Part shown: one piece after another, positions 1-64,000 of the stretch
Numbering within the stretch: position 1 is the first letter of the stretch
Layout: every line of letters begins with the position of its first letter
Assembly (NCBI GenBank): GCA_035541415.1
Contig: DATKNI010000030.1
Coordinates: 1,621-65,620 of the forward strand
Length of the DNA stretch: 64,000 nucleotides
Direction of reading: 5' to 3'
Source of the DNA: Minisyncoccota bacterium
GTDB lineage: Bacteria > Patescibacteriota > Minisyncoccia > UBA6257 > 2-01-FULL-56-20
The notes under the pieces: generated by a model
Told to the model about the DNA's origin: nothing
What the model saw: only the letters and a program-made list of their open reading frames with translations
Database searches by the model: none
Program-made: the position numbers and the translations under genes

Positions 1-85
1 TAGAAACTTGAGTATAGCACGGATGGACGGCAAAAGTCAACAAGCCGAGAGTAATTATGTCGTTGGCATAACCCCGCGATGAGCG

Positions 86-1807
86 TTATTTGAGCACGCG
101 GGCGGTGTTCAAATACCACGTCGGCACTTCGAGGAAGCGGTCGGAGGGATCGCTCAAAAGCTGCGGCGCCACCCCTTGCACATCCTTGTCGGTCACATAG
201 GTGTAGTCCGGGGAATAGAGGAAGATCGCCGGATTGTCATTCACGATTTGGTTTTCGGCGAGGTTGTAGTCGTTCGTGATGGCGGTCGTCGAAGCATTTT
301 CGCGGGCGTCTTCGATCGCTTTATCAACTTTGGGATTGCTGTAGATCGAAAGATTGAGGCCCGGATAGAACCGTTCGGATGAATCCCAAAAGGCATAGAG
401 GTCGGAGCTCGGCCCGAGCACGTTGCCGAAGATCAGCGCTTCGTAATCGCGATTCTTGATATCCTGGTTCACGATCACGTCGGCCGATGCGGGCATGAGG
501 TTTACCTGGACGCCGAGCGACTCCCAGGTGTTCTGGATCACGGTTGCGGTCTTTGCGAGGAAATCGATTTCGGGAACGGTGAGATTGATGGCGAGCGGAA
601 TCACCGAATGATTCACGAGCTTGTAGCGGAATCCCGGCGGCACGGGCGTTTCCGTTACTGACGAACTCGCCGAAGCCGAGCCCGTATTCGTAGAGCTCGC
701 GTCGGTTGCGTCGGGCGCCGGCTGCATGACCCATCCGGCGTTGGTAAGCGTTGTGGATGCGAAGTCGAGCGACGACGTCGTTACGATGTTTATGGCGTAC
801 GGCGCATCCGGAGGAATGGGGCCGAAAGCGGGGACGGCGTGCGCGCCCCATACCTGGTTTACGATGTCCTGCCGGTCGAGGGAATCCGCGAGGGCCATGC
901 GGACCGCGGGATCCTGGAGCGCGAGATTTTTGCTCTGGTTGAAGAATACGGCGTAGTAACTCGATGTGCGCCATGAGAACGTGTCGTAGGGACGGTTAAT
1001 CTCTGAGACCGCCTCGGGCGATGCGTTGCCGAACGCGTCGATCTGGCCGCTGTTGAATGCCGCGACGAGCGAATTCTCGTCGTTGAAGAATTGAAAATTA
1101 AAATTCTGGATGAGCGGGTTGTCGCCGTTGCCGTTCCATGCGGCAAGATTATACGACGTGATGAAGCCGTTTGGAGCCTTATCGTACGAATCAAATTTGT
1201 ACGGGCCGCTGCCGATCGGCTTCAGATTGTATTCGGAAAGGTGCCAGTTGCCCGGCGGCGCGTCGGCAAACAGATGCTTCGGCAGGATGTATAAGTTTTT
1301 GAGCGTGTCGCCGAAGTTGGCGTACGGATTCACGAGATTAAACTGCACTTCAAGTTCGCTCACGCGGCTTGCGGCGACGCCTTGCCAGCTCGGATAGAGG
1401 GGGGATTGCGCATCGGGGTCCTGGATGGACTGGACCGTAAAGACGATGTCGTCGCTCGTGAGTTTTTGTCCGTCGTGCCAGGTGAGGCCGTCTTTCAAAT
1501 GCACCGTCCAGACGCGCGTGTCGGACGAGACCGAAACATTATCCGCGATCCCTTCGAGGTTGCTGTACACCATTTTTACGAGGCCGAGGTCGGTTTCCGA
1601 GGTGGCGATCACCGGGTTCACGTATTCCGGCTGGCCGATCATGCCCTCCGTGAAGTCGCCGCCGGCCGCCGGAACGGCGCGGGTGACGCTCACAAAGACG
1701 ATGCTCATCACGACGATAAAGCTCGCCACGGCGCCCGTGAACGCAATCACAAAAAGAACGCGCTCGCCGCGCGTGAACACCCCGAAAATTTTTTTAAACC
1801 AATTCAT
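86..1807 (-). CDS. ABC transporter substrate-binding protein, family 5 (oligopeptide/nickel type)
   Basis: 573-aa ORF with an N-terminal TM/signal anchor and an OppA/DppA-like SBP_bac_5 body. ATG start at 1805-1807. Confidence 0.75.
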   Translation of the reverse strand: MNWFKKIFGVFTRGERVLFVIAFTGAVASFIVVMSIVFVSVTRAVPAAGGDFTEGMIGQPEYVNPVIATSETDLGLVKMVYSNLEGIADNVSVSSDTRVWTVHLKDGLTWHDGQKLTSDDIVFTVQSIQDPDAQSPLYPSWQGVAASRVSELEVQFNLVNPYANFGDTLKNLYILPKHLFADAPPGNWHLSEYNLKPIGSGPYKFDSYDKAPNGFITSYNLAAWNGNGDNPLIQNFNFQFFNDENSLVAAFNSGQIDAFGNASPEAVSEINRPYDTFSWRTSSYYAVFFNQSKNLALQDPAVRMALADSLDRQDIVNQVWGAHAVPAFGPIPPDAPYAINIVTTSSLDFASTTLTNAGWVMQPAPDATDASSTNTGSASASSSVTETPVPPGFRYKLVNHSVIPLAINLTVPEIDFLAKTATVIQNTWESLGVQVNLMPASADVIVNQDIKNRDYEALIFGNVLGPSSDLYAFWDSSERFYPGLNLSIYSNPKVDKAIEDARENASTTAITNDYNLAENQIVNDNPAIFLYSPDYTYVTDKDVQGVAPQLLSDPSDRFLEVPTWYLNTARVLK

Positions 1808-1843
1808 ATAAAAAAGAACCTGCGAAAATGTACGCTCCGGAAA

Positions 1844-2059
1844 TTACGGGCGGTACAGCTGGACCACCGCCACGCCTACGAATGCAATGATAAGGATGAT
1901 CGTGAGATAGAAGATCGTCTTTTCCATGCCGCGGCGCGCTTGGTAGTAACCGCCGTCGCTCGAGCCGCCAAAGAGGCCGGACATGCCGGAAGAGCGCTCC
2001 TGGAGGAGGATGAGAATAATGATGAGGACGGCGAGTATGATTTGAATGATGGCGATCAT
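1844..2059 (-). CDS. secG: preprotein translocase subunit SecG
   Basis: 71 aa with two TM helices and the conserved LLQ...G.SGLFGG loop typical of SecG. Confidence 0.75.
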   Translation of the reverse strand: MIAIIQIILAVLIIILILLQERSSGMSGLFGGSSDGGYYQARRGMEKTIFYLTIILIIAFVGVAVVQLYRP

Positions 2060-2424
2060 ACGAGGATGTGAATTAAGAAGTTGACGGCGCTTACGACAAT
2101 CGTTGCGATGAAGAGCGCCGGAATGGATTGTATTGTAATCGTTCCATGGAGGAAGTCAATGTGCGACGAGGCGATCGGAAGAAGATAGAGGACAATCGCA
2201 TTCACGATGAGCACGCCGAGGCCGAGCGTGATCAGAATGATCGGCCCGAGGATGAGCGTGAGGAGCGGTTTGAGGAAGAAGTTCAGAATCGCGAGGATGA
2301 ATCCGAGAATGACGAACTGGAGGAATGTCGCGTTCATCGCAAAGCCCGGAACCCAGCGGTTTGCGAGCCATAAGGCAAAAGCGTTGCCGAGGGTGATGAG
2401 GACGACTTTTACGAGCCAGTGCAT
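2056..2424 (-). CDS. DUF360/YvlD-type 4-TM membrane protein (phage holin family IV-like)
   Basis: 122 aa, four hydrophobic helices, YvlD-like N-terminus (WLANRWVPGF). Overlaps the secG start by 4 nt. Confidence 0.5.
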   Translation of the reverse strand: MHWLVKVVLITLGNAFALWLANRWVPGFAMNATFLQFVILGFILAILNFFLKPLLTLILGPIILITLGLGVLIVNAIVLYLLPIASSHIDFLHGTITIQSIPALFIATIVVSAVNFLIHILV

Positions 2425-2446
2425 ATGAATAATAATACCACTCCGG

Positions 2447-3988
2447 CTACAGGAGTTCTTCGAGGAGGCTCGTCCCGGTCATCTCGGCCGGTTTCTCGAT
2501 GCCCATGAGCGCGAGGAGCGTCGGCGCGACATCGGCGAGCGACCCGGCGCTCTGGGTGGCGAGATGCTCCGCTCCCACAAACTTTCTTCCTTTGAGTTCC
2601 GGAGCAATGAGATGCAGCGGCACCGGACTCGCGTCGTGCTGGCTTTCCGGCAGGCCGGTCGTGAGGCTGAGCATCTCCTCGATGTTCCCGTGATCGGCGG
2701 TGATGGCGAGGAGGACTTCCGGGTCGTCGCCGATGGCTTTTATGACGCGGTCGATCTCGCGGTCGATGATGCGGACTGCCTCGAGCGATGCGTTGTAGTC
2801 CGCGGTGTGCGCGATCGCGTCGGCGTTCGCATAATTTACGAGAATGAACGAAAAGCCCTTGCTGTGGATCGCTTCAATGAGGCGGTCGGTGATCGCTTTG
2901 GCCATCATTTCGGGATGCTCCTGCGGATGCAAGCTTGAATCGGTTGGAACGAGCGTCCGGTATTCGCCGGGGAACGGAGGTTCAACGAGGCCGTTGAAAA
3001 AATAGGTGACGTGCGCGTATTTATACGTCTCCGCGATTCGCAGCTGGGCGAGGCCTTTGTCAGAGATCACTTTTCCGAACGGGATCGTAACCCGGTCCGC
3101 TTCAAAGAGCACGGGCGCTTTCAAACTGTCTTCGTAGTGCGTCATGGTGGCAATGAAAAGATCGTTGAACGGAACCGTCGGGAACTCCTGGAACGGTTTC
3201 ATGATGAACGAAGTCGCGATCTGCCGGATGCTGTCCTCGCGATAATTGAAAAAGATGAGCGCGTCGCCGTCTTTGATCCGCTTCTCATCCGAAAACCGAA
3301 TCGGCGCGAGATATTCTTCGGTGAGTCCCTGCTTGTAATTCGCTTCAATGAGCGGCGTCGGGTCGTTGACGAGCGGGCCGAGCTCCTGCGTCATCGTTTG
3401 GTAGGCGGTCTGCGTGAGGCGCCAATTGCCGTTGCGGTCCATCGCGTAATAGCGGCCGACGAGCGACGCCATGTATTCCCGGGGGATTTCCTTCAAAAAT
3501 CCTTCGAGTGATTTTGGGGGACTGTCTTTGCCGTCGGCAAAAAGATGGAGATTGATGTTTTTGATGCCGGCCGTTTCGGCCATGGCGATGAGCGCCTTCA
3601 GATGATCGATCGAGGCGTGCACATTCGCTTTCGTGAGGAGCCCCGCAAAATTGATCGCCGAATTATTTTTTTTGACGTGGTCGAATGACTGTATCAAGAC
3701 GGGATTCTGCATGAAGCTCCCGTCGCGGATCGCCATGGTGATCTTCGGAAAATACTGATAGAGCACTTTGCCCGCGCCGAGCGTGAGGTGCCCGACTTCG
3801 CTGTTGCCGACTTCGCCCCAAGGGAGCCCGACGGCGATCCCCGAAGCCTGCAGGCTCGTCAGGGGATAATTCTGCGCGAGATATTCGAACGTCGGCGGTT
3901 TTACGACATAGATGGGATTCGATTCGTTATTGGCTCCGATGCCCCATCCGTCGAGCACCACGAGAACCGTCGTTTTCTTGGCTGCCAT
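2447..3988 (-). CDS. gpmI: 2,3-bisphosphoglycerate-independent phosphoglycerate mutase
   Basis: 513 aa. N-terminal VLDGWGI and the metal-binding ADHGN motif are characteristic of iPGM. Confidence 0.9.
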   Translation of the reverse strand: MAAKKTTVLVVLDGWGIGANNESNPIYVVKPPTFEYLAQNYPLTSLQASGIAVGLPWGEVGNSEVGHLTLGAGKVLYQYFPKITMAIRDGSFMQNPVLIQSFDHVKKNNSAINFAGLLTKANVHASIDHLKALIAMAETAGIKNINLHLFADGKDSPPKSLEGFLKEIPREYMASLVGRYYAMDRNGNWRLTQTAYQTMTQELGPLVNDPTPLIEANYKQGLTEEYLAPIRFSDEKRIKDGDALIFFNYREDSIRQIATSFIMKPFQEFPTVPFNDLFIATMTHYEDSLKAPVLFEADRVTIPFGKVISDKGLAQLRIAETYKYAHVTYFFNGLVEPPFPGEYRTLVPTDSSLHPQEHPEMMAKAITDRLIEAIHSKGFSFILVNYANADAIAHTADYNASLEAVRIIDREIDRVIKAIGDDPEVLLAITADHGNIEEMLSLTTGLPESQHDASPVPLHLIAPELKGRKFVGAEHLATQSAGSLADVAPTLLALMGIEKPAEMTGTSLLEELL

Positions 3989-4054
3989 CCCATTATTTTA
4001 AATGAAAACCTGATTTTTAGTAATTTTGCGGCGTTTTGCGGGCCGGCGGCGCGA

Positions 4055-4083
4055 TTGACCCGGCCTTTTGGAAGCGATATTAT
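4055..4083 (+). promoter_or_regulatory. sigma70-like promoter upstream of rny (TTGACC-17-TATTAT)
   Basis: Read directly: -35 TTGACC at 4055-4060, 17-bp spacer, -10 TATTAT at 4078-4083, in the gpmI/rny divergent intergenic region. Confidence 0.4.
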
Positions 4084-4139
4084 ATGAGTACCGAAAAGTC
4101 ATTAAAAAATTATGAAATTTGCAGCCACTACGTACTCAT

Positions 4140-5666
4140 ATGGATACCACCACATTCTTAGTGGCGGTGATCACGCTTGGCGTGGGAGCCGCCGTCGGGT
4201 ATATCGCGAGGAAAGTTTGGGCACAAAAGCAGCTCGGGGGAGTCGAAGAACAAATCAAAAAGAATCTTGCTGACGCGGAGACGCGCGGCAAGGAAATCGT
4301 CCTTGAGGCAAAAGAAAAAGCTGCCTCGCTTTTGGTCGAATGGAAGAACGAAGAAAAAGACCGCCGCCGCGAGATCGACGAGATTGAGAAGCGGGTTCTT
4401 CAGCGCGAGGAATCGCTCGATAAAAAACTGAACGATCTGACCACGGAGCAATCCAAGGTTCGCAGCCATGAAGACGCCATAAAGGCCCGCGAAGAGGAGC
4501 TCGCCAAGCGGGAAGGGGAGATCGGGTCGCGCATCGAGAAGGTGAGCGGCATGACCGTTGCCGAAGCGCGCGAAGAAATTTTCCGCCGCGCAAAAGATGA
4601 CCGTTCCCAGGATCTCGCCCAGCTCATCCAAAAAATGGACCGCGAGAACCGCGAGGAGATCGAGAAGAAAGCCGCCGACATCATTACGACCGCGCTTCAG
4701 CGCTATGCGCGCTCGCACGTCGCCGAAATTACGACGACGCTTTTCCCGCTCCACGATGAAGAACTGAAAGGCAAGATCATCGGACGCGAAGGCCGCAACA
4801 TCCGCGCGCTCGAACGCGCGACGGGCGTGGAATTCATCATTGACGAAGCGCCGGATGCCATCATCATCTCATCGTTTGATCCGTACCGCCGCGAGACGGC
4901 GCGCATGGCGCTCGAAAAGCTCGTGAAAGACGGCCGCATCCAGCCGGCCAAGATCGAAGAAAAAGTTGAGGAGGCGAAAGCCGAACTCAACAAGCGGTCG
5001 CAGGAAATTGGAGAACAAGCCGCACAGGACCTTGGCGTCTTTGATCTGCCGAAAGAGCTTCTCCAGCTCCTCGGCCGCCTGCATTTCCGCACGAGCTTCG
5101 GACAGAACGTTCTCGTGCACTCGGTTGAGATGGCGTACATCAGCGAAATGATGGCGCGCGAACTCGGCTTGAATCCCGAAGTCGCCAAGAAAGGCGCATT
5201 GCTCCACGACATCGGCAAGGCGATCGACCACGAAGTGGAAGGCACGCATGTCGACCTCGGCATGAAGCTTCTCAAGAAATACAACGTGGATGAACGGGTG
5301 ATCGAAGCGATGCAATCGCACCACGAAGATTATCCGTATGCCCGGCCCGAAGCCTACGTCGTCACGGCGGCAGACGTTTTGAGCGCCGCACGTCCGGGCG
5401 CCCGGCGCGGCACGCTTGAGACGTACATCAAGCGCCTTGCCGACCTTGAACGCATCGCAAACGAATTCCCTGGCGTCAAAAACTCCTACGCCATCGCGGC
5501 CGGCCGCGAGCTCCGGGTTTTCGTGGTTCCTGAAAAAATCGACGATTTCCGAGCCCTGGAGCTTGCCCGTGAAATAGCCAATAAAATCCAAGCGGAACTC
5601 AAATATCCGGGTGAAATCAAAGTGAACGTGATCCGGGAAATCCGCGCCGTCGAATATGCCCGGTAG
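4140..5666 (+). CDS. rny: ribonuclease Y
   Basis: N-terminal TM helix, coiled-coil region, KH domain and HD domain (LHDIGK...H..G). ATG at 4140 preferred over the in-frame TTG at 4119. Confidence 0.9.
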   Translation: MDTTTFLVAVITLGVGAAVGYIARKVWAQKQLGGVEEQIKKNLADAETRGKEIVLEAKEKAASLLVEWKNEEKDRRREIDEIEKRVLQREESLDKKLNDLTTEQSKVRSHEDAIKAREEELAKREGEIGSRIEKVSGMTVAEAREEIFRRAKDDRSQDLAQLIQKMDRENREEIEKKAADIITTALQRYARSHVAEITTTLFPLHDEELKGKIIGREGRNIRALERATGVEFIIDEAPDAIIISSFDPYRRETARMALEKLVKDGRIQPAKIEEKVEEAKAELNKRSQEIGEQAAQDLGVFDLPKELLQLLGRLHFRTSFGQNVLVHSVEMAYISEMMARELGLNPEVAKKGALLHDIGKAIDHEVEGTHVDLGMKLLKKYNVDERVIEAMQSHHEDYPYARPEAYVVTAADVLSAARPGARRGTLETYIKRLADLERIANEFPGVKNSYAIAAGRELRVFVVPEKIDDFRALELAREIANKIQAELKYPGEIKVNVIREIRAVEYAR

Positions 5667-5671
5667 GTCCA

Positions 5672-5702
5672 CCCAGCACCACTTTTATAAAGCGGTGCTG
5701 GG
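5672..5702 (+). terminator. GC-rich hairpin downstream of rny (cccagcacc...ggtgctggg)
   Basis: 9-bp perfect stem with a 13-nt loop, read directly. No clear U-tract, so weak. Confidence 0.3.
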
Positions 5703-5744
5703 CCGGACTTGCATAAATAAACCGTATGATATACTGATACCCAT

Positions 5745-7226
5745 ATGGATTCCATCTTTAATTATCCGCTCGTAACGTCGGTTCTTGCGGCATTGCTCCT
5801 GGTCGGCATCGTCGGAAAGTTTCTCAAGTTCTCGTTCGAAAAAATAACGCGGTGGTACCTCTACGTCGCGGTACTCGCCGTCGCGGTTGTGATGGATTCG
5901 ATCTTCTTCCCGTTCATCGGAGGAAAAGATTGGTTTTTCCGCTTCTCAACCGAGCTCGCGCTCATTTCTGCCGTCATGTGGTGGGCCTTTGAAGCCCGTG
6001 CCGGGGAAGTGAAGCAGCTCATCACGACAACCTACAAGAAGCCGCTCGTGATTGCGGTGACGATATTCGTTGTCGCATTCCTCCTTGCGTGCGTCTTTGC
6101 GCTCGATATCCACGCCGCATTTTGGTCAAACTTTGAGCGTGGCGAAGGCGGTTTCCAGATGATCCACTATTATCTCTTCTTCATGCTCCTCGTCATGTTT
6201 ATGAAAGATGAGGCTGATTGGAAGAATCTTTTCCGCTTCTCGCTCGTCGCGGCAGGGCTTATGATCGGCTACGGCCTCCTCGGCAACTTCATGGTTGGCG
6301 GTTTCATCGGCCCGTACGCGGGCGGGGGAGCGCCGACGACGGGATGGTTCCATGTTTTGATCGATGGCCGCTTCCAGGGATCGCTTGGCAATCCTGCCTA
6401 TGTAGCGCCGTATCTCATGTTCGCGATATTCTTTGCGGCATGGCTCTGGCTTTCCACAAAGCGCGATAAATCAAATGCCAACCTTGCGGCATGGGGTTAC
6501 AGCTTGCTCATCGTCGCATTCCTTTTCTTCTTCATGCTCACGCAAACTCGCGGCGCGCTCCTCGGCCTTGTCCTTGGAATCGTTGCGCTCCTTCTCTACT
6601 TTGCATTCACCGGCAGCCCGAGAGCAAAGAAATGGACGGCCGCCGTCGCGCTGCTGCTCATCGTCCTCGGCATCGGCGCGTATGCGGAGCGCAACAGTGC
6701 GTTCGTGCAGAAGCTGCCGGAGGGCCGCCTCCTTCAACTCAGCGCTTCCGACTACACCGCGCAGACCCGCTTCTGGGTTTGGCAGGAAGCCTGGAAAGGA
6801 TTTTTGGAACGCCCGGTTTTCGGCTGGGGTCCGGAAAACTTCACGGCGGTTTACGACAAATTCTTTGATCCGCGTTTCTATGTCCCGGGACAGAACACCG
6901 AGACGTGGTTTGACCGCGCGCACAGCGTCTACTTCGATTATCTTTCCGAGACCGGCATCGTAGGCTTGCTCGCATATCTTTCGATCTTTGCAACGTTCTT
7001 CTGGGAATTCTTCCGCCGCAGGAATCTCCACAAGCGCGCGGAGCACGGGGGAACGACCACGCTCCTTCGCGGCGCATTGCTCGCCATGCCGATCGCATAT
7101 CTCGTGCAAGGCGCGGCAATCTTCGACGTGTTCCCGATGTATCTTTGTCTCTTCACCTTCCTTGGATTTGCAACATACTATTTCTCCGTCCATCGTCGTG
7201 AGGATGTAACGGCAAACGCCAACTAG
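5745..7226 (+). CDS. O-antigen ligase (Wzy_C) family polytopic membrane protein
   Basis: 493 aa and more than 10 TM segments, with a periplasmic loop of the O-antigen ligase/polymerase type. It is the first gene of the glycan island. Confidence 0.55.
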   Translation: MDSIFNYPLVTSVLAALLLVGIVGKFLKFSFEKITRWYLYVAVLAVAVVMDSIFFPFIGGKDWFFRFSTELALISAVMWWAFEARAGEVKQLITTTYKKPLVIAVTIFVVAFLLACVFALDIHAAFWSNFERGEGGFQMIHYYLFFMLLVMFMKDEADWKNLFRFSLVAAGLMIGYGLLGNFMVGGFIGPYAGGGAPTTGWFHVLIDGRFQGSLGNPAYVAPYLMFAIFFAAWLWLSTKRDKSNANLAAWGYSLLIVAFLFFFMLTQTRGALLGLVLGIVALLLYFAFTGSPRAKKWTAAVALLLIVLGIGAYAERNSAFVQKLPEGRLLQLSASDYTAQTRFWVWQEAWKGFLERPVFGWGPENFTAVYDKFFDPRFYVPGQNTETWFDRAHSVYFDYLSETGIVGLLAYLSIFATFFWEFFRRRNLHKRAEHGGTTTLLRGALLAMPIAYLVQGAAIFDVFPMYLCLFTFLGFATYYFSVHRREDVTANAN

Positions 7227-7232
7227 AAAACC

Positions 7233-7880
7233 ATGCAAGAAGATCGCACCTATAAACAGCTCGCTGCCATCATCATCGCCGTTGTGATCCTCGGCTTTGC
7301 ATACTACGGATCGTATCTTCCGATGCGCAAAGCGCAGGCGTTCATCTCAACGCTCCAAGGGCTGCAGACGAGCCCCGCGACATCCCTTCAGGATCTCGAA
7401 ACCCGCGTGAGCGGCCCGCTCAACAAAACGTCTCCGATCGGCCAGGAGGAAATCGTCCGCAACCTCGCAAACAGCGTCCTCTCGTTCGTCCAGCAAGCAG
7501 GCACCACGACCTCGACCCAGCAGCTCGTTCAATTTCTCGACAACTACTACGATCCGATCTTGAACCGCGGCAAAGGCATGAGCTTTGGCCAGGACCTTTA
7601 TCTTGAAGGCGCCGTGAACGAAGTTGCGTTTGTACAGACCGGAGGCTCCCAATATTTGAAAGACGCGCAGCACTGGTACGAATTGGGCGAACAGCTTGGC
7701 CCGAACCGCCCGCAGCCGCTCTACGGTCTCTTTGACGTCTATCGCGCCGAAAACAATGTGACGGGCACGATTGCGGTGGCAAACAAGATTCTCACGAACT
7801 GGCCCGGCGATACCCGCATCGAAACAAGCCTCGTGCAGTTCCTGCAATCGACAACGCCGACGTCCACGAAAAAGAAATAG
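7233..7880 (+). CDS. hypothetical membrane-anchored protein
   Basis: 215 aa, a single N-terminal TM, no recognisable domain. Translationally coupled to neighbours in the glycan operon. Confidence 0.4.
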   Translation: MQEDRTYKQLAAIIIAVVILGFAYYGSYLPMRKAQAFISTLQGLQTSPATSLQDLETRVSGPLNKTSPIGQEEIVRNLANSVLSFVQQAGTTTSTQQLVQFLDNYYDPILNRGKGMSFGQDLYLEGAVNEVAFVQTGGSQYLKDAQHWYELGEQLGPNRPQPLYGLFDVYRAENNVTGTIAVANKILTNWPGDTRIETSLVQFLQSTTPTSTKKK

Positions 7881-7893
7881 TTTGCCCTAACGA

Positions 7894-8889
7894 ATGGCTC
7901 CGGGACAAAAAACAGCAATGGTGTTCGGCGCCGGCGGCTTTATCGGCGCTCACCTGGTCCGCCGCCTCAAGCGGGAAGGCTATTGGGTGCGCGGCGCCGA
8001 TTGGAAAGAGCCGGGATTCAGCAAAACGGAAGCCGACGAATTCATGGTCGGCGACCTTTCTGATCCGGACGTGATCAGGCAAACGTTCGACCGTCCTTTT
8101 GACGAACTGTACCAGCTGGCTGCCGACATGGGCGGCGCTGGTTTTGTTTTTACCGGCGATCACGACTCCGAAATCATGACGACGTCGGCTGGCATCAATG
8201 TGAATGTGGTGAAGTACGGCATCGCGCAGGGAAAAGGGCCAATCAAAAAAATATTTTATTCGTCTTCCGCGTGCATGTATCCTGCCTATAATCAGGAAGA
8301 CCCGAATAATCCAAAGTGCTCTGAGGAATCCGCCTATCCTGCGGCTCCCGACAGTGAATACGGCTGGGAAAAATTATTCAGCGAACGGTTGTATCTTGCC
8401 GCGCATCGGAACTTCGGCACCGAAATCCGCATCGCGCGGTTCCACAATATTTTCGGTCCCGAAGGGACGTGGAACAGCGGCCGCGAGAAAGCGCCCGCGG
8501 CAATGTGCCGCAAAGTTGCGGAGACTCCCGACGGAGGCGAAATCGAAATGTGGGGCGACGGCAAACAGACCCGTTCGTTTTTGTATATCGACGAATGTCT
8601 TGAAGGCGTGAGCCGCCTAATGAAGTCTGGTTTTACGGGGCCGGTGAATATCGGTTCGGAGGAAATGGTCACGATCAACCAGCTCGCCGAAATGGTGATG
8701 AAGATCGGCCGCAAAAAACTTTCTATAAAACATATTCCCGGGCCGCTCGGCGTGCGCGGGCGCAATTCCGATAACCGCCTCATCAAAGAAAAGCTCGGCT
8801 GGGCGCCGAGCACCAAGCTCGAAGACGGGCTCCGCAAGACCTACGAGTGGGTTTACGCGCAGGCGAAAGCCGCAGGAACGGCAAAATAA
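7894..8889 (+). CDS. GDP-mannose 3,5-epimerase (plant GME-type SDR)
   Basis: GAGGFIG Rossmann motif, SSSACMYP, and long colinear identity to plant GME (RFHNI.GP.GTW..GREKAPAA.CRK, GPLGVRGRNSDN.LIKEKLGWAP). Confidence 0.8.
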   Translation: MAPGQKTAMVFGAGGFIGAHLVRRLKREGYWVRGADWKEPGFSKTEADEFMVGDLSDPDVIRQTFDRPFDELYQLAADMGGAGFVFTGDHDSEIMTTSAGINVNVVKYGIAQGKGPIKKIFYSSSACMYPAYNQEDPNNPKCSEESAYPAAPDSEYGWEKLFSERLYLAAHRNFGTEIRIARFHNIFGPEGTWNSGREKAPAAMCRKVAETPDGGEIEMWGDGKQTRSFLYIDECLEGVSRLMKSGFTGPVNIGSEEMVTINQLAEMVMKIGRKKLSIKHIPGPLGVRGRNSDNRLIKEKLGWAPSTKLEDGLRKTYEWVYAQAKAAGTAK

Positions 8890-9792
8890 ATGATCACAAC
8901 GTTTTTCCGCGGCGGCCTCGGCAACCAGATGTTCCAGTACGCAGCGGGCCTCGCGCTTGCCAAACGGAACGGCGCCGATTTTTTTTGCGATATCACGCAT
9001 ATAAACGACCGTTTTCCGCGCCGAAATTTTACGTATCGCACATTCGACCTGCCGAAAGTTTTTTCGATTGAACCGCGCTACACGGCGCTTTCAAAACTTT
9101 CCCAGGCGCTTCCGATCCCGGGCGTATGGCTCGGCATCGATTTGCTTTTTATGAATATCCGCGAGGAGTTCCATCAGCTCGAAATTATTTACGAAGACAA
9201 GCGATTGGAATTTGATCCTGCGGTTCTTGCCGCAAAAGGCAACGTGATGCTTTACGGCCGTTGGGAAAATGAAAAATATTTTAAGGATACCGAAGCCGAC
9301 GTGCGCCAGGCGTTCCGGTTCCGCAATCTTTTAACGGGTGAAGCGTCGCTCGTCGCAAAACAGATCGAGTCGTCGAATTCCGTTTCCATCCACGTGCGAC
9401 GCGGCGATTACGCCGCATTCAAAAATGTCCAGCAGACGATGGGGGAGACGAATATCAATTATTATCACGATGCGTTGCGCCACATGGCGTCGCGCGTGCA
9501 AAATCCGCGATTCTTTGTTTTCTCAGACGACGTCGAGTGGTGCAAAAAGAATCTGCCCCAGGAATTTTCGTATACCTTCGCCGAACCGACGAGCGCGGGG
9601 CCGCATGCGGCATTCCACCTCGAGCTCATGTCGCGCTGCAAGCACAACATCATCGCAAACAGCACGTTCAGCTGGTGGGGCGCATGGCTCAATGCCAATC
9701 CCGGCAAAATGGTGATTGCGCCAAAGCGCTGGTATGCAGATCCGGCGCTCGCGGGGAGCGACATTGTTCCTGTGGGGTGGGAGCGGCTGTAA
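8890..9792 (+). CDS. alpha-1,2-fucosyltransferase (GT11)
   Basis: N-terminal GGLGNQMFQYA motif diagnostic for glycosyltransferase family 11. ATG overlaps the upstream stop (taaATG). Confidence 0.8.
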   Translation: MITTFFRGGLGNQMFQYAAGLALAKRNGADFFCDITHINDRFPRRNFTYRTFDLPKVFSIEPRYTALSKLSQALPIPGVWLGIDLLFMNIREEFHQLEIIYEDKRLEFDPAVLAAKGNVMLYGRWENEKYFKDTEADVRQAFRFRNLLTGEASLVAKQIESSNSVSIHVRRGDYAAFKNVQQTMGETNINYYHDALRHMASRVQNPRFFVFSDDVEWCKKNLPQEFSYTFAEPTSAGPHAAFHLELMSRCKHNIIANSTFSWWGAWLNANPGKMVIAPKRWYADPALAGSDIVPVGWERL

Positions 9793-9839
9793 TTGAAATT
9801 CCTGCGCCGTTTCTTTTGGGGCTGGATTAAATTATAAAA

Positions 9840-9856
9840 AACCAATATTATTGGTT
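9840..9856 (+). promoter_or_regulatory. 17-bp perfect palindrome (aaccaatattattggtt) overlapping the gmd TTG/ATG start region
   Basis: Read directly; a perfect inverted repeat centred at 9848 between the GT11 gene and gmd. Confidence 0.3.
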
Positions 9857-9863
9857 GGTACCT

Positions 9864-10922
9864 ATGGCCAAAGAACCACGGAAAAAGGCAATCATTACGG
9901 GTATTACCGGGCAGGATGGGTCATATCTTGCCGACTTCCTTCTTTCAAAAGGCTACGAAGTGCACGGCATCGTCCGCCGCGCTTCGACCATGAATCGTGA
10001 GCGCATCCAGCATCTCCACCACGACCCGCACGCGTCGCGTTCGATAACGCTCCACTACGGTGATCTCGCTGACGCGAACACGATCCGCCGCCTCCTGTAC
10101 GAAGTGGAACCGGACGAAATTTATCATTTGGGCGCGCAATCGCATGTGCGCGTGTCGTTCGATGTCCCTGAATATACGGCGAACATCACCGGCCTCGGTA
10201 CGCTCCGCATTTTGGAAGCCATCAAAGATTACGAAAAAGATACCGGCAAGAAAGTCCGCTTCTACCAGGCATCGAGTTCCGAAATGTTCGGCGCCGCTCC
10301 GCCGCCGCAAAACGAAGAGACAAAGTTTTACCCGCGCAGCCCGTACGGCGCCGCGAAAGTTTTTGCCTATGATATGACCCGCAATTACCGCGAGGCGTAC
10401 GGCATCTATGCGGTCAACGGGATCCTTTTCAACCACGAGAGCCCGCGCCGCGGTGAAGCATTCGTGACCCGCAAGATCGCGATCGGCGTTGCAAAAATTG
10501 CCGCCGGCCTCGAAAAGAAACTCTACCTCGGCAATCTCGAAGCGCGCCGCGACTGGGGATATGCGCCGGAATATGTTGAGGCCATGTGGATTATGCTCCA
10601 ACAGCCGGAACCCGATGATTACGTGATTGGCACGGGCCAGTCATATAAGGTGCAGGATTACGTCAATCGTGCATTCGAAGTGGCGGGCCTCGGCGACCCA
10701 AAGCAGTACATCGGCATTGATGAACGCTATTACCGCCCGACTGAGGTCCGCTATCTTTTGGCAGACGCAACCAAAGCGAAAGAAAAATTGGGATGGCAGG
10801 CGGTAACCACATTCGATAATCTGGTGAAGATTATGGTGCGCGCCGAACTCCGCCGCCATGGCCAGCATGAACGCGCCGAAAAGATCATTGTGGAAAATCC
10901 GGTAACGTGGGTGAACGAATAA
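9864..10922 (+). CDS. gmd: GDP-mannose 4,6-dehydratase
   Basis: N-terminus [21 protein letters not shown] and SDR catalytic motifs. ATG at 9864 preferred over TTG at 9855. Confidence 0.9.
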
Positions 10923-10924
10923 TT

Positions 10925-11857
10925 ATGAAAATATTCCTTTCCGGCGGATCGGGCCATTTGGGAAGCGTGCTCGTGCCGCGTTTGCGGGCGGCAGGGCACG
11001 AAGTATCTGCCCCACGGAGCAAGGAATGCGACCTCATGGTTTTTCATGAATGTCTTTCTGCAACCAAAGGATCAGACATGATCATCCATGCCGCAGCCGT
11101 CGCCAAATCGCGCGTGGAACAGATGGCGCATCCATCGGAATCGTTCCGGCCGAACGTCTTGATGACGCTGCAGATCCTCGAAGCGGCGCGCCAAAACAAG
11201 GTAAAGAAGGTTTTGATCGTAAACTCGTTGCGGGCCTATGCCGATATGGAAGCTCCCTTTAAAGAGGAGGCCTTGCTCGAATCAAAGGTTCCGAGCATCA
11301 AGAACAAGACGTTTGGCTATTACGGCCTTTCGAAATGGGTTTCGATCCCTGCCGGGAGGGCATACGCAGCAGAGTTCGAAGACATGAAAATCCGCGAAGT
11401 CGTTTTTTCAAATCTTTACGGCCCGAATGATAAATTTGATTTCGATCCGCCCCCGGCCGTCCCTTCATTCATAAAAAAGATCGCCGCAGCGAAGAAGCAA
11501 GCGATGCCTGCGTTCGATGCGGGGAACAATCCGGGCGCGACGCTCGACCTTCTTTATGTCGACGACGCTGCGGAACTTATGATGCGGGTTGTTGAAAACT
11601 TCGGCGATGGATCATTTGACATCATCAATGGCGGCGGCGGACGCTCATACGAGCTTCGCGAGGTCGCCGATACCGTCGCTGAAGCAGTGGGCTTTAGTGG
11701 TAAAATTACTTGGAGCGGCGAAATAAAAACCCCGCCGATGTTTCTTGATACGGAGAAGGCACATTCGCAATTTGACTGGAAGCCCTCAACAACTTTATCG
11801 AAAGGGATCAACAATACCGTCGAGTGGTTCAATAAAAACTATGGCAAAACAAAATAA
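10925..11857 (+). CDS. NAD-dependent epimerase/reductase (GDP-6-deoxy-4-keto-sugar reductase, Fcl-like)
   Basis: Short-chain SDR fold (FLSGGSGHLGS), directly after gmd. ATG at 10925 follows the gmd stop. Confidence 0.55.
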   Translation: MKIFLSGGSGHLGSVLVPRLRAAGHEVSAPRSKECDLMVFHECLSATKGSDMIIHAAAVAKSRVEQMAHPSESFRPNVLMTLQILEAARQNKVKKVLIVNSLRAYADMEAPFKEEALLESKVPSIKNKTFGYYGLSKWVSIPAGRAYAAEFEDMKIREVVFSNLYGPNDKFDFDPPPAVPSFIKKIAAAKKQAMPAFDAGNNPGATLDLLYVDDAAELMMRVVENFGDGSFDIINGGGGRSYELREVADTVAEAVGFSGKITWSGEIKTPPMFLDTEKAHSQFDWKPSTTLSKGINNTVEWFNKNYGKTK

Positions 11858-13058
11858 AAACCCCGCCGGGCTCAAAGTGGGGGTTGGATCGCTTACGATC
11901 GGCCCGCTGGCAAAAAAATTGATCAACCAGACGCTCGATAAGAACCGATTGTCGTACGGCGATCTCACGATGGAATTTGAAAATAAGTTCGCCCAGCTCC
12001 ATGGCGCCCGCTTCGGCATTTTTACGGTGAGCGGGACTTCGGCGCTCCAGGTGGCGCTGAACGCGATGAAAAATATCCACGGATGGAAGGATGGCGACGA
12101 AGTGCTCGTTCCGGCAATCACATTCATAGCAACGTCGAATATCGTTATTTCAAATAACCTCAAGCCGGTTTTCGTCGATATCGATCCGCGCACCTATAAC
12201 ATCGATCCTTCGAAGATCGAGGCAAAAATAACCAAACGGACCCGCGCGATCATTCCGGTGCATCTTTTCGGCCAACCGGCAGAGATGGACACGATCATGG
12301 CGATCGCACGCAAGCGCAAGCTCAAAGTGATTGCGGACTCCTGCGAAACGATGGATGCCCATTACAAGGGCAAGCCGCTTGGGGCGTGGGGCGATATCGT
12401 TTGCTTTTCAACCTATGTTGCCCATATTCTCATCACGGGCGTTGGCGGTCTCATGATTACCAATGATCCGCGCTATGCGACGGCGATGCGGAGCCTCATG
12501 AATCATGGCCGCGACACCATCTATTACAATATCGACCAGGACGACAAACTGGGCAGCAAAAAAGCATTGTTTACGATGGTGAACCGCCGATTTTCGTTTA
12601 TTGATGTGGGCTACAGCTATCGCCTCACCGAACTCGAAGCGGCATTGGGGCTCGAGGGCCTTCAAAAGATGAAGGCGACCGTGCGCGGCCGTAAAAAGAA
12701 CGCGGCGTATTTGACGAAGGCGTTATCAAGTTTCGCCAATGACCTCCAGCTTCCTTTCACGCCAAAGGGATCTGACAACGTTTATTTTTGCCTCCCGATC
12801 GTCATCAGGAAAAATAGCAAAATAAAGAGGGAAGACCTCGTGACATTCCTCGAAGAGCGGGGCATCGAAACGCGCTACATGATGCCGCTCTTGAGCCAGC
12901 CGGTCTACCGGAAGCTTTTTCCGGGCCTCGAAAAGAAGTATCCTGTTGCGCAATGGATTGAGAAAAACGGATTTTACATCGGCTGCCATCAGGACCTTTC
13001 CATGAAAGAGCTGCGCTACGTCGCAAGCGCATTTGAAGAATTTTTTAATAAAAAATAA
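11841..13058 (+). CDS. DegT/DnrJ/EryC1/StrS-family PLP-dependent sugar aminotransferase
   Basis: About 405 aa from ATG 11841. Typical DegT fold motifs (GDEVLVPA.TF.AT, SFH..K). Confidence 0.8.
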   Translation: MAKQNKNPAGLKVGVGSLTIGPLAKKLINQTLDKNRLSYGDLTMEFENKFAQLHGARFGIFTVSGTSALQVALNAMKNIHGWKDGDEVLVPAITFIATSNIVISNNLKPVFVDIDPRTYNIDPSKIEAKITKRTRAIIPVHLFGQPAEMDTIMAIARKRKLKVIADSCETMDAHYKGKPLGAWGDIVCFSTYVAHILITGVGGLMITNDPRYATAMRSLMNHGRDTIYYNIDQDDKLGSKKALFTMVNRRFSFIDVGYSYRLTELEAALGLEGLQKMKATVRGRKKNAAYLTKALSSFANDLQLPFTPKGSDNVYFCLPIVIRKNSKIKREDLVTFLEERGIETRYMMPLLSQPVYRKLFPGLEKKYPVAQWIEKNGFYIGCHQDLSMKELRYVASAFEEFFNKK

Positions 13059-14140
13059 TGAACGGAGGAAAACCAACGCAGATTATTGTCGTCGGCCCCG
13101 ACCACCACGGCGATTGGCCGAAGGATATTTATCTCGGCATCAAGCAAGCAGGCATTGGCGCGGAGCTCATCTTCACGAATACCCTCGTGAAAGGGACCGA
13201 CAACAATACCGACATCAGCAAGCGGGCACGGCTCGAAAAGATCAAGCAGCTTTTCAGGAACTATGCGCGCCCGGTATTCAATTACGTGAAGAAGCGCCGC
13301 CGCTTGATGGCTGAGCGTTCGCTTTTTGACCAGGTGAATGCAGCACATCGGCCCGGAGAAAAGCTCCACGTGATGTTCATGTGGACGCCGCCGAGCATCG
13401 AGACGCTTAAAATTCTGAAAGAGAATAAAGATATCGTCCTGTCGCTTTGGCTCGGCGAAGCGCCGATCCGCGAGCCGCTGTGGCCGGCAACATTCCCGCA
13501 CTTCGACCACTTCATTTATGTCGACGAGGAGTGGTATCCGATCCTTGCGCCCGACGTCCAAAAGAAATCAGCCTACATCCCGCTTGCTTCCACGCCAGAG
13601 AAGTTTTTCCCGATAAAACCCGAAGAGAAGAACGATAAGTTCAAATGCGACATCGCCTTCGTGGGCTATTATCTCGACGAGCGCGCCGAAGTGCTTTCTG
13701 TAGTGAAGGATTATGACCTCCATATTTATGGATACCGTTGGGAAAACGGGTTTGAAAAGTTTCCGTGGCTCAAAGAAAAATGGAAAGGGCCTCTTTCCAA
13801 TGAAGATGCCAACCAGGCATTCAACGGCGCAAAGATCGAAATCGGCCGCGCCCTTTCGTTCGTCAAATTCGGGCATGTGGTTACCCAGCGCGTTTTCGAC
13901 ATCTCGCTTGCAGGGAATTTCCAGTTGAGCGGCTATGCTCCGAGCCTCGAAAAAATGTTCGGCGATTCCATCCCGATGTTCAATGATGCGAAAGAACTGA
14001 AAGAAAAAGTTGATTATTACTTGGCACATCCGGAAGAGCGCGAGCGGCTCGCGAAGAAGGCGCATGAAATTTGTCTTCGTGAACATACGTACGCGCATAG
14101 GGTCCAGGAGCTTATCAAAGTTTTGGGGATCACGGCGTAG
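13058..14140 (+). CDS. CgeB-family glycosyltransferase (DUF3880 + GT1-like C-terminal domain)
   Basis: 360 aa. C-terminal region resembles CgeB/spore-maturation-type GT (ERERLAKKAHE.CL.EHTY..R). Confidence 0.55.
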   Translation: MNGGKPTQIIVVGPDHHGDWPKDIYLGIKQAGIGAELIFTNTLVKGTDNNTDISKRARLEKIKQLFRNYARPVFNYVKKRRRLMAERSLFDQVNAAHRPGEKLHVMFMWTPPSIETLKILKENKDIVLSLWLGEAPIREPLWPATFPHFDHFIYVDEEWYPILAPDVQKKSAYIPLASTPEKFFPIKPEEKNDKFKCDIAFVGYYLDERAEVLSVVKDYDLHIYGYRWENGFEKFPWLKEKWKGPLSNEDANQAFNGAKIEIGRALSFVKFGHVVTQRVFDISLAGNFQLSGYAPSLEKMFGDSIPMFNDAKELKEKVDYYLAHPEERERLAKKAHEICLREHTYAHRVQELIKVLGITA

Positions 14141-14150
14141 AGCGATTGTA

Positions 14151-14179
14151 TTGCAAAAAGAATATTTTTGTTGCATAAT
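14151..14179 (+). promoter_or_regulatory. sigma70-like promoter (TTGCAA-17-CATAAT) upstream of the cupin gene
   Basis: Read directly in the 14141-14214 intergenic gap. A GAGGAGG SD at 14203-14209 lies 5 nt before the TTG start. Confidence 0.4.
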
Positions 14180-14214
14180 ATCCCTCGGCATTAACTTCGC
14201 ACGAGGAGGTTATT

Positions 14215-14652
14215 TTGGACAATCTGGAAACGCTCGTAACAACCGTTGGGCCTGCAAATACCGATTCTCGACGCATCATTTGGGAGCCGGTCAATGGCGA
14301 CATGGGCAAATTCTGCCGATTGAATTTTTTCGATTGGACAGGCCAGGAAGCGCCCGGCGGTAACCATTATCACGAAAGAAACGAAGAAGTGTTTTTCGTG
14401 ACCCAAGGAGAAATCTCCAAAATGGTCATCGAGAACATCGACACCAAAGAGCGGCATCGCTGGAAGCATCTCGGCGTTGGCACCGTAATTCATATGCCGG
14501 TGCGTCACGCCCATGCACTGGTGCTTGCTCCCGGAAGCAAAATGATCGCGCTGTGCTCCCAACCGTTCGACGAGAATGACAAGGACATGCCAGTCTACAT
14601 GCTGCTCGACAAAAAAACGGGCGAAGAGATCCCGCAGGCGGTAGCCGCCTAG
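14215..14652 (+). CDS. WxcM/FdtA-like cupin (NDP-4-keto-6-deoxy-sugar 3,4-isomerase family)
   Basis: 145 aa cupin. TTG start with a strong SD; no in-frame ATG nearby. Confidence 0.45.
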   Translation: MDNLETLVTTVGPANTDSRRIIWEPVNGDMGKFCRLNFFDWTGQEAPGGNHYHERNEEVFFVTQGEISKMVIENIDTKERHRWKHLGVGTVIHMPVRHAHALVLAPGSKMIALCSQPFDENDKDMPVYMLLDKKTGEEIPQAVAA

Positions 14653-14750
14653 GGACGTGTGCGCCATGCTTCCCAAAGCATGGCGCATTTTTTAACCCTT
14701 TTATCCTTTGACTTTCGGCGCAAACTGCGCCATTCTATACCTTGTATCCA

Positions 14751-15329
14751 ATGATTCACCCCTATCTCGAAGAATCAATCGCCCTCCAGAAAAAAGTATT
14801 GGAGGATAAAGCCATCGCTGCCACGTTCGATAAAATCGTGCATGCCACGCTCGCTAGCATCAAAAACGGCGGCAAGATTTTGGTTGCCGGCAACGGCGGC
14901 AGTGCTGCCGACGCACAGCACTTCGCGGCGGAATTCGTGGCAATGTACAAAATTGACCGCCGCGCCCATCCGGCGCTTGCGCTCACGACCGACACGTCGG
15001 TTTTAACCGCGGTGAGCAACGACCATCATTTTGACCGAGTTTTCGCGCGCCAGGTTGAAGCACTTGGGACAAAAGGCGACATCCTTTTCCTCCTCACGAC
15101 AAGCGGCAATTCAAAAAATCTTTTGAACGCCGTCCATGTGGCAAAACAGCGCGGCGTGACGACGGTTGCGCTCCTTGGCAAAGGTGGCGGACCGATGAAG
15201 GGCCTCGCTGACTACGAGATCATTGTTCCTTCAGACAACGTGCCGCGCATCCAAGAGGTGCAGAAGCTCATCTTGCACAGCGTTGCAGAAGAAGTGGAGA
15301 AGCGGCATTACAACGAATATCTTTCATAG
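14751..15329 (+). CDS. gmhA: D-sedoheptulose-7-phosphate isomerase
   Basis: SIS domain with the GNGGSAADAQHFAAE motif typical of GmhA. Confidence 0.8.
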   Translation: MIHPYLEESIALQKKVLEDKAIAATFDKIVHATLASIKNGGKILVAGNGGSAADAQHFAAEFVAMYKIDRRAHPALALTTDTSVLTAVSNDHHFDRVFARQVEALGTKGDILFLLTTSGNSKNLLNAVHVAKQRGVTTVALLGKGGGPMKGLADYEIIVPSDNVPRIQEVQKLILHSVAEEVEKRHYNEYLS

Positions 15330-15345
15330 TGATATCATTATCGAT

Positions 15346-15858
15346 ATGGAAGTCGTGAAAACCAAATTGGAAGGAGTTCTGCTCATCAAGCCGGATGTGT
15401 TTGAGGATTTTCGCGGCACGTTCACGGAAACCTATAACGAGGAAGCGTATAAAAAAATCGGGATCACGGACCACTTCACCCAGGACGACATGTCGGTTTC
15501 GGTGAAGCACGTCTTGCGCGGCATCCACATGGAACCGTCGATCGCAAAAATCATTTCGTGCGGCTATGGAAAATTATATTGCGTCGTCGTAAATTGCGAC
15601 GAGAAGTCGAAAGATTTTGGAAAGTGGGATGCGTTCACGCTGACCGACCGCAATCGGTGGCAGGTGTATGTTCCGCCGAAGCATGGCATCGGACATTTGG
15701 TATTGAGCGAAATCGGCATGTTCCATTACAAGCAATCGGGATATTACGATCCGGCCGGACAAAAGAGCTATCGCCACAACGATCCGAAGTTCAAAGTATG
15801 GTGGCCGATAAAGAATCCGATTCTTTCCCAGCGCGACGAAGAGGGTCGTTATGTCTAA
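15346..15858 (+). CDS. NDP-sugar 3,5-epimerase, RmlC-like cupin
   Basis: 170 aa dTDP-4-dehydrorhamnose-3,5-epimerase fold (RG.HMEPS, K.YCVVVN). In a GDP-sugar context it may act on GDP-heptose or GDP-deoxyhexose. Confidence 0.7.
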   Translation: MEVVKTKLEGVLLIKPDVFEDFRGTFTETYNEEAYKKIGITDHFTQDDMSVSVKHVLRGIHMEPSIAKIISCGYGKLYCVVVNCDEKSKDFGKWDAFTLTDRNRWQVYVPPKHGIGHLVLSEIGMFHYKQSGYYDPAGQKSYRHNDPKFKVWWPIKNPILSQRDEEGRYV

Positions 15859-16432
15859 GCTCCTGCGCAAAACCCGTTCATTCCTGGCATTCTGTTATCT
15901 TCATTCGCCGTTCTTTTCCGAAGAGCGGTATTTCCGTTTTCCGGTGGGCATTCTCAAACACGAAATGGAGGGGAAGGCTTCTTTTGAGATCATCCACATC
16001 GGAAGCCAAAAGAGGTTCCCGCGCGCGCTTTGGGAAAAAATATGCAAGCAACGGAGAGTCGGCAATATAACGGTTGTCGAGAATTGGGAAACGTCGCGCG
16101 GCCTTCCTAAAAATTTTTATGATTTTGCGTATGTCGATGACGGCCATTCGTATTCGGCCACGCGGAGCGATATTCTGCATGCTTCCGAATTGCTGCATGA
16201 GGGCGGCGTGCTTGCCGGCGACGACCTTGAGCTTTCGATGGATGAAGTTGATGCCCGGCTCACCGAACAGTGCCGGGAGGATAATCACTGCAAAGATCCG
16301 CGGAGCGGCATGGAATATCATCCGGGCGTCACGTTTGCCATCGGGGAAATTTTGGGAAATTCGTTTTCTCGCGACCGGGCATTCTGGGCGGCGCGTCGCA
16401 TGCAAAACGGCTGGGGCAAATACGGGCAATAA
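15851..16432 (+). CDS. class I SAM-dependent O-methyltransferase (Methyltransf_24 / TylF-MycF-CmcI family)
   Basis: 193 aa; the FAYVDDGHSY motif is characteristic of the sugar O-MTase family. Confidence 0.5.
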   Translation: MSKLLRKTRSFLAFCYLHSPFFSEERYFRFPVGILKHEMEGKASFEIIHIGSQKRFPRALWEKICKQRRVGNITVVENWETSRGLPKNFYDFAYVDDGHSYSATRSDILHASELLHEGGVLAGDDLELSMDEVDARLTEQCREDNHCKDPRSGMEYHPGVTFAIGEILGNSFSRDRAFWAARRMQNGWGKYGQ

Positions 16433-16476
16433 AAATCGCATGACATGCAGTCATGCGATTTTGCTGGTAGAAGCGC

Positions 16477-17472
16477 CTACGGAACGACGCAATCCCAGGT
16501 TCTGATGAGCGGATCGAGCTCTTTCCAAAAGTCATCTGGAATAGGGAACGATGCGAATGCGACATTCTGTTCGACTTCTTTGCGGCTGCGACATCCGGGA
16601 ATGCAAAGCGCAAATTGCGGATGGCGGACGCACCACTGGATCGCTGCCGCGCCGAGCGGGACATCGTGGTTTTCACAAACCTTGATGAGCGTTTGGACAT
16701 AGGTGCGAACTTCCGGGGCGAAATGCCGTTGTTGGTATTTGCGCCCGGCATTGAATCCTTCCGCAAGAATGCCGCGCTCTAGCGCGGTTGCTGCGATGAG
16801 CCCGACGCTGTTTCGTTCGGCCCATGGGATAATGAACCGATTTGCGGTTTGCGAGATCAAACTCCATGAGCCGACGACAATTGCGGCATCGCACATGCCG
16901 GATGCAATATAGTGGCTTGCTGTTTCCGGATTGTCCGCTCCGACGCCGAGATAGTCGGTCATGCCATAATTGCGGACATCCAACATGGCCGTGTAAGCCC
17001 CCTTCTTACCAAAGATGAAGGACGGCCTAACGCCCATGGGGTCGTGGAGGTTGAGGATGGATACCATGCTTATGCCAAGGCGTTCGAGGCTTTGGTCGAA
17101 GCTCCGCCGCGCTGCATCGTATGAAAAATCATACGAATCGTGCGGATAGAGGTGTCCGATTTTAGTTGCAACGAATACTTGGCCTTTGATGTCGGGGCGC
17201 TCGTTAAGCGCCATGCCGATGAAGCTTTCACTCGAACCCTTGCCGTACCACGGTGCGGTGTCAATAAAACGGATGCCTGCGTCGAGTGCCGCAATGACCG
17301 CATCGACACCAAGGGTTTCGTTGGCGAGCGTTCCGAATCCCGGACCGTCCGCATATTGCGCTTGTGCCAAATTGGAGTGGGGAAGGCCGAGCGGGCCAGT
17401 ACCCAGTCCGAGAATAGGCGTTACGATGTTTGTGCCGATCAATTGCTTTTGCTGCATGCGCCTGCCTCCCAT
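16477..17472 (-). CDS. aldo/keto reductase
   Basis: 331 aa TIM-barrel AKR (GLGTG.LG, catalytic tetrad context). Confidence 0.75.
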   Translation of the reverse strand: MGGRRMQQKQLIGTNIVTPILGLGTGPLGLPHSNLAQAQYADGPGFGTLANETLGVDAVIAALDAGIRFIDTAPWYGKGSSESFIGMALNERPDIKGQVFVATKIGHLYPHDSYDFSYDAARRSFDQSLERLGISMVSILNLHDPMGVRPSFIFGKKGAYTAMLDVRNYGMTDYLGVGADNPETASHYIASGMCDAAIVVGSWSLISQTANRFIIPWAERNSVGLIAATALERGILAEGFNAGRKYQQRHFAPEVRTYVQTLIKVCENHDVPLGAAAIQWCVRHPQFALCIPGCRSRKEVEQNVAFASFPIPDDFWKELDPLIRTWDCVVP

Positions 17473-17569
17473 GCCGAACCGTGAATTTGAATAAATTGTA
17501 AACTAGTGCCGCGCTTCTTATATCATTTCTGTTGCCTAAACTCAAGCAGCGTCGTATCATAGGAGCATT

Positions 17570-18514
17570 ATGAAACCACAAAAGATTCTCGTGACGGGCG
17601 GCGCAGGCTATATCGGTTCGATCCTCATCCCCGAACTTTTGCGCGCAGGGCACGAAGTGACGGTCATCGATAATTTTTTATATAGCCAGAGTTCGTTGCT
17701 CGACGTTACGCATTTCAAGACGCTCACCGTCGTCCGCGGCGATGCGCGCAACGAAGCGCTCATAAAAAAGCATATCGAAGGAAAGGATTTCATTATCCCG
17801 CTCGCGTGCATTGTCGGAGCTCCCGCATGCGACGCCGATCCGGTGGCCGCCCGCACGATCAACCTCGAAGCGGTGCAGATGATTTTGCGTCTGCGCAAGC
17901 CGGAACAGAAAATTATTTTCCCGAATACAAACAGCGGGTATGGCCGCATGCAGGAAGGAGTGGCATATTGCGACGAAACGAGCGCGCTTGATCCGGTTTC
18001 GCTCTACGGCAAGCTCAAGGTGCAAGCCGAGCTCGAGATTTTGGCGGCTAAGAACGCGATCACGCTCCGTCTCGCAACGGTTTTCGGAGGCAGTCCGCGC
18101 ATGCGCATGGATCTTCTCGTGAATGATTTCGTGTATCGCGCCCTTATGGACCGCACGGCGGTGCTTTTTGAGCCGCACTTCAAGCGCAACTACATCCACG
18201 TCCGCGACGTGGCGCGCGCGTTCATGCACGCGATGGAGCATTTTGAAAAAATGAAAAACGAGCCGTACAACGTCGGCCTTTCGGATGCAAATTTGAGCAA
18301 GAGCGAACTTTGCGCGGAAATCAAAAAGCAGCTGCCAAAATTTGTCTATGTCGAATCGGCGATCGGGGAGGATCCCGACAAGCGCAACTATATCGTGAGC
18401 AACGCAAAGATTGAAAAGACCGGCTTCAAGCCGCAGTACTCCCTGCAGGACGGCATCACCGAACTCATCAAGGTGTATCAAATCGCGCAGAGGAACGACT
18501 TCACGAATCTTTAA
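17570..18514 (+). CDS. NAD-dependent epimerase/dehydratase (SDR)
   Basis: VTGGAGYIGS Rossmann motif. AGGAG SD 5 nt upstream. Confidence 0.8.
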   Translation: MKPQKILVTGGAGYIGSILIPELLRAGHEVTVIDNFLYSQSSLLDVTHFKTLTVVRGDARNEALIKKHIEGKDFIIPLACIVGAPACDADPVAARTINLEAVQMILRLRKPEQKIIFPNTNSGYGRMQEGVAYCDETSALDPVSLYGKLKVQAELEILAAKNAITLRLATVFGGSPRMRMDLLVNDFVYRALMDRTAVLFEPHFKRNYIHVRDVARAFMHAMEHFEKMKNEPYNVGLSDANLSKSELCAEIKKQLPKFVYVESAIGEDPDKRNYIVSNAKIEKTGFKPQYSLQDGITELIKVYQIAQRNDFTNL

Positions 18515-18547
18515 TCTTTTCGTCGGCGTTTCTTGGCGCTGTCATCA

Positions 18548-18576
18548 TTGACGGATTTATGTCAATTTGGTATTAT
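18548..18576 (+). promoter_or_regulatory. sigma70-like promoter TTGACG-17-TATTAT
   Basis: Read directly in the 18515-18619 intergenic region upstream of the HD-domain gene. Confidence 0.45.
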
Positions 18577-18619
18577 TTCCGCGGTATTTTTGACGCGAAC
18601 AAAATGAAAGGAGTCCACT

Positions 18620-19348
18620 TTGAACAGTTTCTTGGAACAACTTGCCTCCGATTTGAGAAAAGCGTATATCACTCCAAACGTAAGCCGTGGGCACGATTTT
18701 TACCATATCGAACGGATGGTGGCGCGTGGTCCAGAGATCCGTGAATACCTCGTGTTCGAGATGGACGAATATGTCGCGGCGGTGTGGTTGCACAACGTTG
18801 ACCGGTGCGTTCCCCTAAAACAATTGACGGCGGAGCTCGGCGGACTGAGAAAGTGCATCCTTTCGCTTTTGGAAGGGAGCGATTTTTCTCCTGAGGCCAA
18901 AGAGAGGATCATCGACGCAGTGCTTCAGCACAGTAAAAAAGACGATGAACCAGGCGATAGCCCTCTGCTGCTCGCTCTTCGGGTGGCAGATAAGTTGGAC
19001 CGTTTTATTCCAACCCTTCTCGTGGAAGCTCCTGCGTCATGGGGGCACCTGCCGATTTTCGTGGCCCAACATCCCTTCGGTTATGATCCCACCGAGGCCG
19101 GTGAACGGGGTACCGCCGGACATCAGAGCATCTATCAGACGTATTATCGGGTGCTTGAGTGGATCCCGATGATGCCTGAATGGGCTCGGGGCCTGATCCG
19201 TCGGGACCATCTTCGGCTGTTTATCACCTTCTTGCGGCTCTTGGGAGCGCAAGCGGCAGATCAGTTCCACGTGACCAACCAGGTTGAAGATGATATTCGT
19301 CACGCTCTTGGTCCCTGCTACGAATGGGCCAATGTATACATCGCGTGA
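18620..19348 (+). CDS. hypothetical protein, possible HD-domain phosphohydrolase
   Basis: 242 aa. H...HD-like motif (GHDFYHIERM) and ALRVADKLDRF. TTG start with an AAAGGAG SD. Confidence 0.35.
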   Translation: MNSFLEQLASDLRKAYITPNVSRGHDFYHIERMVARGPEIREYLVFEMDEYVAAVWLHNVDRCVPLKQLTAELGGLRKCILSLLEGSDFSPEAKERIIDAVLQHSKKDDEPGDSPLLLALRVADKLDRFIPTLLVEAPASWGHLPIFVAQHPFGYDPTEAGERGTAGHQSIYQTYYRVLEWIPMMPEWARGLIRRDHLRLFITFLRLLGAQAADQFHVTNQVEDDIRHALGPCYEWANVYIA

Positions 19349-19433
19349 GCATTTTCAGTTTCCTGCGGGCACCTTGCATAAGGGTGCCCGTTTTTTATTC
19401 GCAAAATTTGGAAAAAGGTGTACGATAAGCCAT

Positions 19434-20384
19434 ATGTATAAAAGAATTCTTGTGACGGGTGGCAGCGCGGTTGCGGGCGATGGGTTGAAGAGCGTCGTGG
19501 CGAAAGGGGAATATGACGGACGCGAATTTATTTTCCCGACGTCAAAAGAGTGCAACATGCTCGATTTTGAAGCGACCCAAAAATTTGTCGCGGATTGGAA
19601 GCCGGATGCCATTGTGCATTTCGCGGCCATCTCCGGCGGTATCCAGCTCACTATCGACCATCCGGCAAGCGTCATGCGCGACAACATCATCATGAACTTC
19701 AACGTCGCTGAAGCGGCGCGGGTGAACGGAGTTAATAAAGTTTTAATGACGCTCTCAGCGGCAATCTATCCTTTGGACACGCCTCTCCCCATGAAAGAAG
19801 AAGATATGCATAAAGGTTATCCGCATGAGACGAATTACAGCTACGCATTTGCAAAACGTCTCATCGACCCGATGGCCAAAGCATACAAGAAAGAATATGG
19901 CATGAGCATCGTTGGCATCATCCCTGGCGCGATCATAGGCCCCAAAAGCAACTTCGATCCCAAAAGCTCTACGGCAATCCCGGCGCTCATCCGGCGATTC
20001 TTTGAAAACCGCGGGAACAACGATCCTCTCGTTGTTTGGGGCGATGGCTCACCCGTGCGCCAGTTCACCTCGGACGAAGACATCGCCCGCATTGCCATGT
20101 GGTGCATTGATAATTATGACGATCCGCAGGTTTTGAATGTGAGCACCATGGAAGATCTCTCTATCAAAGAGGCAGCTTATGTCATCGCCAAAGCGCTCGG
20201 CGTGGATTCCGGGCGCATAACATTCGACACGACAAAGCCCGCAGGAACCCACAGTCAGGGCGTGGACAATAGCAAATTCGTTTCGCTTTCACATTTCAAA
20301 TACACGCCGGCGCGTGAAACGATAACGCGGACGGCGAAATATTTTGCAGAACATTATCCCGATCCGAAAAAACTGCGGTTGTAA
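19434..20384 (+). CDS. fcl: GDP-L-fucose synthase-like reductase/epimerase (Fcl/WcaG/GER family)
   Basis: ILVTGGSA...AIVHFAAISGGIQ...NNIIMNFNV..AA...GVNK colinear with GDP-4-keto-6-deoxymannose 3,5-epimerase-4-reductases. ATG at 19434. Confidence 0.65.
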   Translation: MYKRILVTGGSAVAGDGLKSVVAKGEYDGREFIFPTSKECNMLDFEATQKFVADWKPDAIVHFAAISGGIQLTIDHPASVMRDNIIMNFNVAEAARVNGVNKVLMTLSAAIYPLDTPLPMKEEDMHKGYPHETNYSYAFAKRLIDPMAKAYKKEYGMSIVGIIPGAIIGPKSNFDPKSSTAIPALIRRFFENRGNNDPLVVWGDGSPVRQFTSDEDIARIAMWCIDNYDDPQVLNVSTMEDLSIKEAAYVIAKALGVDSGRITFDTTKPAGTHSQGVDNSKFVSLSHFKYTPARETITRTAKYFAEHYPDPKKLRL

Positions 20385-20401
20385 TAATCTATTATCACGC
20401 C

Positions 20402-21382
20402 ATGAACTATCGCACCATCGGGAAAACCGGGATCACCGTTTCCGAGATCGGTTTCGGGGCGTGGGGGATCGGCGGTGAAACGCAGGACGGTGCAAATTCA
20501 TACGGCAAGACCGATGACGCAGAATCAAAGCGCGCGCTGGAGCGCGCCTTTGAACTCGGCATCACGTTCTATGACACCTCAAACATTTATGGCTACGGCC
20601 ACAGCGAGGAATTGCTCGGCGAAGTTTTTAGCAAGCGGCGCGATAAAGTCGTGATAGCGGGAAAAGCGGGATTTACGAAGCACGACGGCCCGCACGATCT
20701 CTCGCCGGCATATTTACGAAAGTGTCTTGAAGAAAGCTTGCGCCGTTTGAAAACCGATTATATCGATGTCTACCAACTTCACAGTCCGCCGATCTCGCTC
20801 ATCGAAGAACATCCGGAATGCGTTGAAGAATTGCAGAAGATGAAATCCGAAGGCAAGATCCGCGCGATCGGCATCTCGGTAAAAGGTCCGGGCGACGCTC
20901 TTCCTGCCATCGAAAAATTTGGTTTCGAATCGGTACAGGTGAATTTCAATCTGATTGACCAGCGCGCGCTCGAGACTGGCGCGTTCGAGGCGGCACGGAA
21001 GCACGGCGCAGGGATCATCGCCCGCACGCCGCTCGCGTTCGGATTTCTCACGGGCGCAATAACCGATCTTCATTTCCCGCCGCATGACCATCGTTCGGCA
21101 TGGCCGGAACGGCAATTGAAGCTGTGGGCGGATGCCCCAAATGCGTTTGCATTCCTTCGCAAAGGGAAAGACTGGACGCCCACGCAGCTTGCCCTCAAGT
21201 TCTGTATCAGTTTTAATGCCGTATCGGCGGTAATTCCCGGGATACTCCATCCAAGCGAGGCCGAGCAAAATGCAGCGGCGAGCGAGGGGGCGCTGCTTAC
21301 CAAGCAGGAGATTGATGCCGCAATTGAGGTCTATAAGACACGCGAGTTTTTCGACAGATCTGCCGTGCGCAAGGTCGCATGA
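20402..21382 (+). CDS. aldo/keto reductase
   Basis: 326 aa AKR (GFGAWGIGG, YDTSNIYGYGHSEELLG). Confidence 0.8.
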   Translation: MNYRTIGKTGITVSEIGFGAWGIGGETQDGANSYGKTDDAESKRALERAFELGITFYDTSNIYGYGHSEELLGEVFSKRRDKVVIAGKAGFTKHDGPHDLSPAYLRKCLEESLRRLKTDYIDVYQLHSPPISLIEEHPECVEELQKMKSEGKIRAIGISVKGPGDALPAIEKFGFESVQVNFNLIDQRALETGAFEAARKHGAGIIARTPLAFGFLTGAITDLHFPPHDHRSAWPERQLKLWADAPNAFAFLRKGKDWTPTQLALKFCISFNAVSAVIPGILHPSEAEQNAAASEGALLTKQEIDAAIEVYKTREFFDRSAVRKVA

Positions 21383-21430
21383 CGCGATTCTTGAAACGCC
21401 CAATTCGGCGTGTTATAGTCGTGTATACCT

Positions 21431-22042
21431 ATGACCAAAGAAGAACTTATCCAATTTGAACAGGAGATAGCTGACGCCTATTGTGCCGGCCAAATCAGGG
21501 GCCCGGTGCATCTTTCTGATGGAAACGAAGACCAGTTGATCGAATTATTTAAAGGCATCAAAAAATCGGACTGGGTTTTTTCGACGTGGCGCAGCCATTA
21601 TCACGCGCTCCTTCACGGCGTTCCCAAAGAAGAGGTGAGAGCCGAGATCATGAAGGCCAACAGCATCACGCTCAGTTTCCCCGAGCACCGCTTTTTCACG
21701 TCCGCAATCGTAAACGGAATCACTCCGATCGCCGTCGGCGCCGCGATGGGCATAAAGAGAAAGGGAGAAGACCGGCATGTTTGGTGTTTTGTCGGTGACA
21801 TGGCGGCGGAAGCGGGAGTTTTCTATGAAAACGTAAAATATGCCGATAACCACGGCCTCCCGATCACGTTCGTTGTCGAAGACAACGGGCAGAGCGTCGG
21901 TACGCCGACGGATGTCGTCTGGGGATACGACAGATCGAAAGAGAAGCCGGATTATTTAAAATGGGACAGGAAGAATTTGATTTATTATCGTTACGAGAAA
22001 AAATGGCCTCACGTCGGGGCTGGCGTATGGGTGACATTCTAA
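21431..22042 (+). CDS. thiamine-diphosphate enzyme, E1-alpha-like (PP-domain) subunit
   Basis: 203 aa, ThDP-binding GDMA...N motif (CFVGDMAAEAGVFYENVKYADNHGLPITFVVEDNG). Confidence 0.6.
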   Translation: MTKEELIQFEQEIADAYCAGQIRGPVHLSDGNEDQLIELFKGIKKSDWVFSTWRSHYHALLHGVPKEEVRAEIMKANSITLSFPEHRFFTSAIVNGITPIAVGAAMGIKRKGEDRHVWCFVGDMAAEAGVFYENVKYADNHGLPITFVVEDNGQSVGTPTDVVWGYDRSKEKPDYLKWDRKNLIYYRYEKKWPHVGAGVWVTF

Positions 22043-22045
22043 ACT

Positions 22046-22588
22046 ATGAAATATCGTGAAGAATTAAGAAGGGCGGTCCTTTATCTCGCAGAACACCCGA
22101 AGACCATTTTTATCGGGCAGAGCGTTTCATATCCCGGCAATGCGATCTATACCGGATCCCTCAAGGATGTCCCAATGGAGAAAAAAATCGAAATGCCCGT
22201 ATTCGAAGAAACGCAAATGGGCATGTCTATCGGCCTCGCCATGGAAGGATTCATTCCGGTCAGCGTTTTCCCTCGGTATAATTTTTTGATTGTTGCGGCA
22301 AACCAGCTCATCAATCATTTGGATAAGATTCCTCATATCTCACATGGCAAACTTCGCCCGAAGGTGATCATAAAGACAATGGTGGGCGGCGTGCGGCCGC
22401 TTGATCCGGGAGTTCAGCACAAAAGCAACTTCACCGAGGCGTTCCGCCATCTCGTTTCGGAAAATATTGTCATCGAAGACCTCACCGAGCCTGAGATGAT
22501 ATTCCCTGCGTATCAGCGGGCGCTTGAAAGGGAAGATGGCAAGTCGACGATTCTGGTTGAGTACGGCGACTTTAATAAGGAAAAATAA
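22046..22588 (+). CDS. thiamine-diphosphate enzyme, E1-beta/transketolase pyrimidine-binding-domain subunit
   Basis: 180 aa Pyr-domain protein (FIGQSV...ETQMGMSIGLAMEG), translationally adjacent to the alpha-like subunit. Confidence 0.6.
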   Translation: MKYREELRRAVLYLAEHPKTIFIGQSVSYPGNAIYTGSLKDVPMEKKIEMPVFEETQMGMSIGLAMEGFIPVSVFPRYNFLIVAANQLINHLDKIPHISHGKLRPKVIIKTMVGGVRPLDPGVQHKSNFTEAFRHLVSENIVIEDLTEPEMIFPAYQRALEREDGKSTILVEYGDFNKEK

Positions 22589-22676
22589 CTCTCTCGCGCG
22601 CAGCGTGGCGAGGGTTTGTCTGGATTTTAGCGCTGGTATCTTCCTTTGGATTGTGGTTTAATACCCGTGTTTCCCT

Positions 22677-23684
22677 ATGATTATCACGCGGACCCCATTT
22701 CGAATGTCATTTTTTGGCGGCGGGACGGACTATCCCGTCTGGTATGAAAAGCACGGAGGTGCGGTACTTTCGACTACAATCGATAGATTTTGTTATGTGA
22801 CGTGCCGTTACTATCCGCCGTTTTTTGACGCCAAGGTGCGCGTCGTTTGGTCAAAGATCGAACTCGTTCAAAACGCGAACGAACTTGAACATCCGATTGC
22901 ACGCCACACGTTAAATTTTTTAAATCTTCCCAAAAATATTGAAATTCATCACGCCGCCGATCTTCCGGCTCGCTCCGGCCTTGGTGCAAGTTCGTCGTTC
23001 ACCGTCGGTCTCTTGAACGCTCTCTATGCGTTGCTTGGGAAAAAGACAACTAAAGCGGATCTGGCTTCCGAGGCCATCCATATCGAGCGCGTGCTTGCCG
23101 GGGAAACCGTCGGCTCGCAGGACCAAGTGGCCGCCGCATTCGGCGGCTTCAATAAGATAGTTTTCCGCACCGACGGGAATATCGAAGTTATTCCTTTGAG
23201 CATTTCAGGCAATGTGCTTCGCGGCCTCAAAGATCGCTTGCTGCTTTTCTTCACCGGCCTTTCGCGCAGCGCTTCCGAAGTCGCGAGCGTACAGGTTAAG
23301 AATACTCCACAGAAAGAAAAAGAGCTGATAGCCATGCACGACATGGTGGACGAAGGGGTGAAATTTCTTGAAAACGGCGCACTCGACGACTTCGGCAAAC
23401 TGCTTCATGAAGCATGGCAGATGAAGCGGAGCTTGACGCCGCTCATCGCGAACGGCCACATCGATGCGATCTATGAAGCTGCGCGGAGCGCAGGCGCGAT
23501 CGGAGGCAAGCTTCTTGGTGCGGGCGGGGGAGGATTTATGCTCGTGTACGCGGATCCTTCCCGGCACAAGGCAATCAAGGAAAAACTTTCAAAATTCCTC
23601 TGCGTGCCATTCGACTTTGAACAAGAGGGGACGCAGGTTATCCACCAGAGCGGAGGCGTACTCGATGGTGTAAACTTTACATAA
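22677..23684 (+). CDS. hddA: GHMP sugar kinase, D-glycero-D-manno-heptose 7-phosphate kinase-like
   Basis: N-terminal RTPFRMSFFGGGTDYP and PARSGLGASSSF GHMP ATP-binding motif, colinear with HddA. Confidence 0.7.
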   Translation: MIITRTPFRMSFFGGGTDYPVWYEKHGGAVLSTTIDRFCYVTCRYYPPFFDAKVRVVWSKIELVQNANELEHPIARHTLNFLNLPKNIEIHHAADLPARSGLGASSSFTVGLLNALYALLGKKTTKADLASEAIHIERVLAGETVGSQDQVAAAFGGFNKIVFRTDGNIEVIPLSISGNVLRGLKDRLLLFFTGLSRSASEVASVQVKNTPQKEKELIAMHDMVDEGVKFLENGALDDFGKLLHEAWQMKRSLTPLIANGHIDAIYEAARSAGAIGGKLLGAGGGGFMLVYADPSRHKAIKEKLSKFLCVPFDFEQEGTQVIHQSGGVLDGVNFT

Positions 23685-23697
23685 TCATTAAAAAACC

Positions 23698-24696
23698 ATG
23701 AACGACCAACCCCAAAACAAAGCTCCCCGGATCTCGATTTTGATGCCGTCGTGGAATGCGGAAAAATATGTTGCGAGCACGCTCGATACGATCGTCATGC
23801 AGTCGTTCACGGATTGGGAAGCGATCGTTATGGATGGCGGATCCAAAGATCGGACTGTGGAAATTGCCCGCGGATACCAGAAGAAATATCCGAATATCCG
23901 CATATTTTCTGAGCCGGACGAAGGTCCATATCATGCAATCCACAAAGCTGCCCTTGCCGCGCGGGGCGAATTTTTAGTTGAAATGTGTTTTTCGGATGGC
24001 TATCTCGATAAGGATTGGTTTGCGAAGTGCGTTGCCGCGATGGATGCCGACCCGGAACTTTCGCTCGTGTGGGGCATTCCTTTTGACATGACGGAAGAAG
24101 GAGAGCTCAAAGGCCCAAGTTATGTATATGCCCGTTTCCTTCCAGATGAATACCGGGCGAAAAGCCCCAAAACCCCAGTGCTCAAAAAATTTATTAAGAA
24201 AATCGACGTTCGCCGTCCGTCGTCAATTTTGCGCGTAATCAAAAAAATCAATCCCACAAACGCGCGCATGGCGATCCACATGTTCAAACACGAAGAGCCA
24301 AAAAACAAAGAGGCATGGTTCCTCTATTGGCTCGAAACCGGAACAATTTTTCCGGATCTCAACATGTTCATGACAAAGAAAGTCTTTTTTGATTGCATGG
24401 AGCCATATGTCATGGGAACCCGTGAGACTGGCGATTGGATGCAATTTTATTTCAACTTCAACACCAAAGGATTCCTCTCGCGATGCATTCCGGTTCCGGC
24501 AAACTTCGGCCGCGTGCATGAAGGATCGGTGAGCGATCGTGTGAGAGGGTACAACGACGAGAAGCATCGTCGATATATAAAAATGGTCGTCGAGTTTGAG
24601 AAAAAGACACTATCACATCCCGGACAATTTTCGTTCGTCGATCGCGAAGGAAATCCGGTGCGGACGCTCGCCGACTACCAAGGAGGGCCCCGATAA
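23698..24696 (+). CDS. glycosyltransferase family 2
   Basis: ISILMPSWNAEKYV... N-terminal GT-A fold with a DxD region. Confidence 0.75.
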   Translation: MNDQPQNKAPRISILMPSWNAEKYVASTLDTIVMQSFTDWEAIVMDGGSKDRTVEIARGYQKKYPNIRIFSEPDEGPYHAIHKAALAARGEFLVEMCFSDGYLDKDWFAKCVAAMDADPELSLVWGIPFDMTEEGELKGPSYVYARFLPDEYRAKSPKTPVLKKFIKKIDVRRPSSILRVIKKINPTNARMAIHMFKHEEPKNKEAWFLYWLETGTIFPDLNMFMTKKVFFDCMEPYVMGTRETGDWMQFYFNFNTKGFLSRCIPVPANFGRVHEGSVSDRVRGYNDEKHRRYIKMVVEFEKKTLSHPGQFSFVDREGNPVRTLADYQGGPR

Positions 24697-24721
24697 ATAA
24701 AGGGCGGCGGCAGGGGATTCG

Positions 24722-25891
24722 TCAACGACCGATGATCGATTTGATTGCCGCTTTCACAGTCGGCGACTTCAGCGCCGTTTTTTTAAGATTGTTTGCAATC
24801 GCACGTTTTGCAGAGGCGCTCCGGTCTTGTCTGAAAATTGCATCCCGGTAAGGAGCCACCGCCTCGATTGCCTTCTTATTCGCATACCAGAGTTTTTTCC
24901 GTCCATCAATTGAATAACATGTCAGATATTTTGAAAGGATGGATTTGATGGAGGTGAGAACCTTGACCCCCTTTTCGACATAAGCGAGATCGTCATAGAC
25001 CGTGTCGTGGTTTTCTTCATACAGCAAGCCCTTTTCGGCGATGGTTGATCCGATGATGCCAGCGTATTCATCAACCTGATTTCGCGTCATTTCCCCGAAC
25101 GAGCCGGTGTTGATAATGAGGTCGAATTTTGTGACATTGACAAGGTCCTGAGCCAGAAAATTCGGCACGAAAGTAAAGCGGCTTCCCTTTGGATCGAGAA
25201 CCGATTTGTCGCGGCCGTCGTAGATCGATTTCTCATCCACATACTGCGGCATTGTGACTTGCAGATAGATGGAAGAAAAGAAAAGCGATTCGGCGAGGTC
25301 AATCATATAGTAGCGCGCATTAGGCAAAAGCTCTTTTAGCTTATAGGCGAGCGCTCCGTAGCCGCTTCCAATCTCGAGTATTTTTGGCTCCTCAAGTGTT
25401 GCCAGGCGATCAAGCACGCCCTCGAAATATAATGCGGAAATATGCTTTTGATACATAAGCGTATCATCATTCACGATGCCGCCATTTATAACCCACCCGC
25501 ACTCTGCCATGATCCGCGGTGGACGATAAATATATTTGTCGGGAAGGCCTGCGGTCTTTTTCTTATAGGCTTTCAATAATTTTTTGGGGACGACGTTGTG
25601 GTGGGCGATTGTGTAGGGGAGCAGGGAATTACCGGGAAAAAGATACGTGTGCAAGCGCCAGGTGTTTACAACCTCATACGTCGGGTTAAAACAATATGCC
25701 ATAAGCTGGATCAGGTCCCAGATAAAATTTGGATCGACCGTGCCAGGATTGGACGTCTCCCGCTCTGCTATGAGTTTGCCACGATGGGCAATGATACTTC
25801 TTAGTTTTCCCGCCAAGAGTGATGCCTTGCGATAGTCTTCCTGCGAAATACTCGGGAAATTTTCCTCGAAGAGCTTTTTGCTGTTCTCCAT
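24722..25891 (-). CDS. putative sugar O-methyltransferase (class I SAM-MTase)
   Basis: 389 aa. SAM-binding ILEIGSGYGALA motif in an architecture typical of LPS/glycan-cluster sugar O-MTases. Confidence 0.5.
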   Translation of the reverse strand: MENSKKLFEENFPSISQEDYRKASLLAGKLRSIIAHRGKLIAERETSNPGTVDPNFIWDLIQLMAYCFNPTYEVVNTWRLHTYLFPGNSLLPYTIAHHNVVPKKLLKAYKKKTAGLPDKYIYRPPRIMAECGWVINGGIVNDDTLMYQKHISALYFEGVLDRLATLEEPKILEIGSGYGALAYKLKELLPNARYYMIDLAESLFFSSIYLQVTMPQYVDEKSIYDGRDKSVLDPKGSRFTFVPNFLAQDLVNVTKFDLIINTGSFGEMTRNQVDEYAGIIGSTIAEKGLLYEENHDTVYDDLAYVEKGVKVLTSIKSILSKYLTCYSIDGRKKLWYANKKAIEAVAPYRDAIFRQDRSASAKRAIANNLKKTALKSPTVKAAIKSIIGR

Positions 25892-25942
25892 AATTCCCTT
25901 ATTATATCATCAGTTTTCGGTTAGCTGCTAGTATGTCTTGCC

Positions 25943-26797
25943 GTGTATAATATAGTGGTGAAAACCACCGTCGTAAGCATCCTTATGCCGACCTATAATC
26001 GCGTCGGCCTCCTCGAGCGGTCCATCAAAAGCATCCTGCGGCAGTCGTTTGCCGATTTTGAATTGCTCATCGTGAACGACGCCTCGACCGACGGCACAAA
26101 GGCATACCTCGACTCGCTTGCCGCGCACGATGCGCGCGTGCGGCCGATCCATAACGCCCGCAACAACTATCCGGATATTTCAAAAAATTTGAACGAAGGC
26201 CTCATGCAGGCGCGCGGCAAATATATCGCGCGGCTTGATGACGACGATTATTGGTGCGATGACGAAAAATTGCAAAAACAAGTTTCATTCCTCGATTCGC
26301 ATCCCGATTATATGATCGTCGGCGGAGGAACGATCGTGATCGACGAAAACGATACGGAGCGGTTCCGGTATTTGAAACTCGAAACGGATGAAGCGATCCG
26401 CAGCAAGGCGCTTTTTGCAAATCCATTCACGCATTCCACGGTGATGTTCCGCCGCGAGGATGCCGTTGCCGTCGGCGGATATGGCAACTTCAAAAATGCG
26501 GAAGATTGGGAGTTGTGGCTCAAGCTCGGCGTGCGCGGGAAGTTCTATAACTTCCAGGAATATTTTGTGCGTTATCTGCTCACCTCGCAAAGCAAAACAT
26601 TTTTATTCAAGCGTTCGCAATCGGAGGAAATATTAAAAATTATTAAAGCGCACCGGAACGAATATCCCAACTTTCTTGGCGGTTACCTGCTGAATTTCGG
26701 CCAGTATTGCTACAGTTTATTGCCCGACGGCTTGCGCAATGCCCTCTACAACACGCTCTCGCGCGCCAAGCGCACGGTATTCTCTTCGCAATCATAA
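25943..26797 (+). CDS. glycosyltransferase family 2
   Basis: VSILMPTYNR...LIVNDASTDGT GT-A signature. GTG start; the exact start is uncertain (alternatives 25955/25958). Confidence 0.75.
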   Translation: MYNIVVKTTVVSILMPTYNRVGLLERSIKSILRQSFADFELLIVNDASTDGTKAYLDSLAAHDARVRPIHNARNNYPDISKNLNEGLMQARGKYIARLDDDDYWCDDEKLQKQVSFLDSHPDYMIVGGGTIVIDENDTERFRYLKLETDEAIRSKALFANPFTHSTVMFRREDAVAVGGYGNFKNAEDWELWLKLGVRGKFYNFQEYFVRYLLTSQSKTFLFKRSQSEEILKIIKAHRNEYPNFLGGYLLNFGQYCYSLLPDGLRNALYNTLSRAKRTVFSSQS

Positions 26798-26823
26798 ATT
26801 CGTATTACAATTGAGGAGTAACC

Positions 26824-27393
26824 ATGGACGACACCATAGCATTGGCATTTCTTGACCAGGACGGCGTGATCACAAAAGAAGTCCACCATCTCCATCGCAT
26901 GGAAGATTTGGAAATTCTTCCGAATGTCGCGAAGGCGATCCGCGCAATCCGGGCGAAAGGATTTAAGATTGCCGTCATCACGAACCAAGCCGCTGTTGCA
27001 AAAGGGATTGTCGAGCTCGATCAGGTTCTCGCCCTCCAAAAAGAAATCGTGCGCCGGCTTGCCGACGAGGGCGCCGTCATCGATGGCTATTTTTATTGCC
27101 CCCATCATCCGCAAGGGACGGTCGAGCCGTACAACCGTGAATGCGACTGCCGCAAGCCGGAGCCTGGCATGTTCAAAAGGGCGGCCGTAGAGTTCCAAGA
27201 AAAATTCGGCAAAAAAGTCGATTTCTCGGCGAGTGTTACGGTCGGTGATAAGACAGGCGATATCCTTGCCGGGCAAGCGGTCGGAACGCGGACCGTTTTG
27301 GTAGAGACCGGCTACGGCGGCAAAGACGGCGTGCACGAGGCAACCCCTGATTTCGTCGCCAAAGACCTCTTTGATGCGGTTCAGTACTTCTAA
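26824..27393 (+). CDS. gmhB: D-glycero-D-manno-heptose 1,7-bisphosphate phosphatase (HAD-IIIA)
   Basis: LDQDGVIT HAD motif I and YFYCPHHPQG...CDCRKPEPGM zinc-binding insert diagnostic for GmhB. Confidence 0.85.
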   Translation: MDDTIALAFLDQDGVITKEVHHLHRMEDLEILPNVAKAIRAIRAKGFKIAVITNQAAVAKGIVELDQVLALQKEIVRRLADEGAVIDGYFYCPHHPQGTVEPYNRECDCRKPEPGMFKRAAVEFQEKFGKKVDFSASVTVGDKTGDILAGQAVGTRTVLVETGYGGKDGVHEATPDFVAKDLFDAVQYF

Positions 27394-27460
27394 CCGTATA
27401 ACCAAGAGCAAATCCCCGTGGGATTGATAATATTTCACAAATCTGTTTAATATATAGCGT

Positions 27461-28180
27461 ATGAAAGGCGTTATTCTCGCAGGTGGAAACGGAACCCGAT
27501 TGCGTCCAGTGACCTTCGAAATTCCCAAACCCCTCATCACGATTAAGAAAAAGCCGCTCATCAATTATAATCTCGATCTTCTGACCGCGGCGCATGTTGA
27601 CGACGTCAAGGTGATTATTCGTCCGCAGGACGATCCGGATTACAAGCGCTGGCTCCGCGAATATGCGCCCCACTATCCTTCGATGAACATCGAGCTTATC
27701 CTCGAATCGGAGCCGATGGGGACGCTCGGCTATGTTTTCCATCATCTCCAATCGTGGATCGGCAAGGATGATGTGTTTGTGGTGAACGGCGACGTGATCC
27801 ACAAAGGCGTCGACGTGAAAGCGATGCTCAAGCACCACGGCACGATTGGCATGCCCGCGACGATCGCGCTCATCAAAGTGGATCGTCCCGACGATTATGG
27901 CACGGCAGTTCTTGACGGCCACACCATTACTGAATTTGCGGAAAAAAAGAAAGGCCTTCCCGCCGGCCTTGTAAACGCTGGCCTCTACATGATCACGAAC
28001 AAGGCGCTGAAGCACATTGCGGAAGCCGGCGTCACCGGTCCGAAATATTTAATGTTTGAAAAAGAGATGTTCCCGGTGCTCGCAAACAGCAAGAAACTCG
28101 GCGGCTTTGTTGCCGACGGCGGCATGTTCTACGATTGCGGCACGTTTGAACGCTGGGAGAAGGCGATCAACGAAGTTTAA
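27461..28180 (+). CDS. hddC: sugar-1-phosphate nucleotidyltransferase, heptose-1-phosphate guanylyltransferase-like
   Basis: N-terminal GVILAGGNGTRLRP..FEIPKPL NTP-transferase motif; directly after gmhB. Confidence 0.65.
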   Translation: MKGVILAGGNGTRLRPVTFEIPKPLITIKKKPLINYNLDLLTAAHVDDVKVIIRPQDDPDYKRWLREYAPHYPSMNIELILESEPMGTLGYVFHHLQSWIGKDDVFVVNGDVIHKGVDVKAMLKHHGTIGMPATIALIKVDRPDDYGTAVLDGHTITEFAEKKKGLPAGLVNAGLYMITNKALKHIAEAGVTGPKYLMFEKEMFPVLANSKKLGGFVADGGMFYDCGTFERWEKAINEV

Positions 28181-29685
28181 ACAATCGGTGCTGCCGGATC
28201 CTGCGTGGGAAAGATGAGCCGCTTCATTTCAATGAGGAGCGGCTCCCGGAAAAGGCGCAAAGCTCCAAAGAAAACGATCACCGAAATGACGATGGTTGCT
28301 ATCACGTTCAGATGGGCAAAATAAAGGCCAAGGGTGACAAGGCCCATGGCTGCGCTCGCGAAGACGATCTTTTTGAGATGCGGTGCCACTTCGAAGTAAT
28401 TAAGTTTTTTCATGATATGCCAGAGATACCAGTTGGTCACGATCTGCGTGATGAGGGTTCCGATGGCAGATCCCGTCATGCCGAACGGCGGAATGAGGAT
28501 GATGTCGAGCGCTACGTTCAACGCGCCAGCGATAGCGGAGGTGATAATGAGGCTCCGCTGGTGGTTGTAGGCGAATATGGCGTTGCTCACGATCGTCGCG
28601 GGGAAGTCGACGATCATTGTGAGCATGAGGATTTTGAACGCCAGGCTGCCTGATGCGTATGCGCCGCCAAAGATGAACGTCATGATGGGGGTTCCCAGAA
28701 TGAAACCGCCGATCGCGAGCGGAAGGGAGCCAATGAAGACGATGCTCACGGCCCGCTCCAGCGCCGCGCGGAAGCGCTCATTGTCTTTGCCCGCAAGGCG
28801 CGAGAAAAGCGGCAGGGTGCTGAATTGGATAACGGTGGGAACAAGATAGAGCACCTGCACGACGCGGATGGCGGCGGAGTAGATGCCGACTTCCGAAGCG
28901 CTCCGCATCCAGCTCAAGATGAGAATGTCGGCGTTCGTGAGGAGAAGGCCGAGCGCGCTCGTTACGGCAAACGGCCACGCCGCCTTGAGAACGGGGGAGA
29001 CGAGCGAGGACGTGAAATGCCGCGAAAGATCTTTGAAGTACGTGCGAATGATGATGATTGCAAGCGATATGCCGAGGATGTCTCCCCCAACGTATGCCCA
29101 CGCAAGCGATGACGGCGCTTTTACGAGCGTTATAAAAAGGAATCCAAAAAGGAGAATGCCGATATTCGTGAGGATGAATATCGCCGCGTCATACTCCATG
29201 TGCTCCATGCCGCGCGCAACGGATGTGAAGAAGTCGCGAAGCGTGTCGAGGGCGAGGATGATGGCGACGATCGGGAGCAGTGCCTTTGCTCCGGGCAGGG
29301 TCGAAAAGAACGGGGCAATAAAGATGATGACGCCAACGCCCACGAGCATGAGGACGATTTTCATGGCGAACGTCGTCGAGAAAAGCTTGTGGCGGTCCTC
29401 GTCGTCCGATTTTGCGATATCGCGCATGAGGATGCCGTTCAGGCCCGGATCCATGAAAAGCGTGAGGAAGCCGGAGAGCGTGATGGCGTAGGAAAACACG
29501 CCCCATCCTTCGGTGCCGAGGACGCGGGCGCCATAAATGACGATGGCGGCTTTGATAAATCGTCCGCCAAAATTGGAGACCGAAAGCCAAAAGCTGTTTT
29601 TGGCGATGGTCTGTTTCGCCGATTCATTCTTGAAAAGAAATGCCTTGATGCGGGCGGAAAACGGCGGTCGAGCTTCTGATTCCAT
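28177..29685 (-). CDS. Wzx-type polysaccharide flippase (MOP superfamily)
   Basis: About 500 aa with 12-14 TM helices, polysaccharide-biosynthesis-protein architecture. ATG at 29683-29685 (MESEARPP...) chosen over the longer upstream extension. Confidence 0.7.
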   Translation of the reverse strand: MESEARPPFSARIKAFLFKNESAKQTIAKNSFWLSVSNFGGRFIKAAIVIYGARVLGTEGWGVFSYAITLSGFLTLFMDPGLNGILMRDIAKSDDEDRHKLFSTTFAMKIVLMLVGVGVIIFIAPFFSTLPGAKALLPIVAIILALDTLRDFFTSVARGMEHMEYDAAIFILTNIGILLFGFLFITLVKAPSSLAWAYVGGDILGISLAIIIIRTYFKDLSRHFTSSLVSPVLKAAWPFAVTSALGLLLTNADILILSWMRSASEVGIYSAAIRVVQVLYLVPTVIQFSTLPLFSRLAGKDNERFRAALERAVSIVFIGSLPLAIGGFILGTPIMTFIFGGAYASGSLAFKILMLTMIVDFPATIVSNAIFAYNHQRSLIITSAIAGALNVALDIILIPPFGMTGSAIGTLITQIVTNWYLWHIMKKLNYFEVAPHLKKIVFASAAMGLVTLGLYFAHLNVIATIVISVIVFFGALRLFREPLLIEMKRLIFPTQDPAAPIV

Positions 29686-29759
29686 GGTTATTAGTGTACC
29701 GCAACCGCGGGACTTTCGCATTTTAGAATTTTTTAATCTCCGACGTGCTAGGGTTTCAT

Positions 29760-32012
29760 ATGCTTTATTTTTTACGGAATGCAATTGCGGTGGCAGCCAC
29801 CGTTAGCTTCGCCTTTTTCGTGTTGTGTCCGGCCGTTCATGCCGACGCTCCGGCAACGGCGACGGCTATGTTTTTTAACCAGCTCGACGACTCGTCGAAT
29901 TCGGTGGGAAGCTGGTACAACGACAATTGGTATCAGCTTGGCCGGGGATTCGCCGGCACCATCAACGCCATAACACTCGAAGGAATGGTCGACGCCGATA
30001 TGTTTTCCGCCTCCGAAATCTATCTCAAAGAATTCGAGGATCAAAATTATACGCGTCTCGTAACGACCTACACGATTTCCGACAATGCTCCTTTCGATCA
30101 TGACGGCTTCAAAAAAATAACTTTCGACCACCTTTCAATCCCGATCAACCCGAGCCATTATTACCGCCTCGATACGTTTCAAAATCGACAAAATACGAGC
30201 GTGATTCTCAAGGGGACGCCCGGCCTCGGTACGGCCATGCGGGACTGGTTTGTCTATGGCACGGGAAAAGTGGAAAGCACCTATCCGTTTTATCCCTACG
30301 TCATCGTCACCGGACAATTCCTCGAACCGCTCGTCATCGTGCCCGGCGTGATGGGGTCGGAACTCAGCGCTTCAGGGACCGATCTTTCGGCGGGCAAGCA
30401 GTATTGGCCCGATGTGACCGATATGGTGAATTCGGACGACGACGCATATCTCAATGCGCTTGCATTGGATGCGAACGGCATGCAGGTTGCGGGAAAGGAA
30501 ATGGCCGCGAGCGACATCGTGCGAGAGGCCACGGGAACCTACAACCGCCTTGTGGTGCCGATACCGATCGACGAAAAAATATACGGGGATCTCATCGCGC
30601 AATTCGTAAACGACGGCTATCACGAAGGAGAAAATCTTTTTGTTGCGCCGTACGATTGGCGCTTGGATCTCGCATCGTCTGCCCAAGCGGTGGGCGGCGT
30701 GATCCAAAACGCCGTGGCACATTCGCCCGACGGGAAAGTCAATATTATCGCCCATAGCATGGGCGGGCTGGCCATAAAACAATACCTGGCGGGGGTTGCC
30801 GACGCGTCGTTCATCCATAAGCTGATCCTTTCCGGAGTTCCGCAGCTTGGCTCGCCAATGATATTTAAAACATTGGAGTACGGCGACAACCTTGGGTTTT
30901 CGGTTGGACCATTCGACATTCTGAATCCCACGGAAGTGAAATCGATTGCGCAAAATATGCCGGGCATCTACGAACTTTTGCCGTCGCGGCGTTTTGTCTC
31001 GGTTGATGGCGGCTATGTTTCGCGCGACTCGCATGATGCGAATGGAAATGTTTCCACGCAAGCGCTTGGATTCGACGACACCAACGCATTCCTCCTTGCA
31101 AACCCCGGTGATTCGCGGAACGCGAGCCTGCTTTCGAGAGCCGACCAGTTCCATGCCGGACTCGACGCCCAGCCGATAGTAGGGTCTACGGGCGCCGCTG
31201 CCGCCGGCACGGAAATCATAAACGTGGTCGGCTGCGAGAACCCCACGCCCTCGCGCTACGACGTGCACGATGACGGTTCGATCGACGTTGATTGGGCGAA
31301 CGGGGACGGCAGCGTCCCGGTTGATTCGGCCATGAACCTTGCAAATGGCTATGAAAATTATTTTGTTTTGAACTCGGAAAATGGCGTTGACCACGAAGGC
31401 CTGGTCCGAGATTCTCCCATGCTCGCGTTTCTTCAAGGAGCCATTGACGGCACGCTCCCGTCGCTCGCGCTCCAATCGCTCGGCATGTCGACGGCAACGG
31501 AAGATTGCCTCGCGGGCCGCGGCGCCGATCGTCCTGCGACATTCGCGGTGAGCGCTTCGGGATCGAGCACGATCGATGTTTACGATGCCGCAGGCAATCA
31601 CGTGGGAGTGAATGCCGCGGGCGACGTCGATCTCCAAATTCCCGGGAGCTCCTACGACACGATTGGCGGCACCACGGTTGTGACGCTGCGGGCGCCGAGC
31701 ACGACTGCGGCAAGCGGCGCCTATTCGGTGACGGTCAAAAAATCAAAGACGGCATCGTCAAAAACAAAGGTTTCGGTGAAGGCGTACGATAGCGCCGTGA
31801 ATGTCGTCACGACAACGGTTTTCTCCGACGTTCCGCTCGATGCGCCGTCGTCATCGGCCACACTCACGATTCGAGCAACATCCACCCCCATCCTCACGGT
31901 CGATGAGGATGCCGCAGGGGCGGCTGCGACCGGCACGGTAATTGCGCCTGACGGCGCTCTCAGTTCGGCGGAGCTTCCGCTCACGGCTGCCTGCGTTCAG
32001 ATAAAAACATAA
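29760..32012 (+). CDS. secreted LCAT-family alpha/beta-hydrolase (lipase/acyltransferase-like) with C-terminal beta-rich domains
   Basis: Signal peptide (AVHA/DAP). PGVMGSEL, APYDWRLD and IIAHSMGG (GxSxG) are the three hallmark LCAT/PDAT-family motifs. The C-terminal ~300 aa are Ser/Thr/Val-rich beta-strand repeats. Confidence 0.55.
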   Translation: MLYFLRNAIAVAATVSFAFFVLCPAVHADAPATATAMFFNQLDDSSNSVGSWYNDNWYQLGRGFAGTINAITLEGMVDADMFSASEIYLKEFEDQNYTRLVTTYTISDNAPFDHDGFKKITFDHLSIPINPSHYYRLDTFQNRQNTSVILKGTPGLGTAMRDWFVYGTGKVESTYPFYPYVIVTGQFLEPLVIVPGVMGSELSASGTDLSAGKQYWPDVTDMVNSDDDAYLNALALDANGMQVAGKEMAASDIVREATGTYNRLVVPIPIDEKIYGDLIAQFVNDGYHEGENLFVAPYDWRLDLASSAQAVGGVIQNAVAHSPDGKVNIIAHSMGGLAIKQYLAGVADASFIHKLILSGVPQLGSPMIFKTLEYGDNLGFSVGPFDILNPTEVKSIAQNMPGIYELLPSRRFVSVDGGYVSRDSHDANGNVSTQALGFDDTNAFLLANPGDSRNASLLSRADQFHAGLDAQPIVGSTGAAAAGTEIINVVGCENPTPSRYDVHDDGSIDVDWANGDGSVPVDSAMNLANGYENYFVLNSENGVDHEGLVRDSPMLAFLQGAIDGTLPSLALQSLGMSTATEDCLAGRGADRPATFAVSASGSSTIDVYDAAGNHVGVNAAGDVDLQIPGSSYDTIGGTTVVTLRAPSTTAASGAYSVTVKKSKTASSKTKVSVKAYDSAVNVVTTTVFSDVPLDAPSSSATLTIRATSTPILTVDEDAAGAAATGTVIAPDGALSSAELPLTAACVQIKT

Positions 32013-32143
32013 CCATGTCCCGCAAGGTCAAAATATGGATCATCGGCATAGCCATCGTGATCATAGCGATTCTCGTAGCCGCCTATTATACGATTCCATT
32101 GTTCGTCCATCTTGACGGATTCGCATCGTAAAAACGGATCGTA

Positions 32144-33481
32144 CTATTCCGGATTCGAGATCAGCGATTTCACCGTCTTCAAGATGATCGCCCAGTCGAG
32201 GACGACGGAACGGTTTTTCAGATAATAGATATCGTATTCAAGCTTTTGCATCACGTCCTCGATCGTGGTGTCTTTGCGCCAGTGGATCTGGGCCCAGCCG
32301 GTCACGCCTGGTTTTGCGAGCAGGCGAACCTCGTAATAGGGGATCTGGGATTTGAGTTTCTCAACGAATTCGGGGCGCTCCGGACGAGGGCCGACAAATG
32401 AAAGGTCGCCCTTCACGATGTTCCAGAGCTGTGGGAGCTCGTCGAGGTGCGAGAGGCGCAGGAACCGTCCGATGCTCGTTGCCCGCGGATCGTTCAGCGA
32501 GCTCCATACGGCGCCGTTCTTTTCGGCGTCGATGCGCATGGTGCGGAATTTGTAGAGCGTGAACGGACGCTCTTTTTCGCCGACGCGGATTTGGCGGTAG
32601 ATGATGGGGCCGCGCGACGTGAGTTTTATGAGGATTGCGATGAGAAGTTCGAGCGGCGAGAGAAGAATGCCGAGCAATAACGCCGCCGTAAATTCCGATG
32701 CGCGCTTGAGCTGGTCGTAAAAGCGAACTTCGGCGGCAACGTTCTCGATGAGCCACGCCTCTTCGACGGCGCGCAGGGGGATTTTGCGCAGGATATTTTC
32801 ATAAAATGCCACAAGATCAATCACGAGGATGCCGCTGCCGAATAATTCGTACAGCGTGCGGACGAGGCGTCCGTCGCGCTTGAGCTGGTGCGGGATGACG
32901 ATGAGATTGATGCCGTGCGCGCGTGCGGCGGCGCGAAGCTGTTCCGGCGCGGCGTATGCCTGGTCTTCGCTGAACTCGGCTCGGATTTCATATCCAAGCT
33001 GGGGAGCTTCGCGCACGACCCGCTTCACTTCTTCCGCGACGATGCCGCTGCCGACGAGAATCGCCTTGTTCGGCGCTTCGCCGAACGTCATCCAGCGATT
33101 TGCGCCGCGCCGCCAGAAAATTTCCGCGATGGCGAAGATGACGGTGAAGATGAGAAGGTTGGTTTTCGGCGTGATGCCGAACGCAGGAACCAAATAGAAG
33201 AGGAGTGCGGCAAGCACGGCGTTCACCGCAAGCGTGAGGAGAAGGGTTTTGATGAAATCGAGATTGTTGCGCAGCCGGCGCAAGTCGTAGAGTCCTGACA
33301 CGTAGAACAGGAGAATCCACAGCACAAAGATGACCGAAAACGCAAAAGCGTGGTCTTTGAGGAATTCGGCATAAAACGAAGCCCGATAGCGGATGAGGAG
33401 CGTCCCAAAAAGCGACGCATAGAGGACGACGACGTCGCCTACGAGTAAAAGAAATACTTTCAGTTTATTTGCGCCTTGCAT
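32144..33481 (-). CDS. undecaprenyl-phosphate sugar phosphotransferase (WbaP/bacterial sugar transferase family)
   Basis: N-terminal TM block plus a C-terminal Bac_transf domain (LYKFRTM...SLNDPR.T..GRFLR...LDELPQLWNV.KGDLS.VGPRP). Confidence 0.85.
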   Translation of the reverse strand: MQGANKLKVFLLLVGDVVVLYASLFGTLLIRYRASFYAEFLKDHAFAFSVIFVLWILLFYVSGLYDLRRLRNNLDFIKTLLLTLAVNAVLAALLFYLVPAFGITPKTNLLIFTVIFAIAEIFWRRGANRWMTFGEAPNKAILVGSGIVAEEVKRVVREAPQLGYEIRAEFSEDQAYAAPEQLRAAARAHGINLIVIPHQLKRDGRLVRTLYELFGSGILVIDLVAFYENILRKIPLRAVEEAWLIENVAAEVRFYDQLKRASEFTAALLLGILLSPLELLIAILIKLTSRGPIIYRQIRVGEKERPFTLYKFRTMRIDAEKNGAVWSSLNDPRATSIGRFLRLSHLDELPQLWNIVKGDLSFVGPRPERPEFVEKLKSQIPYYEVRLLAKPGVTGWAQIHWRKDTTIEDVMQKLEYDIYYLKNRSVVLDWAIILKTVKSLISNPE

Positions 33482-33528
33482 GCCGTTCAATAGTGAATAC
33501 GCCTTTTTGTACCATATCGGTGCGGCGA

Positions 33529-34410
33529 CTACAACTTTGCGATGGCGCGCGCCGCAAGATAGATAGCGATGATGATGGCGGTGATGGCAATCAGCACGAA
33601 AACGAAGAAAATAGTCGCGATGAGGGCCTCCCGGTCTTTCCGTTCCGGCTGGTACAGCGTGCCTTCCTTGCCGAAGCGGATTTCCTTGGACGACATCGTC
33701 CAGGGGCGGCGGAAGATAAGCATCCAGAAATTATTAAGGGCATACCGGAACCCCATCATCCACGCGCCCTCCGCAGCGAGGCGGCGGCCCGACGTGAGGA
33801 TGGGAATCGAGAGTGTGAATTTGACGCGGCCCACTTTGCTGAGGCGGATCGCATTGTCCGTGTCGTCGCCGTAGAACGTGATGTTCACGTTCTGTCCGCC
33901 GATTTTCTGGAACGCATCGCGCCGCACGGTGTAGTTGCCGCCTTGGATCGTGGTTGAGATGCCAAAGAACGTTTTCCCAAAGAGATAAATGCCGTAGTCG
34001 AGATAATAGAAGATGCGCACGAGCATGCGGATGTGCATCGGAAGGTCGTAATAGATGAAGGGGCCGCTCACGCAGACGAGCTTTGGGTCGCGGGCGAATT
34101 CAGCCTCAACTTTTTTGAGCCAGCCCGGCGGCATGATGGTGTCGGCGTCGATGAATGCCACGAGGGCGCCGCGCGACGCGAGGAATCCCGCTTGCCGCGT
34201 TGCGTTTGCTCCGCGCTTTGATTCACGAACGAGTTTCACGCCGGGATATTTTGCCACGACGCCATCCGTGTGATCGTTGGAGCTGTTGTCCGCAACGATG
34301 ACCTCAACATCGTTTCTGCCGGCCGCTTCTTTGAGGATCGATTCGAGGCACGCGCCGATGTAATTCTCTTCGTTGTAGGCGGGTACGACGAAACTGAACG
34401 CGATGTCCAT
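33529..34410 (-). CDS. glycosyltransferase family 2 with C-terminal TM segment
   Basis: FSFVVPAYNEENYI...IVADNSSNDHT GT-A motif. Confidence 0.75.
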   Translation of the reverse strand: MDIAFSFVVPAYNEENYIGACLESILKEAAGRNDVEVIVADNSSNDHTDGVVAKYPGVKLVRESKRGANATRQAGFLASRGALVAFIDADTIMPPGWLKKVEAEFARDPKLVCVSGPFIYYDLPMHIRMLVRIFYYLDYGIYLFGKTFFGISTTIQGGNYTVRRDAFQKIGGQNVNITFYGDDTDNAIRLSKVGRVKFTLSIPILTSGRRLAAEGAWMMGFRYALNNFWMLIFRRPWTMSSKEIRFGKEGTLYQPERKDREALIATIFFVFVLIAITAIIIAIYLAARAIAKL

Positions 34411-34460
34411 ACCCCTAGTTTAGCACGACGAGAGAAGGGTGCTGCGAGGGCGAACCTCCC

Positions 34461-35186
34461 TTATCGCACCGGTTCCCACGTGTCCGACGAGCGCTTAAAG
34501 AGCCAGAATGAAATGCCGTTGTGGATCCATTTGTACATCGTCCGCCATGCGCCAAAATGGTGGAACCGGCGGCCTTCGTGGTAGACGGCAAGGTCCCATG
34601 CGACGCGGGTGTGCCCGAATTTGGCGAGCTTGCCAAAGAGGTCCACGTCTTCCGCGGTCGTGAGGCGCTCATCGAAGCCGCCGGTTTTTTTGAACGCGTC
34701 GGCTTTCACCATGATGAATTTTCCCGACGCGATTCCCACGCGGAGCATTTTATTCAAAAAGAAGAACCAGACATTCATGAGGAACGACACGGCGCGGTCG
34801 CTCCGCGTCGCCACGGCTTCGGAAACTTTGATCTGCGCCGAGAGGCCGAGCAATTTCGGGTCGTTATCAAAACGCGCAAGCGTTTTCCGGAAAAACGTAT
34901 TTGGATCGGGGACGAACGTGTCGGAATCAATGAAGACAAAATATTTTCCAGCGGCAACCGCAACGCCGTCATTGCGTCCCGGCGAAACGCCCGGCTTTTT
35001 GCCGGGGGCAAGGAGGACGACTTTGTCGGCGCAGGTGCGCGCGATTGTGACGGTCTGGTCCGTGCTCGCCGTATCCGAGACGATCACTTCGTGCGGCACG
35101 GTGAGGCGCGAAAACTGGCGGACGGTTTGCTCGATTTTCTTTTCCTCATTGAAAACCGGGATGATGATGGAGAGCAGGGGATCCAT
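34461..35186 (-). CDS. glycosyltransferase family 2
   Basis: LSIIIPVFNEEKKI...VIVSDTASTDQT. ATG at 35184-35186; the longer listed ORF has an Arg/Pro-rich N-terminal extension. Confidence 0.7.
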   Translation of the reverse strand: MDPLLSIIIPVFNEEKKIEQTVRQFSRLTVPHEVIVSDTASTDQTVTIARTCADKVVLLAPGKKPGVSPGRNDGVAVAAGKYFVFIDSDTFVPDPNTFFRKTLARFDNDPKLLGLSAQIKVSEAVATRSDRAVSFLMNVWFFFLNKMLRVGIASGKFIMVKADAFKKTGGFDERLTTAEDVDLFGKLAKFGHTRVAWDLAVYHEGRRFHHFGAWRTMYKWIHNGISFWLFKRSSDTWEPVR

Positions 35187-35191
35187 GGCGG

Positions 35192-35794
35192 CTAGAATTT
35201 CGGCGGCATTTCGCCGAAGCGCTTGCGCATCGCCTTCCCGAATCCCCAGACGATGAGAACGAGTGTAATAATGAGGCCGATGACAAAGCCCCAGCGAAGG
35301 CTCTTGTCTACCACAAAATAGAGGTTGCCGAAGAAATAACCGAGGGCAAAAAGAAATCCGGCCCAAATGAATTCGCCGAAGAAATTGATCGTGATGTATT
35401 TTTTGAACGAAACTTTCGCCGCCCCTGCGGCGATGAGCGTTGCAATCGCAAAACCGAATCCGGTCGTGAGCTTCGAGATGAAAAGGATTTTGGTCTGGTG
35501 CTCCTTGAAGAATTCTTCGGCGCGCTCCACGTTCTGGCTCGAGATATTAATCCAGTGGCCGTATTTTTCGATGAGCGGCCGGCCGCCGTGGCGCCCCACA
35601 AAATACCAGATCACGTCGCCCGTGAGGTCGCCCGCGATCATCGTGAGGTAGATCGGCCAAAAATCAAAAAAATTGAGGCGGACCAGAAAGCCCGCGACCA
35701 TCATTACGACAGGCCCCTCGACGATAGCGAGGGGATAGGCGATCCAGTATCGATACGTTAAGAGCGTTTGTACAAACGGTGCGGTTAATGGCAT
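35192..35794 (-). CDS. DedA/VTT-domain family membrane protein
   Basis: 200 aa. Conserved DedA motifs (FVGRHGGRPLIEKYG, F.SKLT.GF). Confidence 0.8.
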   Translation of the reverse strand: MPLTAPFVQTLLTYRYWIAYPLAIVEGPVVMMVAGFLVRLNFFDFWPIYLTMIAGDLTGDVIWYFVGRHGGRPLIEKYGHWINISSQNVERAEEFFKEHQTKILFISKLTTGFGFAIATLIAAGAAKVSFKKYITINFFGEFIWAGFLFALGYFFGNLYFVVDKSLRWGFVIGLIITLVLIVWGFGKAMRKRFGEMPPKF

Positions 35795-35872
35795 GTTTGC
35801 TCGTCCATTTATTATACTGGATTATACGAAAACAAGGCATTTTGGTGATAGTATTGATTTATACCATCTCAC

Positions 35873-36544
35873 ATGAAGAACCCATTCTGGCGTTATAAGG
35901 GATTCTGGCCGCCCGAGCGGAAGCGATCGATGTATTTGGGGATCGTGCTCCTCGTGCTCGCCATCATCGTGCAGTTCACGCTGGGGCCATTCGGGTCGCG
36001 CCACGCGATGACCGCAGCCCCGGCCGGGGATATTTTTCTCGACAATCTTCCGGTTGTAAATCTGACGGGCGTGATTGTTTTCTGGACCCTCGCGCTGTGG
36101 GTGCTTGCGTGGTGCCTCCTCGTCACGCGTCCGCAGTATTTGATTTTCGGCACCAAGGCGATTGCCGTCTACATTATGTGCCGGGCGTTTTTTGTGAGCC
36201 TCACGCATATCGGCCCGTACCCGATTAATTTTTCGCCGAGCCCGGAAAATATCGGATTCCATTTTTATCAGCTGTGGACGTATCAGGGAAATTTTTTCTT
36301 TTCGGGGCACACCGCATTCCCGTTTCTCATGGCGCTCATCTTTTGGGATGAGAAGATCTGGCGCCGCTTTTTCCTGTTCCTCTCGTTTTTCTTCGGCCTC
36401 ACGGTGCTCCTTGCGCACGTCCACTATTCGATCGACGTATTTGCCGCGCCGTTCATCACCTACGCCACGTTTGTCGCGACGGCCCGGATGTTCCACGACG
36501 ATTACAAGCTTTTGCCGGGAGAGCGGCCCGGTTTGCCGGCGTAG
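35873..36544 (+). CDS. PAP2_C / sphingomyelin-synthase-like lipid phosphotransferase family membrane protein
   Basis: 6-TM protein with C2 (SGHTAF) and C3 (HYSIDV) acid-phosphatase motifs, spaced as in SMS/IPC-synthase-like PAP2_C enzymes. Confidence 0.5.
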   Translation: MKNPFWRYKGFWPPERKRSMYLGIVLLVLAIIVQFTLGPFGSRHAMTAAPAGDIFLDNLPVVNLTGVIVFWTLALWVLAWCLLVTRPQYLIFGTKAIAVYIMCRAFFVSLTHIGPYPINFSPSPENIGFHFYQLWTYQGNFFFSGHTAFPFLMALIFWDEKIWRRFFLFLSFFFGLTVLLAHVHYSIDVFAAPFITYATFVATARMFHDDYKLLPGERPGLPA

Positions 36545-36584
36545 CTTCTTGCCGCTCGCGCGAGATCGCGATATCATTACCCGT

Positions 36585-37445
36585 ATGGAACAAAACGAAC
36601 ACGATAAGGAACAAAAACACGAGGCGGAGGCGCACGGCTCTCTGGAGTCTGATGCGCGCGCGGCGGAGGCCGTTTCGGCTCCGGTGAAGAAAGATAAATT
36701 TTTGCCGGTTAGCATTCTGATTGCGGCGATCGTGATCGGCGGGTCAATTGTGTTCGCGACGGTTTACCACCCTGCGGCGCAGCAGCCTGCAACCGACGGA
36801 ACCGGCGCCCAGCCGGGCGGCGCGGCGCAAACGGGCAATCTCGCCGGAACGGAAGAAACGGCAGCCCAGATCAATACGCTCGGCCCGCGCGACGCCATCC
36901 TCGGCGACCCGAATGCGCCGATAACGCTCATCGAATACGGCGACTACCAGTGTCCGTTCTGCAGCCGCTACTTCACCACGCTTGAACCGACGATCCAGCA
37001 GCAATATATCAACACCGGAAAGGTGAAGATGGTGTTCCGGAATTTTGCATTCCTCGGCTCCGAGTCGACGCTCTCTGCCGAAGCAGCCGAATGTGCGGAA
37101 GATCAAAACCAGCTGTGGGCTTATCACGACGCGTTGTACAAGGCGAAAGCGGCTGATTTTGCGAAGGGGAATGGGGAAGATGATGGGTTCTTTACGCAGG
37201 CATTTCTCCTCCAAACCGCGCAGAATCTCCATCTCAATGTTTCGACGTTCACGTCGTGCCTCACAGCCCACAAGAACCAGAGCCTTGTCGCGCAGGAATA
37301 CCAGGATGCCGCAAAGGCCGGCGTAAACTCGACGCCCTCCACGTTCATTAACGGCAAGATGGTTGTGGAAACGGATGGTTCGAGCGCTGGTGCGGATAAT
37401 GCTTTGATCCTCAAGGAGCTCGCCGACGCGACAGCCGGAAAATAG
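36585..37445 (+). CDS. DsbA-like thioredoxin-fold thiol:disulfide oxidoreductase, membrane-anchored
   Basis: N-terminal TM anchor, CPFC active site in IEYGDYQCPFCSRYF. ATG at 36585 follows the PAP2_C stop. Confidence 0.7.
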   Translation: MEQNEHDKEQKHEAEAHGSLESDARAAEAVSAPVKKDKFLPVSILIAAIVIGGSIVFATVYHPAAQQPATDGTGAQPGGAAQTGNLAGTEETAAQINTLGPRDAILGDPNAPITLIEYGDYQCPFCSRYFTTLEPTIQQQYINTGKVKMVFRNFAFLGSESTLSAEAAECAEDQNQLWAYHDALYKAKAADFAKGNGEDDGFFTQAFLLQTAQNLHLNVSTFTSCLTAHKNQSLVAQEYQDAAKAGVNSTPSTFINGKMVVETDGSSAGADNALILKELADATAGK

Positions 37446-37466
37446 TTACACGAGCAAACAAGAAAT

Positions 37467-37490
37467 CCCGGGGCGGCCCCGGGTTTTTTT
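37467..37490 (+). terminator. rho-independent terminator (cccggggcggccccggg + T7)
   Basis: GC-rich hairpin followed immediately by TTTTTTT, 20 nt after the DsbA stop. Confidence 0.7.
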
Positions 37491-37495
37491 ACGGC

Positions 37496-37523
37496 TTGAC
37501 ATATAAGGATATGCTAATATGAT
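37496..37523 (+). promoter_or_regulatory. sigma70-like promoter TTGACA-16-TATGAT giving a leaderless arsR transcript
   Basis: Perfect -35 hexamer. The -10 ends 6 nt before the ATG at 37530, so the mRNA is probably leaderless. Confidence 0.45.
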
Positions 37524-37529
37524 TATTAC

Positions 37530-37877
37530 ATGCCCACCAACTGCAAAGAAATCGAACGCTTTGGAAAGGGGATCGGCAATGAAGCCCGGTACCGGATCCT
37601 CCAAGCGCTTTTGAAGGGCCGCAAAACCGTGAGCGAGCTTGTGACGATCGCGCGCTTGAGCCAGCCCGCCGTTTCCCAGCATCTCAAAACGCTCAAAGCA
37701 AGCGAACTCGTCATCGATGAGCGGCGCGGCAAAGAAGTGTTTTATGCGGTGAACGCCGAGTATCTTCTTGAGCTGCTCGCCCGGCTTTCGCAGGATGCCC
37801 GTCCGTGCATGGACGGGAGAGCGAAAGCGAAAGCGGCGAAAAGGCCAAGGATGTCGAAAATGCAAAAGGTCAAATAA
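37530..37877 (+). CDS. ArsR/SmtB-family metalloregulatory transcriptional repressor
   Basis: Winged HTH with ELVTIARLSQPAVSQHLKTLK. Confidence 0.75.
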   Translation: MPTNCKEIERFGKGIGNEARYRILQALLKGRKTVSELVTIARLSQPAVSQHLKTLKASELVIDERRGKEVFYAVNAEYLLELLARLSQDARPCMDGRAKAKAAKRPRMSKMQKVK

Positions 37878-37897
37878 TAATTAATAAAAATTTAACA

Positions 37898-38491
37898 ATG
37901 GATCCGATCAAGATTAAGGTGATTATCGGCAGCACGCGTCCGGGCCGTTTCAGCGAGAAGCCGGCGCGGTGGATTTTTGAAGAAGCAAAGAAAGTCGAAG
38001 GCGTGGAAGCGGAGCTGCTCGATCTGCGGGATTATCCGTTGCCGTTTTTTGACGAGGCGCTGCCGCCTTCGATGACAAAAGAGCCGTATGCGAATCCCGT
38101 CGTACAGCAATGGACCGCAAAAATTGCCGATGGAGACGCGTTCATCGTACTGACGCCGGAATATAACCACGGCCCGTCGGCGGTCCTCAAGAATGCGATT
38201 GACTATGTCGGCAAGGAGTGGAACAAGAAGCCGGTCGGTTATGTGAGCTGGGGAAGCGTGTCCGGCGCTCGCGTCGTGGAGATGCTCCGCTTGACTGCGG
38301 TCGAGCTCCAAATGGCGCCGATCCGGCAGGCGCTCTATCTGCCCGGCACGGTGTATATGGCCGTGAAAGACGTGCCGACGGAAGCCATAAAACCGGAGAT
38401 GTTTGAAGCGGTCGCTCCGGCACAAGCCGCGTTTTTTGCCCAACTTATGTGGTGGGCGCGGGCGCTCAAGACGGCGCGGTCAGCCGGGTAA
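37898..38491 (+). CDS. NADPH-dependent FMN reductase (flavodoxin-like fold)
   Basis: IKVIIGSTRPGRFSEKPARWI N-terminus typical of NADPH-dependent FMN reductase/ArsH-like proteins. Immediately downstream of arsR. Confidence 0.7.
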   Translation: MDPIKIKVIIGSTRPGRFSEKPARWIFEEAKKVEGVEAELLDLRDYPLPFFDEALPPSMTKEPYANPVVQQWTAKIADGDAFIVLTPEYNHGPSAVLKNAIDYVGKEWNKKPVGYVSWGSVSGARVVEMLRLTAVELQMAPIRQALYLPGTVYMAVKDVPTEAIKPEMFEAVAPAQAAFFAQLMWWARALKTARSAG

Positions 38492-38544
38492 CGGGCGTTC
38501 GGCTAAATTGCCCGCAAGCGGCTCGCGGCGTACAATGACCCTAT

Positions 38545-38736
38545 ATGGCCAAATCGTGGACAACGCTCATCGTGGGAGTCTGGATCGTGATCTCTCCCTG
38601 GCTCCTCGGATTCGCGGATATCTCCGTCATGAAATGGAGCAACCTCGCGGCCGGAACGGTAGTCATCCTGTTCGCCGTCTGGGACATCTTCGGAGAAAAG
38701 CCGCAAACACCATCGGTCGAAGAACATAAAAAATAA
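38545..38736 (+). CDS. SPW-repeat small membrane protein
   Basis: 63 aa, two TM helices, SPW motif (ISPWLLGF). Confidence 0.5.
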   Translation: MAKSWTTLIVGVWIVISPWLLGFADISVMKWSNLAAGTVVILFAVWDIFGEKPQTPSVEEHKK

Positions 38737-38751
38737 TCAACATTTATCATC

Positions 38752-39003
38752 ATGCCAACCGCACAGCACAAAGTAACCATCTACAGCACGCCGTCATGCG
38801 TGTACTGCAAGATGGCAAAAGAATTCTTTGCCAAGAACGGCGTTTCATATCAAGAGCACAACGTTGCATCCGATTTGGAGGCCCGCAAGGAAATGGTTGA
38901 AAAATCGCAGCAGCTCGGCGTTCCGGTCATCGAAGTCGATGACAACATCATCATCGGTTTCGACCAGAAGACGCTCGAACAGGTTCTGGAACTCAAGAAA
39001 TAA
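38752..39003 (+). CDS. glutaredoxin-like protein (YruB/NrdH-type)
   Basis: 83 aa with a CVYC active site (IYSTPSCVYCKMAKEF) and a thioredoxin fold. Confidence 0.75.
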   Translation: MPTAQHKVTIYSTPSCVYCKMAKEFFAKNGVSYQEHNVASDLEARKEMVEKSQQLGVPVIEVDDNIIIGFDQKTLEQVLELKK

Positions 39004-39012
39004 ATGACGGCT

Positions 39013-39072
39013 GGATGTTCTTGCCCTTTGCCTCCGAGCGAAGACGAGCGTCGGCAAAGGACAAGAACATCC
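39013..39072 (+). promoter_or_regulatory. 20-bp inverted repeat hairpin between the glutaredoxin-like gene and trxB
   Basis: ggatgttcttgccctttgcc ... ggcaaaggacaagaacatcc (19/20 complementary) with a 20-nt loop; read directly. Confidence 0.4.
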
Positions 39073-39088
39073 ATTCCGTAAAATATTC

Positions 39089-40024
39089 ATGATTTACGAC
39101 CTTATCATTATCGGCGGCGGCCCCGGCGGCGTAGCCGCAGGCATTTATGCCGCACGCAAAAAAATGAAATCCGTTTTGATAACGGATTCGTTCGGCGGCC
39201 AATCGCTCAACTCCGCCGGCATCGAAAACTGGATCGGCACAAAAGCGATCTCGGGTTTTGATCTGGCAAAAAATCTTGAGGAACATCTGCGATCGCAGGC
39301 TGGCATCGAGATTGTTGCGCCGGACATGGTGACGAAGATCGAAAAGAAAGATGTGGGAATTCCAAACGGGGGATTTTTGGTCACCACGCAAAGCGGAAAA
39401 ACATTTGAAACAAAGTATGTGCTCGTCACGGCCGGCAGCCGGCGCAAACGCCTCGGCGTCCCGGGCGAAGACGCATTCGACGGCAAGGGCGTGGTGTTCT
39501 GTACCACGTGCGATGCGCCGCTCTTTGAAGGCAAGACGGTTGCCGTGGTGGGCGGCGGCAACTCGGCGCTCGAAAGCGTGCTCGACCTCATTCCCTATGC
39601 TTCAAAAATATATTTAATCGTCCGCTCGAATGTCCTGAAGGGCGATCCCGTTTCGCAGGAAAAAGTGAAAACCCATCCGCAAGTTACGATCATGTGGAAC
39701 ACCGTCATCGAAGAGATCCGCGGCGATAAGTTTGTGACGGGCGTCCGGTACAAAGACACGCAGACGGGCGAATCAAAAGAACTCGCCCTCGACGGCGTAT
39801 TCGTCGAAGTCGGCCTCACGCCGAATTCTGATTTCACGAAAGGGCTTTTGGAAACGGAGCAATATGGCCATATCCACGTTGACCATCAGACCCAGGCCAC
39901 GTCCCAGCCGGGCATCTGGGCGGCGGGGGATGTAACCGACGGCCTCTATCAGCAGAACAATATCTCCGTGGGCGACTCCATTAAGGCGGTTTTGAACATC
40001 TACGACAAGATTAAAACGGGATAA
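39089..40024 (+). CDS. trxB: thioredoxin-disulfide reductase
   Basis: FAD motif IIGGGPGG, redox-active CTTCD, NADPH motif VVGGGNSA. Confidence 0.8.
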   Translation: MIYDLIIIGGGPGGVAAGIYAARKKMKSVLITDSFGGQSLNSAGIENWIGTKAISGFDLAKNLEEHLRSQAGIEIVAPDMVTKIEKKDVGIPNGGFLVTTQSGKTFETKYVLVTAGSRRKRLGVPGEDAFDGKGVVFCTTCDAPLFEGKTVAVVGGGNSALESVLDLIPYASKIYLIVRSNVLKGDPVSQEKVKTHPQVTIMWNTVIEEIRGDKFVTGVRYKDTQTGESKELALDGVFVEVGLTPNSDFTKGLLETEQYGHIHVDHQTQATSQPGIWAAGDVTDGLYQQNNISVGDSIKAVLNIYDKIKTG

Positions 40025-40032
40025 ACCGGGGC

Positions 40033-40060
40033 TTGACGCAGGTAGACTCCCGAATATAAT
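40033..40060 (+). promoter_or_regulatory. groES-groEL promoter TTGACG-16-TATAAT
   Basis: Read directly upstream of the CIRCE element. Confidence 0.5.
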
Positions 40061-40065
40061 TGCTA

Positions 40066-40092
40066 TTGGCACTCTTTCGTCGGGAGTGCTAA
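40066..40092 (+). promoter_or_regulatory. CIRCE operator (HrcA binding site) TTGGCACTC-N9-GAGTGCTAA
   Basis: Near-perfect match to consensus TTAGCACTC-N9-GAGTGCTAA, 22 nt upstream of groES. Confidence 0.75.
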
Positions 40093-40113
40093 AATTTACC
40101 TACTATATAAAAA

Positions 40114-40404
40114 ATGAACGTAAAACCATTATCAAACCACGTGTTCCTCGAGGCGCTCGAAGAAGAAAAAACAACCGCAAGCGGCATCGTTTTGCCTGAC
40201 ACGGCAGAGAAGGAAAAGCCGGTAAAGGGCAAAGTGCTGGCCGTCGGCCCCGGCAAGGTCCAGGAAAACGGCACCGTGCGTCCGGTTGCAGTGAACGTGG
40301 GCGACGTCGTGCTTTTCAAAAAATATGGTCCCGATGAAATCGAGATCGAAGGGAAAAAATATTTGGTTGGCGACGAAGACGATATTCTCGCCGTCCTCGA
40401 ATAG
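40114..40404 (+). CDS. groES: co-chaperonin GroES
   Basis: 96 aa, KPL.D.V...ASGI..P motifs. Confidence 0.9.
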   Translation: MNVKPLSNHVFLEALEEEKTTASGIVLPDTAEKEKPVKGKVLAVGPGKVQENGTVRPVAVNVGDVVLFKKYGPDEIEIEGKKYLVGDEDDILAVLE

Positions 40405-40435
40405 GTCGCAAATCGGAATTATTAAAAATTTCTAA

Positions 40436-42109
<1,674 letters not shown>

Positions 42110-42700
42110 GATTGACCAAAGGGAGATAAAACAAAATTGCGTCTATGAAGGTACGTGGTTCGCGCGTGCTCGCGCGACCACTCAAGTCTCGGCGCCGTCG
42201 CGCCTCCGACAGCCCTTCATATCCGCAATTTTGCTTTATCTCCCTCTGGACTCCCTCTTTATAATCCCGGCTTGAACCTTTTCTTTTTTCTTGGCGCAGG
42301 TATATAGTGTGGCGGGAGGTGTGTTATGGGGAGGTTGGTTGTGGCGTTGCTTTTCTCGGGGATGATGGCGGTTTCTCTTTTCGCCAAGCAGACAGTTCCG
42401 GATTTCTCAAGGCGGACTGTTCCTGATGCACTGGAGAAGCCACGAGTGATTCAGGATCCTCGCATCCACGTCGGCGGTTTCCCAGCGATGATCATAAAAG
42501 TTCAAAAACGGCGCTGGGTGCCATTGCTCAAATTCAATCCACCCGAAGTGTTTGGCCCGAGGTGCGTGCGCAAGACCCCGTTCGGTCCATGCGAATAATA
42601 TATACGAATCCGTCCGCGATTTTCACCGCGAGCGGATTCTTTTTTTGGTGCGGCTTGCATATGCATAAGCACCAAAAAACGAGGCGCAATCGTATCTATA

Positions 42701-42728
42701 TTGAAAAATCTCCTAAATTTTGTATAAT
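42701..42728 (+). promoter_or_regulatory. sigma70-like promoter TTGAAA-16-TATAAT upstream of lemA
   Basis: Read directly; the -10 ends 7 nt before the lemA ATG at 42735 (near-leaderless). Confidence 0.45.
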
Positions 42729-42734
42729 ATCCTT

Positions 42735-43286
42735 ATGATCACTTGGATTGTTCTCGCAATCGTAGCCATCCTTATTATCTGGATTATTGCCGCTTTCAAC
42801 GGCCTTGTCCGCTTGCGCACCCGCGCCCAGGAAGGCTGGTCAGACATCGACGTCCAGCTCAAGCGCCGCTATGACCTCATCCCGAATCTCGTTGAAACCG
42901 TAAAGGGATATGCCGCCCACGAATCAAGCGTTTTTGAAAATGTCACGAAGGCTCGCTCCGTCGCCATGCAGACGACCGGCCCCGCAAAGGCTGACGCGGA
43001 GAACCAGCTCTCGGGCGCATTGAAGTCGCTCTTCGCCGTTGCGGAAAATTATCCGGACCTCAAGGCGAATCAGAACTTTTTGAATTTGCAGAACGAACTC
43101 ACCGATACCGAAGACAAAATTCAAGCGGCACGCCGCTTCTATAACGGCATGGTGCGCGACTTCAACACCAAGACGCAAACATTTCCGTCCAATCTCATTG
43201 CGAGCTCGTTCAACTTCAAGCCGATGCAGTTCTTCGGCGATGACATGACGGCGGCTGAACGGCAACCGGTGCAAGTAAAATTTTAA
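42735..43286 (+). CDS. lemA: LemA family protein
   Basis: N-terminal TM plus the LemA domain ([18 protein letters not shown]...NELT..E..I..AR..YN). Confidence 0.8.
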
Positions 43287-43295
43287 CTGGTATTC

Positions 43296-43360
43296 GAAGA
43301 ATGGGTTTGTCCCTCGGAGCATACTAAGAATATATGCTCCTCGGAACAAGCCCATTCTTC
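43296..43360 (+). repeat. long imperfect palindrome (~27-bp arms) between lemA and htpX
   Basis: gaagaatgggtttgtccctcggagcat / atgctcctcggaacaagcccattcttc (23 of 27 positions pair) with an 11-nt loop, followed by an AT-rich tract. Confidence 0.4.
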
Positions 43361-43392
43361 TTCAACTCATTTTAAATTTTTATTTAATTTAT

Positions 43393-44313
43393 ATGGCTAC
43401 TTCTTCTAATGTTTACGCTCTCCAGTCGTCGAACATCCATAAGACATGGATGATGTTCGTCGTCTTTTTTATCGTGCTCGGCGCGCTGGGATATGCGATC
43501 TCGATGTACTACGGCGATCCAAGCTACCTGTACTTCGCGCTTATCTTCAGCGTGGTCTATTCGCTCATCAGCTATTATTCTTCGGCAAGCATTGCGCTCT
43601 CGCTTGCGCGCGCGCAGGAAATCCAAAAGAGCGATAACCCGATGCTGTGGAACATCGTTGAGAATCTTGCGATTGAAGAAGGCCTGCCGATGCCCAAGTT
43701 GTATATCACGCCCGAGCTGCAGATCAACGCATTCGCCACGGGACGCGATCCGCAGCATGCGGCTGTTGCCGTGACGCAGGGAGCATTGCAGCGGCTTGAT
43801 AAGAATGAACTGCAGGGCGTCCTCGCGCACGAAATTTCGCATGTGCAGAACCGCGACATTTTGGTTTCGACCGTCGCCGCAATTCTCGCCGGCGTCATTT
43901 CTTTGATCGCCGACATTTTTCTCCGCTCATTCATGTGGGGCGGCATCGGCGGCGGGCGGGGCGGGGGACGCAACAATAACGAAGTTGGCGGATTATTTTT
44001 CCTGCTCGCCATCGCCCTTTCGATCCTCGCGCCGATCGGCACGATGTTGATCCAGCTTGCCATCTCGCGCCGCCGCGAGGCGCTTGCCGACGCATCGGGC
44101 GTTTTGCTCACGCGCTATCCGGCGGGACTCATCTCCGCTTTGCAGAAGATCGGCGCCGACACCGTGCCGATGCGCTCCGCCAAGGATTCCACCGCGCATT
44201 TGTGGATCGATACGCCATTCAAGGGTGAGCACGTTTCGTGGTGGCACCGTATTTGGATGACGCATCCGCCGATCGAGGAGCGCATTGCCGCGCTCGAGAA
44301 GCTTGCGATGTAG
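43393..44313 (+). CDS. htpX: zinc metalloprotease HtpX (M48)
   Basis: HEISHV zinc motif, four TM segments, C-terminal Gly-rich insert. Confidence 0.85.
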   Translation: MATSSNVYALQSSNIHKTWMMFVVFFIVLGALGYAISMYYGDPSYLYFALIFSVVYSLISYYSSASIALSLARAQEIQKSDNPMLWNIVENLAIEEGLPMPKLYITPELQINAFATGRDPQHAAVAVTQGALQRLDKNELQGVLAHEISHVQNRDILVSTVAAILAGVISLIADIFLRSFMWGGIGGGRGGGRNNNEVGGLFFLLAIALSILAPIGTMLIQLAISRRREALADASGVLLTRYPAGLISALQKIGADTVPMRSAKDSTAHLWIDTPFKGEHVSWWHRIWMTHPPIEERIAALEKLAM

Positions 44314-44426
44314 TGGTCGTGTTTGCGATGAACCCTGCCGTCCGGCATGGTTCTTATTTTGCGACCTTGAAGATAAACGACTTTCAGGGCACAATAAGGT
44401 GCGAGCGCGCAACGCGTTCGGCATCT

Positions 44427-44513
44427 GGAGAGGTGCGTGAGCGGTTGAAACGGCAGTCCTGGAAAGACTGTATGCCAGAAATGGCATCGAGGGTTCGAAT
44501 CCCTCCCTCTCCG
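44427..44513 (+). tRNA. tRNA-Ser (anticodon GGA)
   Basis: Cloverleaf folded by hand: acceptor GGAGAGG/CCTCTCC, anticodon stem CAGTC/GACTG with loop CTGGAAA, long variable arm, T-arm GAGGG-TTCGAAT-CCCTC. No encoded CCA. Confidence 0.8.
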
Positions 44514-44520
44514 CGTTGAT

Positions 44521-44556
44521 GGGCTGAGGTAATTATCTCAGCCCATTTTATTTATC
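44521..44556 (+). terminator. rho-independent terminator (gggctgag-gtaattat-ctcagccc + ATTTTATTTAT)
   Basis: Perfect 8-bp stem with a T-rich tail directly after tRNA-Ser. Confidence 0.7.
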
Positions 44557-44577
44557 CCGTTATAGTACAGTTAATGG

Positions 44578-45138
44578 ATGGGGAAGGTTATTAATGGAGT
44601 GTTTCTCATTGTCCTCGTGGCTGTGTTTGGTTTTGTTTCGTCCGCTTCCGCCCATGTATGGCGGACGGATGGGAATATCACCGTGCTGTTACACGTAAAC
44701 CCTATCGACGCACCAGTCGCAGGACAACCTGCAGAACTTCTTTTCGGCATTACCGATGCCGCAAATCAATTTGCCACTGGCACTTGCCAGTGCAGTGTTG
44801 AGGTATCGGAAAACGGAAAGGTGTTATTGAACAAAGAACTTATCCCTTGGACGGGAGGCCCAAGTTTATTCACCTACGAGATGCCTTTCACATTTCCTAA
44901 TCCGGCGGTCTATAGTATTGTCGTGACGGGCAGTCCCAAGGCGAGCGGGACCTTCCAAAATTTCCAGGTTTCTTACGATGAGCGTGTGGGTAGAAATCCA
45001 AATGACCCCTCTGCCGATTCTGATCCGCTTTTCTATCTCGCGATGGGCGGGGTCGCCGTTTTGATCCTCGGTTCGCTATACTTAACCTATAGACAGGTAA
45101 AAAGAGAATGGAACGAAAATTCATCATCGGAGGCATAG
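44578..45138 (+). CDS. secreted membrane-anchored protein, YcnI/CopC-like with predicted N-terminal His after signal cleavage
   Basis: Signal peptide ending SASA|HVW, a beta-rich body and a C-terminal TM anchor. Paralogous in architecture to the next gene. Confidence 0.4.
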   Translation: MGKVINGVFLIVLVAVFGFVSSASAHVWRTDGNITVLLHVNPIDAPVAGQPAELLFGITDAANQFATGTCQCSVEVSENGKVLLNKELIPWTGGPSLFTYEMPFTFPNPAVYSIVVTGSPKASGTFQNFQVSYDERVGRNPNDPSADSDPLFYLAMGGVAVLILGSLYLTYRQVKREWNENSSSEA

Positions 45139-45701
45139 TGGCAGTAACGTTCGCATTCGCGGGCGCGCACCAAGCGTCCGCCCACGTCATTGTGACGCCA
45201 AGTAGCATAGGCATCGGCACGGATGACGTACCGTTTACGGCTGGCGTTCCCAATGAGAAAAATATTCCCGTCATAGGCCTTAAACTCCTCATTCCGTCAG
45301 GGTTGGCTGATGTTGTGCCAAACGTAAAACCGGGGTGGACGATCGCGGTCAAGAAAAATGGCGATCAGGTTACGGAAATCGATTGGGCTGGCGGCAGTAT
45401 CCCCGTGGGCGAGCGCGACCAGTTTACGTTCAGCGCCCAAGTCCCCGCTGATCCGGCCACGCTGGATTGGAAGGCATACCAGACGTATAAAGATGGGAGT
45501 GTTGTTTCGTGGGATGAGGATCCAAACGATCTTACCGCGACAAATCCTTATTCAGAAACACAAGTCATAGACGATCTTGCCCAAACGCAACCATCGTGGT
45601 TTGCAGAGAACGGGATAGCGCTGAGTTTTGCATTAAGCATCTTGGCTGTAATCATTTCGGCATATGCATTGAGAAAGGCGGCGGCGAACAAACGGCTATA
45701 G
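45108..45701 (+). CDS. YcnI-like (DUF1775) copper-binding cell-surface protein
   Basis: Signal peptide ending ASA|HVIVTP (mature N-terminal His), a DUF1775-like body (KPGWTIAVKKNGD...DW.GG.IP...D.F.F) and a C-terminal TM anchor. Confidence 0.5.
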   Translation: MERKFIIGGIVAVTFAFAGAHQASAHVIVTPSSIGIGTDDVPFTAGVPNEKNIPVIGLKLLIPSGLADVVPNVKPGWTIAVKKNGDQVTEIDWAGGSIPVGERDQFTFSAQVPADPATLDWKAYQTYKDGSVVSWDEDPNDLTATNPYSETQVIDDLAQTQPSWFAENGIALSFALSILAVIISAYALRKAAANKRL

Positions 45702-45806
45702 TGGTATGAAGCCCCGACGAGGCTATCCATACGGGTGGCCTTTTCTATTGCAAGGCAAGCGGGTGTATACTGTGGCTGAAAGGCGAAAATTAAAAATATT
45801 ATCAAT

Positions 45807-46574
45807 ATGACCACTCTATTAATCATCGTAGTTGTCATTCTCCTCGCCGGTATCCGGGTCGTCCAGCAATACCAAAAGGGCGTCGTGTTCCGTTTTGGGA
45901 AAATCGTAGGCCAGCGGGGGCCGGGCCTCACCTGGGTGATTCCGGTCTTTGACAGCTTGCGCCGCGTCGACTTGCGTACCGTCACATGGCCGGTGCCGGC
46001 GCAGAAGATTATCACAAAAGATAACGTGTCCGTCGATGTCTCGGCCGTTTCATATTACAAAATTGTCGATCCGGTAAAAAGCATCATTGCTATTCAAAGC
46101 GTGCGCGAAGCGATCGACCAGATCGCGCAAACCTCTCTCCGCAACGTCGTCGGCAAATTCCAGCTCGACGAAATCCTTTCCGAACGCGACGTGATCAACG
46201 CCGAGATCACCAAAATTCTCGATGCATTCACCGAGCAGTGGGGCGTCGTGGTTAGCGCGGTTGAAATCAAAGACATCCAGCTGCCGGAAGATATGCAGCG
46301 CGCGATTGCAAAGCAGGCAGAAGCAGAACGCGAAAAGCGCGCCAAGATCATTTCTGCGGAAGGCGAATTCCTTTCGGCGCAGAAGCTTGCGGATACCGCT
46401 GACATCATGATGGCGCATCCGATTGCGCTCCAGCTCCGCAATTTGCAGACGCTCGCCGAGATCGCAACGGAAAAGAATTCAACGATCATCTTCCCGGCTC
46501 AGCTCATGGGAACGGTGAATGATATCCAGAACTTCCTCAAGGAAGAGCAGACGAAGAAAAATCCTGGACGATAG
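45807..46574 (+). CDS. SPFH/band-7 (stomatin-like) protein
   Basis: N-terminal TM plus an SPFH domain (VVQQYQKGVVFRFGK...RV.LR...P.Q...T.DNV.V.VDAV.YYKI.DP). Confidence 0.8.
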   Translation: MTTLLIIVVVILLAGIRVVQQYQKGVVFRFGKIVGQRGPGLTWVIPVFDSLRRVDLRTVTWPVPAQKIITKDNVSVDVSAVSYYKIVDPVKSIIAIQSVREAIDQIAQTSLRNVVGKFQLDEILSERDVINAEITKILDAFTEQWGVVVSAVEIKDIQLPEDMQRAIAKQAEAEREKRAKIISAEGEFLSAQKLADTADIMMAHPIALQLRNLQTLAEIATEKNSTIIFPAQLMGTVNDIQNFLKEEQTKKNPGR

Positions 46575-46630
46575 TAAGCTTCCTGCCAAAATCGCTGGGA
46601 ATATTCGGTGTTTTCCTCTAAGATAGGGGA

Positions 46631-47893
46631 ATGGGATTTGGACCTAAAAAAGCAATCGCACTCATCATTTTGCTCGTGATTGCCGCGGCTCTCATCTATG
46701 CGTTTGTGCATGCTTCGCGCAACGTCACGGTGGGCGATGACACCGGAATAACCTCGGCTCAATCGGCGGATCATGCGGCGAGCGGCACGAGTACGAGCAC
46801 CGGCACGAGCGCCGGAACGAGCACGGTTTCGGCGAGTACGTCCGCAACCGGCACATCCGGGATCGGCGATCCGGCGGCGCCGATCACGCTCGATTTCAAT
46901 GAGGGCCAGTGGGACAATTCAACGACCACGCGCGTGGATGCGGCGACCTATGATGCAAAAGTGCTCGCGCTCGCAAATGTTCCCCTCAGAAAATATACGG
47001 TCACGTCAACGATCACGGTCGGAACGACCACGGCAGTGATCACAACGACCACGCTGAAACGCGCGCCGAGCGTCTGGCCGGTGACGGACGCGCCGTATCC
47101 GCTCGCGGGAGCGCTCTTGCCGTTCAATCGCATTGTTGCATACTACGGCAATTTTTATTCCACGCAGATGGGCGTGCTCGGCGAATATCCTCCGCAGGAA
47201 ATGCTTGCGAGACTCGCGTCAACGTCCGCGGCGTGGGCCGCAGCCGATCCTTCGACGCCGGTGATCCCCGCGCTCGACTACATTGCGGTTTCGGCGCAGG
47301 GGAGCGCGGGTTCCGACGGGAAGTATCGTTTGCGGATGCCGCCGGATCAGATTGAGAAAGCTATCGGCCTCGCAAACCAAGTGCACGGCATCGTTTTTCT
47401 CGATCTTCAGGTTGGCTTGAGCAGCGTTGAAACGGAAGTCCCGCTTCTCGAACAATTTTTGAAGATGCCAAACGTGGAGCTCTCGCTTGATCCCGAGTTC
47501 GATATGTGGGGCGGCCATCGGCCCGGCACGGTGATCGGCACGATGGATGCAAACGACATCAACTGGGCGGCGAATTATCTTGCGAACCTCGTGGCGGCCA
47601 ATAATCTGCCGCCGAAAATTCTCGTGGTGCACCGGTTCACCGAACCGATGGTCACGAACTATAAAAAGATTTTGCCCCTGCCGCAGGTGCAGATCGTGAT
47701 GGACATGGACGGCTTTGGCCCGCCCGCCCAGAAGCTCTCAACGTACAACGATTTCATCGCCCCGGAACCGGTCCAATTCACCGGGTTCAAGCTATTCTAT
47801 AAGAACGACATTCTGGTGCCGGGAAGCCATCTTTTGACCCCCAAGGAGCTCTTGGGGCTTTCTCCCCAGCCGAGTTATATCCAATACCAGTAA
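46631..47893 (+). CDS. hypothetical membrane-anchored extracytoplasmic protein with a Ser/Thr-rich linker
   Basis: N-terminal TM, a low-complexity S/T/G linker (GTSTSTGTSAGTSTVSASTSATGTSG), then a ~300-aa globular domain of unknown family, possibly a TIM-barrel hydrolase-like fold. Confidence 0.4.
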   Translation: MGFGPKKAIALIILLVIAAALIYAFVHASRNVTVGDDTGITSAQSADHAASGTSTSTGTSAGTSTVSASTSATGTSGIGDPAAPITLDFNEGQWDNSTTTRVDAATYDAKVLALANVPLRKYTVTSTITVGTTTAVITTTTLKRAPSVWPVTDAPYPLAGALLPFNRIVAYYGNFYSTQMGVLGEYPPQEMLARLASTSAAWAAADPSTPVIPALDYIAVSAQGSAGSDGKYRLRMPPDQIEKAIGLANQVHGIVFLDLQVGLSSVETEVPLLEQFLKMPNVELSLDPEFDMWGGHRPGTVIGTMDANDINWAANYLANLVAANNLPPKILVVHRFTEPMVTNYKKILPLPQVQIVMDMDGFGPPAQKLSTYNDFIAPEPVQFTGFKLFYKNDILVPGSHLLTPKELLGLSPQPSYIQYQ

Positions 47894-47958
47894 AAACCTC
47901 GGTTTTCACGGTTTTTGTTGAAAAAACAGGCCATTTTTGGTAGGCTAAGGGGGTAGTT

Positions 47959-48492
47959 ATGGACTCTGCTTATAAGGGCCAAATTCCCGATTCGGTTTTA
48001 CCGTATCCAAAAGGCCTTTGGAACCGAACTAAATACGCCTTTTGGAAGCTTATTTCCCCGGGGTATGTCCGGGGACGGGACACGCTTTTGCGTTTGGGCA
48101 TTATCCACCATGAAGGGCGGCAGAATTTTCTGATCGGAACATTAGCGCCCGGGGTGAAGCTTGAAGATTTTTTGGTTTATTTAAAAACCCAGCAATTTGG
48201 GAACCATTTTATTGCGTGGGAAGACGATGACGAACTCGTGAGCGTGCGTCGTCTGGATAATTTTGAATGGCAGTATCATCTCCGCGTTTTCAAAGATCGC
48301 GAGGTGCGCGGGCATTATGAGTACACGCCCGAAGCCCATCCGGCATGGCATTCCATGGAAGTGCGCTGGGAACCCCGCCGCGATGACTTCCTTAGGTTCT
48401 TGGGCGATTGGGTTATCCCAAGCAAGACCTTTCCCGAAGCCATCCCGCAAGCCGCGCAGATAAAAGCGCCACTCACAAAAGACGCAAAATAA
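47959..48492 (+). CDS. hypothetical protein
   Basis: 177 aa, AAGGGGG SD upstream, no recognisable motif. Confidence 0.35.
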   Translation: MDSAYKGQIPDSVLPYPKGLWNRTKYAFWKLISPGYVRGRDTLLRLGIIHHEGRQNFLIGTLAPGVKLEDFLVYLKTQQFGNHFIAWEDDDELVSVRRLDNFEWQYHLRVFKDREVRGHYEYTPEAHPAWHSMEVRWEPRRDDFLRFLGDWVIPSKTFPEAIPQAAQIKAPLTKDAK

Positions 48493-48515
48493 AATCTCCG
48501 CCCGCTGCGGAGATT

Positions 48516-49718
48516 TTATTTTCTTACCGGGAAAACGAGATACCAGACTTTTGCCGCAACGTTGCGCGCGGGACCGGTGAGCGGGAAATGATGGATGTCG
48601 ATGAAGGGCAGGCTGTTGCATTCGATGACGCCGCACCGCTGTTTGCGCCACGAGACCGCCATGTCGTTCATGATGAAGTCCACGCCGAAGAGCGGGTCAT
48701 CAACATACCGCGCGATTTTCAAAAAAAGTTCGCAGTTGTCGGGATGGATGGCTTCGATTTCCGTCGTTGACGCGCCGAACGCGCGGCTCACTTTTGGATG
48801 AAGGATGACCATGCGGTCTTTTGCGGGAACGCTCGTGAGCGAAAGATTCTGGCTCGCGAGCACGAGGGGATCAATCGAGAGTTCATGGAACACCGGCCCG
48901 CGACGCAATGGATTTTTATTTTCACGATCAATCAGTTCTTGCACGCTGTGCGTGCCGTCGCCTGTGACGTGCGGCGGTTCGCGGCGCATGACGCCGGCGA
49001 TTTCGCCGCCAACGAGCGTGATGCGGAACACGAATCCCGGCAATTCTTCCTCGACGGCAACCGAAGGCGAAATTTCTTTTGCTTTTGCAAATGCATTCCG
49101 CACGGCTTCTTCCGTCGTGAGATGCAAATACGTGTGGCGGCTCCGCGATCCGAGCGCGGGTTTTATGATGACGGCGTCTGCGCGCCGTGCCGTTACGATT
49201 GAGCGGAAGACTGCTTCGGCTTGCGCAACGTTCGTCACGGATTTGCCAAGCGGCACCGGGATGTCCTGGGCGGCAAAGCGTTCAAGGATGATGCCTTTGT
49301 CGTCCATCCAATCCTGCGCGGTATCGTTCGCGAGGCGCGGCCGGGGAAGGCCGTCGAAGACGCGCGTATCGCCCTCATAGCTTGCAAAATAGATGTTCCG
49401 GGCGAGTCCGAACGGACGGAACTCCCGCATCGCGATGCCGCGGCGCTCGGCTTCCTCCCAGATGACGCGCGTGCGATCCGTGGTTTGGGCGTCGGGATGG
49501 CGCACGATGGTGCCGAGGCGGAGGCGTGCGGCAAGGCCGAAAAGCGGAGGGGCAATGCGGCCGGGTTTGAGCGCTGCGACGGCGGGGCGCACGACGTTCC
49601 AGACGATCTCGGCGGGTTTTGAGATGTAACCAAAAAAAGCGTCCGCGCGGACGTTCCAGCGCTCGATGGCGTGCGACACGGTTGCCGGACCGCAGTCGGG
49701 GCAGGCCGTTTGTTCCAT
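48516..49718 (-). CDS. ATP-grasp enzyme, cyanophycin-synthetase N-terminal-domain-like (stand-alone)
   Basis: 400 aa. ATP-grasp organisation colinear with the CphA N-terminal half (GDG.HSV.ELI...N.P.RRG..HE..L..I....GVDF). No Mur-ligase-type C-terminal domain. Confidence 0.5.
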   Translation of the reverse strand: MEQTACPDCGPATVSHAIERWNVRADAFFGYISKPAEIVWNVVRPAVAALKPGRIAPPLFGLAARLRLGTIVRHPDAQTTDRTRVIWEEAERRGIAMREFRPFGLARNIYFASYEGDTRVFDGLPRPRLANDTAQDWMDDKGIILERFAAQDIPVPLGKSVTNVAQAEAVFRSIVTARRADAVIIKPALGSRSRHTYLHLTTEEAVRNAFAKAKEISPSVAVEEELPGFVFRITLVGGEIAGVMRREPPHVTGDGTHSVQELIDRENKNPLRRGPVFHELSIDPLVLASQNLSLTSVPAKDRMVILHPKVSRAFGASTTEIEAIHPDNCELFLKIARYVDDPLFGVDFIMNDMAVSWRKQRCGVIECNSLPFIDIHHFPLTGPARNVAAKVWYLVFPVRK

Positions 49719-49750
49719 GGCCTCATCATACTGCAGTTTTTTTAATCGTG

Positions 49751-51271
49751 CTATGCGAAACCCGGGAAGAAATCGGTTTTGATCTGCGTGCGAGGGACGC
49801 CGAGTTCGGCGAGCGTTTTCTTAAATTCGCTCACCATGCCGTGCGTGCCTGAAATGTAGAATGTGCGTTCGCGAAAATCGGGAGCGACGCTCTCGATGAG
49901 CTTCATGTCGATGCGGCCGATGCGGCCGTTGTGGCTCGGAGCTTTCGCCGCGGGATCGGTAATGGCGTAGACCGTGCGAAGCCCCCATTTTTTTTCGGCT
50001 TCATCAAAAATGTCCCGATATGCGATTTCGTTTTCATTGCGGTTCGAATAGAAGAGGATCGCGTCGCGCCGTTCGTTCATATCGGAAATATATTTCGCCA
50101 TGCTGCGGAACGGCGTGATGCCGATGCCGCCCGCGATGAAGATCAATTTCTTTTTGGGATCGTTCGGGAGCGTGAAATCGCCGGCGAGCTGTCCCGCAAC
50201 GATGGTTTCGCCGGGTTTGAGGTTCATGAGCGCGAACTTGAATGTACTCGAGTTTTCATAGAACTTCACGCCCAGGTGAACTTCCGGTTCGGTGGGAGAC
50301 GAAGCAATCGTAAAATAACGGCGATTGCCGCGGGTGTCTGCTTTCTGGTGCGCGAGCGTCCACTCAAGATATTGGCCGGGACGATGGTTGATTTTTGCAT
50401 CAGGCGCAAACTGGAAGTCGTCCATATCTTTTCCAACTTCGTGCTTGCCTTTCATGGTGAGCATGAACTTGCGCTTGGGACTTACGACATAGGAGAAGAC
50501 GTTGCCCGTGACGAGCGCGAGTTCCGGAATGGAATAGACGGCGCCCACATGGACATATGGAGAATAGAGGAGGCCGACGATTACGCCGTAGATGACGCGG
50601 AGCGTGCGGGTCGGCGGCGTTGTTAAGGGTTCCGTGAGCATGATCGTGCCGAAGAAGAAGATTGGCGTGTGGAGGACGATGCGCTGGATCGTGCCCCAGG
50701 GATCGAATATCGGGGCGAGCGCGATGCAGCTCACGATTGCGGCGGCGAAGAATGAAAGGAAGAGGTCGAAGCGCTGGAGCTTGCGAACGATGAGGAGGCC
50801 GCCCACGATGACGAATGCCATCATAGGGAGATTGCCGCCGACCCACCAGCTTGCATACTGATTGAGCGCGAAACCGGTGATGACGACGGCGAGCGCTGCA
50901 GGATTAAAGACGTGTTTCTTGCCGATAGCGATGATGTATTTCGAGGCCATCGCGATGAGGGCGGCGGCGAGGAGAAGTTCGATGTTCTGCAGCGCCCACG
51001 TTCCGGGCGTAATAATGAGCGCAAGAATGAGTCCCGTGAGATACGCCGATTCAACGCTCGGCTGGGCGCCCCATACTTTTGCAAAAATGATGTTAATAAT
51101 CCAGCAGGATCCCAAAAGGAAAAATGCCGTGAAGAGAATCGCGACGGGGCTGTAGGGGAGGATGCCGAGAGCTCCGAGAATGGCGGCGATCACAACATAC
51201 GCCTCAAGAATATAGAGGAGAAGGCGGTACATCGTTATCTTGTTGAGCAGGCGATCAATGAGTGCGATCAT
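49751..51271 (-). CDS. polytopic-membrane oxidoreductase with a C-terminal ferredoxin-NADP+-reductase-like FAD/NAD(P)-binding module
   Basis: N-terminal ~270 aa with 8 or more TM helices. The C-terminal FNR fold has RYFTIASSP (RxYS FAD motif) and LIFIAGGIGITPF (NAD(P)H motif). Confidence 0.6.
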   Translation of the reverse strand: MIALIDRLLNKITMYRLLLYILEAYVVIAAILGALGILPYSPVAILFTAFFLLGSCWIINIIFAKVWGAQPSVESAYLTGLILALIITPGTWALQNIELLLAAALIAMASKYIIAIGKKHVFNPAALAVVITGFALNQYASWWVGGNLPMMAFVIVGGLLIVRKLQRFDLFLSFFAAAIVSCIALAPIFDPWGTIQRIVLHTPIFFFGTIMLTEPLTTPPTRTLRVIYGVIVGLLYSPYVHVGAVYSIPELALVTGNVFSYVVSPKRKFMLTMKGKHEVGKDMDDFQFAPDAKINHRPGQYLEWTLAHQKADTRGNRRYFTIASSPTEPEVHLGVKFYENSSTFKFALMNLKPGETIVAGQLAGDFTLPNDPKKKLIFIAGGIGITPFRSMAKYISDMNERRDAILFYSNRNENEIAYRDIFDEAEKKWGLRTVYAITDPAAKAPSHNGRIGRIDMKLIESVAPDFRERTFYISGTHGMVSEFKKTLAELGVPRTQIKTDFFPGFA

Positions 51272-51283
51272 AGTGCCGTTTGT

Positions 51284-52033
51284 TTAATCGGGTCGGGCGA
51301 CATACGTCTCGAAGCCGGATGTCATGGTTGCTGTCTTATTATTATCTATCATATATCCTTCGAGTCCAGGAATGTTTTCGATGAAATGTATGGCGGCTTT
51401 GCCCATGGCAAATGCCGCCGTTGCGAACCGGTCAGCCTCGTAGATGTTCGGGCCGATGACGGTGAGGCTCACGATCTCGTCGATCGGTTTGCCGTCGCGC
51501 GGATTATAAATATGGAGGCCGCGGATGTACGTGCCCGAGGTGGCGACGCCTTCGGTTTTAACGCGCATGACTTTGACGTTCTCCGCTTCATTCCACGGAT
51601 TTTTGATTCCCACGGTCCACAATTTCCCTTCGGCATTCATGCCGTGTGGCTGAATATCGCCTCCGGCATCAACATAAAAATTCTTGAAGCCGTTCTTAAG
51701 GATGAGCTGTGCGGCATTCCAAATGGCCCAGCCCTTCACGAGGCCCGAAGGATCATACGTTCCGTTCGGCGTTTTGATATCAAAGTATCCGTTTGTCTCG
51801 CGCTTTGTTTCCTCGGAAAGCATGAAGACCAGTCTCATTTCCTCGCTCCAATCTTTTTCCGCGAGGCGCCCTTCGTTGATTGCCGTGATCTCACTCGTCT
51901 TTTTATAGGTGCTGAATTTTTCGTCGATATATTTGAAGTAGCCATATATTTCTTCGAATATGGCTTCGTCTGCGTGCGGGTCGACAATCTCAACCGCTAT
52001 GGGCATTCCCATGAGAACGCGAATCTGCTTCAT
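51284..52033 (-). CDS. apbE: FAD:protein FMN transferase
   Basis: 249 aa ApbE fold (GMPIAVEIVD..., D.GGIAKGWA-type core, ...GDI...G.N..G..W.VGI..P). 12-nt gap to the downstream gene. Confidence 0.75.
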   Translation of the reverse strand: MKQIRVLMGMPIAVEIVDPHADEAIFEEIYGYFKYIDEKFSTYKKTSEITAINEGRLAEKDWSEEMRLVFMLSEETKRETNGYFDIKTPNGTYDPSGLVKGWAIWNAAQLILKNGFKNFYVDAGGDIQPHGMNAEGKLWTVGIKNPWNEAENVKVMRVKTEGVATSGTYIRGLHIYNPRDGKPIDEIVSLTVIGPNIYEADRFATAAFAMGKAAIHFIENIPGLEGYMIDNNKTATMTSGFETYVARPD

Positions 52034-52069
52034 ATCGTTGCGGAATTATATGCGGGAGGCCGGCCGATG

Positions 52070-52612
52070 TTAGCTTTTGGCCTGCGAGAGCGCTGATGCG
52101 AGCGATTGTTGGAATGCCTGGCTGGTTTGCGTTGCGCCGGAAACGATGTCTACGGTGGCGCTCTGCGAAGCAATAGCTTCCTTTTTGAGCTGGGGGATTG
52201 CCATGCTGCTTACTTCGCTCGTATGCCCCGGTTCGTTAGGGTATTTGAGGAATTTTACATCCGTGAGCTTGCCGCCGCTCACGACCGCCGCCACTTGGAC
52301 CGTGCCATAAAATGCGTCAGCTGCGCTGCCCGTGTAGGTGCCGTTCCGATATTGGCCCGTTGAGCCTGTTCCGCCCGTTGAGCCTGTTCCGCCGGTCGAG
52401 GTTGTTACGGTTGAGCCAGTAGTTGTTCCGTTCCCATTCCCGGTTCCTCCGGCTGTCGTTGTCTGGTTGGAGCCGGTGCTGGTGCTGTCCGTCCCGCCAT
52501 TATTGGCGGCGACTTGCGAGTTTGAATCGCCATTTTGCCCGTTAAAAATAATATAGCCGGCGATAAGCACGACTACGGCAATCCCGAGAATATATTTCCA
52601 GGCGTTTTTCAT
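52070..52612 (-). CDS. FMN-binding domain protein (NqrC/RnfG-like), membrane-anchored, with a flavinylation motif
   Basis: ATG at 52610-52612 (MKNAWKYILGIAVVVL TM anchor), a G/S/T-rich linker and an FMN_bind domain ending in VDIVSGATQTSQAF, the S/T flavinylation site used by ApbE. Confidence 0.7.
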   Translation of the reverse strand: MKNAWKYILGIAVVVLIAGYIIFNGQNGDSNSQVAANNGGTDSTSTGSNQTTTAGGTGNGNGTTTGSTVTTSTGGTGSTGGTGSTGQYRNGTYTGSAADAFYGTVQVAAVVSGGKLTDVKFLKYPNEPGHTSEVSSMAIPQLKKEAIASQSATVDIVSGATQTSQAFQQSLASALSQAKS

Positions 52613-52693
52613 GCTTGTATTCCTATTTATACGTTTTACGATGGCGTTTTGGTTCGTAAGCAGTATATCATAATATCCGCTATAATAAGAGCC

Positions 52694-54652
52694 ATGTTGA
52701 CCGAAAAACCCATCAACCCCGACGATCTCGACCATGCCGTACGTCCGGGTGACGATTTCTTTGGTTACGTAAACAATATCTGGATCCGCAAAAACCCGAT
52801 TCCGGCAAATGAGGCCCGCTGGGGGACTTTTTATGTTTTGCGGTACGAGGTTGAGGAGCAGATCAAAAAAATTTTTGAAGGACTGGTCGCCACGCCCGCC
52901 GGGAAGCTCGACGACTCCGGGAAAAAAGTGAAATATTTTTATGAAAGCGGCATGGATGTCGATCATGTGAACGCGGAAGGCGATGCGCCGCTCGCGCCGC
53001 TCCTCGATGCCGTGAACGGCATTCACGACGTGAACGACCTCGTGCGGACGATCGGCTTTTTGCATCGCCGCGGAATCGGCGTTTTTTGGGCGCCGAGTCC
53101 CGAACCGGACGCAAAATCAAGCGACCGGACGGCGCTCTATTTTTCCCAGGCAGGGCTCAGCTTGCCCGACCGCGATTATTATGTGAATGCCGACGAGAAG
53201 AGCGTTGCGATCCGGAAACGGTACGCGGACTACGCCGCCCTCATGCTCGCACATTCTTCGATAGCAGCCGATGCCCAGCAGTTTTCAAAAATAAATGATA
53301 TCGAAAAGACGCTCGCGAAACATTCGATGACGCGCGTTGAACTTCGTGATTTCGAAAAGCAATATAACAAAATGTCGTGGGAAGAGCTTTCGAAACGCGC
53401 TCCGCACATTGACTGGAACATCTATTGCGAGGCGATTGCCATTCGCAAGCCGGAGTTTGTGATCGTGTGCCAGCCGGAGTTTATGGCGGCGGTGAGCGAG
53501 CTATTCCAATCTGTTCCGCTCGAATCGCTCAAAGCTTACCTGCGATGGCAGGTGCTCAATGCGATGTCGAATTTCTTAAGCGAAGATTTTGCCCACCGCT
53601 CGTTCGAGTTTTACGGCAAGACGTTCGGCGGCGCCACGGAGATCAAGCCGCGGTGGCGCCGCGTTTTGAATGTGGTGAACGGCATGCTCGATCAGGCCGT
53701 CGCCAAACTTTATGTCGAGCGCCATTTCAGCGCGGCGGCAAAGACGAGAGTCAATCAGCTCGTCGACCATTTGACGGAAGCGTATCGTGCCCGCATCAAG
53801 CGCCTCGATTGGATGAGCGACGCCACAAAAGAGAAGGCGCTTACCAAGCTGAACGCGATCAGCCGCAAGCTCGGCTATCCTGACGTGTGGCGCGATATCT
53901 CGGCGCTCACGATTGTTCCCGGCGCATATCTCGAGAACCGCCTGAACGCGCATATTTTTGAATTCGACCGGCAGATGAAAAAAATCGGCAAGCCCGTGGA
54001 CCGTTCCGAGTGGCTCATCTCGCCGCAAACGGTAAACGCGTTCTATCTTGGGCTTCAAAATGAAATCGATTTTCCGGCAGCGATTCTCCAGCCGCCGTTC
54101 TTTTATCCCGACGGCGATGACGCCGTGAACTTTGGCGGCATCGGCATGGCAATCGGCCACGAGCTTACTCACGGGTTCGACGATGAGGGCTCGCGCTTCG
54201 ATGCCAACGGGAATCTCACGAATTGGTGGACCGAAGACGACCGCGCGCGATTCGACAAGCTCACGGCGCGCCTCGCCGCGCAATTCGATGCCTACGAACT
54301 TCTGCCGGGCCTTCGCGTGAACGGCAAGCTCACGCTTGGTGAAAATATTGCCGACCTCGGCGGATTGCTGATCGCCTACGACGGGCTCACTTTGGCGCTC
54401 AAGGAAAATCCCGTGGGCGCTATTGACGGCTTTACGCCCTTTGAGCGGTTTTTCATCAGTTATGCCATCACCGAACGCTCCGTAGCGCGTGAGGAAGCCT
54501 TGCGGACGCAGGTCCAAACGGATCCGCATACGCCCGCGCCGTATCGCGTGAACGGCCCGCTTCCCAACATGGATGAATTTTATGAGGCATTTGACTGCAA
54601 ACCGGGCGATGCGCTCTGGCGGGATCCAAAGGACCGGGTGAAGATCTGGTGA
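52694..54652 (+). CDS. M13-family zinc metalloendopeptidase (PepO/neprilysin-like)
   Basis: HELTHGFDDEG (HExxH) and the downstream E...D/NAFY motifs; about 650 aa from ATG 52694. Confidence 0.85.
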   Translation: MLTEKPINPDDLDHAVRPGDDFFGYVNNIWIRKNPIPANEARWGTFYVLRYEVEEQIKKIFEGLVATPAGKLDDSGKKVKYFYESGMDVDHVNAEGDAPLAPLLDAVNGIHDVNDLVRTIGFLHRRGIGVFWAPSPEPDAKSSDRTALYFSQAGLSLPDRDYYVNADEKSVAIRKRYADYAALMLAHSSIAADAQQFSKINDIEKTLAKHSMTRVELRDFEKQYNKMSWEELSKRAPHIDWNIYCEAIAIRKPEFVIVCQPEFMAAVSELFQSVPLESLKAYLRWQVLNAMSNFLSEDFAHRSFEFYGKTFGGATEIKPRWRRVLNVVNGMLDQAVAKLYVERHFSAAAKTRVNQLVDHLTEAYRARIKRLDWMSDATKEKALTKLNAISRKLGYPDVWRDISALTIVPGAYLENRLNAHIFEFDRQMKKIGKPVDRSEWLISPQTVNAFYLGLQNEIDFPAAILQPPFFYPDGDDAVNFGGIGMAIGHELTHGFDDEGSRFDANGNLTNWWTEDDRARFDKLTARLAAQFDAYELLPGLRVNGKLTLGENIADLGGLLIAYDGLTLALKENPVGAIDGFTPFERFFISYAITERSVAREEALRTQVQTDPHTPAPYRVNGPLPNMDEFYEAFDCKPGDALWRDPKDRVKIW

Positions 54653-54740
54653 TCGCGCCCGCATTCCGGCTTTTATTTTAGATAAATTTAATCTGCGGCG
54701 TGGAGAATGAGAAGGTCGAATAAATAAAAAATTCACGCTT

Positions 54741-55877
54741 ATGAAAAAATATTGCGCCGCGCTTGCGGCAGCCGTGGTTTTGGTTGTGCCGGGGTTTCCC
54801 GTCGGTCAAATGCAAATCGCTTCCGTCGAGGCGAGCTATCACTTTGCGAATTATCTGGGCGCTCCGCCGATCCATATTTTCCGATCGGCGCAGAAATCGC
54901 CGAGCGGCCTCACGCCGCTTGAGATAAAGCATATTTATAATCTCCCGCTCACGGGAGGCGCAAGCAGTACGATTGCGCTTGTCGAGGCCTATTCCGCGCC
55001 AACGCTCGAAAGCGATCTGGGCGTCTTTGACGACACCTATTCGCTTGCGCCGTGCACCGTAAAGAATAAATGTCTTGAGATCCACAGCATGGGGAGTGGC
55101 GTCGCCGCGAATGGCGGATGGGCGCTCGAAACAACGCTCGACGTGGAATGGGCGCATGCCATCGCCCCGCAAGCAAAAATCCTGGTCGTACAGGCAAAAA
55201 CGCAGAGCGGCGCGAATCTGCTCGCTGCGCTCGATTATGCAGCGGCCCGAAGCGACGTCGATGCGATTTCGATAAGCTGGGGCGGTCCTGAGTTTCCGGA
55301 AGAAACATCGCTCGACGGGCATTTTTTGAGCGCTTCGGGCGCGGCATTTTTCGCGTCATCCGGTGACCACGGCGCCGGCACGAGTTGGCCCGCGGCATCG
55401 CCGAACGTAGTTGCGGTCGGAGGAACCTCGCTTGAACTCTTGCCGAGCGGCTCGCTTGTTTCTGAATCGGCGTGGGCCGGAAGCGGGGGAGGAGTAAGCG
55501 CCTATGAGCCCGAGCCGGATTATCAGCGCGCGTACAATATTCCGAAAGCCAGCGGCCATCGCGCGATTCCGGATGTTGCATACAACGCCAATCCGCGATC
55601 GGGATATGCGGTTTACAAATCGAACGGCGCCACAAAGAACGGCTGGTATGTCGTTGGCGGCACGTCGGCGGGGGCTCCTCAATGGGCGGCCATCTACGCG
55701 ATCGGCCGTTCGGCAACGCTCCCGGTCATGTACGGAGATAAAGCTTCGTCGGGCACGCTGCAATATTTCCGGGACATTGCGAGCGGCGCAAATGGCACGT
55801 GTAAATATTATTGCGACGCGCGGAAACGATACGACTACGTAACCGGCTTAGGAACGCCGCTCACGGTTCATTTTTAA
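54741..55877 (+). CDS. S53 (sedolisin)-family serine-carboxyl peptidase, secreted
   Basis: Signal peptide, ETTLDVEWAHAIAP (Glu/Asp catalytic region), GGTSAGAPQWAA (catalytic Ser in GTSxxAP). Short for S53, so a minimal catalytic domain. Confidence 0.6.
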   Translation: MKKYCAALAAAVVLVVPGFPVGQMQIASVEASYHFANYLGAPPIHIFRSAQKSPSGLTPLEIKHIYNLPLTGGASSTIALVEAYSAPTLESDLGVFDDTYSLAPCTVKNKCLEIHSMGSGVAANGGWALETTLDVEWAHAIAPQAKILVVQAKTQSGANLLAALDYAAARSDVDAISISWGGPEFPEETSLDGHFLSASGAAFFASSGDHGAGTSWPAASPNVVAVGGTSLELLPSGSLVSESAWAGSGGGVSAYEPEPDYQRAYNIPKASGHRAIPDVAYNANPRSGYAVYKSNGATKNGWYVVGGTSAGAPQWAAIYAIGRSATLPVMYGDKASSGTLQYFRDIASGANGTCKYYCDARKRYDYVTGLGTPLTVHF

Positions 55878-55915
55878 AGATTAAATTTTTATTAAATGAA
55901 TATTGCTTCACGATC

Positions 55916-56344
55916 ATGAAAACGTATGATGAGATTATGGAGATTTTGCGGAATGAGTTCAAGGAGGCCATCGAAGATCTCGCGCTCATGATTCAGCGGG
56001 AGTTTGTCGCTGTTCGTGAGGAGATGCACGCACAAACTGTGATGCTGCAGACGGAGATGAAAGAACAGGCCGCAGTATTGCGAGAAGAGATGAAAGAGCA
56101 AGCAGCAATGTTGCGCGCGGAGATGTATGGGCAAGTGGCAACGTTGCGCAAAGAGATGCACGATGAGGCCGTTGCTGTGAGGGGCGAGATGAAGGGTGGC
56201 CTTGATGCACTGCGCACCGAATTAAAGGGCGATATTCAGGAATTCCGGCAGGAAACCCAAGCGAATTTTGCCCTGATGAACGGGATCTTGCGCAACCATG
56301 AATATCGGCTCGAAAGGGTCGAGAAAAAGCTCGATATTTCCTAG
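55916..56344 (+). CDS. small protein built of eight tandem 11-residue amphipathic repeats
   Basis: 142 aa; residues 33-120 are 8 copies of [LV]R.EM....A.. (VREEMHAQTVM / LQTEMKEQAAV / LREEMKEQAAM / LRAEMYGQVAT / LRKEMHDEAVA / VRGEMKGGLDA / LRTELKGDIQE / FRQETQANFAL). Confidence 0.5.
   Translation: MKTYDEIMEILRNEFKEAIEDLALMIQREFVAVREEMHAQTVMLQTEMKEQAAVLREEMKEQAAMLRAEMYGQVATLRKEMHDEAVAVRGEMKGGLDALRTELKGDIQEFRQETQANFALMNGILRNHEYRLERVEKKLDIS
56012..56275 (+). repeat. 8 x 33-bp in-frame tandem repeats encoding the 11-mer units
   Basis: Periodicity seen in the translated sequence. DNA repeats are degenerate, about 60-70% identity between units. Confidence 0.45.
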
Positions 56345-56406
56345 CGTATAGGTCGTTCTGGGGATTGGAAATTTGACCGGTTTTCTGATACAATAAGAGG
56401 TATCTT

Positions 56407-58473
56407 ATGGCAGAAAAAACCTCCAACACCAAAGGCAGCGCTTCATACGGTGCCAAGGACATTTATGTGCTTGAAGGGCTCGAACCGGTGCGCAAACGCC
56501 CCGGTATGTACATCGGTTCAACCGGTTCCCTTGGGTTGCATCACCTCGTCTGGGAGGTTGTCGACAACTCGATCGACGAAGCGATGGCGGGATTCGCAAA
56601 GAATGTCACCGTCGAAATTTTGCCGGGCAACGAAGTGGCCGTCACGGACGATGGCCGCGGCATTCCCGTCGAAGTCCATCCGCAAACCAAGAAATCCACG
56701 CTTGAAACCGTTTTGACGACGCTCCACGCCGGCGGCAAATTCGGCGGCGAGTCATATAAAGTCTCAGGCGGCCTCCACGGCGTGGGTGTTTCCGTGGTGA
56801 ACGCGCTTTCCGAATGGGTGAAGGTTGAAGTTGAGCGCGACGGCGGGATGTTTGTGCAGGAATATGAGCGGGGCAAACCGAAATATAAGGTAAAGAAAGT
56901 CGGTTCATCAAAACGGACCGGCACAAAAACCACATTCAAGCCGGATGCGCAAGTTTTTTCCGAGCTTGAATTCAATGATAAGACGATCATTGAGCATTTG
57001 CGCCAGCAGGCGTATCTCACAAAAGGCGTCCGCATCAATATTATTGACCGCCGTCCCAAAGCGCCTCTTTTTTACGGCTTTTACTTTGAAGGCGGCGTGC
57101 TGTCGTTCGTAAAATATCTTGCACAGAAAAAGAATGCGCTCCACGAAGATATTTTTTACGTTGAGAAAGAAAACCAGAACATCGACGTTGAGTGCGCCTT
57201 CATGTATGTCGACGACACTCGCGCGCAAGAAATGAGTTTTGCGAACAACATTTACACGCCGGAAGGCGGCATGCACCTCACCGGATTCCGCTCGGCCTTA
57301 ACGCGCTCGCTCAATAACTTTGCCCGCGCCGAAGGCTATCTCAAAGAAAAAGAAGAAAACCTCACGAGCGACGACGTCCGCGAAGGGCAGATTGTCGTAT
57401 TATCGGTGAAGCTTCGCGAGCCGCAGTTTGAAGGCCAAACCAAGGCGAAGCTCGGCAACCCGGAAGCGCGGACGGCGGTTGAGGCTGTTATCAACGAAGC
57501 GCTCAAAGAGTTTTTGGAAAAACATCCGCAGGAAGCAAAAGCCGTTATTGCAAAAGTTCTCCTCACTGCCAAAGCCCGCCTTGCGGCAAAGGCAGCGCGT
57601 GAAACCGTTTTGCGCAAAGGCGCATTCGAAGGCCTCACGCTCCCGGGCAAGCTTGCCGATTGCATTTCAAAGAGCGCCGAAGAATCAGAGCTTTTCATCG
57701 TGGAGGGCGATTCCGCAGGCGGCACGGCCAAGCAGGGGAGAAACCGCCAGAACCAGGCAATCCTGCCGCTTCGCGGAAAAATTTTGAACGTTGAACGCGC
57801 CCGTCTCGACAAAATGCTTGCGAACGCAGAAGTCCGCGCGCTTGTTGTTGCGATCGGTACGGCAATCGGCGAGGAGTTCAACATGGAAAAATTACGTTAC
57901 CACAAGATCGTCATCATGACCGATGCCGATGTCGATGGCGCGCACATCCGCACGCTTTTACTCACCTTGTTCTACCGTTATTTCCGCGAAGTGGTTGACG
58001 GCGGTTACATTTATATCGCTCAGCCGCCGCTCTACAAAATTCAGCTTGGCAAGCAGTTCAAATATGCCTTTTCGGATTCCGAAAAAGAAAAAGCCATCGC
58101 GGAACTTCAGAAGAATGCTCCGGTCCGCGGTGCGTCGGCAAAAGGCGATGCGAAGGGAAAAAAGAAAACGGAAGACGTTGCGGAGCGCGAAGCCGGAACC
58201 GCCAGCGAAGGAGAGAGAGTTGAGGAGGGCGCTGTTATGGCCGACGGCAAACGCATGCCGAACGTCCAGCGCTACAAGGGTCTTGGCGAAATGAATGCCG
58301 AACAGCTGTGGGAGACCACCATGAATCCGGAGAACCGCCTCATGAAGCAGGTGATGATCGAAGATGCGGAAGCCGCAGACAAACTTTTTGACGTTCTGAT
58401 GGGCGACGCCGTGGAGCCGCGCAAAAACTTCATCCAGGCGCACGCGGCAACGGTGCAGAATTTGGATATTTAA
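56407..58473 (+). CDS. gyrB: DNA gyrase subunit B
   Basis: GHKL ATPase motifs (EVVDNSIDEA, GLHGVG), Toprim EGDSAGG, QRYKGLGEMN; contains a ~35-aa charged low-complexity insertion. Confidence 0.95.
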   Translation: MAEKTSNTKGSASYGAKDIYVLEGLEPVRKRPGMYIGSTGSLGLHHLVWEVVDNSIDEAMAGFAKNVTVEILPGNEVAVTDDGRGIPVEVHPQTKKSTLETVLTTLHAGGKFGGESYKVSGGLHGVGVSVVNALSEWVKVEVERDGGMFVQEYERGKPKYKVKKVGSSKRTGTKTTFKPDAQVFSELEFNDKTIIEHLRQQAYLTKGVRINIIDRRPKAPLFYGFYFEGGVLSFVKYLAQKKNALHEDIFYVEKENQNIDVECAFMYVDDTRAQEMSFANNIYTPEGGMHLTGFRSALTRSLNNFARAEGYLKEKEENLTSDDVREGQIVVLSVKLREPQFEGQTKAKLGNPEARTAVEAVINEALKEFLEKHPQEAKAVIAKVLLTAKARLAAKAARETVLRKGAFEGLTLPGKLADCISKSAEESELFIVEGDSAGGTAKQGRNRQNQAILPLRGKILNVERARLDKMLANAEVRALVVAIGTAIGEEFNMEKLRYHKIVIMTDADVDGAHIRTLLLTLFYRYFREVVDGGYIYIAQPPLYKIQLGKQFKYAFSDSEKEKAIAELQKNAPVRGASAKGDAKGKKKTEDVAEREAGTASEGERVEEGAVMADGKRMPNVQRYKGLGEMNAEQLWETTMNPENRLMKQVMIEDAEAADKLFDVLMGDAVEPRKNFIQAHAATVQNLDI

Positions 58474-58540
58474 GATAAAAAAACAGACCAGATTGTCGCC
58501 AATCCGGCCTGTCGATCCGATGCTATCGATTCACGCTGTC

Positions 58541-59302
58541 TCAATGGAAAACCGCTAGGGCGAATCCATAGAGGTTGCTCTGGCTGCTCAAGGTTCCGCT
58601 GAAGCTAAAGCTGCCCGACGGCGTAATGGCGTCTCCGTATCCGGCTGAACCCCAGCTCGGTTCTATTTGGGCCCGAAGATACGTGAGCGGTGCCGTGCTC
58701 GACCATTTCGTGATGGTTCCTGAGTTGAACGCAATGAATCCCACCCCCAGGCTTCCCGAGGAAGTCGTCAGTGCGTTGCTCGCGAACTGACCATTGGTGA
58801 TCGAGCTTCCCCGGAAGGTTTTGTTAGTCGGACTGCAGTTCGGCAGCCCCGAATACTCGTTCAGAAACATCACCGCATCGCCCCAGCCCGGAATGTTGCC
58901 GATCTCGATCGTGGGTTTCTGGCCGCCTTCTGTCGACGACACCTTCTCGTAATAGGTATCGACATACCACGAACCAACTGCTTGTGGACTTCCAAAAACC
59001 CCAGGAAGATTGGCCCCGCTGGTCGCGTCAAGTACGCTTTCCATTTCCCCGGTTTTGGTGGCGATTTCAATGATCAAGCAGTTGCCCGTGGTCACGCTGT
59101 GCGTATAGGTCCCACTGAAGTTGGGCACGATTGAGGTGCTGGCAAAGACCACTCCTTGAATGAACGATGGACCGGAGGGTGGAGGCGGTGTCGATGCGTT
59201 TGGAATTTTGTACACAACGGTTACGGAATCGGCTTGGCAAAATGCCGATTCCGTCAAACAGGCAACAGCAAGAACCAAAGCAAACACTTTCAGTGATTTC
59301 AT
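58541..59302 (-). CDS. hypothetical secreted beta-rich protein
   Basis: Signal peptide (LAVACLTESAFC), Pro-rich linker, ~200-aa S/T/G-rich beta-strand domain, no recognisable catalytic motif. Confidence 0.4.
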   Translation of the reverse strand: MKSLKVFALVLAVACLTESAFCQADSVTVVYKIPNASTPPPPSGPSFIQGVVFASTSIVPNFSGTYTHSVTTGNCLIIEIATKTGEMESVLDATSGANLPGVFGSPQAVGSWYVDTYYEKVSSTEGGQKPTIEIGNIPGWGDAVMFLNEYSGLPNCSPTNKTFRGSSITNGQFASNALTTSSGSLGVGFIAFNSGTITKWSSTAPLTYLRAQIEPSWGSAGYGDAITPSGSFSFSGTLSSQSNLYGFALAVFH

Positions 59303-59522
59303 TGTTTCTCCTTTGGATTGTCAACGTACCGCTTGGTAACGCAAAATATAAAATAGCAAATTCAAAGAATTATGTCAATTTTCTCGCCGCACGCAAATTT
59401 GCTCTTGACCGCTTGCTCGCAAAAGATTACACTGCTTGTATCTCCAAAACCGCGAGTATAGCGGTCTTTTATTTGCAAAAGACGGTTGCCCGCGAGAAAA
59501 ATCAGGAGTATACTAGACACCA

Positions 59523-59711
59523 ATGTTCGATCGCATCAAACACTTTTTTATCGAGTCGCGCAATGAGTTGCGCCACGTGAACTGGCCGACGCGCCAAGAG
59601 GCGATCCGCCTCACGGGCATCGTGATCGGCCTTTCGCTCTCGCTCGCCGTATTTCTGGGCGCGTGCGACTACCTCTTCACTTACATCATGCGCACGTTTA
59701 TCGTAAAATAA
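59523..59711 (+). CDS. secE: preprotein translocase subunit SecE
   Basis: 62 aa, ELRHVNWPTRQEA followed by a single TM; located immediately upstream of nusG. Confidence 0.7.
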   Translation: MFDRIKHFFIESRNELRHVNWPTRQEAIRLTGIVIGLSLSLAVFLGACDYLFTYIMRTFIVK

Positions 59712-59723
59712 ATATCTAGGGAA

Positions 59724-60293
59724 ATGGCATTAGCTTCGCACCAAGGTGCGCACAACGAAAAACCGCAGATCCGGCAGTGGTATGCCGTCCAGACGTATTC
59801 GGGCTACGAAGAAGCCGTCGCCCGCTATTTGAAGCAGCGCGTCGAATCGCTCGCGATGAGCGACAAGATTTTCAACGTCCTCGTTCCGAAAGAAAAGACG
59901 ATCAAAGTGAAGGGCGGCAAGCGCCAGACGGTTGAAGAGAAGATTTATCCGGGGTATGTGCTCGTCGAAATGATCCTCACCGAAGATTCGTGGTACGTCG
60001 TCCGCAACACGCCGCGCGTCACCGGTTTCGTCGGTCCCGATAACACCACCCCGACGCCGCTTTCCAAAGATGAAGTTGATTTGCTCCTCGCGCGCTCCGG
60101 CCGCGACGAGAGCAAGGTCATGCTTGACCTCAAGGTAGGCGATCTGGTAAAAATAACCGACGGTCCGTTCAAGGAATACGACGGCAAAGTTGCCGAAGTA
60201 AACGAAGAAAAGGGGAGCATCAAAGTGCTCGTACCGATCTTCGGACGCGATACCGCCGTGGAGCTCGACTCGCTCCAGGTACGAAAGATATAA
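59724..60293 (+). CDS. nusG: transcription termination/antitermination factor NusG
   Basis: NGN domain (WYAVQTYSGYEE) and C-terminal KOW (VGDLVKITDGPFKEYDGKV). Confidence 0.85.
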   Translation: MALASHQGAHNEKPQIRQWYAVQTYSGYEEAVARYLKQRVESLAMSDKIFNVLVPKEKTIKVKGGKRQTVEEKIYPGYVLVEMILTEDSWYVVRNTPRVTGFVGPDNTTPTPLSKDEVDLLLARSGRDESKVMLDLKVGDLVKITDGPFKEYDGKVAEVNEEKGSIKVLVPIFGRDTAVELDSLQVRKI

Positions 60294-60336
60294 TCAATCA
60301 GAAACAATAAATTAGAAACTAAGGTCTACTAGAAAT

Positions 60337-60540
60337 ATGGCTCAACAGTGTTTCTTCTGTTCGCAAAACTTAAAGAATATTGATTATAAGGAGATCGAAT
60401 TGCTCCGGCGCTTTGTGTCGAGCCAATCCAAGATCATCGACCCGCGCCATACGAGCGTGTGCGCAAAGCATCAGCGGAAATTGGCGCTCGCCATCAAGCG
60501 CGCGCGGTTTATGGGGCTTCTCCCGTACGTACGCAAATAA
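60337..60540 (+). CDS. rpsR: 30S ribosomal protein bS18
   Basis: 67 aa, IDYKE..LLRRFVS....I..R..T.VCAKHQRKLA.AIKRAR..GLLPY. Confidence 0.8.
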   Translation: MAQQCFFCSQNLKNIDYKEIELLRRFVSSQSKIIDPRHTSVCAKHQRKLALAIKRARFMGLLPYVRK

Positions 60541-60543
60541 TAA

Positions 60544-60568
60544 GCGCCCCGGAAGGGGCGTTTTTGTT
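60544..60568 (+). terminator. rho-independent terminator (gcgcccc-ggaa-ggggcg + TTTTTGTTT)
   Basis: Read directly, 4 nt after the rpsR stop. Confidence 0.65.
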
Positions 60569-60586
60569 TCGTGGTAAAATTGAGAA

Positions 60587-61144
60587 ATGTCTTTTAACCA
60601 GCGCGCGTTCCTGTGGGTCCATCATTTCATGGGCGCAAGTCCGTGGCTCGATGGATTCGGCGTTTTTCTCGCGGAATGGCTTCCCTATTTCCTCGTCCTC
60701 GGATTTTTCATGCTTCTCCTTAGCCAGCCGGGATGGCGCAAGAAATTTTATTGGTTTGCCGAAGGGGCGATCGCGATCATGGTCTCCCGCGGCATCGTCA
60801 CGGAAACCATCCGACTCTTCTACCATTACGAGCGGCCGTTTTCGTTTTATCATTTTGCACCCCTCATCGTTGGCGCTGGCTGGTCGTTCCCGTCCGGCCA
60901 TGCCGCGTGGTTCTTTGCGATGGCAACGACGATCTGGTATATGGATCGGAAATGGGGGATTGCGTTTTATATTTTTGCGCTCGTGAACGGCATTTCGCGC
61001 GTTTACGTCGGCGTCCATTGGCCGTTCGACATCGTGGGCGGCATTGCGGTTGGCATTCTTTCGGGGATCGTCGTGCATTGGCTCCTCACGTCAAGCCGCG
61101 AAGGGATTTATAAAACCGCAACTCCGGTTGCGGCTCAACGCTAA
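60587..61144 (+). CDS. PAP2-family phosphatase (undecaprenyl-diphosphatase/lipid phosphatase type)
   Basis: PSGH and SRVYVGVHWPFD acid-phosphatase motifs, 5-6 TM. Confidence 0.7.
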   Translation: MSFNQRAFLWVHHFMGASPWLDGFGVFLAEWLPYFLVLGFFMLLLSQPGWRKKFYWFAEGAIAIMVSRGIVTETIRLFYHYERPFSFYHFAPLIVGAGWSFPSGHAAWFFAMATTIWYMDRKWGIAFYIFALVNGISRVYVGVHWPFDIVGGIAVGILSGIVVHWLLTSSREGIYKTATPVAAQR

Positions 61145-61158
61145 GAACGTCGTTTGCG

Positions 61159-61560
61159 CTACGCGATCGTTGCGGTGCAATATGCGCACCGGGTCGCTTT
61201 GACCGGGATGTTCGAGAGGCATTCAGGGCACGTTTTTGTGGTCGCTTCCGGCGGCGGGCCTTTTTTGATCCGCTCATTGATTTTATTGATTGGGAGCACC
61301 ACGAAGAAATAAATGGTTGCGGCGAGAATAAGGAACGAGATCACATTGTTCAAAAAATCGCCGTACATGAATTGGCTGCCGTGGACGGTGAAGGTGAGAT
61401 TGCTGAAATTGGGCTGGGTCGCGATGGCCGCGATGAGCGGCGTGAGGAGGTCTTTTACGAGCGCGCTTACGACGCCATTGAACGCGGCTCCAATCATGAT
61501 GCCGACGGCGAGATCGATGACGTTGCCGCGCAGGATGAACTGCCGGAATCCCTGTAGCAT
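61159..61560 (-). CDS. mscL: large-conductance mechanosensitive channel MscL with C-terminal CxxC-X13-CxxC extension
   Basis: N-terminus MLQGFRQFILRGNVIDLAVGIMIGAAF canonical for MscL. C-terminal TCPEC...CAYC zinc-ribbon-like tail. Confidence 0.8.
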   Translation of the reverse strand: MLQGFRQFILRGNVIDLAVGIMIGAAFNGVVSALVKDLLTPLIAAIATQPNFSNLTFTVHGSQFMYGDFLNNVISFLILAATIYFFVVLPINKINERIKKGPPPEATTKTCPECLSNIPVKATRCAYCTATIA

Positions 61561-61596
61561 GCTTTTATTATACACGCCTCAAATTCCGCTGGGCGC

Positions 61597-62514
61597 CTAG
61601 AATCTAAAGAGGCTGAGCTGGATGAGGCGTGAACGGAGGAGGTCGAGAATCTGCGATGGCGGCAGGACGAAGCGGCGGATGGCCACGGTTACCGTCTGGC
61701 CGCCTCCGGCGCGGCTTACCGTAAAGCTCGCGCCGTCATTGCCGAGCGGCGATGGTGCTGCGAGAACACTCCCATTCCGCGAAATCATCGTGACTTCTTT
61801 TGCGCCGGTTTGCGCAATCGTCTGATGTACGCCGTTCACGGCGGCCGCTCCTTCCGAGAATGAAATGCTCCCGAAGTTGTCGAGCGGCAGGGTGCCGACA
61901 TTCGAGCTTGGCATTTCTTGGATCCATTCCGCGGATGAATGATCGGAATTATAGGACAGGTCGAGGTGATCGGTGTCGCCGGTCGTATTGTTTCTATAGG
62001 AAACCCGCCACGTGCCCGGATCCGATTCCTCGAGCGATACGCTTATTGAGTCGCCGGCGTGCACCGGGAAAGAAATCTGTTGCATGTCGTCGGGCAGCAA
62101 TTCGTACCAGGCGGCGTAGCGTACCGAACCATTCGGGTCGGTGATCGCCTGGGTGCCGGCTTGGATGAGATTGTGGCCGGTGACGCCGCCGATGCCTACC
62201 CACGTTGCGTCGGCCGAGGTTCGGTCCGCGCTTGGAACGGAAGGAATGGTCCACGTTCCGCCGACCGCCGTAAAGGATCCTTCCGTTGAAACGTAGCCCG
62301 CCCAGTTGAGCGACTCATTCGAATTGACGCCGGAATCCGGCGCGCTCGGGTATTGCGGATAAACAATCTGCGCGATTTGCGGACCGTCGTTTGTTCGGGA
62401 AAATGAGAGCCACGAAAATGGAAGCGAGAGCTGCGGGAATGGCGCTGCGAATGCCATAATAGGCATGGCAGCAGCGATGACTGCGGCCGCGAGCATTCGT
62501 AATAGAGTCTTCAT
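61597..62514 (-). CDS. G1-family glutamic peptidase (eqolisin/scytalidoglutamic peptidase-like), secreted
   Basis: Signal peptide plus colinear G1 motifs: SLNWAGYV, ATWVGIGG...LIQAG (catalytic Gln), YAAWYELLP, AGDSISV, SAEWIQE (catalytic Glu). Confidence 0.7.
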   Translation of the reverse strand: MKTLLRMLAAAVIAAAMPIMAFAAPFPQLSLPFSWLSFSRTNDGPQIAQIVYPQYPSAPDSGVNSNESLNWAGYVSTEGSFTAVGGTWTIPSVPSADRTSADATWVGIGGVTGHNLIQAGTQAITDPNGSVRYAAWYELLPDDMQQISFPVHAGDSISVSLEESDPGTWRVSYRNNTTGDTDHLDLSYNSDHSSAEWIQEMPSSNVGTLPLDNFGSISFSEGAAAVNGVHQTIAQTGAKEVTMISRNGSVLAAPSPLGNDGASFTVSRAGGGQTVTVAIRRFVLPPSQILDLLRSRLIQLSLFRF

Positions 62515-62616
62515 GTTTAAACTAGTACGCCTGGATTTTGGGAATTGTTTCATTTCGCGGCGCGGTGCGTATTATAACGATACTTGCTTATTCGTGGTCG
62601 ACTATAAATTATTTCT

Positions 62617-62811
62617 ATGCCTCGAAAGTACAGCAGAAAATCGCAGAATAAAGTTCGCCGCGCCATGCACGAGATGAAGCGTGGAAAATTGAAGAGCGGC
62701 CGCAGCGGGAAAACGGTCCGCAGCCGCAAGCAGGCGATTGCGATCGGACTTTCCGAAGCGCGCCGTTCGGGTGCCAAAGTCCCGAAGCCGAAGCGCGGCA
62801 GGCGCCGATAA
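62617..62811 (+). CDS. small basic protein (DUF6496-like)
   Basis: 64 aa, Lys/Arg-rich, MHE.KRG.LKSGRSGK.V.SRKQAIAIGLSEAR; family call from memory only. Confidence 0.4.
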   Translation: MPRKYSRKSQNKVRRAMHEMKRGKLKSGRSGKTVRSRKQAIAIGLSEARRSGAKVPKPKRGRRR

Positions 62812-62870
62812 GTTGTGCACAATTGAATAGTGCCCAAGGGTGCGGGACAATGAAGATAGAAGGAGGTGAA

Positions 62871-63356
62871 ATGGATTACCCGAGAGGTGTGAGGTTCTCA
62901 TACCAAGGAACCAGATATCTCGTCGAGTTTCATTGCATATCCAAAAACCCCGCGCAGAAATGTTCAAATCCGGACTGCACGGATAAGGCCGTTTTTGCGG
63001 TGACCATTGTCATCAACAAGATCAGCATCAAGGAGAGTTCCCAGGAAATCGTGCTCGATCCCAGGCACAAAATGTGGGCGACGATTGCAACCATTGTTCG
63101 GCTTCGTGAGGGCGACAACCAAACCCATTGCCTTGAAGCAAATTCATTCAGGACCTGCGAAAAGGCCATGGCGTACCAGAATTACGCCGCCACGAGAGAT
63201 GCCTTCGGCGTTCGTGTAAGCGAACGTGAAGGATGGAATAAGTTGTACTTGAGTCGCCAACGTCATTTGGCCCGCAAGGAGCGGAAGCGCCTTAAAAAAG
63301 AACGAAAGGCCATGAAACGTGCTCAACGGTGCCAACAACTTTCCGGACGGAGGTGA
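62871..63356 (+). CDS. hypothetical protein with Cys/His-containing N-terminal domain and basic C-terminal tail
   Basis: AGGAGG SD 5 nt upstream of ATG 62871. The longer TTG-initiated ORF from 62823 is less likely. Confidence 0.35.
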   Translation: MDYPRGVRFSYQGTRYLVEFHCISKNPAQKCSNPDCTDKAVFAVTIVINKISIKESSQEIVLDPRHKMWATIATIVRLREGDNQTHCLEANSFRTCEKAMAYQNYAATRDAFGVRVSEREGWNKLYLSRQRHLARKERKRLKKERKAMKRAQRCQQLSGRR

Positions 63357-63441
63357 TCTGTCCACCGGCGCGGATGATTATTCGTCCGCGCTGTTTCTAT
63401 TTGAGAATTTCAAAAGAATCCTATACACTCAATGGGACATT

Positions 63442-63528
63442 GGAGGCGTGGCCGAGCGGCTTAAGGCAGCATCCTGCTAAGATGTTTAGGGGGAAACTCC
63501 TACGAAGGTTCGAATCCTTCCGCCTCCG
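63442..63528 (+). tRNA. tRNA-Ser (anticodon GCU)
   Basis: Acceptor GGAGGCG/CGCCTCC, anticodon loop CTGCTAA, long variable arm, T-arm GAAGG-TTCGAAT-CCTTC. No encoded CCA. Confidence 0.8.
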
Positions 63529-63635
63529 CCCGTTAGTGCAGCGGTTCGAGAGACCTTGAGGCCTCATGTCGGTAGGGTAGCCGAAGCACCAGCTTGAATC
63601 TTCCAATAAATATTTGGATGTGTTACAGTGGGGCT

Positions 63636-64000
63636 ATGCCAAACTCCTTCGAAAATTCCATTCAGGACCAACCTCAGGAAATTCCTGTCGAGGTGCATCA
63701 TGCCGAAGACGGGAAAGAAAATCCTGAATCAAAAAACGAATCCTCTAAACAGGAAAAATCGCCCGAGGGAAAAGCCGATAAAAATGAATATGCAGAAGTA
63801 GCTGAACAACACGTCGAAGCGGCTTTCGAGTCCCAGAAAGCAGAACTGCAACAGCGACAAAAACGGTATGAGAATGCGGTAAATTTATTGAAAACGAATC
63901 TCGAGGAGGCCCAAAAGCAGTACCCACAACTCGAAAACAGTCCCATTCTTAAGACTTTCTTAGAAGAGGATGAAGGCATAGCTCGATTGTTTGAAGCTGG
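63636..64000 (+). CDS. hypothetical acidic/coiled-coil protein, 5'-partial view (runs off the window end)
   Basis: Open frame from ATG 63636 to the window end with no stop (MPNSFENSIQDQPQEIPVEVHHAEDGKEN...). Lower-GC, Glu/Lys/Gln-rich. Confidence 0.35.
   Translation, partial: MPNSFENSIQDQPQEIPVEVHHAEDGKENPESKNESSKQEKSPEGKADKNEYAEVAEQHVEAAFESQKAELQQRQKRYENAVNLLKTNLEEAQKQYPQLENSPILKTFLEEDEGIARLFEA

Follow-up and report, generated by a model that had tools for sequence, protein, structure and literature searches.

The window, the 64-kb stretch of DNA that was analysed, carried a 331-aa open reading frame at 7894-8889 and a 300-aa one at 8890-9792, both on the + strand and both opening with ATG. 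The TAA stop codon of the first occupied 8887-8889 and the ATG of the second began at 8890, leaving 0 bases between the two genes. The features of the surrounding glycan locus were as follows.

5745-7226, + strand: Wzy_C-domain membrane protein of the O-antigen ligase, polymerase or O-oligosaccharyltransferase family (Pfam PF04932, E = 1.3e-22)
7233-7880, + strand: orf215, a small protein whose N-terminus carries a single membrane helix (40-77% identity in every locus of the clade)
7894-8889, + strand: predicted GDP-mannose 3,5-epimerase (GME/GM35E), 331 aa, HVM77089.1 (335 bits to 2C59, six fingerprint residues)
8890-9792, + strand: predicted GT11 glycosyltransferase, 300 aa, HVM77090.1 (PF01531, full length)
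9855-10922, + strand: gmd (TIGR01472, 490.5 bits, cut-off 415)
10907-11857, + strand: Fcl-related SDR 4-ketoreductase (SDR316) without the epimerisation residues, from residue alignment
11841-13058, + strand: ColD/E1-like PMP-dependent sugar 3-dehydratase of the DegT family (His at the column of the PLP-binding Lys)
13058-14140, + strand: GT-B glycosyltransferase, Glyco_trans_1_2 (PF13524, E = 4.4e-28)
14215-14652, + strand: small cupin (weak Cupin_1, Cupin_2 and FdtA matches)
14659-14688, + strand: intrinsic-terminator-like hairpin, a 13-bp stem with a run of T after it (strongest on the + strand in a consensus scan)
15223-15858: RmlC-like 3,5-epimerase cupin
23698-24696 and 25943-26797: further glycosyltransferases of the cluster
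28177-29784: Wzx

The conserved head of the glycan locus began with the Wzy_C gene, whose position was the same in the related loci L001, L004, L161, L163, L165, L166 and L169-L171. In the loci of the clade, orf215, which had no Pfam or NCBIfam match, was always flanked by the Wzy_C gene on one side and the GDP-L-sugar gene on the other. The start of the GT-B gene and the stop of the dehydratase gene shared one base, with the junction reading AAAAATAATGAAC. The small cupin at 14215-14652, for which no sequence relative was found in the PDB, was the final gene upstream of the hairpin and could be a sugar epimerase or ketoisomerase. The hairpin probably marks the end of the transcription unit holding GME and GT11, in a scan whose promoter and terminator results were at chance overall and whose total of terminator-like sites was not above the shuffled expectation. 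Rfam and tRNA scans gave no match near the gene pair.

The original prediction had described the 331-aa product as colinear with plant GME, and this was borne out: all of the quoted motifs were found, and by sequence the product is an enzyme of the GME/GM35E type. In a phmmer search of the PDB, the protein matched Arabidopsis GME over residues 9-324 of 331 (E = 4.8e-99, 335 bits), with 52.6% identity to structure 2C59 over 308 aligned residues, and the best non-GME family was UDP-glucuronate decarboxylase (UXS) at 87 bits, followed by GalE-like enzymes at 83 and GFS at 74. Pfam PF01370 also matched (E = 7e-37), while NCBIfam holds no GME model and returned only sub-threshold matches to other SDR families. 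The glycine-rich NAD motif GAGGFIG was located at aa 12-18, followed by FYSSSACMYP at 121-130, RFHNIFGPEGTW at 182-193, GREKAPAAMCRK at 196-207 and GPLGVRGRNSDNRLIKEKLGWAP at 283-305.

The GM35E fingerprint residues have been published (PMC8787198). In the window protein they were S125, C127, Y156, K160, K199 and R290, corresponding to Arabidopsis S143, C145, Y174, K178, K217 and R306, and each of the six was the same in all 82 bacterial homologues compared (the window protein and 81 others). The Ser/Tyr-x3-Lys triad of the extended SDR family was present (S125, Y156 and K160), as was the epimerisation acid/base pair C127 and K199, at the second column of which EcGFS and HsFX carry His; R290 lay within a GVRGR motif, where the same two enzymes carry Lys. 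GDP-fucose synthases thus aligned with Cys, His and Lys at the three discriminating columns. The two objections that could be raised against a GME were both checked: the catalytic Cys and Lys, C127 and K199, were retained, and the protein grouped with GME and not with UDP-glucose-4-epimerases. Its identity as a true GDP-mannose 3,5-epimerase is therefore strongly supported at the level of sequence. Assignment as a GalE-type 4-epimerase or as Fcl was rejected on the 248-bit score gap and the Lys/Arg fingerprint.

The same enzyme had been called rare in bacteria, which did not hold: copies 69-94% identical were present in at least 590 species-representative genomes from many phyla, and close homologues formed at least 8000 clusters at 90% identity. 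Bacterial GME is already characterised and widespread. The GM35E of Methylacidiphilum fumariolicum (I0K0X9) was the first bacterial GME to be characterised, and activity was proven for a bacterial GM35E at 50.5% identity to the plant enzyme (PMC6678494). An eLife paper on the evolution of ascorbate makes no mention of prokaryotic GME.

The 300-aa product matched Pfam Glyco_transf_11 (PF01531) with E = 3.4e-35 and 122 bits against a cut-off of 23.9, over residues 1-297 of 300 and profile positions 1-294 of 298. By this match it is a full-length protein of GT11, the alpha-1,2-fucosyltransferase family, as anticipated for the gene next to GME. Its motifs were GGLGNQMFQYA (8-18), HVRRGDY (168-174), FVFSDD (209-214) and STFSWWGAWL (258-267); we take the HxRRxD nucleotide-sugar motif and the two C-terminal motifs to be the conserved fucosyltransferase motifs of GT11. 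No solved GT11 structure was detectable by sequence in the PDB. The further suggestion that enzymes of this family can use GDP-L-galactose agrees with published acceptance of that donor. No alignment column discriminated GT11s in a GME context from those in an Fcl context, and therefore no claim is made that this GT11 is adapted to a donor bearing a 6-OH.

Downstream, the original prediction of gmd plus a reductase making GDP-L-fucose was correct in that gmd and an SDR reductase follow on the same strand; the reductase, however, was not a GDP-fucose synthase. The gmd product scored 433 bits to Arabidopsis MUR1 (1n7g) and lay above the curated equivalog cut-off of TIGR01472, and its start is likely the in-frame ATG at 9864. 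SDR316 kept Tyr136 and Lys140 and carried Arg for Cys109 and Pro for His179 relative to E. coli GFS, and NF047922 gave it 120.7 bits against a cut-off of 500. Both SDR316 and SDR366 were rejected as fcl, as both catalytic residues were missing, and no Fcl with the Cys/His pair was found anywhere in the 64-kb window. True Fcl genes were present in the relatives L001, L163, L167 and L168, and the pictured order of GME, GT11, gmd and fcl describes the closest relative, L001, but not the window.

The dehydratase reading frame opened at 11745, with the probable start at the ATG at 11841. In its STYVAHILITG stretch the His aligned with His220 of E1, a column in which perosamine synthase has Lys. The protein scored higher with E1 (192 bits) than with ColD (157 bits). 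The region aligned to E1 GRDCYCAPGCDNTC held none of the E1-type [2Fe-2S] cysteines, which argues that the dehydratase is ColD-like rather than E1-like. Because the reductase carried no Cys/His pair and was followed by a ColD-like 3-dehydratase, the gmd arm would be expected to make a GDP-3,6-dideoxyhexose and not GDP-L-fucose.

The arrangement of GME directly upstream of an orthologous GT11 (50-62% identity) recurred in L001-L004, L081, L161, L165, L169, L170 and L171, and 22 more GT11 relatives lay on contigs of exactly the same length in base pairs as contigs with top GME matches. In L002/L165 (L002 being DATJLR01), L161 (GCA_964456235.1) and L170 (GCA_964409535.1), no gmd or Fcl was found within 6-10 kb on each side, leaving GME as the sole GDP-L-sugar source in view. 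At the same position in sister lineages, GME was replaced by gmd and a true Fcl (L163 and L168), by gmd alone (L166) or by gmd, ColD and Fcl (L167). The GT11 clade, which was drawn as a neighbour-joining tree without support values, always stood behind a GDP-L-sugar module (GME, gmd+fcl or gmd+ColD+fcl) at one conserved locus, and its sister loci covered three donor pathways, for L-Gal, L-Fuc and L-Col. Around generic GT11 loci (33-40% identity), GME was nearby in 0 of 51. Among long GME-containing proteins, the GT11-clade HMM matched none of 150 representatives as a GME-GT11 fusion. The protein cluster P0245 fused GME to a NodZ-like domain of the fucosyltransferase superfamily, and alignment of this domain with the GT11 profile gave a probability of 4% with the three motifs lining up, lending weak support.

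Our preferred reading, to which we assign a probability of roughly 0.6, is that GME supplies GDP-L-galactose to GT11, which L-galactosylates the surface glycan of a Paceibacterota (CPR) bacterium. In the first step, GME with bound NAD+ would oxidise C4, epimerise C5 and C3 and reduce C4 again, with epimerisation acting through Cys127 and Lys199 and with Arg290 lowering the pKa of the Cys. The products would be GDP-beta-L-galactose and a little GDP-L-gulose, at an equilibrium favouring GDP-mannose. It is very improbable that GDP-L-gulose, the C5 mono-epimer, is the relevant product and that the locus places L-gulose on its glycan. L-gulose is known from bleomycin and from Thermoplasma lipids, but it is the minor product, and the two GT11 enzymes that have been assayed did not accept L-Rha or L-Man donors, in which the hydroxyl stereochemistry is altered; moreover, sister loci pair the GT11 clade with L-Fuc and L-Col, both of which are L-galacto at C2 and C4.

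Under the L-galactose reading, GT11 would consume GDP-L-Gal in the second step and so pull the GME equilibrium forward; we infer its use of this donor from the gene linkage and from the published promiscuity. As an inverting enzyme of the fucosyltransferase family, GT11 would add alpha-linked L-galactose to the growing lipid-linked glycan; from what other members of GT11 do, the bond is presumed to be alpha-1,2 to a galactoside. In the third step, gmd, the ColD-like 3-dehydratase and the epimerase-less reductase would form a separate GDP-3,6-dideoxyhexose arm, which is supported by residue checks, and the dideoxy sugar would probably be used by the GT-B glycosyltransferase at 13058-14140. The glycan would then be flipped by Wzx and handled by the Wzy_C protein.

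Several observations count against this reading. The genome portion examined was 64 kb of a 72.5-kb contig, and the remainder of the genome could hold an fcl or fkp gene. The GT11 alignment, in which no column set GME-context apart from Fcl-context enzymes, likewise gave no sign of adaptation to a 6-OH donor. The window itself encodes the RmlC-like cupin, another small cupin and two Fcl-like reductases that lack the epimerisation residues; in concert with gmd, and with or without the dehydratase, these proteins could provide a split route to GDP-L-fucose or GDP-L-colitose. In bacteria at large, GME was immediately followed by a GT4-type gene in 10 of 56 cases and by GT11 in 6 of 56, making GT4-type enzymes the commonest downstream neighbours of bacterial GME generally. 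In the closest relative, L001, where GME and GT11 are followed by gmd and a true Fcl, the single GT11 could use L-Fuc, as the true Fcl is present; L011 and L021 also have both.

Some of these observations favour a reading that we consider unlikely though still substantial, in which GT11 acts as a conventional fucosyl- or colitosyl-transferase. It would take GDP-activated L-fucose or L-colitose, 6-deoxy-L-sugars derived from the gmd product through a putative split pathway of cupin epimerase and epimerase-less reductase, joined for colitose by the ColD-like dehydratase, and GDP-L-Gal would go to another glycosyltransferase (13058-14140, 23698-24696 or 25943-26797). The gmd gene lies right after GT11 in a unit that also holds the 3-dehydratase, the reductase and a cupin, and the RmlC-like 3,5-epimerase scored 97 bits to GDP-sugar epimerases of C. 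jejuni, whose partners are separate reductases. In relatives, however, that cupin accompanies heptose genes (SIS and HAD) and not gmd, and the dehydratase gene in the window overlaps the start of the GT-B gene and not GT11. An orthologous GT11 stands behind the canonical colitose set in L167, and WbgN, itself a GT11 enzyme, is a natural colitosyltransferase. Against this, it is GME and not gmd that stays joined to GT11 across the clade, even where no gmd is in view.

The heptose genes bear on a further reading. GmhA, an HddA-like kinase, GmhB and a sugar-1-phosphate nucleotidyltransferase were all encoded in the window, and GDP-D-glycero-alpha-D-manno-heptose, also made by the cluster, is a C6-extended analogue of GDP-mannose on which the GME homologue might act to give an L-configured heptose. 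We regard this as hardly credible, as the protein shares 52.6% identity with plant GME and retains the active site. Heptose genes were absent from most of 80 bacterial GME loci (SIS in 5, GHMP kinase in 6), and L161 and L165 keep the GME-GT11 pair with no heptose genes in view.

Taken across loci, the GT11 clade might represent a natural, dedicated lineage of alpha-L-galactosyltransferases that arose from fucosyl- or colitosyl-transferases as GME replaced gmd+fcl or gmd+ColD+fcl at one fixed locus in Paceibacterota, a proposal that we put at slightly less than even odds. If it is true, L-galactose, which is hardly known in bacterial glycans, caps a conserved portion of the surface glycan in these ultra-small bacteria, and the locus offers a ready-made, co-evolved GME and glycosyltransferase pair for enzymatic L-galactosylation. 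It would also mean that the genetic setting of a GT11 makes GDP-L-galactose its intended donor and not an artificial substrate; in the literature searched, where two papers named both GDP-L-galactose and O-antigen, no bacterial case of such a GT11 transferase was described. Bacterial GMEs with a natural partner transferase are what a review of GM35E calls for as a means of making L-galactosides (PMC8787198). The partner can shift the unfavourable equilibrium of the epimerase forward.

The swapping of donor pathways (L-Gal, L-Fuc and L-Col) before one orthologous transferase fits the published idea that substrate availability, and not enzyme specificity, decides which L-sugar is placed on a glycan (PMC11987014). 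The findings make a small addition to the almost unknown surface chemistry of the CPR and leave the understanding of the GME and GT11 families, both already known, unchanged.

Among known systems, Arabidopsis GME (2C59, 2C54, 2C5A and 2C5E) has the same GxxGxxG motif, Ser/Tyr/Lys triad, Cys145/Lys217 pair and Arg306 as the window enzyme. The plant protein is 377 aa long against 331, with N- and C-terminal extensions that the window protein lacks, and serves the ascorbate pathway, whereas the window enzyme is encoded in a glycan operon. The M. fumariolicum GM35E is likewise bacterial, self-sufficient and about 50% identical to the plant enzyme; its gene adjoins a glycosyltransferase and a methyltransferase, and the enzyme was proposed to act in the synthesis of a cell-surface glycan (PMC6678494). 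That organism belongs to the Verrucomicrobia, in contrast to the CPR organism of the window, and the neighbouring glycosyltransferase was not reported as GT11 (PMC6678494).

GDP-L-fucose synthase (Fcl/GMER/WcaG) was the nearest solved relative of both SDR316 (87 bits) and SDR366 (209 bits) and shares their Tyr-x3-Lys motif, but its Cys/His pair is replaced by Arg/Pro in SDR316 and Ala/Thr in SDR366, and the two reached 120 and 193 bits against the NCBIfam GDP-L-fucose synthase cut-off of 500. The GDP-L-colitose pathway (Gmd, ColD and ColC) resembles the window in combining gmd, a His-for-Lys DegT enzyme without Fe-S cysteines and an Fcl-related reductase; ColC, however, performs the C5 epimerisation, and the window reductase is without the Cys/His pair needed for it. 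Finally, the alpha-1,2-colitosyltransferase WbgN of E. coli O55 and human FUT2 belong to the same Pfam/CAZy family as the window GT11. For these two enzymes L-Gal is a non-natural substrate, whereas for the window GT11 we propose it as the natural donor.

The two open reading frames of the original prediction were recovered at exactly its coordinates, and every motif it had quoted was found in the two proteins. The TAA stop codon of the GME gene directly abuts the ATG of the GT11 gene, with no base between. Short minus-strand ORFs overlapping the pair (e.g., 8334-8837 and 8617-9000) were rejected as spurious because the plus-strand products show strong homology, and Rfam and tRNA scans of the GME/GT11 region gave no match. 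The gene order was iPGM (minus strand), RNase Y, Wzy_C, orf215, GME, GT11, gmd, reductase, dehydratase, GT-B, and small cupin.

Features of the glycan locus from Wzy_C to the hairpin
5745-7226, plus, Wzy_C gene, first in the head of the glycan locus
7233-7880, plus, orf215, 215 aa, single N-terminal membrane helix, no family match
7894-8889, plus, GME, 331 aa
8890-9792, plus, GT11, 300 aa
9855-10922, plus, gmd (TIGR01472, 490 bits versus a cut-off of 415; MUR1, 433 bits)
10907-11857, plus, SDR reductase, distant relative of GDP-L-fucose synthase (Fcl) (1e6u, 87 bits; NF047922, 120 bits versus a cut-off of 500)
11841 (probable start) to 13058, plus, DegT-family dehydratase, His at the PLP-binding Lys column
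14215-14652, plus, small cupin, before the hairpin
14659-14688, plus, terminator-like hairpin, the strongest on this strand, 3' of the small cupin

The window organism is a CPR bacterium; the database proteins identical to its own are assigned to Candidatus Paceibacterota, and the closest relative among the matches listed (94% GME identity; locus L001) has a complete 827,485-bp chromosome. In every locus of the Paceibacterota clade, orf215 lies between Wzy_C and a GDP-L-sugar gene, at 40-77% identity; it is clearly part of this locus's conserved head. The Wzy_C-domain protein opens this locus in an organism without an outer membrane and may act as a polymerase or O-oligosaccharyltransferase instead of an O-antigen ligase. 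The 62-base GT11-gmd spacer contains an AT-rich perfect palindrome, AACCAATA-T-TATTGGTT, at 9840-9856, overlapping the TTG at 9855, which might serve as a binding site for a protein or form a weak hairpin. G+C drops from about 0.56 to 0.48-0.53 over the glycan-gene stretch; such a dip is usual in variable glycan clusters.

A phmmer comparison of the 331-aa protein with all PDB sequences placed four Arabidopsis GME entries and a second GME on top (335-322 bits, E = 5e-99 to 5e-95, residues 9-324), versus 87 bits for UDP-glucuronate decarboxylase, about 83 for GalE-like proteins, and about 74 for GDP-fucose synthase; with 335 against about 83 bits, it does not group with GalE-type epimerases. 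Identity to Arabidopsis GME was 52.6% over 308 aligned positions. In the GM35E fingerprint of Beerens et al., a Cys serves as the acid and a Lys as the base, with an Arg acidifying the Cys; in GDP-fucose synthase, the Lys and Arg positions are occupied by His and Lys, respectively, and GalE is without the acid/base pair (PMC8787198). Residues S125, C127, Y156, K160, K199, and R290 of the window protein occupy the columns of Arabidopsis S143, C145, Y174, K178, K217, and R306, so that the catalytic Cys (C127) and Lys (K199) are both kept, and the same six residues occurred in 82 of 82 bacterial homologues aligned; E. coli and human GDP-fucose synthases showed Cys/His/Lys at the three discriminating columns. 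The PDB scores and fingerprint residues upheld the prediction of a plant-type GME, an identity we regard as very likely from the protein's sequence, which agrees with GM35E in every feature that can be tested at that level. NCBIfam holds no GME model, and HVM77089.1, identical to the 331-aa protein, is therefore named only “NAD-dependent epimerase/dehydratase family protein” by NCBI.

The expectation that GME would be rare in bacteria did not hold. A word-indexed search yielded at least 8000 candidates, with the best 120 clusters all at least 71% identical to the window GME; a one-genome-per-species scan yielded at least 590 confirmed GME loci, the best 80 at 69-94% identity; and 933 representatives (50% clustering) were found at E <= 1e-30. 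The loci from the species scan belonged to Patescibacteria/CPR, Bacteroidota, Ignavibacteriota, Acidobacteriota, Planctomycetota, Chloroflexota, Nitrospirota, Alphaproteobacteria, Omnitrophica, and others. In 2019, 18 bacterial UniProt sequences were annotated as GM35E (PMC6678494), so the apparent rarity reflects annotation and not distribution. The immediate downstream neighbor of GME was mostly a glycan gene (56 bacterial loci: GT4-type in 10, GT11 in 6, priming transferase in 5, flippase in 5). In one homologue, P0245, a GME (63% identical) is fused to a C-terminal NodZ-like fucosyltransferase-superfamily domain (Pfam 31 bits versus a gathering threshold of 28.3), which aligns with GT11 at the three motifs but with a profile-profile probability of only 4%; this fusion lends weak support to a GME-transferase link. 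Other homologues are fused to an N-terminal UDP-glucose/GDP-mannose dehydrogenase (P0248, P0309) or to 340-450-aa domains without a Pfam match (P0246, P0249, P0250, P0281, P0336). Four more (P0266, P0285, P0340, P0387) contain inteins with Hint and LAGLIDADG domains, inserted either beside the catalytic Cys (about window residue 126-127) or close to the catalytic Tyr (about residue 154).

That the next gene encodes a GT11 enzyme was confirmed by an end-to-end match to Pfam Glyco_transf_11 (122 bits), and with its three fucosyltransferase motifs complete, the 300-aa protein is a GT11 member by sequence. The identical HVM77090.1 is named “alpha-1,2-fucosyltransferase” by NCBI, and no solved structure was detectable for it by sequence search. 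Among 80 bacterial GME loci (the best 80 of at least 590), 13 had a GT11 gene no more than 10 kb from GME. It lay directly 3' on the same strand in close relatives (L001-L004), in Nomurabacteria (L007), and in L011, and was separated by a single gene in L021. The window GT11 had at least 120 relatives at 50-62% identity, 22 of them on contigs equal to the base pair in size to contigs carrying top GME matches.

Nine further clade members were looked up, picked without reference to GME. GME was directly 5' of GT11 in five (L161, L165, L169, L170, L171); the other four were without GME and had gmd instead, arranged as gmd-fcl-MT-GT11 (L163), gmd-fcl-HicB-GT11 (L168), gmd-GT11 (L166), and gmd-x-ColD-type dehydratase-fcl-GT11 (L167). 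The catalytic Cys and His were present in the fcl products of L163, L167, and L168, as was the dehydratase His in the DegT protein of L167. The head RNase Y-Wzy_C-orf215 was the same in seven of the nine (L161, L163, L165, L166, L169, L170, L171); in L167, Wzy_C and orf215 lie at the edge of the available sequence, and L168 lies in a different neighborhood. The contrast with 80 generic GT11 loci (33-40% identity), taken as background, was clear: GME adjoined GT11 only in L081, the sole locus of the window's clade (56% identity). Among background loci of at least 5 kb, GME was adjacent in 0/51, and gmd was present in 5/51 and fcl in 3/51. In a neighbor-joining tree, built without support values, the GME-context enzymes form one derived group and the GT11s from gmd/fcl contexts a basal grade, and no alignment column separating the two was found. 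Neither gmd nor fcl was visible within 6-10 kb at L002/L165, L161, and L170, and the sole candidate donor over that distance is GDP-L-Gal.

Throughout the loci sampled, the transferase of this clade always stands behind a predicted module for an L-galacto-series GDP-beta-L-sugar. The module is interchangeable, with L-Gal (GME), L-Fuc (gmd and fcl), or L-Col (gmd, ColD, and fcl) as predicted products. Two GT11 enzymes tested elsewhere both rejected L-Rha and L-Man, and the authors held that natural glycan sequence is dictated by substrate availability (PMC11987014); WbgN, the E. coli O55 colitosyltransferase, tolerates GDP-fucose well (PMC12723683). Because the GME equilibrium favors GDP-mannose (PMC8787198, PMC6678494), tight coupling of GME to a consuming transferase makes mechanistic sense. 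In the window, GME would supply GDP-L-Gal to the adjoining GT11, which would add L-Gal, an explanation to which we assign a probability of about 0.6. Against it, the nearest relative, L001, carries GME-GT11-gmd followed by a true Fcl, and L011 and L021 also hold both GME and GDP-fucose pathways. The original prediction of L-Gal, L-Fuc, or both stands for these three genomes. In the window, fcl is replaced by a reductase and a dehydratase, and the following GT-B gene has changed (36% identity to L001). GT11 itself (L001 11037-11936 versus window 8890-9792) is 60% identical, compared with 94% for GME, 78% for gmd, and 90% for RNase Y, which suggests that it evolves fast or was exchanged between lineages by recombination.

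Both families are already described, and a bacterial GME has been characterized; the newness, which is modest, lies in a GME-GT11 pair conserved at a fixed locus in Paceibacterota and in donor-module replacement upstream of one orthologous transferase. Within the literature searchable here, no paper on a natural bacterial GT11 L-galactosyltransferase was found, and the finding gains interest if the window enzyme is one.

The downstream arm had been read as gmd plus a reductase making GDP-L-fucose. The gmd is genuine, but in the reductase, Arg and Pro replace Cys109 and His179, respectively, with Tyr136 and Lys140 kept. In GDP-fucose synthase, Cys109 and His179 carry out 3,5-epimerization; their absence and the sub-cut-off score rule the reductase out as such an enzyme. 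The DegT-family protein has His in the His220 column of the E1 3-dehydrase and is without the E1 iron-sulfur cysteines, so it is by sequence a ColD-like PMP-dependent 3-dehydratase, and the three enzymes together would yield a GDP-3,6-dideoxyhexose. Across the 64 kb of genome that the donor-gene survey covers, tblastn with true Fcl sequences matched only two Fcl-like genes, both without the Cys/His pair, and GME, so this stretch has no bifunctional Fcl. An L-configured 6-deoxy GDP-sugar (L-Fuc or L-Col) made by a split epimerase and reductase is a possible alternative donor, because two cupins are present, the RmlC-like one at 15223-15858 and the small one at 14215-14652.

Features beyond the hairpin
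14742-15329, 22677-23684, 26824-27393, and 27461-28180, plus, GDP-heptose supply set
15223-15858, RmlC-like 3,5-epimerase cupin (RmlC, 112 bits; C. jejuni GDP-heptose epimerases, 97 bits)
15851-16432 and 24722-25891 (minus), O-methyltransferases
16477-17472, minus, and 20402-21382, plus, aldo-keto reductases
19284-20384, plus, second Fcl-like SDR (human GFS, 209 bits; Ala/Thr at two catalytic columns)
21431-22042, plus, E1-alpha-like PP domain, 203 aa
22046-22588, plus, E1-beta/transketolase-like Pyr domain, 180 aa

This stretch also encodes two GT2 enzymes and a Wzx flippase. The GDP-heptose set comprises GmhA, an HddA-like kinase, GmhB phosphatase, and a sugar-1-phosphate nucleotidyltransferase, in a CPR bacterium without LPS. 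The PP and Pyr domains form a minimal split thiamine-diphosphate enzyme inside the glycan cluster, flanked by the two aldo-keto reductases and the second Fcl-like reductase; a Chloroflexi GME locus (L045) has homologues at 53-55% identity, and L167 has a transketolase-like pair. The E1-like pair AviB1/AviB2 attaches two-carbon branches to sugars in avilamycin, and on this precedent, a branched-chain sugar is a possible product of the window cluster. By its predicted enzymes, the downstream arm would work like the colitose pathway but differs in the last enzyme, in which the Cys/His pair is missing. The two Fcl-like SDRs without this pair (10907-11857 and 19284-20384) co-occur with the separate cupin epimerases, an arrangement that recalls the split epimerase and reductase of Campylobacter GDP-heptose pathways.

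Follow-up and report, generated by a model that had tools for sequence, protein, structure and literature searches.

Which enzymes of a glycan island that carries both GDP-heptose genes and a GDP-mannose 4,6-dehydratase (Gmd) gene modify the heptose, and into what? We addressed this question for an island of ~30 kb (~5745-35800) in a 64,000-nucleotide stretch ("the window") of a Paceibacterota (Patescibacteria) MAG. Interval 14751-28180 is the heptose half of this Wzx/Wzy-dependent island. All of the gene classes named in the original prediction are present, with significant profile matches.

Assembly genes and the hexose block

The left edge of the island is a Wzy_C gene with RNase Y (4119-5666) directly upstream. 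The genes for assembly and export are:

5745-7226 (+), Wzy_C membrane protein (O-antigen ligase/polymerase/O-oligosaccharyltransferase family); Pfam Wzy_C, 80.6 bits
8890-9792 (+), GT11 (alpha-1,2-fucosyl-type) glycosyltransferase; Pfam Glyco_transf_11, 122 bits
13058-14140 (+), glycosyltransferase (Glyco_trans_1_2); Pfam, 98.5 bits
23698-24696 (+), GT2 glycosyltransferase; Pfam, 82 bits
25985-26797 (+), GT2 glycosyltransferase; Pfam, 116 bits; start as in the gene called in locus L001
28177-29685 (-), Wzx-type flippase; Pfam Polysacc_synt, 127 bits
32144-33490 (-), WbaP-type polyprenyl-phosphate sugar-phosphate transferase; Pfam Bac_transf, 218 bits
33529-34410 and 34461-35366 (-), two GT2 glycosyltransferases; Pfam, 104 and 73 bits

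The predicted flanking Wzx, WbaP-type primer and Wzy-like gene were all recovered by Pfam matches, and we counted six glycosyltransferases where five had been claimed. These products would assemble and export a glycan that, in an LPS-less organism, presumably either forms a wall polysaccharide or is linked to protein. The left part of the island also holds:

7894-8889 (+), GDP-mannose 3,5-epimerase (GME) homologue; Pfam Epimerase
9855-10922 (+), Gmd; TIGR01472 (gmd equivalog), 490 bits, above the cut-off of 415
10925-11857 (+), Fcl/ColC-like SDR, predicted 4-keto reductase, possibly also 5-epimerase; NCBIfam Fcl, 121 bits
11841-13058 (+), DegT-family PMP-dependent NDP-4-keto-sugar 3-dehydratase (E1/ColD type), His-type
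14215-14652 (+), small cupin, weakly FdtA/WxcM-like; Cupin_1/Cupin_2/FdtA, 20-24 bits only; start perhaps 14302

Gmd, two Fcl-like reductases and a WxcM-like cupin had been placed inside the heptose interval. All exist, but Gmd, one Fcl-like SDR and the weakly matching cupin, whose His motifs are visible in the translation, lie upstream of it. Judged from sequence, Gmd, the GME homologue, the ColC-like SDR and GT11 form a separate upstream GDP-mannose (hexose) block, which would supply GDP-mannose-derived L-galacto-series (deoxy)hexoses. The GME homologue, not recognised as such in the original prediction, is 51% identical to A. thaliana GME (316 aa aligned, 315 bits); its identity to E. coli Fcl is 23%. 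Among PDB structures, Gmd is closest to the bona fide GDP-mannose dehydratases of plant (MUR1, 433 bits), E. coli (399 bits) and human (389 bits), and the ColC-like SDR matched E. coli GFS with 87 bits.

The DegT-family protein, an aminotransferase at first sight, had not been recognised as a dehydratase. In the PDB it matches E1 dehydrase (192 bits) and ColD (157 bits) best, and its Schiff-base Lys is replaced by His (FSTYVAHILITGVGG), a change that is the signature of 3-dehydratases in this family (PMC8987622). It is 53% identical to the DegT protein of L013, itself encoded 736 bp from the ThDP enzyme pair described below.

Predicted GDP-heptose supply and oxidation at C4

The heptose half encodes the following, in addition to the glycosyltransferases and the ThDP pair:

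14751-15329 (+), GmhA, sedoheptulose-7-P isomerase; TIGR00441, 199 bits (cut-off 209); SIS_2, 94 bits
15346-15858 (+), RmlC-fold NDP-4-keto-sugar 3- and/or 5-epimerase; Pfam dTDP_sugar_isom, 159 bits
15851-16432 (+), Methyltransf_24-like protein; weak Pfam match, 28 bits, to the C-terminal half of the profile only
16477-17472 (-), aldo-keto reductase; Pfam Aldo_ket_red, 146 bits
17570-18514 (+), SDR, putative GDP-heptose C4-dehydrogenase
18620-19348 (+), orphan HD-fold protein, metal-dependent phosphohydrolase-like by predicted structure
19434-20384 (+), Fcl-like SDR, predicted to be a C4 reductase that lacks epimerase activity; start as in the gene called in L001
20402-21382 (+), aldo-keto reductase, candidate branch ketoreductase; Pfam, 202 bits; directly upstream of the ThDP pair
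22677-23684 (+), HddA-family GHMP kinase (heptose-7-P anomeric kinase); NCBIfam HddA, 169 bits (cut-off 600)
24722-25891 (-), NanM-like putative sugar O-methyltransferase; TIGR04371, 71 bits, above the cut-off of 44
26824-27393 (+), GmhB, heptose-1,7-bisphosphate 7-phosphatase; NF006506, 149 bits (cut-off 178)
27461-28180 (+), short NTP-transferase (HddC-like guanylyltransferase); Pfam NTP_transferase, 113 bits

Profile and PDB matches confirmed gmhA, the GHMP kinase, gmhB and the NDP-sugar pyrophosphorylase, and family-level evidence supports the complete GHMP-kinase (GDP) heptose route that had been proposed from them. The best PDB matches of the kinase are four heptose-7-P kinase/WcbL (HddA/WcbL) structures (~148 bits), followed by fucokinase (54 bits). 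The Zn-loop motif of GmhB, CPHHPQG...CDCRKPEPGM, was verified in the sequence. The NTP-transferase is closest in the PDB to Man-1-P guanylyltransferases (98 bits; RmlA, 75 bits) and scored 84 bits with the HddC model, below its cut-off of 300. Because the kinase, GmhB and the nucleotidyltransferase fall below the NCBIfam equivalog cut-offs, we infer their substrate and nucleotide.

The island's link to heptose modification is the putative dehydrogenase at 17570-18514, and not the Gmd-type dehydratase. This SDR, which had been labelled an extra epimerase, matched PDB 6vo6/6vo8 over its full length (360 bits, E = 9.6e-107; next match 74 bits), and its homologues adjoin HddA/GmhA-like genes in many loci. 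The protein in 6vo6 is presumably Cj1427, the C4-dehydrogenase of Campylobacter that acts on GDP-heptose. Given this strong homology, the enzyme would oxidise C4 to yield GDP-4-keto-heptose and keep the C6 hydroxyl.

Two further proteins could act on this intermediate. The RmlC-like cupin, confirmed as predicted, matched RmlC with 112 bits and the C. jejuni GDP-4-keto-heptose epimerases with 88-97 bits, and its homologues (45-67% identity) recur in heptose loci. The Fcl-like SDR at 19434-20384 matched human GFS with 209 bits and the C. jejuni heptose reductases with 92-95 bits; it retains Ser/Tyr/Lys, while the equivalents of Cys109 and His179 are Ala and Lys (reference, E. coli Fcl). The gene set points to a 6-hydroxy (HS:2-type) route in which the RmlC-like epimerase and a presumed reductase-only Fcl homologue would yield an epimerised heptose, possibly decorated by methyltransferases. 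Cj1427 and the C. jejuni epimerases and reductases have been characterised enzymatically, and serotypes without a 4,6-dehydratase have 6-hydroxy-heptoses only (PMC10680097). Of the two sugar O-methyltransferases claimed, the one at 24722-25891 holds up and the other is a weak half-match. Both aldo-keto reductases claimed are present; a counterpart of the one at 16477-17472 was not found in related loci, and the position of the other beside the ThDP pair is conserved in L010 (80%) and L011 (57%).

The HD-fold orphan had gone unmentioned. Pfam and NCBIfam profile searches gave no match to it, and only 11 homologues were found among 5.8e9 proteins. Foldseek matched its AF2 model (pLDDT 90) to YpgQ/YedJ-like HD hydrolases (TM 0.55-0.60).

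We regard Cj1427-type C4 oxidation within a GDP-heptose pathway as highly probable, and the idea that this Wzx/Wzy island includes a programme dedicated to heptose remodelling is supported. The original prediction had assigned this chemistry to Gmd as a DmhA/DdahA-type GDP-heptose 4,6-dehydratase, from which the Fcl-like reductases and the RmlC-like epimerase would produce 6-deoxy O-methyl heptoses; in a variant, the 3-dehydratase is added to give 3,6-dideoxy O-methyl heptoses (compare C. jejuni HS:23/36 and HS:5, and Yersinia). The heptose 4,6-dehydratases known so far are homologous to Gmd, so the profile match is compatible with this idea. Moreover, the island combines Gmd with a His-type 3-dehydratase, Fcl-like reductases and an RmlC-like epimerase, Gmd orthologues (66-72% identity) adjoin the ThDP pair in L011, L014 and L016, which are related CPR loci, and the same enzyme set in C. 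jejuni HS:5 makes 3,6-dideoxyheptose (PMC10680097). On the other hand, Gmd passes the gmd equivalog model, resembles hexose enzymes most closely and is flanked by hexose-specific partners (the GME homologue and GT11), and the island already has a dedicated C4-oxidase of the type that defines the 6-hydroxy route in C. jejuni. We consider heptose modification by Gmd quite improbable, and 6-deoxygenation of heptose is not supported. A hexose-type Gmd with an unmodified heptose had been named as evidence against the prediction; Gmd does resemble a hexose enzyme, yet the heptose clearly undergoes modification.

A miniature ThDP enzyme pair

The island's most unusual component, absent from the original prediction, is encoded centrally in the heptose operon (21431-22588):

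21431-22042 (+), miniature E1alpha-like ThDP-binding (PP-domain) subunit, 203 aa; Pfam E1_dh, 73 bits; TIGR03182, 101 bits
22046-22588 (+), miniature E1beta-like pyrimidine-binding (PYR-domain) subunit, 180 aa; NCBIfam PDH E1beta, 47 bits

The pair shares only ~20-25% identity with solved E1s and lacks ~40% of canonical E1alpha as well as the transketolase-C domain, which is the entire C-terminal domain of E1beta. It is intact and of E1 type. In the alpha-like subunit, the cofactor motif GDM-x26-EDN is invariant across 27 homologues and length is steady at ~200 aa in 197 cluster representatives (E <= 1e-30); the top Foldseek matches of its AF2 model (pLDDT 92) were exclusively 2-oxoacid dehydrogenase E1alpha (TMq ~0.8, TMt ~0.46). 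The beta-like subunit aligns to E1beta residues ~20-140 and retains both the Glu that activates the cofactor and the His of the active site. Natural alpha-beta fusions exist.

The genomic association of the pair was examined in 80 loci from CPR, DPANN archaea, SAR11, Actinomycetota, Chloroflexota and others; E1beta accompanies E1alpha in 72 of them. Co-occurrence was counted in the 36 loci whose two flanks each extend over at least 8 kb. GmhA/HddA-like genes occur in 28 of these, and a Cj1427- or 4,6-dehydratase-class (4-keto-generating) SDR in 32, a count without background control for SDRs, which are common in any glycan locus; 27 loci have both. DegT-family neighbours are His-type in 27/32 cases, and in 15/15 within 1.5 kb of the pair. 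The commonest immediate upstream neighbour is an HddA-like kinase (9 loci; GmhA in 4), and the most frequent downstream neighbours are a 3-dehydratase (11 loci) and an SDR (9 loci).

What the pair may act on

Enzymes of the E1alpha/beta type (alphaKADH2) place a pyruvate-derived C2 branch on NDP-keto-sugars; reduction or transamination of the ketone in the branch follows (PMC4802897; PMC12247030). For yersiniose, the acceptor is a 3-deoxy-4-keto sugar and a reductase follows (PMC9306805). From the GmhA/HddA, 4-keto SDR and His-type 3-dehydratase neighbours, we infer a yersiniose-like C2 branching. As a second use of the 4-keto intermediate, the 3-dehydratase would remove O3, the two-subunit ThDP enzyme would decarboxylate pyruvate and attach the C2 unit at C4 of GDP-4-keto-(3-deoxy)-heptose, and the adjacent aldo-keto reductase (20402-21382) would reduce the acetyl branch to 1-hydroxyethyl. 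The Cj1427 product is accepted in vitro by the C. jejuni C3-dehydratase (PMC10680097). The 3-dehydratase of the window adjoins Gmd, 8 kb from the pair, and could serve colitose synthesis instead. We give the pair an even chance of being a C-branching enzyme.

One possibility is that the pair takes a hexose, GDP-4-keto-3,6-dideoxymannose made by Gmd and the 3-dehydratase, to form a branched, yersiniose-like hexose linked to GDP, while the heptose undergoes just epimerisation, reduction and methylation. Every characterised ThDP branching reaction takes deoxy-keto hexoses (PMC9306805, PMC12247030), the 3-dehydratase lies beside Gmd and the ColC-like SDR, five loci with the pair have no heptose genes within 10 kb (L003, L013, L015, L024, L041), and L014 and L016 have an uninterrupted Gmd-Fcl-E1a-E1b order. 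We nevertheless consider a hexose acceptor unlikely, as the pair sits between the Fcl-like/AKR genes and hddA inside the heptose operon, 11 kb from Gmd, as GmhA/HddA-like genes accompany it in most fully flanked loci, and as it often stands in the order Cj1427-HddA-E1a-E1b-3-dehydratase, without any Gmd orthologue. The pair might also act early, as a minimal transketolase/DXS-like enzyme that makes sedoheptulose-7-P (or another ketose phosphate) for GmhA/HddA in organisms with a reduced pentose-phosphate pathway. The HddA-like and GmhA upstream neighbours would also fit such a role, as would one E1alpha-like homologue fused to an APH-family kinase, weak DXP_synthase_N matches and the many CPR or DPANN hosts. 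However, sequence and fold are of the 2-oxoacid-dehydrogenase E1 and not the transketolase type, the commonest downstream neighbours are late enzymes, the pair is present in deoxysugar loci without heptose genes, and it turns up frequently in SAR11 and Actinomycetota, lineages with ordinary transketolase. An early role is very unlikely.

The reading that, as a whole, we consider slightly more likely than not combines Cj1427-type C4 oxidation in a GDP-heptose pathway, leading to epimerised and C2-branched products, with a separate hexose block. No glycan is known to contain a branched heptose, and a literature search for one found none. If this reading is correct, two-carbon branching of heptose would be a step hitherto undescribed, carried out by a miniature ThDP enzyme conserved across many phyla. 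The heptose chemistry would resemble the Campylobacter HS:2-type route and not the 4,6-dehydratase (6-deoxy) route, and the logic of yersiniose (3-dehydration, C2 branching, reduction) would be transplanted onto GDP-heptose.

The glycan island and its heptose genes

Using a six-frame ORF listing and profile searches, we found a contiguous glycan island spanning approximately 5745 to 35800 of the window and bounded as follows:

4119-5666, RNase Y gene (left boundary)
36348, DsbA-like gene (right boundary), followed by the housekeeping genes GroEL and GyrB

The G+C content was 0.48 to 0.52 within the island as compared to about 0.55 outside it. No tRNA or mobile-element signature was found at its flanks; two tRNA-Ser genes (44427-44514 and 63441-63531, with GGA and GCT anticodons) lie far outside. 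The hosts of the nearest related loci are Minisyncoccia, Paceibacterota, and Saccharibacteria, and NCBI assigns an identical protein to a "Candidatus Paceibacterota bacterium" MAG; the island thus belongs to a CPR bacterium.

The original prediction described a modified-heptose glycan programme between 14751 and 28180. All four of its GDP-heptose route genes are located where it placed them. The remaining gene classes that it listed are also present, but Gmd, one Fcl-like SDR, and a weakly matching cupin lie upstream of that interval, and the island has six glycosyltransferase genes rather than five.

GmhA (14751-15329) is a SIS-domain sedoheptulose-7-phosphate isomerase with a full-length match to TIGR00441 (199 bits; cut-off of 209). 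The top PDB matches of the GHMP kinase (22677-23684) were four HddA/WcbL structures (148 bits, as compared to 54 for the next family), heptose-7-phosphate kinases being its sole close solved relatives. It fits a heptose-7-phosphate kinase of the GHMP family, not HldE, and since it scores 169 against an NCBIfam equivalog cut-off of 600, it would be a divergent member of the HddA family. GmhB (26824-27393) is a HAD-IIIA heptose bisphosphate phosphatase (NF006506, 149 bits; cut-off of 178) and does contain the CxH...CxC zinc loop that had been read in it. The NTP-transferase (27461-28180) is short, scores 84 against 300 bits for the HddC model, and has mannose-1-phosphate guanylyltransferases as its closest solved relatives; GDP is the predicted nucleotide, mainly because of its Cj1427-type partner. 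Judged by homology, the island would encode the GDP-heptose route.

That partner, the SDR at 17570-18514, had been labelled an extra epimerase. It is instead a close, full-length homologue of PDB 6vo6/6vo8 (E = 9.6e-107, 360 bits; next match 74 bits), which, going by the PDB molecule name, we take to be Campylobacter Cj1427, the GDP-heptose C4-dehydrogenase. By homology, then, this SDR is a Cj1427-type C4 oxidase. C. jejuni serotypes that possess such an enzyme and no 4,6-dehydratase have 6-hydroxy-heptoses only (PMC10680097).

The RmlC fold of 15346-15858 is certain (159 bits). It resembles dTDP-RmlC (112 bits) and the heptose epimerases of C. jejuni (88 to 97 bits) equally, the two types not being separable by PDB sequence search. 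Its genomic context supports a heptose role. The Fcl homologue at 19434-20384 retains the catalytic Ser/Tyr/Lys reductase triad and has Ala and Lys where E. coli Fcl has the epimerase residues Cys109 and His179; among PDB matches, true GDP-fucose synthases (209 bits) exceed MlghC/Cj1428 (92 to 95 bits). It probably catalyzes reduction only and needs the separate RmlC-like epimerase, the same division of labour as in the Campylobacter pairs. We also considered the apparent lack of Gmd in L010, a MAG locus, as an argument for placing the Fcl homologue in the heptose block; it is uninformative because a 10-kb flank is too short to include a Gmd gene at the distance that it has in the window.

Upstream of the heptose genes, Gmd (9855-10922), the sole 4,6-dehydratase of the island, scores above the gmd equivalog cut-off, and its best matches are the GDP-mannose dehydratases of Arabidopsis, E. 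coli, and human; the PDB sequence search did not separate Gmd from heptose 4,6-dehydratases. Its neighbors encode a GT11 transferase, a GME-like SDR, and an Fcl/ColC-like SDR. The GME-like SDR (7894-8889) shares 51% identity over 316 residues with Arabidopsis GDP-mannose 3,5-epimerase and bears the SSACxYP and GREKAPAA motifs. As a GME homologue it implies synthesis of GDP-L-galactose or GDP-L-gulose in a CPR bacterium; the original prediction would have classed it among the Fcl-like SDRs. Read from their sequences, these four genes constitute a hexose block derived from GDP-mannose. Apart from the HddC-like enzyme, no ManB or ManC was found in the island.

The DegT-family protein at 11841-13058 had been called an aminotransferase. 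When aligned with Lys-type homologues, it has His in place of the Schiff-base Lys (motif FSTYVAH), the signature of E1/ColD-type (E1/ColD/SpnQ) NDP-4-keto-sugar 3-dehydratases (PMC8987622), and by this position it is a His-type 3-dehydratase. It matches E1 dehydrase (192 bits) better than ColD (157 bits) and shares 53% identity with the DegT protein beside a ThDP pair in a Desulfomonile MAG (L013).

Several other genes were recorded. No Pfam or NCBIfam match was obtained for 7233-7880, 18620-19348, or 35822-36715. The first encodes a 215-aa protein directly after the Wzy_C gene, and the same pair of genes heads two other CPR loci (L014 and L016; 42 to 53% identity). The second, which lies midway along the heptose operon, has 11 homologues among 5.8 billion proteins and a confidently predicted HD-phosphohydrolase fold (YpgQ/YedJ-like); its distant homologues likewise occur in glycan clusters, beside Dabb-domain genes (L089 and L090). 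The gene between those for Wzx and the WbaP-type protein (29760-32012) encodes 750 aa that include an LCAT-like (lipase/acyltransferase) domain, and it is kept in an identical ENA contig. A 165-aa ORF (14191-14688, minus strand) is antisense to the cupin gene 14215-14652 (plus strand) and wholly overlaps it; family matches and cupin motifs occur in the plus-strand frame only, and the ORF is probably spurious. Outside the island, 61597-62553 (minus strand) encodes a protein of the Peptidase A4 (scytalidoglutamic peptidase) family (125 bits), which is best known in fungi, and an M13 peptidase gene (52535-54652) is nearby.

A miniature ThDP enzyme and its genomic neighborhood

Two genes between the aldo-keto reductase (AKR) gene 20402-21382 and the kinase gene were overlooked in the original prediction:

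21431-22042 (+), E1alpha-like protein, 203 aa
22046-22588 (+), E1beta-like protein, 180 aa, with a pyrimidine-binding (PYR) domain

They are on the same strand, 3 bp apart. The alpha subunit matches E1_dh (73 bits) and the PDH E1alpha model (101 bits), and its ThDP/Mg cofactor motif, GD(M)-x26-(E)DN, is invariant in 27 homologues; the beta subunit retains the cofactor-activating Glu and the active-site His. In the AlphaFold model of the alpha subunit (pLDDT 92), the top structural neighbors were exclusively E1alpha chains of 2-oxoacid dehydrogenases, of which it spans about 46% (TMt 0.46), while the beta subunit aligns to E1beta residues ~20-140 only. The pair therefore has the heteromeric PP-domain (alpha) and PYR-domain (beta) arrangement of E1-type enzymes but lacks the C-terminal part of E1alpha and the entire C-terminal domain of E1beta (transketolase-C/TH3). 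In dehydrogenase complexes these missing regions serve lipoyl and E2 interactions, so their loss fits a free-standing decarboxylase or carboligase.

A word-indexed search at E ≤ 1e-10 yielded 2456 relatives, which probably include canonical E1alpha proteins; the best 120 of the 2456 were all ~180 to 250 aa. Exhaustive profile searching recovered 197 cluster representatives (E ≤ 1e-30), and natural alpha-beta fusions of ~400 aa exist. A reading of the two genes as truncated PDH-operon pseudogenes was rejected on three grounds: their constant lengths (~200 and ~180 aa), the retention of the cofactor residues in hundreds of homologues, and the existence of the fusions. Homology therefore identifies the pair as an intact E1-type ThDP enzyme. 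Individual alpha homologues are variously interrupted by an intein (P0150), preceded by a LAGLIDADG domain (P0146), or fused to an N-terminal APH-family kinase domain (P0199).

To describe the neighborhood of the pair, 80 loci from named genomes (CPR, DPANN archaea, SAR11, Actinomycetota, Chloroflexota, Bacteroidota, and others) were translated offline and each ORF was assigned to its best-matching window protein. E1beta accompanied E1alpha in 72 of the 80. In the 36 loci whose flanks extend 8 kb or more on either side of the pair, GmhA- and/or HddA-like genes were present in 28 (median identity 42 to 45%), a Cj1427-class or 4,6-dehydratase-class SDR in 32, and a heptose gene together with such a keto-generating SDR in 27. 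The recurring gene orders were Cj1427-HddA-E1a-E1b-DegT and E1a-E1b-Cj1427-HddA-HddC-DegT. Of 32 DegT-family genes, 27 were His-type, as were all 15 that lay within 1.5 kb of the pair. The neighbors of the pair are 3-dehydratases, SDRs, or AKRs. L010 is syntenic with the window, in the order RmlC-Cj1427-HD-Fcl-AKR-E1a-E1b-HddA-GT2-GT2-GmhB-HddC-Wzx-...-WbaP (49 to 84% identity).

Two loci carry a full-length E1alpha/beta pair (~300 + 300 aa) in addition to the miniature one: L003 (3991-5783, with a transketolase-C domain, and 10001-11157) and L010 (2849-4726 and ~10000-11162). Because the two sizes coexist they are not simple substitutes, and their presence in one sugar cluster suggests two distinct ThDP-dependent steps.

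Proposed chemistry and its alternatives

Enzymes of the E1alpha/beta type use pyruvate to branch NDP-keto-sugars, after which the ketone of the branch undergoes reduction or transamination (PMC4802897, PMC12247030). In the biosynthesis of yersiniose-type sugars, a 3-dehydratase is followed by a ThDP enzyme and then a reductase (PMC9306805). Given these precedents and the module of keto generator, 3-dehydratase, and ThDP pair conserved across our loci, we infer that a GDP-4-keto-sugar, most likely 3-deoxy-4-keto, would accept a pyruvate-derived C2 unit from the ThDP pair, and that the AKR 20402-21382 would then reduce the acetyl branch. A C. jejuni C3-dehydratase takes the Cj1427 product in vitro (PMC10680097), so a 3-deoxy-4-keto-heptose is chemically accessible. 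We therefore put forward, tentatively and with somewhat less than even confidence, that the small pair defines a new, widespread class of minimal ThDP carboligase which, together with a C4 oxidase like Cj1427 and a 3-dehydratase of the His type, may convert GDP-heptose to a 3-deoxy-4-C-(1-hydroxyethyl or 1-acetyl)-heptose (“hepto-yersiniose”) on the surfaces of CPR bacteria, DPANN archaea, SAR11, and freshwater Actinomycetota. A full-text literature search returned no report tying ThDP enzymes to heptose biosynthesis, and we know of no report of branched heptoses as a monosaccharide class.

Other assignments can be made for the same genes. Since known heptose 4,6-dehydratases are homologous to Gmd, the 6-deoxy route through Gmd in the original prediction may apply; the enzyme in question is an equivalog-level Gmd situated within the hexose block. 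That block could itself supply the acceptor of the ThDP pair, as a hexose intermediate generated by Gmd and the 3-dehydratase. It could also be speculated that the pair acts early, as a ketose-phosphate synthase, given that HddA is its most common upstream neighbor and that one alpha homologue is fused to a kinase. On the other hand, its sequence and fold are of the E1 type and not of transketolase, its downstream neighbors are late enzymes, it also occurs in deoxysugar loci that have no heptose genes, and it is frequent in lineages that presumably possess an ordinary transketolase. Recycling of the NADH from Cj1427 through 2-oxoglutarate chemistry was considered as well, and no support for it was found.

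To our knowledge, almost nothing has been established by experiment about the surface glycans of CPR bacteria, DPANN archaea, and SAR11, although it is through their surfaces that these cells attach as episymbionts, are recognized by phages, and resist grazing. The island offers a concrete, assayable pathway, in which a heptose route understood from Campylobacter is joined by a minimal thiamine enzyme, as yet uncharacterised, whose genes accompany heptose genes in widely separated lineages. As glycan loci go, the island is ordinary; what is unexpected is a conserved mini-E1 enzyme linked to heptose. If C-branching is correct, the repertoire gains a new class of monosaccharide, ThDP-dependent sugar branching reaches from the deoxyhexoses of antibiotics and LPS to GDP-heptoses, and a compact carboligase (~380 aa in total) becomes available for tertiary-alcohol synthesis. 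If it is not, the small-pair family is still a conserved step of heptose glycan synthesis.

Comparison with known systems

The heptose core, as read from its genes, is a member of the C. jejuni HS:2-type pathway (GmhA/HddA/GmhB/HddC, Cj1427, the Cj1430 epimerase, and the Cj1428 reductase). The island has a Cj1427-type SDR and methyltransferases within the locus, as HS:2 does, and would share with it the four-enzyme GDP-heptose route, an RmlC-fold epimerase, and a separate Fcl-fold reductase. In contrast to HS:2, an ABC-transporter capsule, the island has a Wzx/Wzy system and its host is a CPR bacterium of the monoderm type; its epimerase resembles RmlC, and its reductase true GDP-fucose synthases, at least as much as either resembles its Campylobacter counterpart. 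The ThDP enzyme, two AKRs, and the HD-fold protein of the window are absent from the catalogue of 20 C. jejuni heptose enzymes (PMC10680097).

The upstream block resembles the synthesis of GDP-colitose, GDP-fucose, and GDP-L-galactose (Gmd, ColD, ColC, Fcl, GME) in having an equivalog-level Gmd, a His-type 3-dehydratase, an Fcl/ColC-like SDR, a GME homologue, and GT11, although its 3-dehydratase is nearer to E1 dehydrase than to ColD and is most similar to the L013 DegT protein. With yersiniose A (CDP-4-keto-6-deoxyglucose, E1/E3 3-deoxygenation, YerE branching, YerF reduction) the island shares the predicted chemical order: a 4-keto sugar, a His-type PMP 3-dehydratase, ThDP-dependent acyl addition at C4, and NAD(P)H-dependent ketoreduction. 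There, however, the nucleotide is CDP, the sugar is a 6-deoxyhexose, and YerE is a single-chain flavoenzyme of the decarboxylase family and not an E1alpha/beta pair.

The alphaKADH2 enzymes (AviB1/B2, Plm8/9, AlmDI/DII, and KbDH-alpha/beta) are likewise two-subunit E1-type ThDP enzymes of nucleotide-sugar modification clusters, and their genes, like the ThDP pair, adjoin a 4-keto generator and a ketone-processing enzyme. Their documented chemistry is pyruvate-derived C2 branching at C3 or C4 (PMC4802897, PMC12247030). Their subunits are ~300 to 330 aa each, whereas those of the ThDP pair are 203 and 180 aa and have no transketolase-C domain. The canonical architecture (alpha of ~320 aa; beta with TH3) is absent from the pair, and the short lengths are constant across its homologues; because of subunit size and the TH3 domain we do not file it as an alphaKADH2 member. 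The two also differ in setting: alphaKADH2 enzymes belong to actinomycete BGCs and act on dTDP-deoxyhexoses, while the small pair occurs in surface-glycan islands of CPR, DPANN, SAR11, and others, with partner genes that point to GDP-heptose. By analogy, the ThDP pair is predicted to work like the alphaKADH2 sugar-branching enzymes.

Follow-up and report, generated by a model that had tools for sequence, protein, structure and literature searches.

Two adjacent short genes in a nucleotide-sugar cluster of a Minisyncoccota bacterium code for proteins that resemble halves of the alpha and beta subunits of a thiamine diphosphate (ThDP)-dependent E1 enzyme, and they raise the question of what such a pair may do among enzymes of surface-glycan synthesis. 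The stretch of DNA analyzed, of 64,000 nucleotides, is referred to as the window, and its relevant features are collected in Table 1. The reading favored here, with a probability of roughly 55%, is that the pair is a pyruvate-dependent carboligase that adds a two-carbon unit to a GDP-4-keto-(deoxy)heptose or hexose destined for a surface glycan.

Table 1. Features of the window considered in this analysis, in order of position.
Feature	Coordinates	Strand	Match or remark
GDP-mannose 4,6-dehydratase (GMD), bona fide	9855..10922	+	TIGR01472, 490 bits; cut-off of 415 exceeded
His-type PMP-dependent sugar 3-dehydratase (ColD/E1-like, DegT family)	11844..13058	+	Best PDB match 3bcx, 1.7e-55
GmhA-like sedoheptulose-7-P isomerase	14742..15329	+	TIGR00441, 199 bits; cut-off 209
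RmlC-like C3/C5 epimerase of 4-keto sugar nucleotides	15223..15858	+	TIGR01221, 143 bits
Cj1427-like SDR	17570..18514	+	PDB 6vo6, 9.6e-107, 359.9 bits, full length
242-aa conserved protein within the module, no assigned function	18620..19348	+	Copy in locus L008 66% identical, same position
GDP-L-fucose-synthase-like SDR, epimerase/C4-reductase type	19284..20384	+	NF047922, 193 bits, residues 53-357
Aldo/keto reductase (AKR), directly upstream of the pair	20402..21382	+	PF00248, 1e-59
Mini E1-alpha-like subunit, PP (diphosphate-binding) domain	21431..22042	+	203 aa, ATG start; E1_dh match
Mini E1-beta-like subunit, Pyr (pyrimidine-binding) domain only	22046..22588	+	180 aa, ATG start
GHMP sugar kinase, HddA/fucokinase-like, directly downstream of the pair	22677..23684	+	HddA model, 168 bits; cut-off 600
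GmhB-like HAD heptose-1,7-bisphosphate phosphatase	26824..27393	+	NF006506, 149 bits; cut-off 178
Sugar-1-phosphate nucleotidyltransferase, HddC/RmlA-like	27461..28180	+	Profile matches

The ORF calls placed the alpha and beta genes in the same reading frame, with a spacing of 3 nt. The alpha ORF matched the Pfam profile E1_dh (PF00676) at 2e-20, covering profile positions 6-170 of 300 only, and its alignment to E1-alpha displayed an internal deletion and the lack of the C-terminal helices. The beta ORF matched positions 16-167 of 174 of Transket_pyr at 1.7e-5, with 24.9 bits that slightly missed the Pfam cut-off of 27, and the NCBIfam model of pyruvate dehydrogenase (PDH) E1-beta at 1.6e-12. 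The NCBIfam scores of the pair were far under the cut-offs (101 versus 394 and 47 versus 321), the first being that of alpha with TIGR03182 (100.9 bits; cut-off 393.85). The best sequence relatives in the PDB were human E1-alpha (1.7e-10) for alpha and E1-beta (2e-8) for beta. In profile scans, neither subunit contained a Transketolase_C or a lipoyl domain; the TPP_enzyme_N and TPP_enzyme_M domains were absent from the pair in the Pfam scan, where alpha gave only a weak, partial match to TPP_enzyme_C. The pair is composed of an E1-alpha-like PP domain and an E1-beta-like Pyr domain, and the E2-binding domain is gone. No E2 or E3 genes were found among the 48 window ORFs scanned, including 10 large ORFs outside the cluster. 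These results agree with the original prediction, which had described two minimal E1-alpha/beta-like ORFs with no E2, E3, lipoyl partner or transketolase C-terminal domain nearby, and the profile matches of Table 1 confirm the location it assigned to them, in a nucleotide-sugar cluster and flanked by the AKR and the GHMP kinase. A minus-strand ORF (21545-21853) overlaps the plus-strand alpha gene, which is strongly conserved.

The cofactor motif, the catalytic glutamate and both candidates for active-site histidines are retained in the pair. The ThDP-Mg motif GDM-X27-N occupies residues 122-152 of alpha (G122-D123-M124-A125 ... E150-D151-N152), where G122, M124, E150 and N152 were invariant, and D123 nearly so, in an alignment of 29 homologues. 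Other residues of alpha found invariant in the homologue alignment were H27, R54, H56, H58 and H194. The last one belongs to a C-terminal motif, YRY-x5-P193-H194-x-G196...F203, which aligns to the TYR(F/Y)xxHS histidine loop of E1-alpha, so that alpha apparently retains the 'YRY..H' catalytic loop of E1 enzymes. Concerning beta, E54 and H125 are invariant and align to the Glu and His of E1-beta in 1ik6 and 1um9; from this alignment, E54 is the predicted ThDP-activating Glu and H125 the predicted equivalent of the E1-beta active-site His. R77 is also invariant in beta and is specific to the family.

The AF2 models, with pLDDT values of 90.6 for alpha and 89.5 for beta, pointed in the same direction. 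The top 50 PDB fold matches of alpha were all E1-alpha (TMq 0.8, TMt 0.46), with transketolase (TK) and DXS absent from them, and the top 15 of beta were all E1-beta (TMq 0.81-0.83, TMt ~0.46). The fold matches to E1 were at 1e-12 to 1e-9, while DXS and split TK came at ~1e-6 for beta. In both sequence and fold, the pair is closest to PDH/BCKDH E1, and not to transketolase or DXS. It resembles the heterotetrameric E1 enzymes (PDH, BCKDH, acetoin dehydrogenase) in its ThDP motif, in the Glu and His of beta and probably also in the His loop of alpha, whereas it keeps about half of each subunit, as the TMt values indicate, and is devoid of the phosphorylation-loop region, of a central-metabolism context and, in the window ORFs scanned, of an E2/E3 partner.

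A word-indexed search yielded 2,456 alpha and 2,861 beta homologues at E<=1e-3, nearly all of them of ~200 aa and ~180 aa, respectively, and such numbers with conserved lengths make the signal far stronger than chance. The family was found in 118 species genomes of GTDB and on at least 571 contigs of IMG/VR, its carriers being candidate-phyla bacteria (CPR), DPANN archaea, SAR11, with the culturable Pelagibacter HIMB1412 as an example, and hundreds of phage contigs, including cyanophages. The order alpha then beta is nearly universal across loci, and natural alpha-beta fusions occur in Woesearchaeota (L072 and L028), in two cyanophages, S-SM2 (ADO97531) and P-TIM68, and in P0142, which indicates that the subunits act together. 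A mini-alpha HMM gave more than 200 bits inside the family and at most 108 bits with any full-length E1. The pair forms its own conserved, uncharacterised but widespread family. Literature searches returned no described minimal E1 pair, and nothing relevant on ThDP enzymes in heptose clusters or on the phage 'transketolase central region' protein. The expectation that such a pair would be unusual in a glycan locus does not hold, as it belongs to a large unstudied family that is not rare there.

Two-subunit E1-alpha/beta-like ThDP enzymes without E2/E3 are likewise known from deoxysugar clusters, as the sugar-branching pairs termed aKADH2 (AviB1/AviB2, Pau11/Pau12, EvdU5/EvdS3, the aldgamycin and kosinostatin enzymes and KbDH-alpha/beta). 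Their proposed reaction moves two carbons of pyruvate onto a sugar with a keto group at C3 or C4, the branch often being reduced later (PMC4425429, PMC4753412, PMC10338323, PMC12247030). However, Pau11 and Pau12 have 325 and 345 aa (PMC4425429), compared to 203 and 180 aa here, and the aKADH2 pairs belong to actinomycete antibiotic clusters, whereas the mini pair occurs in CPR, DPANN, SAR11 and phages, in clusters for surface glycans. The mini-alpha HMM scored 99-108 bits on PDH-type E1 (plasmid-borne) with an adjacent E2 or lipoyl partner, but 56-75 bits on the full-length E1-like pairs of two sugar loci (L001 and L008), taken as unverified proxies of the AviB type. With such proxies, the scores argue against nesting among the AviB-type pairs. 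Of the initial proposal of an AviB1/AviB2-type enzyme for two-carbon branching, the branching was kept, as the best fit to the conserved neighbors and to the YerE and aKADH2 paradigms, and the membership in the AviB1/AviB2 type found no support. The full-length pairs of L001 and L008 stand besides the mini pair and retain the E1-beta C-terminal domain, while SAR11 loci contain, besides the mini pair, an ALS-type enzyme similar to YerE as well as a split transketolase. The presence of these other enzymes in the same loci suggests that the mini pair may do something different.

The neighborhood of the pair was surveyed in 76 non-redundant cellular loci, 34 of them with full flanks, and in 76 viral loci, the counts coming from a crude gene caller that takes the longest ORF, with Pfam scans of a single representative of each cluster. 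An SDR epimerase/dehydratase occurred in 54/76 cellular loci (30/34 with full flanks) and in 71/76 viral ones; RmlC-like proteins were found in 21/76 and 53/76, and DegT-family proteins in 28/76 and 35/76, respectively. The DegT-family neighbors were mostly His-type 3-dehydratases (31/36 cellular, 43/45 viral, 74/81 together), and those of the cellular set located within 1.5 kb of the pair were all of this type. A Cj1427-like SDR (homologue with at least 150 bits) was present in 21/75 cellular and 47/76 viral loci, at a median distance of ~1.5 kb from alpha and frequently immediately adjoining the pair. Recognizable sugar genes were lacking in three loci with full flanks. The context of the family is that of nucleotide-sugar clusters in most loci, phages included. 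A B12-radical-SAM enzyme is fused to beta in L020 and such enzymes occur in 22/76 loci, which fits a later C-methylation of the branch. On the other hand, an AKR was near the pair in only 6/76 loci and is conserved only among close relatives, like L008 (77% identity) and L009 (57%); it was thus rejected as a universal partner of the pair.

In the window itself, several genes have products that would generate or modify 4-keto sugar nucleotides. The best PDB match of the His-type 3-dehydratase, 3bcx, is CDP-6-deoxy-L-threo-D-glycero-4-hexulose-3-dehydrase; the window protein has His in place of the Schiff-base Lys, lacks the Fe-S cysteines of E1 (that of the ColD/E1-like enzymes) and is predicted to make 3-deoxy-4-keto sugar nucleotides. 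The Cj1427-like SDR, matched over its full length by 6VO6, which we take to be Campylobacter jejuni Cj1427, is probably a GDP-heptose C4-dehydrogenase that produces the 4-keto acceptor. The true start of the GDP-L-fucose-synthase-like SDR is probably downstream of a hairpin at 19365-19391. The 242-aa protein gave no Pfam, NCBIfam or PDB matches; a 292-aa protein from SAR11 loci, also without an assigned function, had no match in a PDB sequence search.

The conserved neighbors, namely Cj1427-like C4-dehydrogenases, 4,6-dehydratase-like SDRs, His-type 3-dehydratases and ketoreductases, are the basis for the two-carbon branching reading. The specific partners would make, or act on, the C4 ketone of a GDP-sugar, in the manner of the pathway to yersiniose (YerE). 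YerE and ErwE, ALS-like enzymes of the decarboxylase superfamily encoded in O-antigen clusters, accept 4-keto-3,6-dideoxy sugar nucleotides formed by a 4,6-dehydratase and a PMP-dependent 3-dehydratase, and their ThDP-dependent acyl addition at C4 is followed by ketoreduction (PMC9306805). Supply genes for a YerE-like route are present in the window (GMD and the His-type dehydratase), and mini-pair loci that have a DegT-family gene mostly carry the same His-type 3-dehydratase as the YerE-type pathway. YerE differs in being a single chain of ~560 aa, with FAD bound and the domains in Pyr-middle-PP order, from a sequence family unrelated to the mini pair; its nucleotide is CDP, while that of the mini pair is probably GDP and the sugar often a heptose. 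For the latter, the C. jejuni GDP-heptose enzymes (Cj1427 C4-dehydrogenase, 4,6-dehydratase, C3-dehydratase, C3/C5 epimerases and C4-reductases) have close counterparts in the window and in many related loci. These enzymes and their GDP-heptose 4-keto and 3-deoxy-4-keto intermediates have been characterized in C. jejuni (PMC10680097), and the counterparts point to GDP-4-keto- and GDP-3-deoxy-4-keto-heptoses as the likely substrates of the pair. The C. jejuni set does not include a ThDP enzyme, the word 'thiamine' being absent from that paper (PMC10680097), so the mini pair would be an extra, undescribed step.

The pair would be a minimal heteromeric ThDP carboligase, presumably alpha2beta2 as in E1, formed only by PP and Pyr domains. 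ThDP would be held between alpha, through GDM-X27-N and Mg2+, and beta, with Glu54 activating the aminopyrimidine. A 2-oxo acid, most likely pyruvate, would be decarboxylated to give hydroxyethyl-ThDP, and this acyl-anion equivalent would attack the C4 carbonyl of the GDP-4-keto sugar instead of reducing a lipoyl group, because the E2-docking domain is absent. The product would be a 4-C-acetyl tertiary alcohol, whose acetyl group the AKR encoded upstream may reduce to a 4-C-(1-hydroxyethyl) branch ahead of glycosyl transfer. We infer the branch position and the role of the AKR, as well as the donor and the acceptor, the latter two from the neighboring genes. There are precedents for both parts of this scheme: E1-alpha/beta-like pairs of the aKADH2 type attach two-carbon branches from pyruvate, which for KbDH-alpha/beta was shown in vitro with ketone analogues (PMC12247030), while reduction of such a branch is the reaction of the AKR Pau7 (PMC4753412). 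By analogy with Pau7 or YerF, the AKR of the window may be the ketoreductase that acts on the acetyl branch.

Other reactions have to be considered in view of the kinases and isomerases found in many loci. A GHMP kinase was present in 30 of 76 loci and as a fusion in five more (35/76 overall), adjoining the pair directly in 13; alpha carries a fused APH-family kinase in P0204, and 24/76 viral loci have a PfkB kinase. With kinases of three folds beside the pair or fused to it, the enzyme could act before nucleotide activation. It would then be a DXS-like or hydroxypyruvate/TK-like carboligase that joins two carbons to an aldose phosphate or a free sugar aldehyde, giving an octose- or nonose-type precursor for later activation by kinase and nucleotidyltransferase. 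ThDP carboligases generally take aldehydes, which react more readily, as acceptors, and SIS isomerases, also in line with this route, accompany the pair in 20/76 cellular loci (13/34 with full flanks) and 3/76 viral ones. Nevertheless, the nearest and steadiest neighbors (Cj1427-like SDR, His-type 3-dehydratase and RmlC-like protein) use nucleotide-bound 4-keto sugars; many loci, L001, L003, L013 and L054 among them, have the pair and dehydratases with neither kinase nor isomerase; and the fusion with an APH-family kinase was seen only once, in a contig of 3.2 kb that offers too little context. From chemical reasoning, moreover, a product derived from pyruvate would be a 1-deoxy-ketose, not convertible to an aldose by a GmhA-type isomerase. 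This route is considered rather improbable. A mini-transketolase that provides sedoheptulose-7-phosphate for the GmhA/HddA pathway, which had been put forward as the alternative, is very unlikely. It would account for the co-occurrence of the pair with GmhA-like, kinase, phosphatase and nucleotidyltransferase genes, and the pentose-phosphate pathway is often missing from DPANN archaea, which make up many of the carriers. But alpha matches E1_dh rather than Transketolase_N, both subunits are E1 by sequence and fold, and the SIS genes are as infrequent as just stated. The pair is also carried by cyanophages, whose hosts make sedoheptulose-7-phosphate abundantly. Separate split transketolase genes adjoin it in SAR11 loci. 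Like the archaeal TK halves, these are two-gene, PP plus Pyr ThDP enzymes, but in related loci they consist of a Transketolase_N half and a half that keeps Transketolase_C (~270 + 305 aa), and they are proteins distinct from the mini pair. For the split TK of miharamycin and amipurimycin, a hydroxyacetyl branching of a keto sugar has been proposed (PMC12247030).

If no carboligation took place, the pair could be a simple 2-oxo-acid decarboxylase, whose aldehyde product would later be attached to the glycan or reduced. The minimal PP plus Pyr architecture is similar in size to ComDE and Ppd, and reductases (AKR, Zn-ADH, adh_short) are often close by. However, sulfopyruvate and phosphonopyruvate decarboxylases have Pyr (TPP_enzyme_N) first and PP (TPP_enzyme_C) second, while the mini pair is reversed, with an E1-type PP domain first, and neither PEP mutase nor sulfolactate genes appeared among the 20 neighbor clusters scanned. 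A link to a phosphonate or sulfonate pathway was discarded, as the scanned neighbor families lacked PEP mutase. A simple decarboxylation would also leave unexplained the specific association with enzymes that generate 4-keto sugars, and we regard it as quite unlikely. Least credible of all, to the point of being nearly negligible, is a degenerate or ordinary pyruvate or acetoin dehydrogenase E1 served by E2/E3 from elsewhere in the genome. By HMM score, the full-length proteins nearest to the pair are indeed PDH-type E1 subunits, but it lacks both the E2-docking C-terminal domain of E1-beta and the C-terminal helices of E1-alpha, the scores lie far under the NCBIfam cut-offs, the short lengths are kept over thousands of homologues, the context is that of nucleotide sugars even in phages, and the window ORFs scanned include no E2/E3.

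Coming back to the two-carbon branching of GDP-4-keto sugars, a wider proposal can be made more tentatively, at somewhat less than even odds. The pair may represent a previously unrecognized minimal class of ThDP carboligases, arisen from PDH-type E1 independently of the AviB type, and may be a major route to undescribed C4-branched (acetyl or hydroxyethyl, possibly methylated) heptoses and 3-deoxy-heptoses on the surfaces of CPR, DPANN and SAR11 cells, with hundreds of phages, including T4-like cyanophages, remodelling glycans by the same means. The carboligase assignment itself is directly testable, as the window encodes all the enzymes for the presumed substrates and the close homologues Cj1427 and ColD are already characterized. 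If it holds, ThDP-dependent sugar branching would have a fourth protein solution, in addition to the YerE-type enzymes, the full-length E1-like pairs and the split transketolases. With ~380 residues in total, the pair would be among the smallest ThDP carboligases known, of interest for the biocatalytic synthesis of tertiary alcohols. The assignment would also predict branched heptoses in CPR, DPANN and SAR11, whose glycans have never been analyzed, and in glycan pathways encoded by phages.

The two adjacent short ORFs of the original prediction were both present, in the same frame and separated by 3 nt. Profile searches bore out their description as the diphosphate-binding (PP, alpha) and pyrimidine-binding (Pyr, beta) domains of a ThDP enzyme. 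In alpha, the E1_dh match was restricted to profile positions 6-170 of 300, and the motif GDM-X27-N lay at residues 122-152; in beta, the Transket_pyr match spanned nearly all 174 profile positions, with a score just below the gathering score. The best PDB sequence match of alpha was human PDH E1-alpha (1.7e-10, query 15-161), and those of beta were archaeal and Thermus E1-beta (2e-8 and 8e-7, query ~13-136). As had been anticipated, neither protein contained a Transketolase_C or a lipoyl domain in domain profile searches, and the 48 window ORFs scanned included no E2 or E3 gene. In NCBI, alpha is identical to an entry from a Candidatus Paceibacterota MAG labelled 'thiamine pyrophosphate-dependent enzyme', and beta is labelled 'hypothetical protein'. 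A promoter-like TTGAAA-17-TATAGT is located in the 48-nt gap before the ATG of alpha, the number of such sites being not above shuffle expectation.

Coordinates of the features discussed (window positions, unless a locus with relatives of the pair is named)
Feature	Location	Strand	Remarks
GT11 fucosyltransferase-family gene	8890-9792
GDP-mannose 4,6-dehydratase	9855-10922		490 bits vs cut-off 415
His-type 3-dehydratase	11844-13058		CDP-hexulose 3-dehydrase E1 (3bcx) match, 1.7e-55
GmhA-like	14742-15329		predicted GDP-heptose route
SDR, Cj1427-like	17570-18514		full-length match to 6vo6, 9.6e-107 (58%-like)
242-aa protein	18620-19348
Terminator-like hairpin	19365-19391		11-bp stem + T-run
Promoter-like site	21391-21419
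alpha	21431-22042	+	203 aa; Pfam E1_dh 2e-20
beta	22046-22588	+	180 aa; Transket_pyr 1.7e-5; NCBIfam PDH E1-beta models 1.6e-12
GHMP kinase	22677-23684		predicted GDP-heptose route
GmhB-like	26824-27393		predicted GDP-heptose route
Nucleotidyltransferase	27461-28180		predicted GDP-heptose route
LCAT-domain protein	29745-32012		755 aa
Beta-radical SAM fusion, archaeal MAG	L020:4807-6843		B12-binding radical SAM enzyme
APH-alpha fusion (P0204)	L089:1124-2782		APH-family (aminoglycoside/choline-kinase-like) domain N-terminal; contig 3.2 kb
Alpha-beta fusion, Synechococcus phage S-SM2	L087:149421-150629		ADO97531
Alpha-beta fusion, Prochlorococcus phage P-TIM68	L088:167767-168912		AIR93527

In the homologue alignment, the invariant residues of alpha were the HLSxGNE motif (H27), R54, H56, H58, G122, M124, E150 and N152, together with a family-specific C-terminus (P193-H194-x-G196...F203). 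Those of beta were E54, R77, an N/Q/H/D/K cluster at 86-94 and Q124-H125; E54 aligns with the cofactor-activating Glu of E1-beta and H125 with its active-site His. Motif-level alignment with full-length E1-alpha suggests that mini alpha retains the strand and the 'YRY' preceding the catalytic His loop (TYR(F/Y)xxHS), has lost an internal segment of ~45 residues and terminates ~10 residues past H194. The AlphaFold models were confident (pLDDT 90.6 for alpha and 89.5 for beta). All 50 best PDB fold matches of alpha were E1-alpha chains (TMq ~0.8, TMt ~0.46), and the 15 best of beta were all E1-beta, DXS and split transketolase appearing only afterwards (~1e-6). From the partial E1_dh match, the C-terminal alignment and the fold matches, the mini pair corresponds to roughly half of an E1: it keeps the PP core and the Pyr domain but lacks the E2-holding parts.

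The mini-alpha HMM gave 99-108 bits on PDH-type E1 with an E2 or lipoyl partner, versus 56-75 bits on the full-length sugar-cluster pairs of loci L001 and L008, which are unverified proxies of the AviB type. The higher score on PDH-type E1 indicates that the family is probably a separate offshoot of E1 rather than a truncated AviB-type protein. Of the proposed AviB1/AviB2-type pair, the C2-branching role fits the neighbours, but the scores on these proxies argue against the kinship.

Homologues found by a word-indexed search numbered 2,456 (alpha) and 2,861 (beta); nearly all the matches listed were ~200 aa and ~180 aa long, respectively. When 1.84 billion cluster representatives were searched exhaustively with HMMER, 118 clusters (50% identity) reached E<=1e-30, and one scan of species-representative genomes yielded 118 carrier genomes. 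Among the 80 loci kept, the carriers were Patescibacteria/CPR, DPANN archaea (Woese-, Nano- and Pacearchaeota), ~13 Pelagibacterales, Chloroflexota, freshwater Actinomycetota, Methylopumilus, Bacteroidota, Chlamydiota and others, a patchy distribution typical for glycan-island genes. At least 571 viral contigs of an IMG/VR scan had a relative, although some may represent misclassified cellular DNA; that phages have the gene is shown by two cultured cyanophages. A family member was also noted in the 735-kb uncultured phage LR756501.

Alpha and beta function together. Across the 76 non-redundant loci taken from GTDB genomes and metagenomes, alpha was nearly always followed by beta, often with an overlap. 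Fusions of ~400 aa were found in Woesearchaeota (L072, L028), in metagenomic proteins (P0142, P0195, P0251) and in the isolated cyanophages S-SM2 and P-TIM68, where they are annotated 'transketolase central region-containing protein'. In these T4-like phages, the fusion lies immediately 3' of a Zn-alcohol-dehydrogenase gene and near a PfkB kinase, a cytidylyltransferase-like gene, SDRs and glycosyltransferases. A recurrent viral arrangement, 'SDR RmlC A. SDR SDR. B', has two to four genes, mostly SDRs, separating alpha from beta (e.g. IMG/VR loci L114, L120, L129 and L133). Among alpha homologues, P0145 is split by an intein after ~residue 148, beside the EDN Mg/ThDP motif, and P0139 bears an N-terminal LAGLIDADG-containing extension.

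Concerning the genetic context, the window is predicted to encode a full GDP-heptose route, besides a genuine GDP-mannose 4,6-dehydratase, a 3-dehydratase whose His occupies the His220 position and which lacks the Fe-S cysteines, and an SDR matching PDB 6VO6, which we take to be the GDP-heptose C4-dehydrogenase Cj1427 of C. jejuni. It also encodes an RmlC-like epimerase, three Fcl-like reductases, two AKRs, methyltransferases, glycosyltransferases, a flippase, a Wzy-like polymerase and an initiating transferase. The closest relative, L008 (83% identity), matches the window in the order RmlC - Cj1427-like SDR - 242-aa protein - Fcl-like - AKR - alpha - beta - GHMP kinase - GT2 - GT2 ... GmhB - NTP transferase - flippase, and L009 retains the AKR, His-type dehydratase, alpha, beta, kinase and NTP transferase.

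The 4,6-dehydratase, an Fcl-like SDR and the ColD/E1-like PMP 3-dehydratase are grouped (9855-13058) and preceded by the GT11 gene; in its gene content, this stretch (8890-13058) resembles a branch for colitose or another 3,6-dideoxyhexose within a Paceibacterota glycan cluster. The RmlC-like/SDR/Fcl-like block at 15223-20384 mirrors the heptose-modification trio Cj1430/Cj1427/Cj1428 of C. jejuni, and the conserved 242-aa protein inside it had no Pfam, NCBIfam or PDB match. The strong hairpin lies right 3' of the 242-aa ORF, so the TTG start given for the Fcl-like ORF (19284) seems too far upstream. At the cluster edge, beside the flippase, there is a protein with an LCAT (lecithin:cholesterol acyltransferase-like) domain.

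Neighbours within 8 kb of the pair, from crude calling of longest non-overlapping ORFs, were clustered, and one representative per cluster was scanned against Pfam or NCBIfam.

Neighbour families of the mini pair, in number of loci
Family	Cellular (of 76)	Full-flank cellular (of 34)	Viral (of 76)
SDR epimerase/dehydratase	54	30	71
GHMP kinase (+ fused to nucleotidyltransferase)	30 (+5)	19 (+2)	5 (+1)
DegT family	28	13	35
B12-binding radical SAM	22	12	23
RmlC-like	21	13	53
GmhA-like SIS	20	13	3
Nucleotidyltransferase	16	9	not scored
AKR	6	3	none detected
PfkB kinase	not scored	not scored	24

Two specific partners of the mini pair are His-type DegT-family genes and SDRs like the Cj1427-like one of the window. 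The DegT-family neighbours, as judged from their sequences, are not aminotransferases: the Schiff-base Lys is changed to His in 31/36 cellular and 43/45 viral cases, and the copy beside the pair in L035 matches ColD (2gms, 1.4e-50), its His aligning with ColD His188. Homologues of the SDR (>=150 bits) occurred in 21/75 cellular and 47/76 viral loci, at a median distance of ~1.5 kb from alpha and often directly 3' of beta. One or both partners were present in 30/75 cellular loci, many of them incomplete, and 56/76 viral loci.

YerE-type ThDP enzymes add acyl anions from pyruvate or longer 2-oxo acids to the C4 ketone of CDP-4-keto-3,6-dideoxy-glucose, which is supplied by a 4,6-dehydratase and a PMP 3-dehydratase; ketoreduction comes afterwards (PMC9306805). 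For many antibiotic sugars, C2 branching is proposed to be carried out by E1-alpha/beta-like pairs ('aKADH2'), and for KbDH-alpha/beta it was demonstrated in vitro on ketone analogues (PMC12247030, PMC4425429, PMC10338323). In paulomycin, the acetyl branch is reduced by the AKR Pau7 (PMC4753412). In C. jejuni, GDP-4-keto-, 6-deoxy-4-keto- and 3-deoxy-4-keto-heptoses and their enzymes are defined, with no ThDP step (PMC10680097).

The mini pair is E1-derived and unable to dock E2; around it lie enzymes that generate a C4-keto GDP-sugar and others that epimerise and deoxygenate it, and in the window an AKR is alongside. On these grounds, it seems reasonable to propose C4 branching. In the catalytic steps, all of which we infer, pyruvate would be decarboxylated to give hydroxyethyl-ThDP, this would attack the C4 ketone of GDP-4-keto-(3-deoxy/6-deoxy)-heptose or hexose, and the branch would then be reduced. 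A later C-methylation of the branch would fit the frequent B12-radical-SAM neighbours and the beta-radical-SAM fusion.

Several observations weaken the C4-branching reading, among them the mini-alpha HMM scores given above. Conservation of the AKR is limited to close relatives. Two close relatives of the window locus, L001 (1001-3783) and L008 (614-5552), have, besides the mini pair, a full-length E1-alpha/beta-like pair with a sugar C-methyltransferase (in L008 TylCIII-like, plus SDRs), that is, two ThDP modules within one glycan cluster. The SAR11 loci, where an ALS-like (YerE-like) enzyme, a split transketolase and a 292-aa protein accompany the mini pair, contain a GMD-like SDR and no 3-dehydratase. 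In SAR11 L043, L078 and L082 (~8990-15400), the mini pair, a 559-aa ALS-like enzyme and the transketolase halves (N + C) are consecutive, and the 292-aa protein had no Pfam or PDB match.

Moreover, kinases of three folds lie next to the pair or are joined to it (GHMP, in phages PfkB, and the one APH-alpha fusion), so it might act before nucleotide activation. A carboligase working on sugar phosphates would account for these kinase links but leaves the dehydratase and C4-dehydrogenase links unexplained, and we consider it unlikely. A mini-transketolase feeding sedoheptulose-7-P into the GmhA pathway, the alternative initially offered, is contradicted by the E1 family and fold assignment, the co-resident split transketolases, the carriage by phages and the low SIS co-occurrence, which make it very improbable. 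Support is lacking both for a plain decarboxylase, which is improbable though somewhat less so, and for a residual PDH E1, which is hardly credible.

A 2025 review of sugar-branching ThDP enzymes includes only DC, full-length aKADH2 and TK types (PMC12247030), and no description of the ~200 + 180 aa form was found in the literature. The chemistry of the mini pair is probably familiar; what would be new is its minimal architecture, its probable independent origin, its substrates of the heptose type and its occurrence chiefly in phages and uncultivated lineages.
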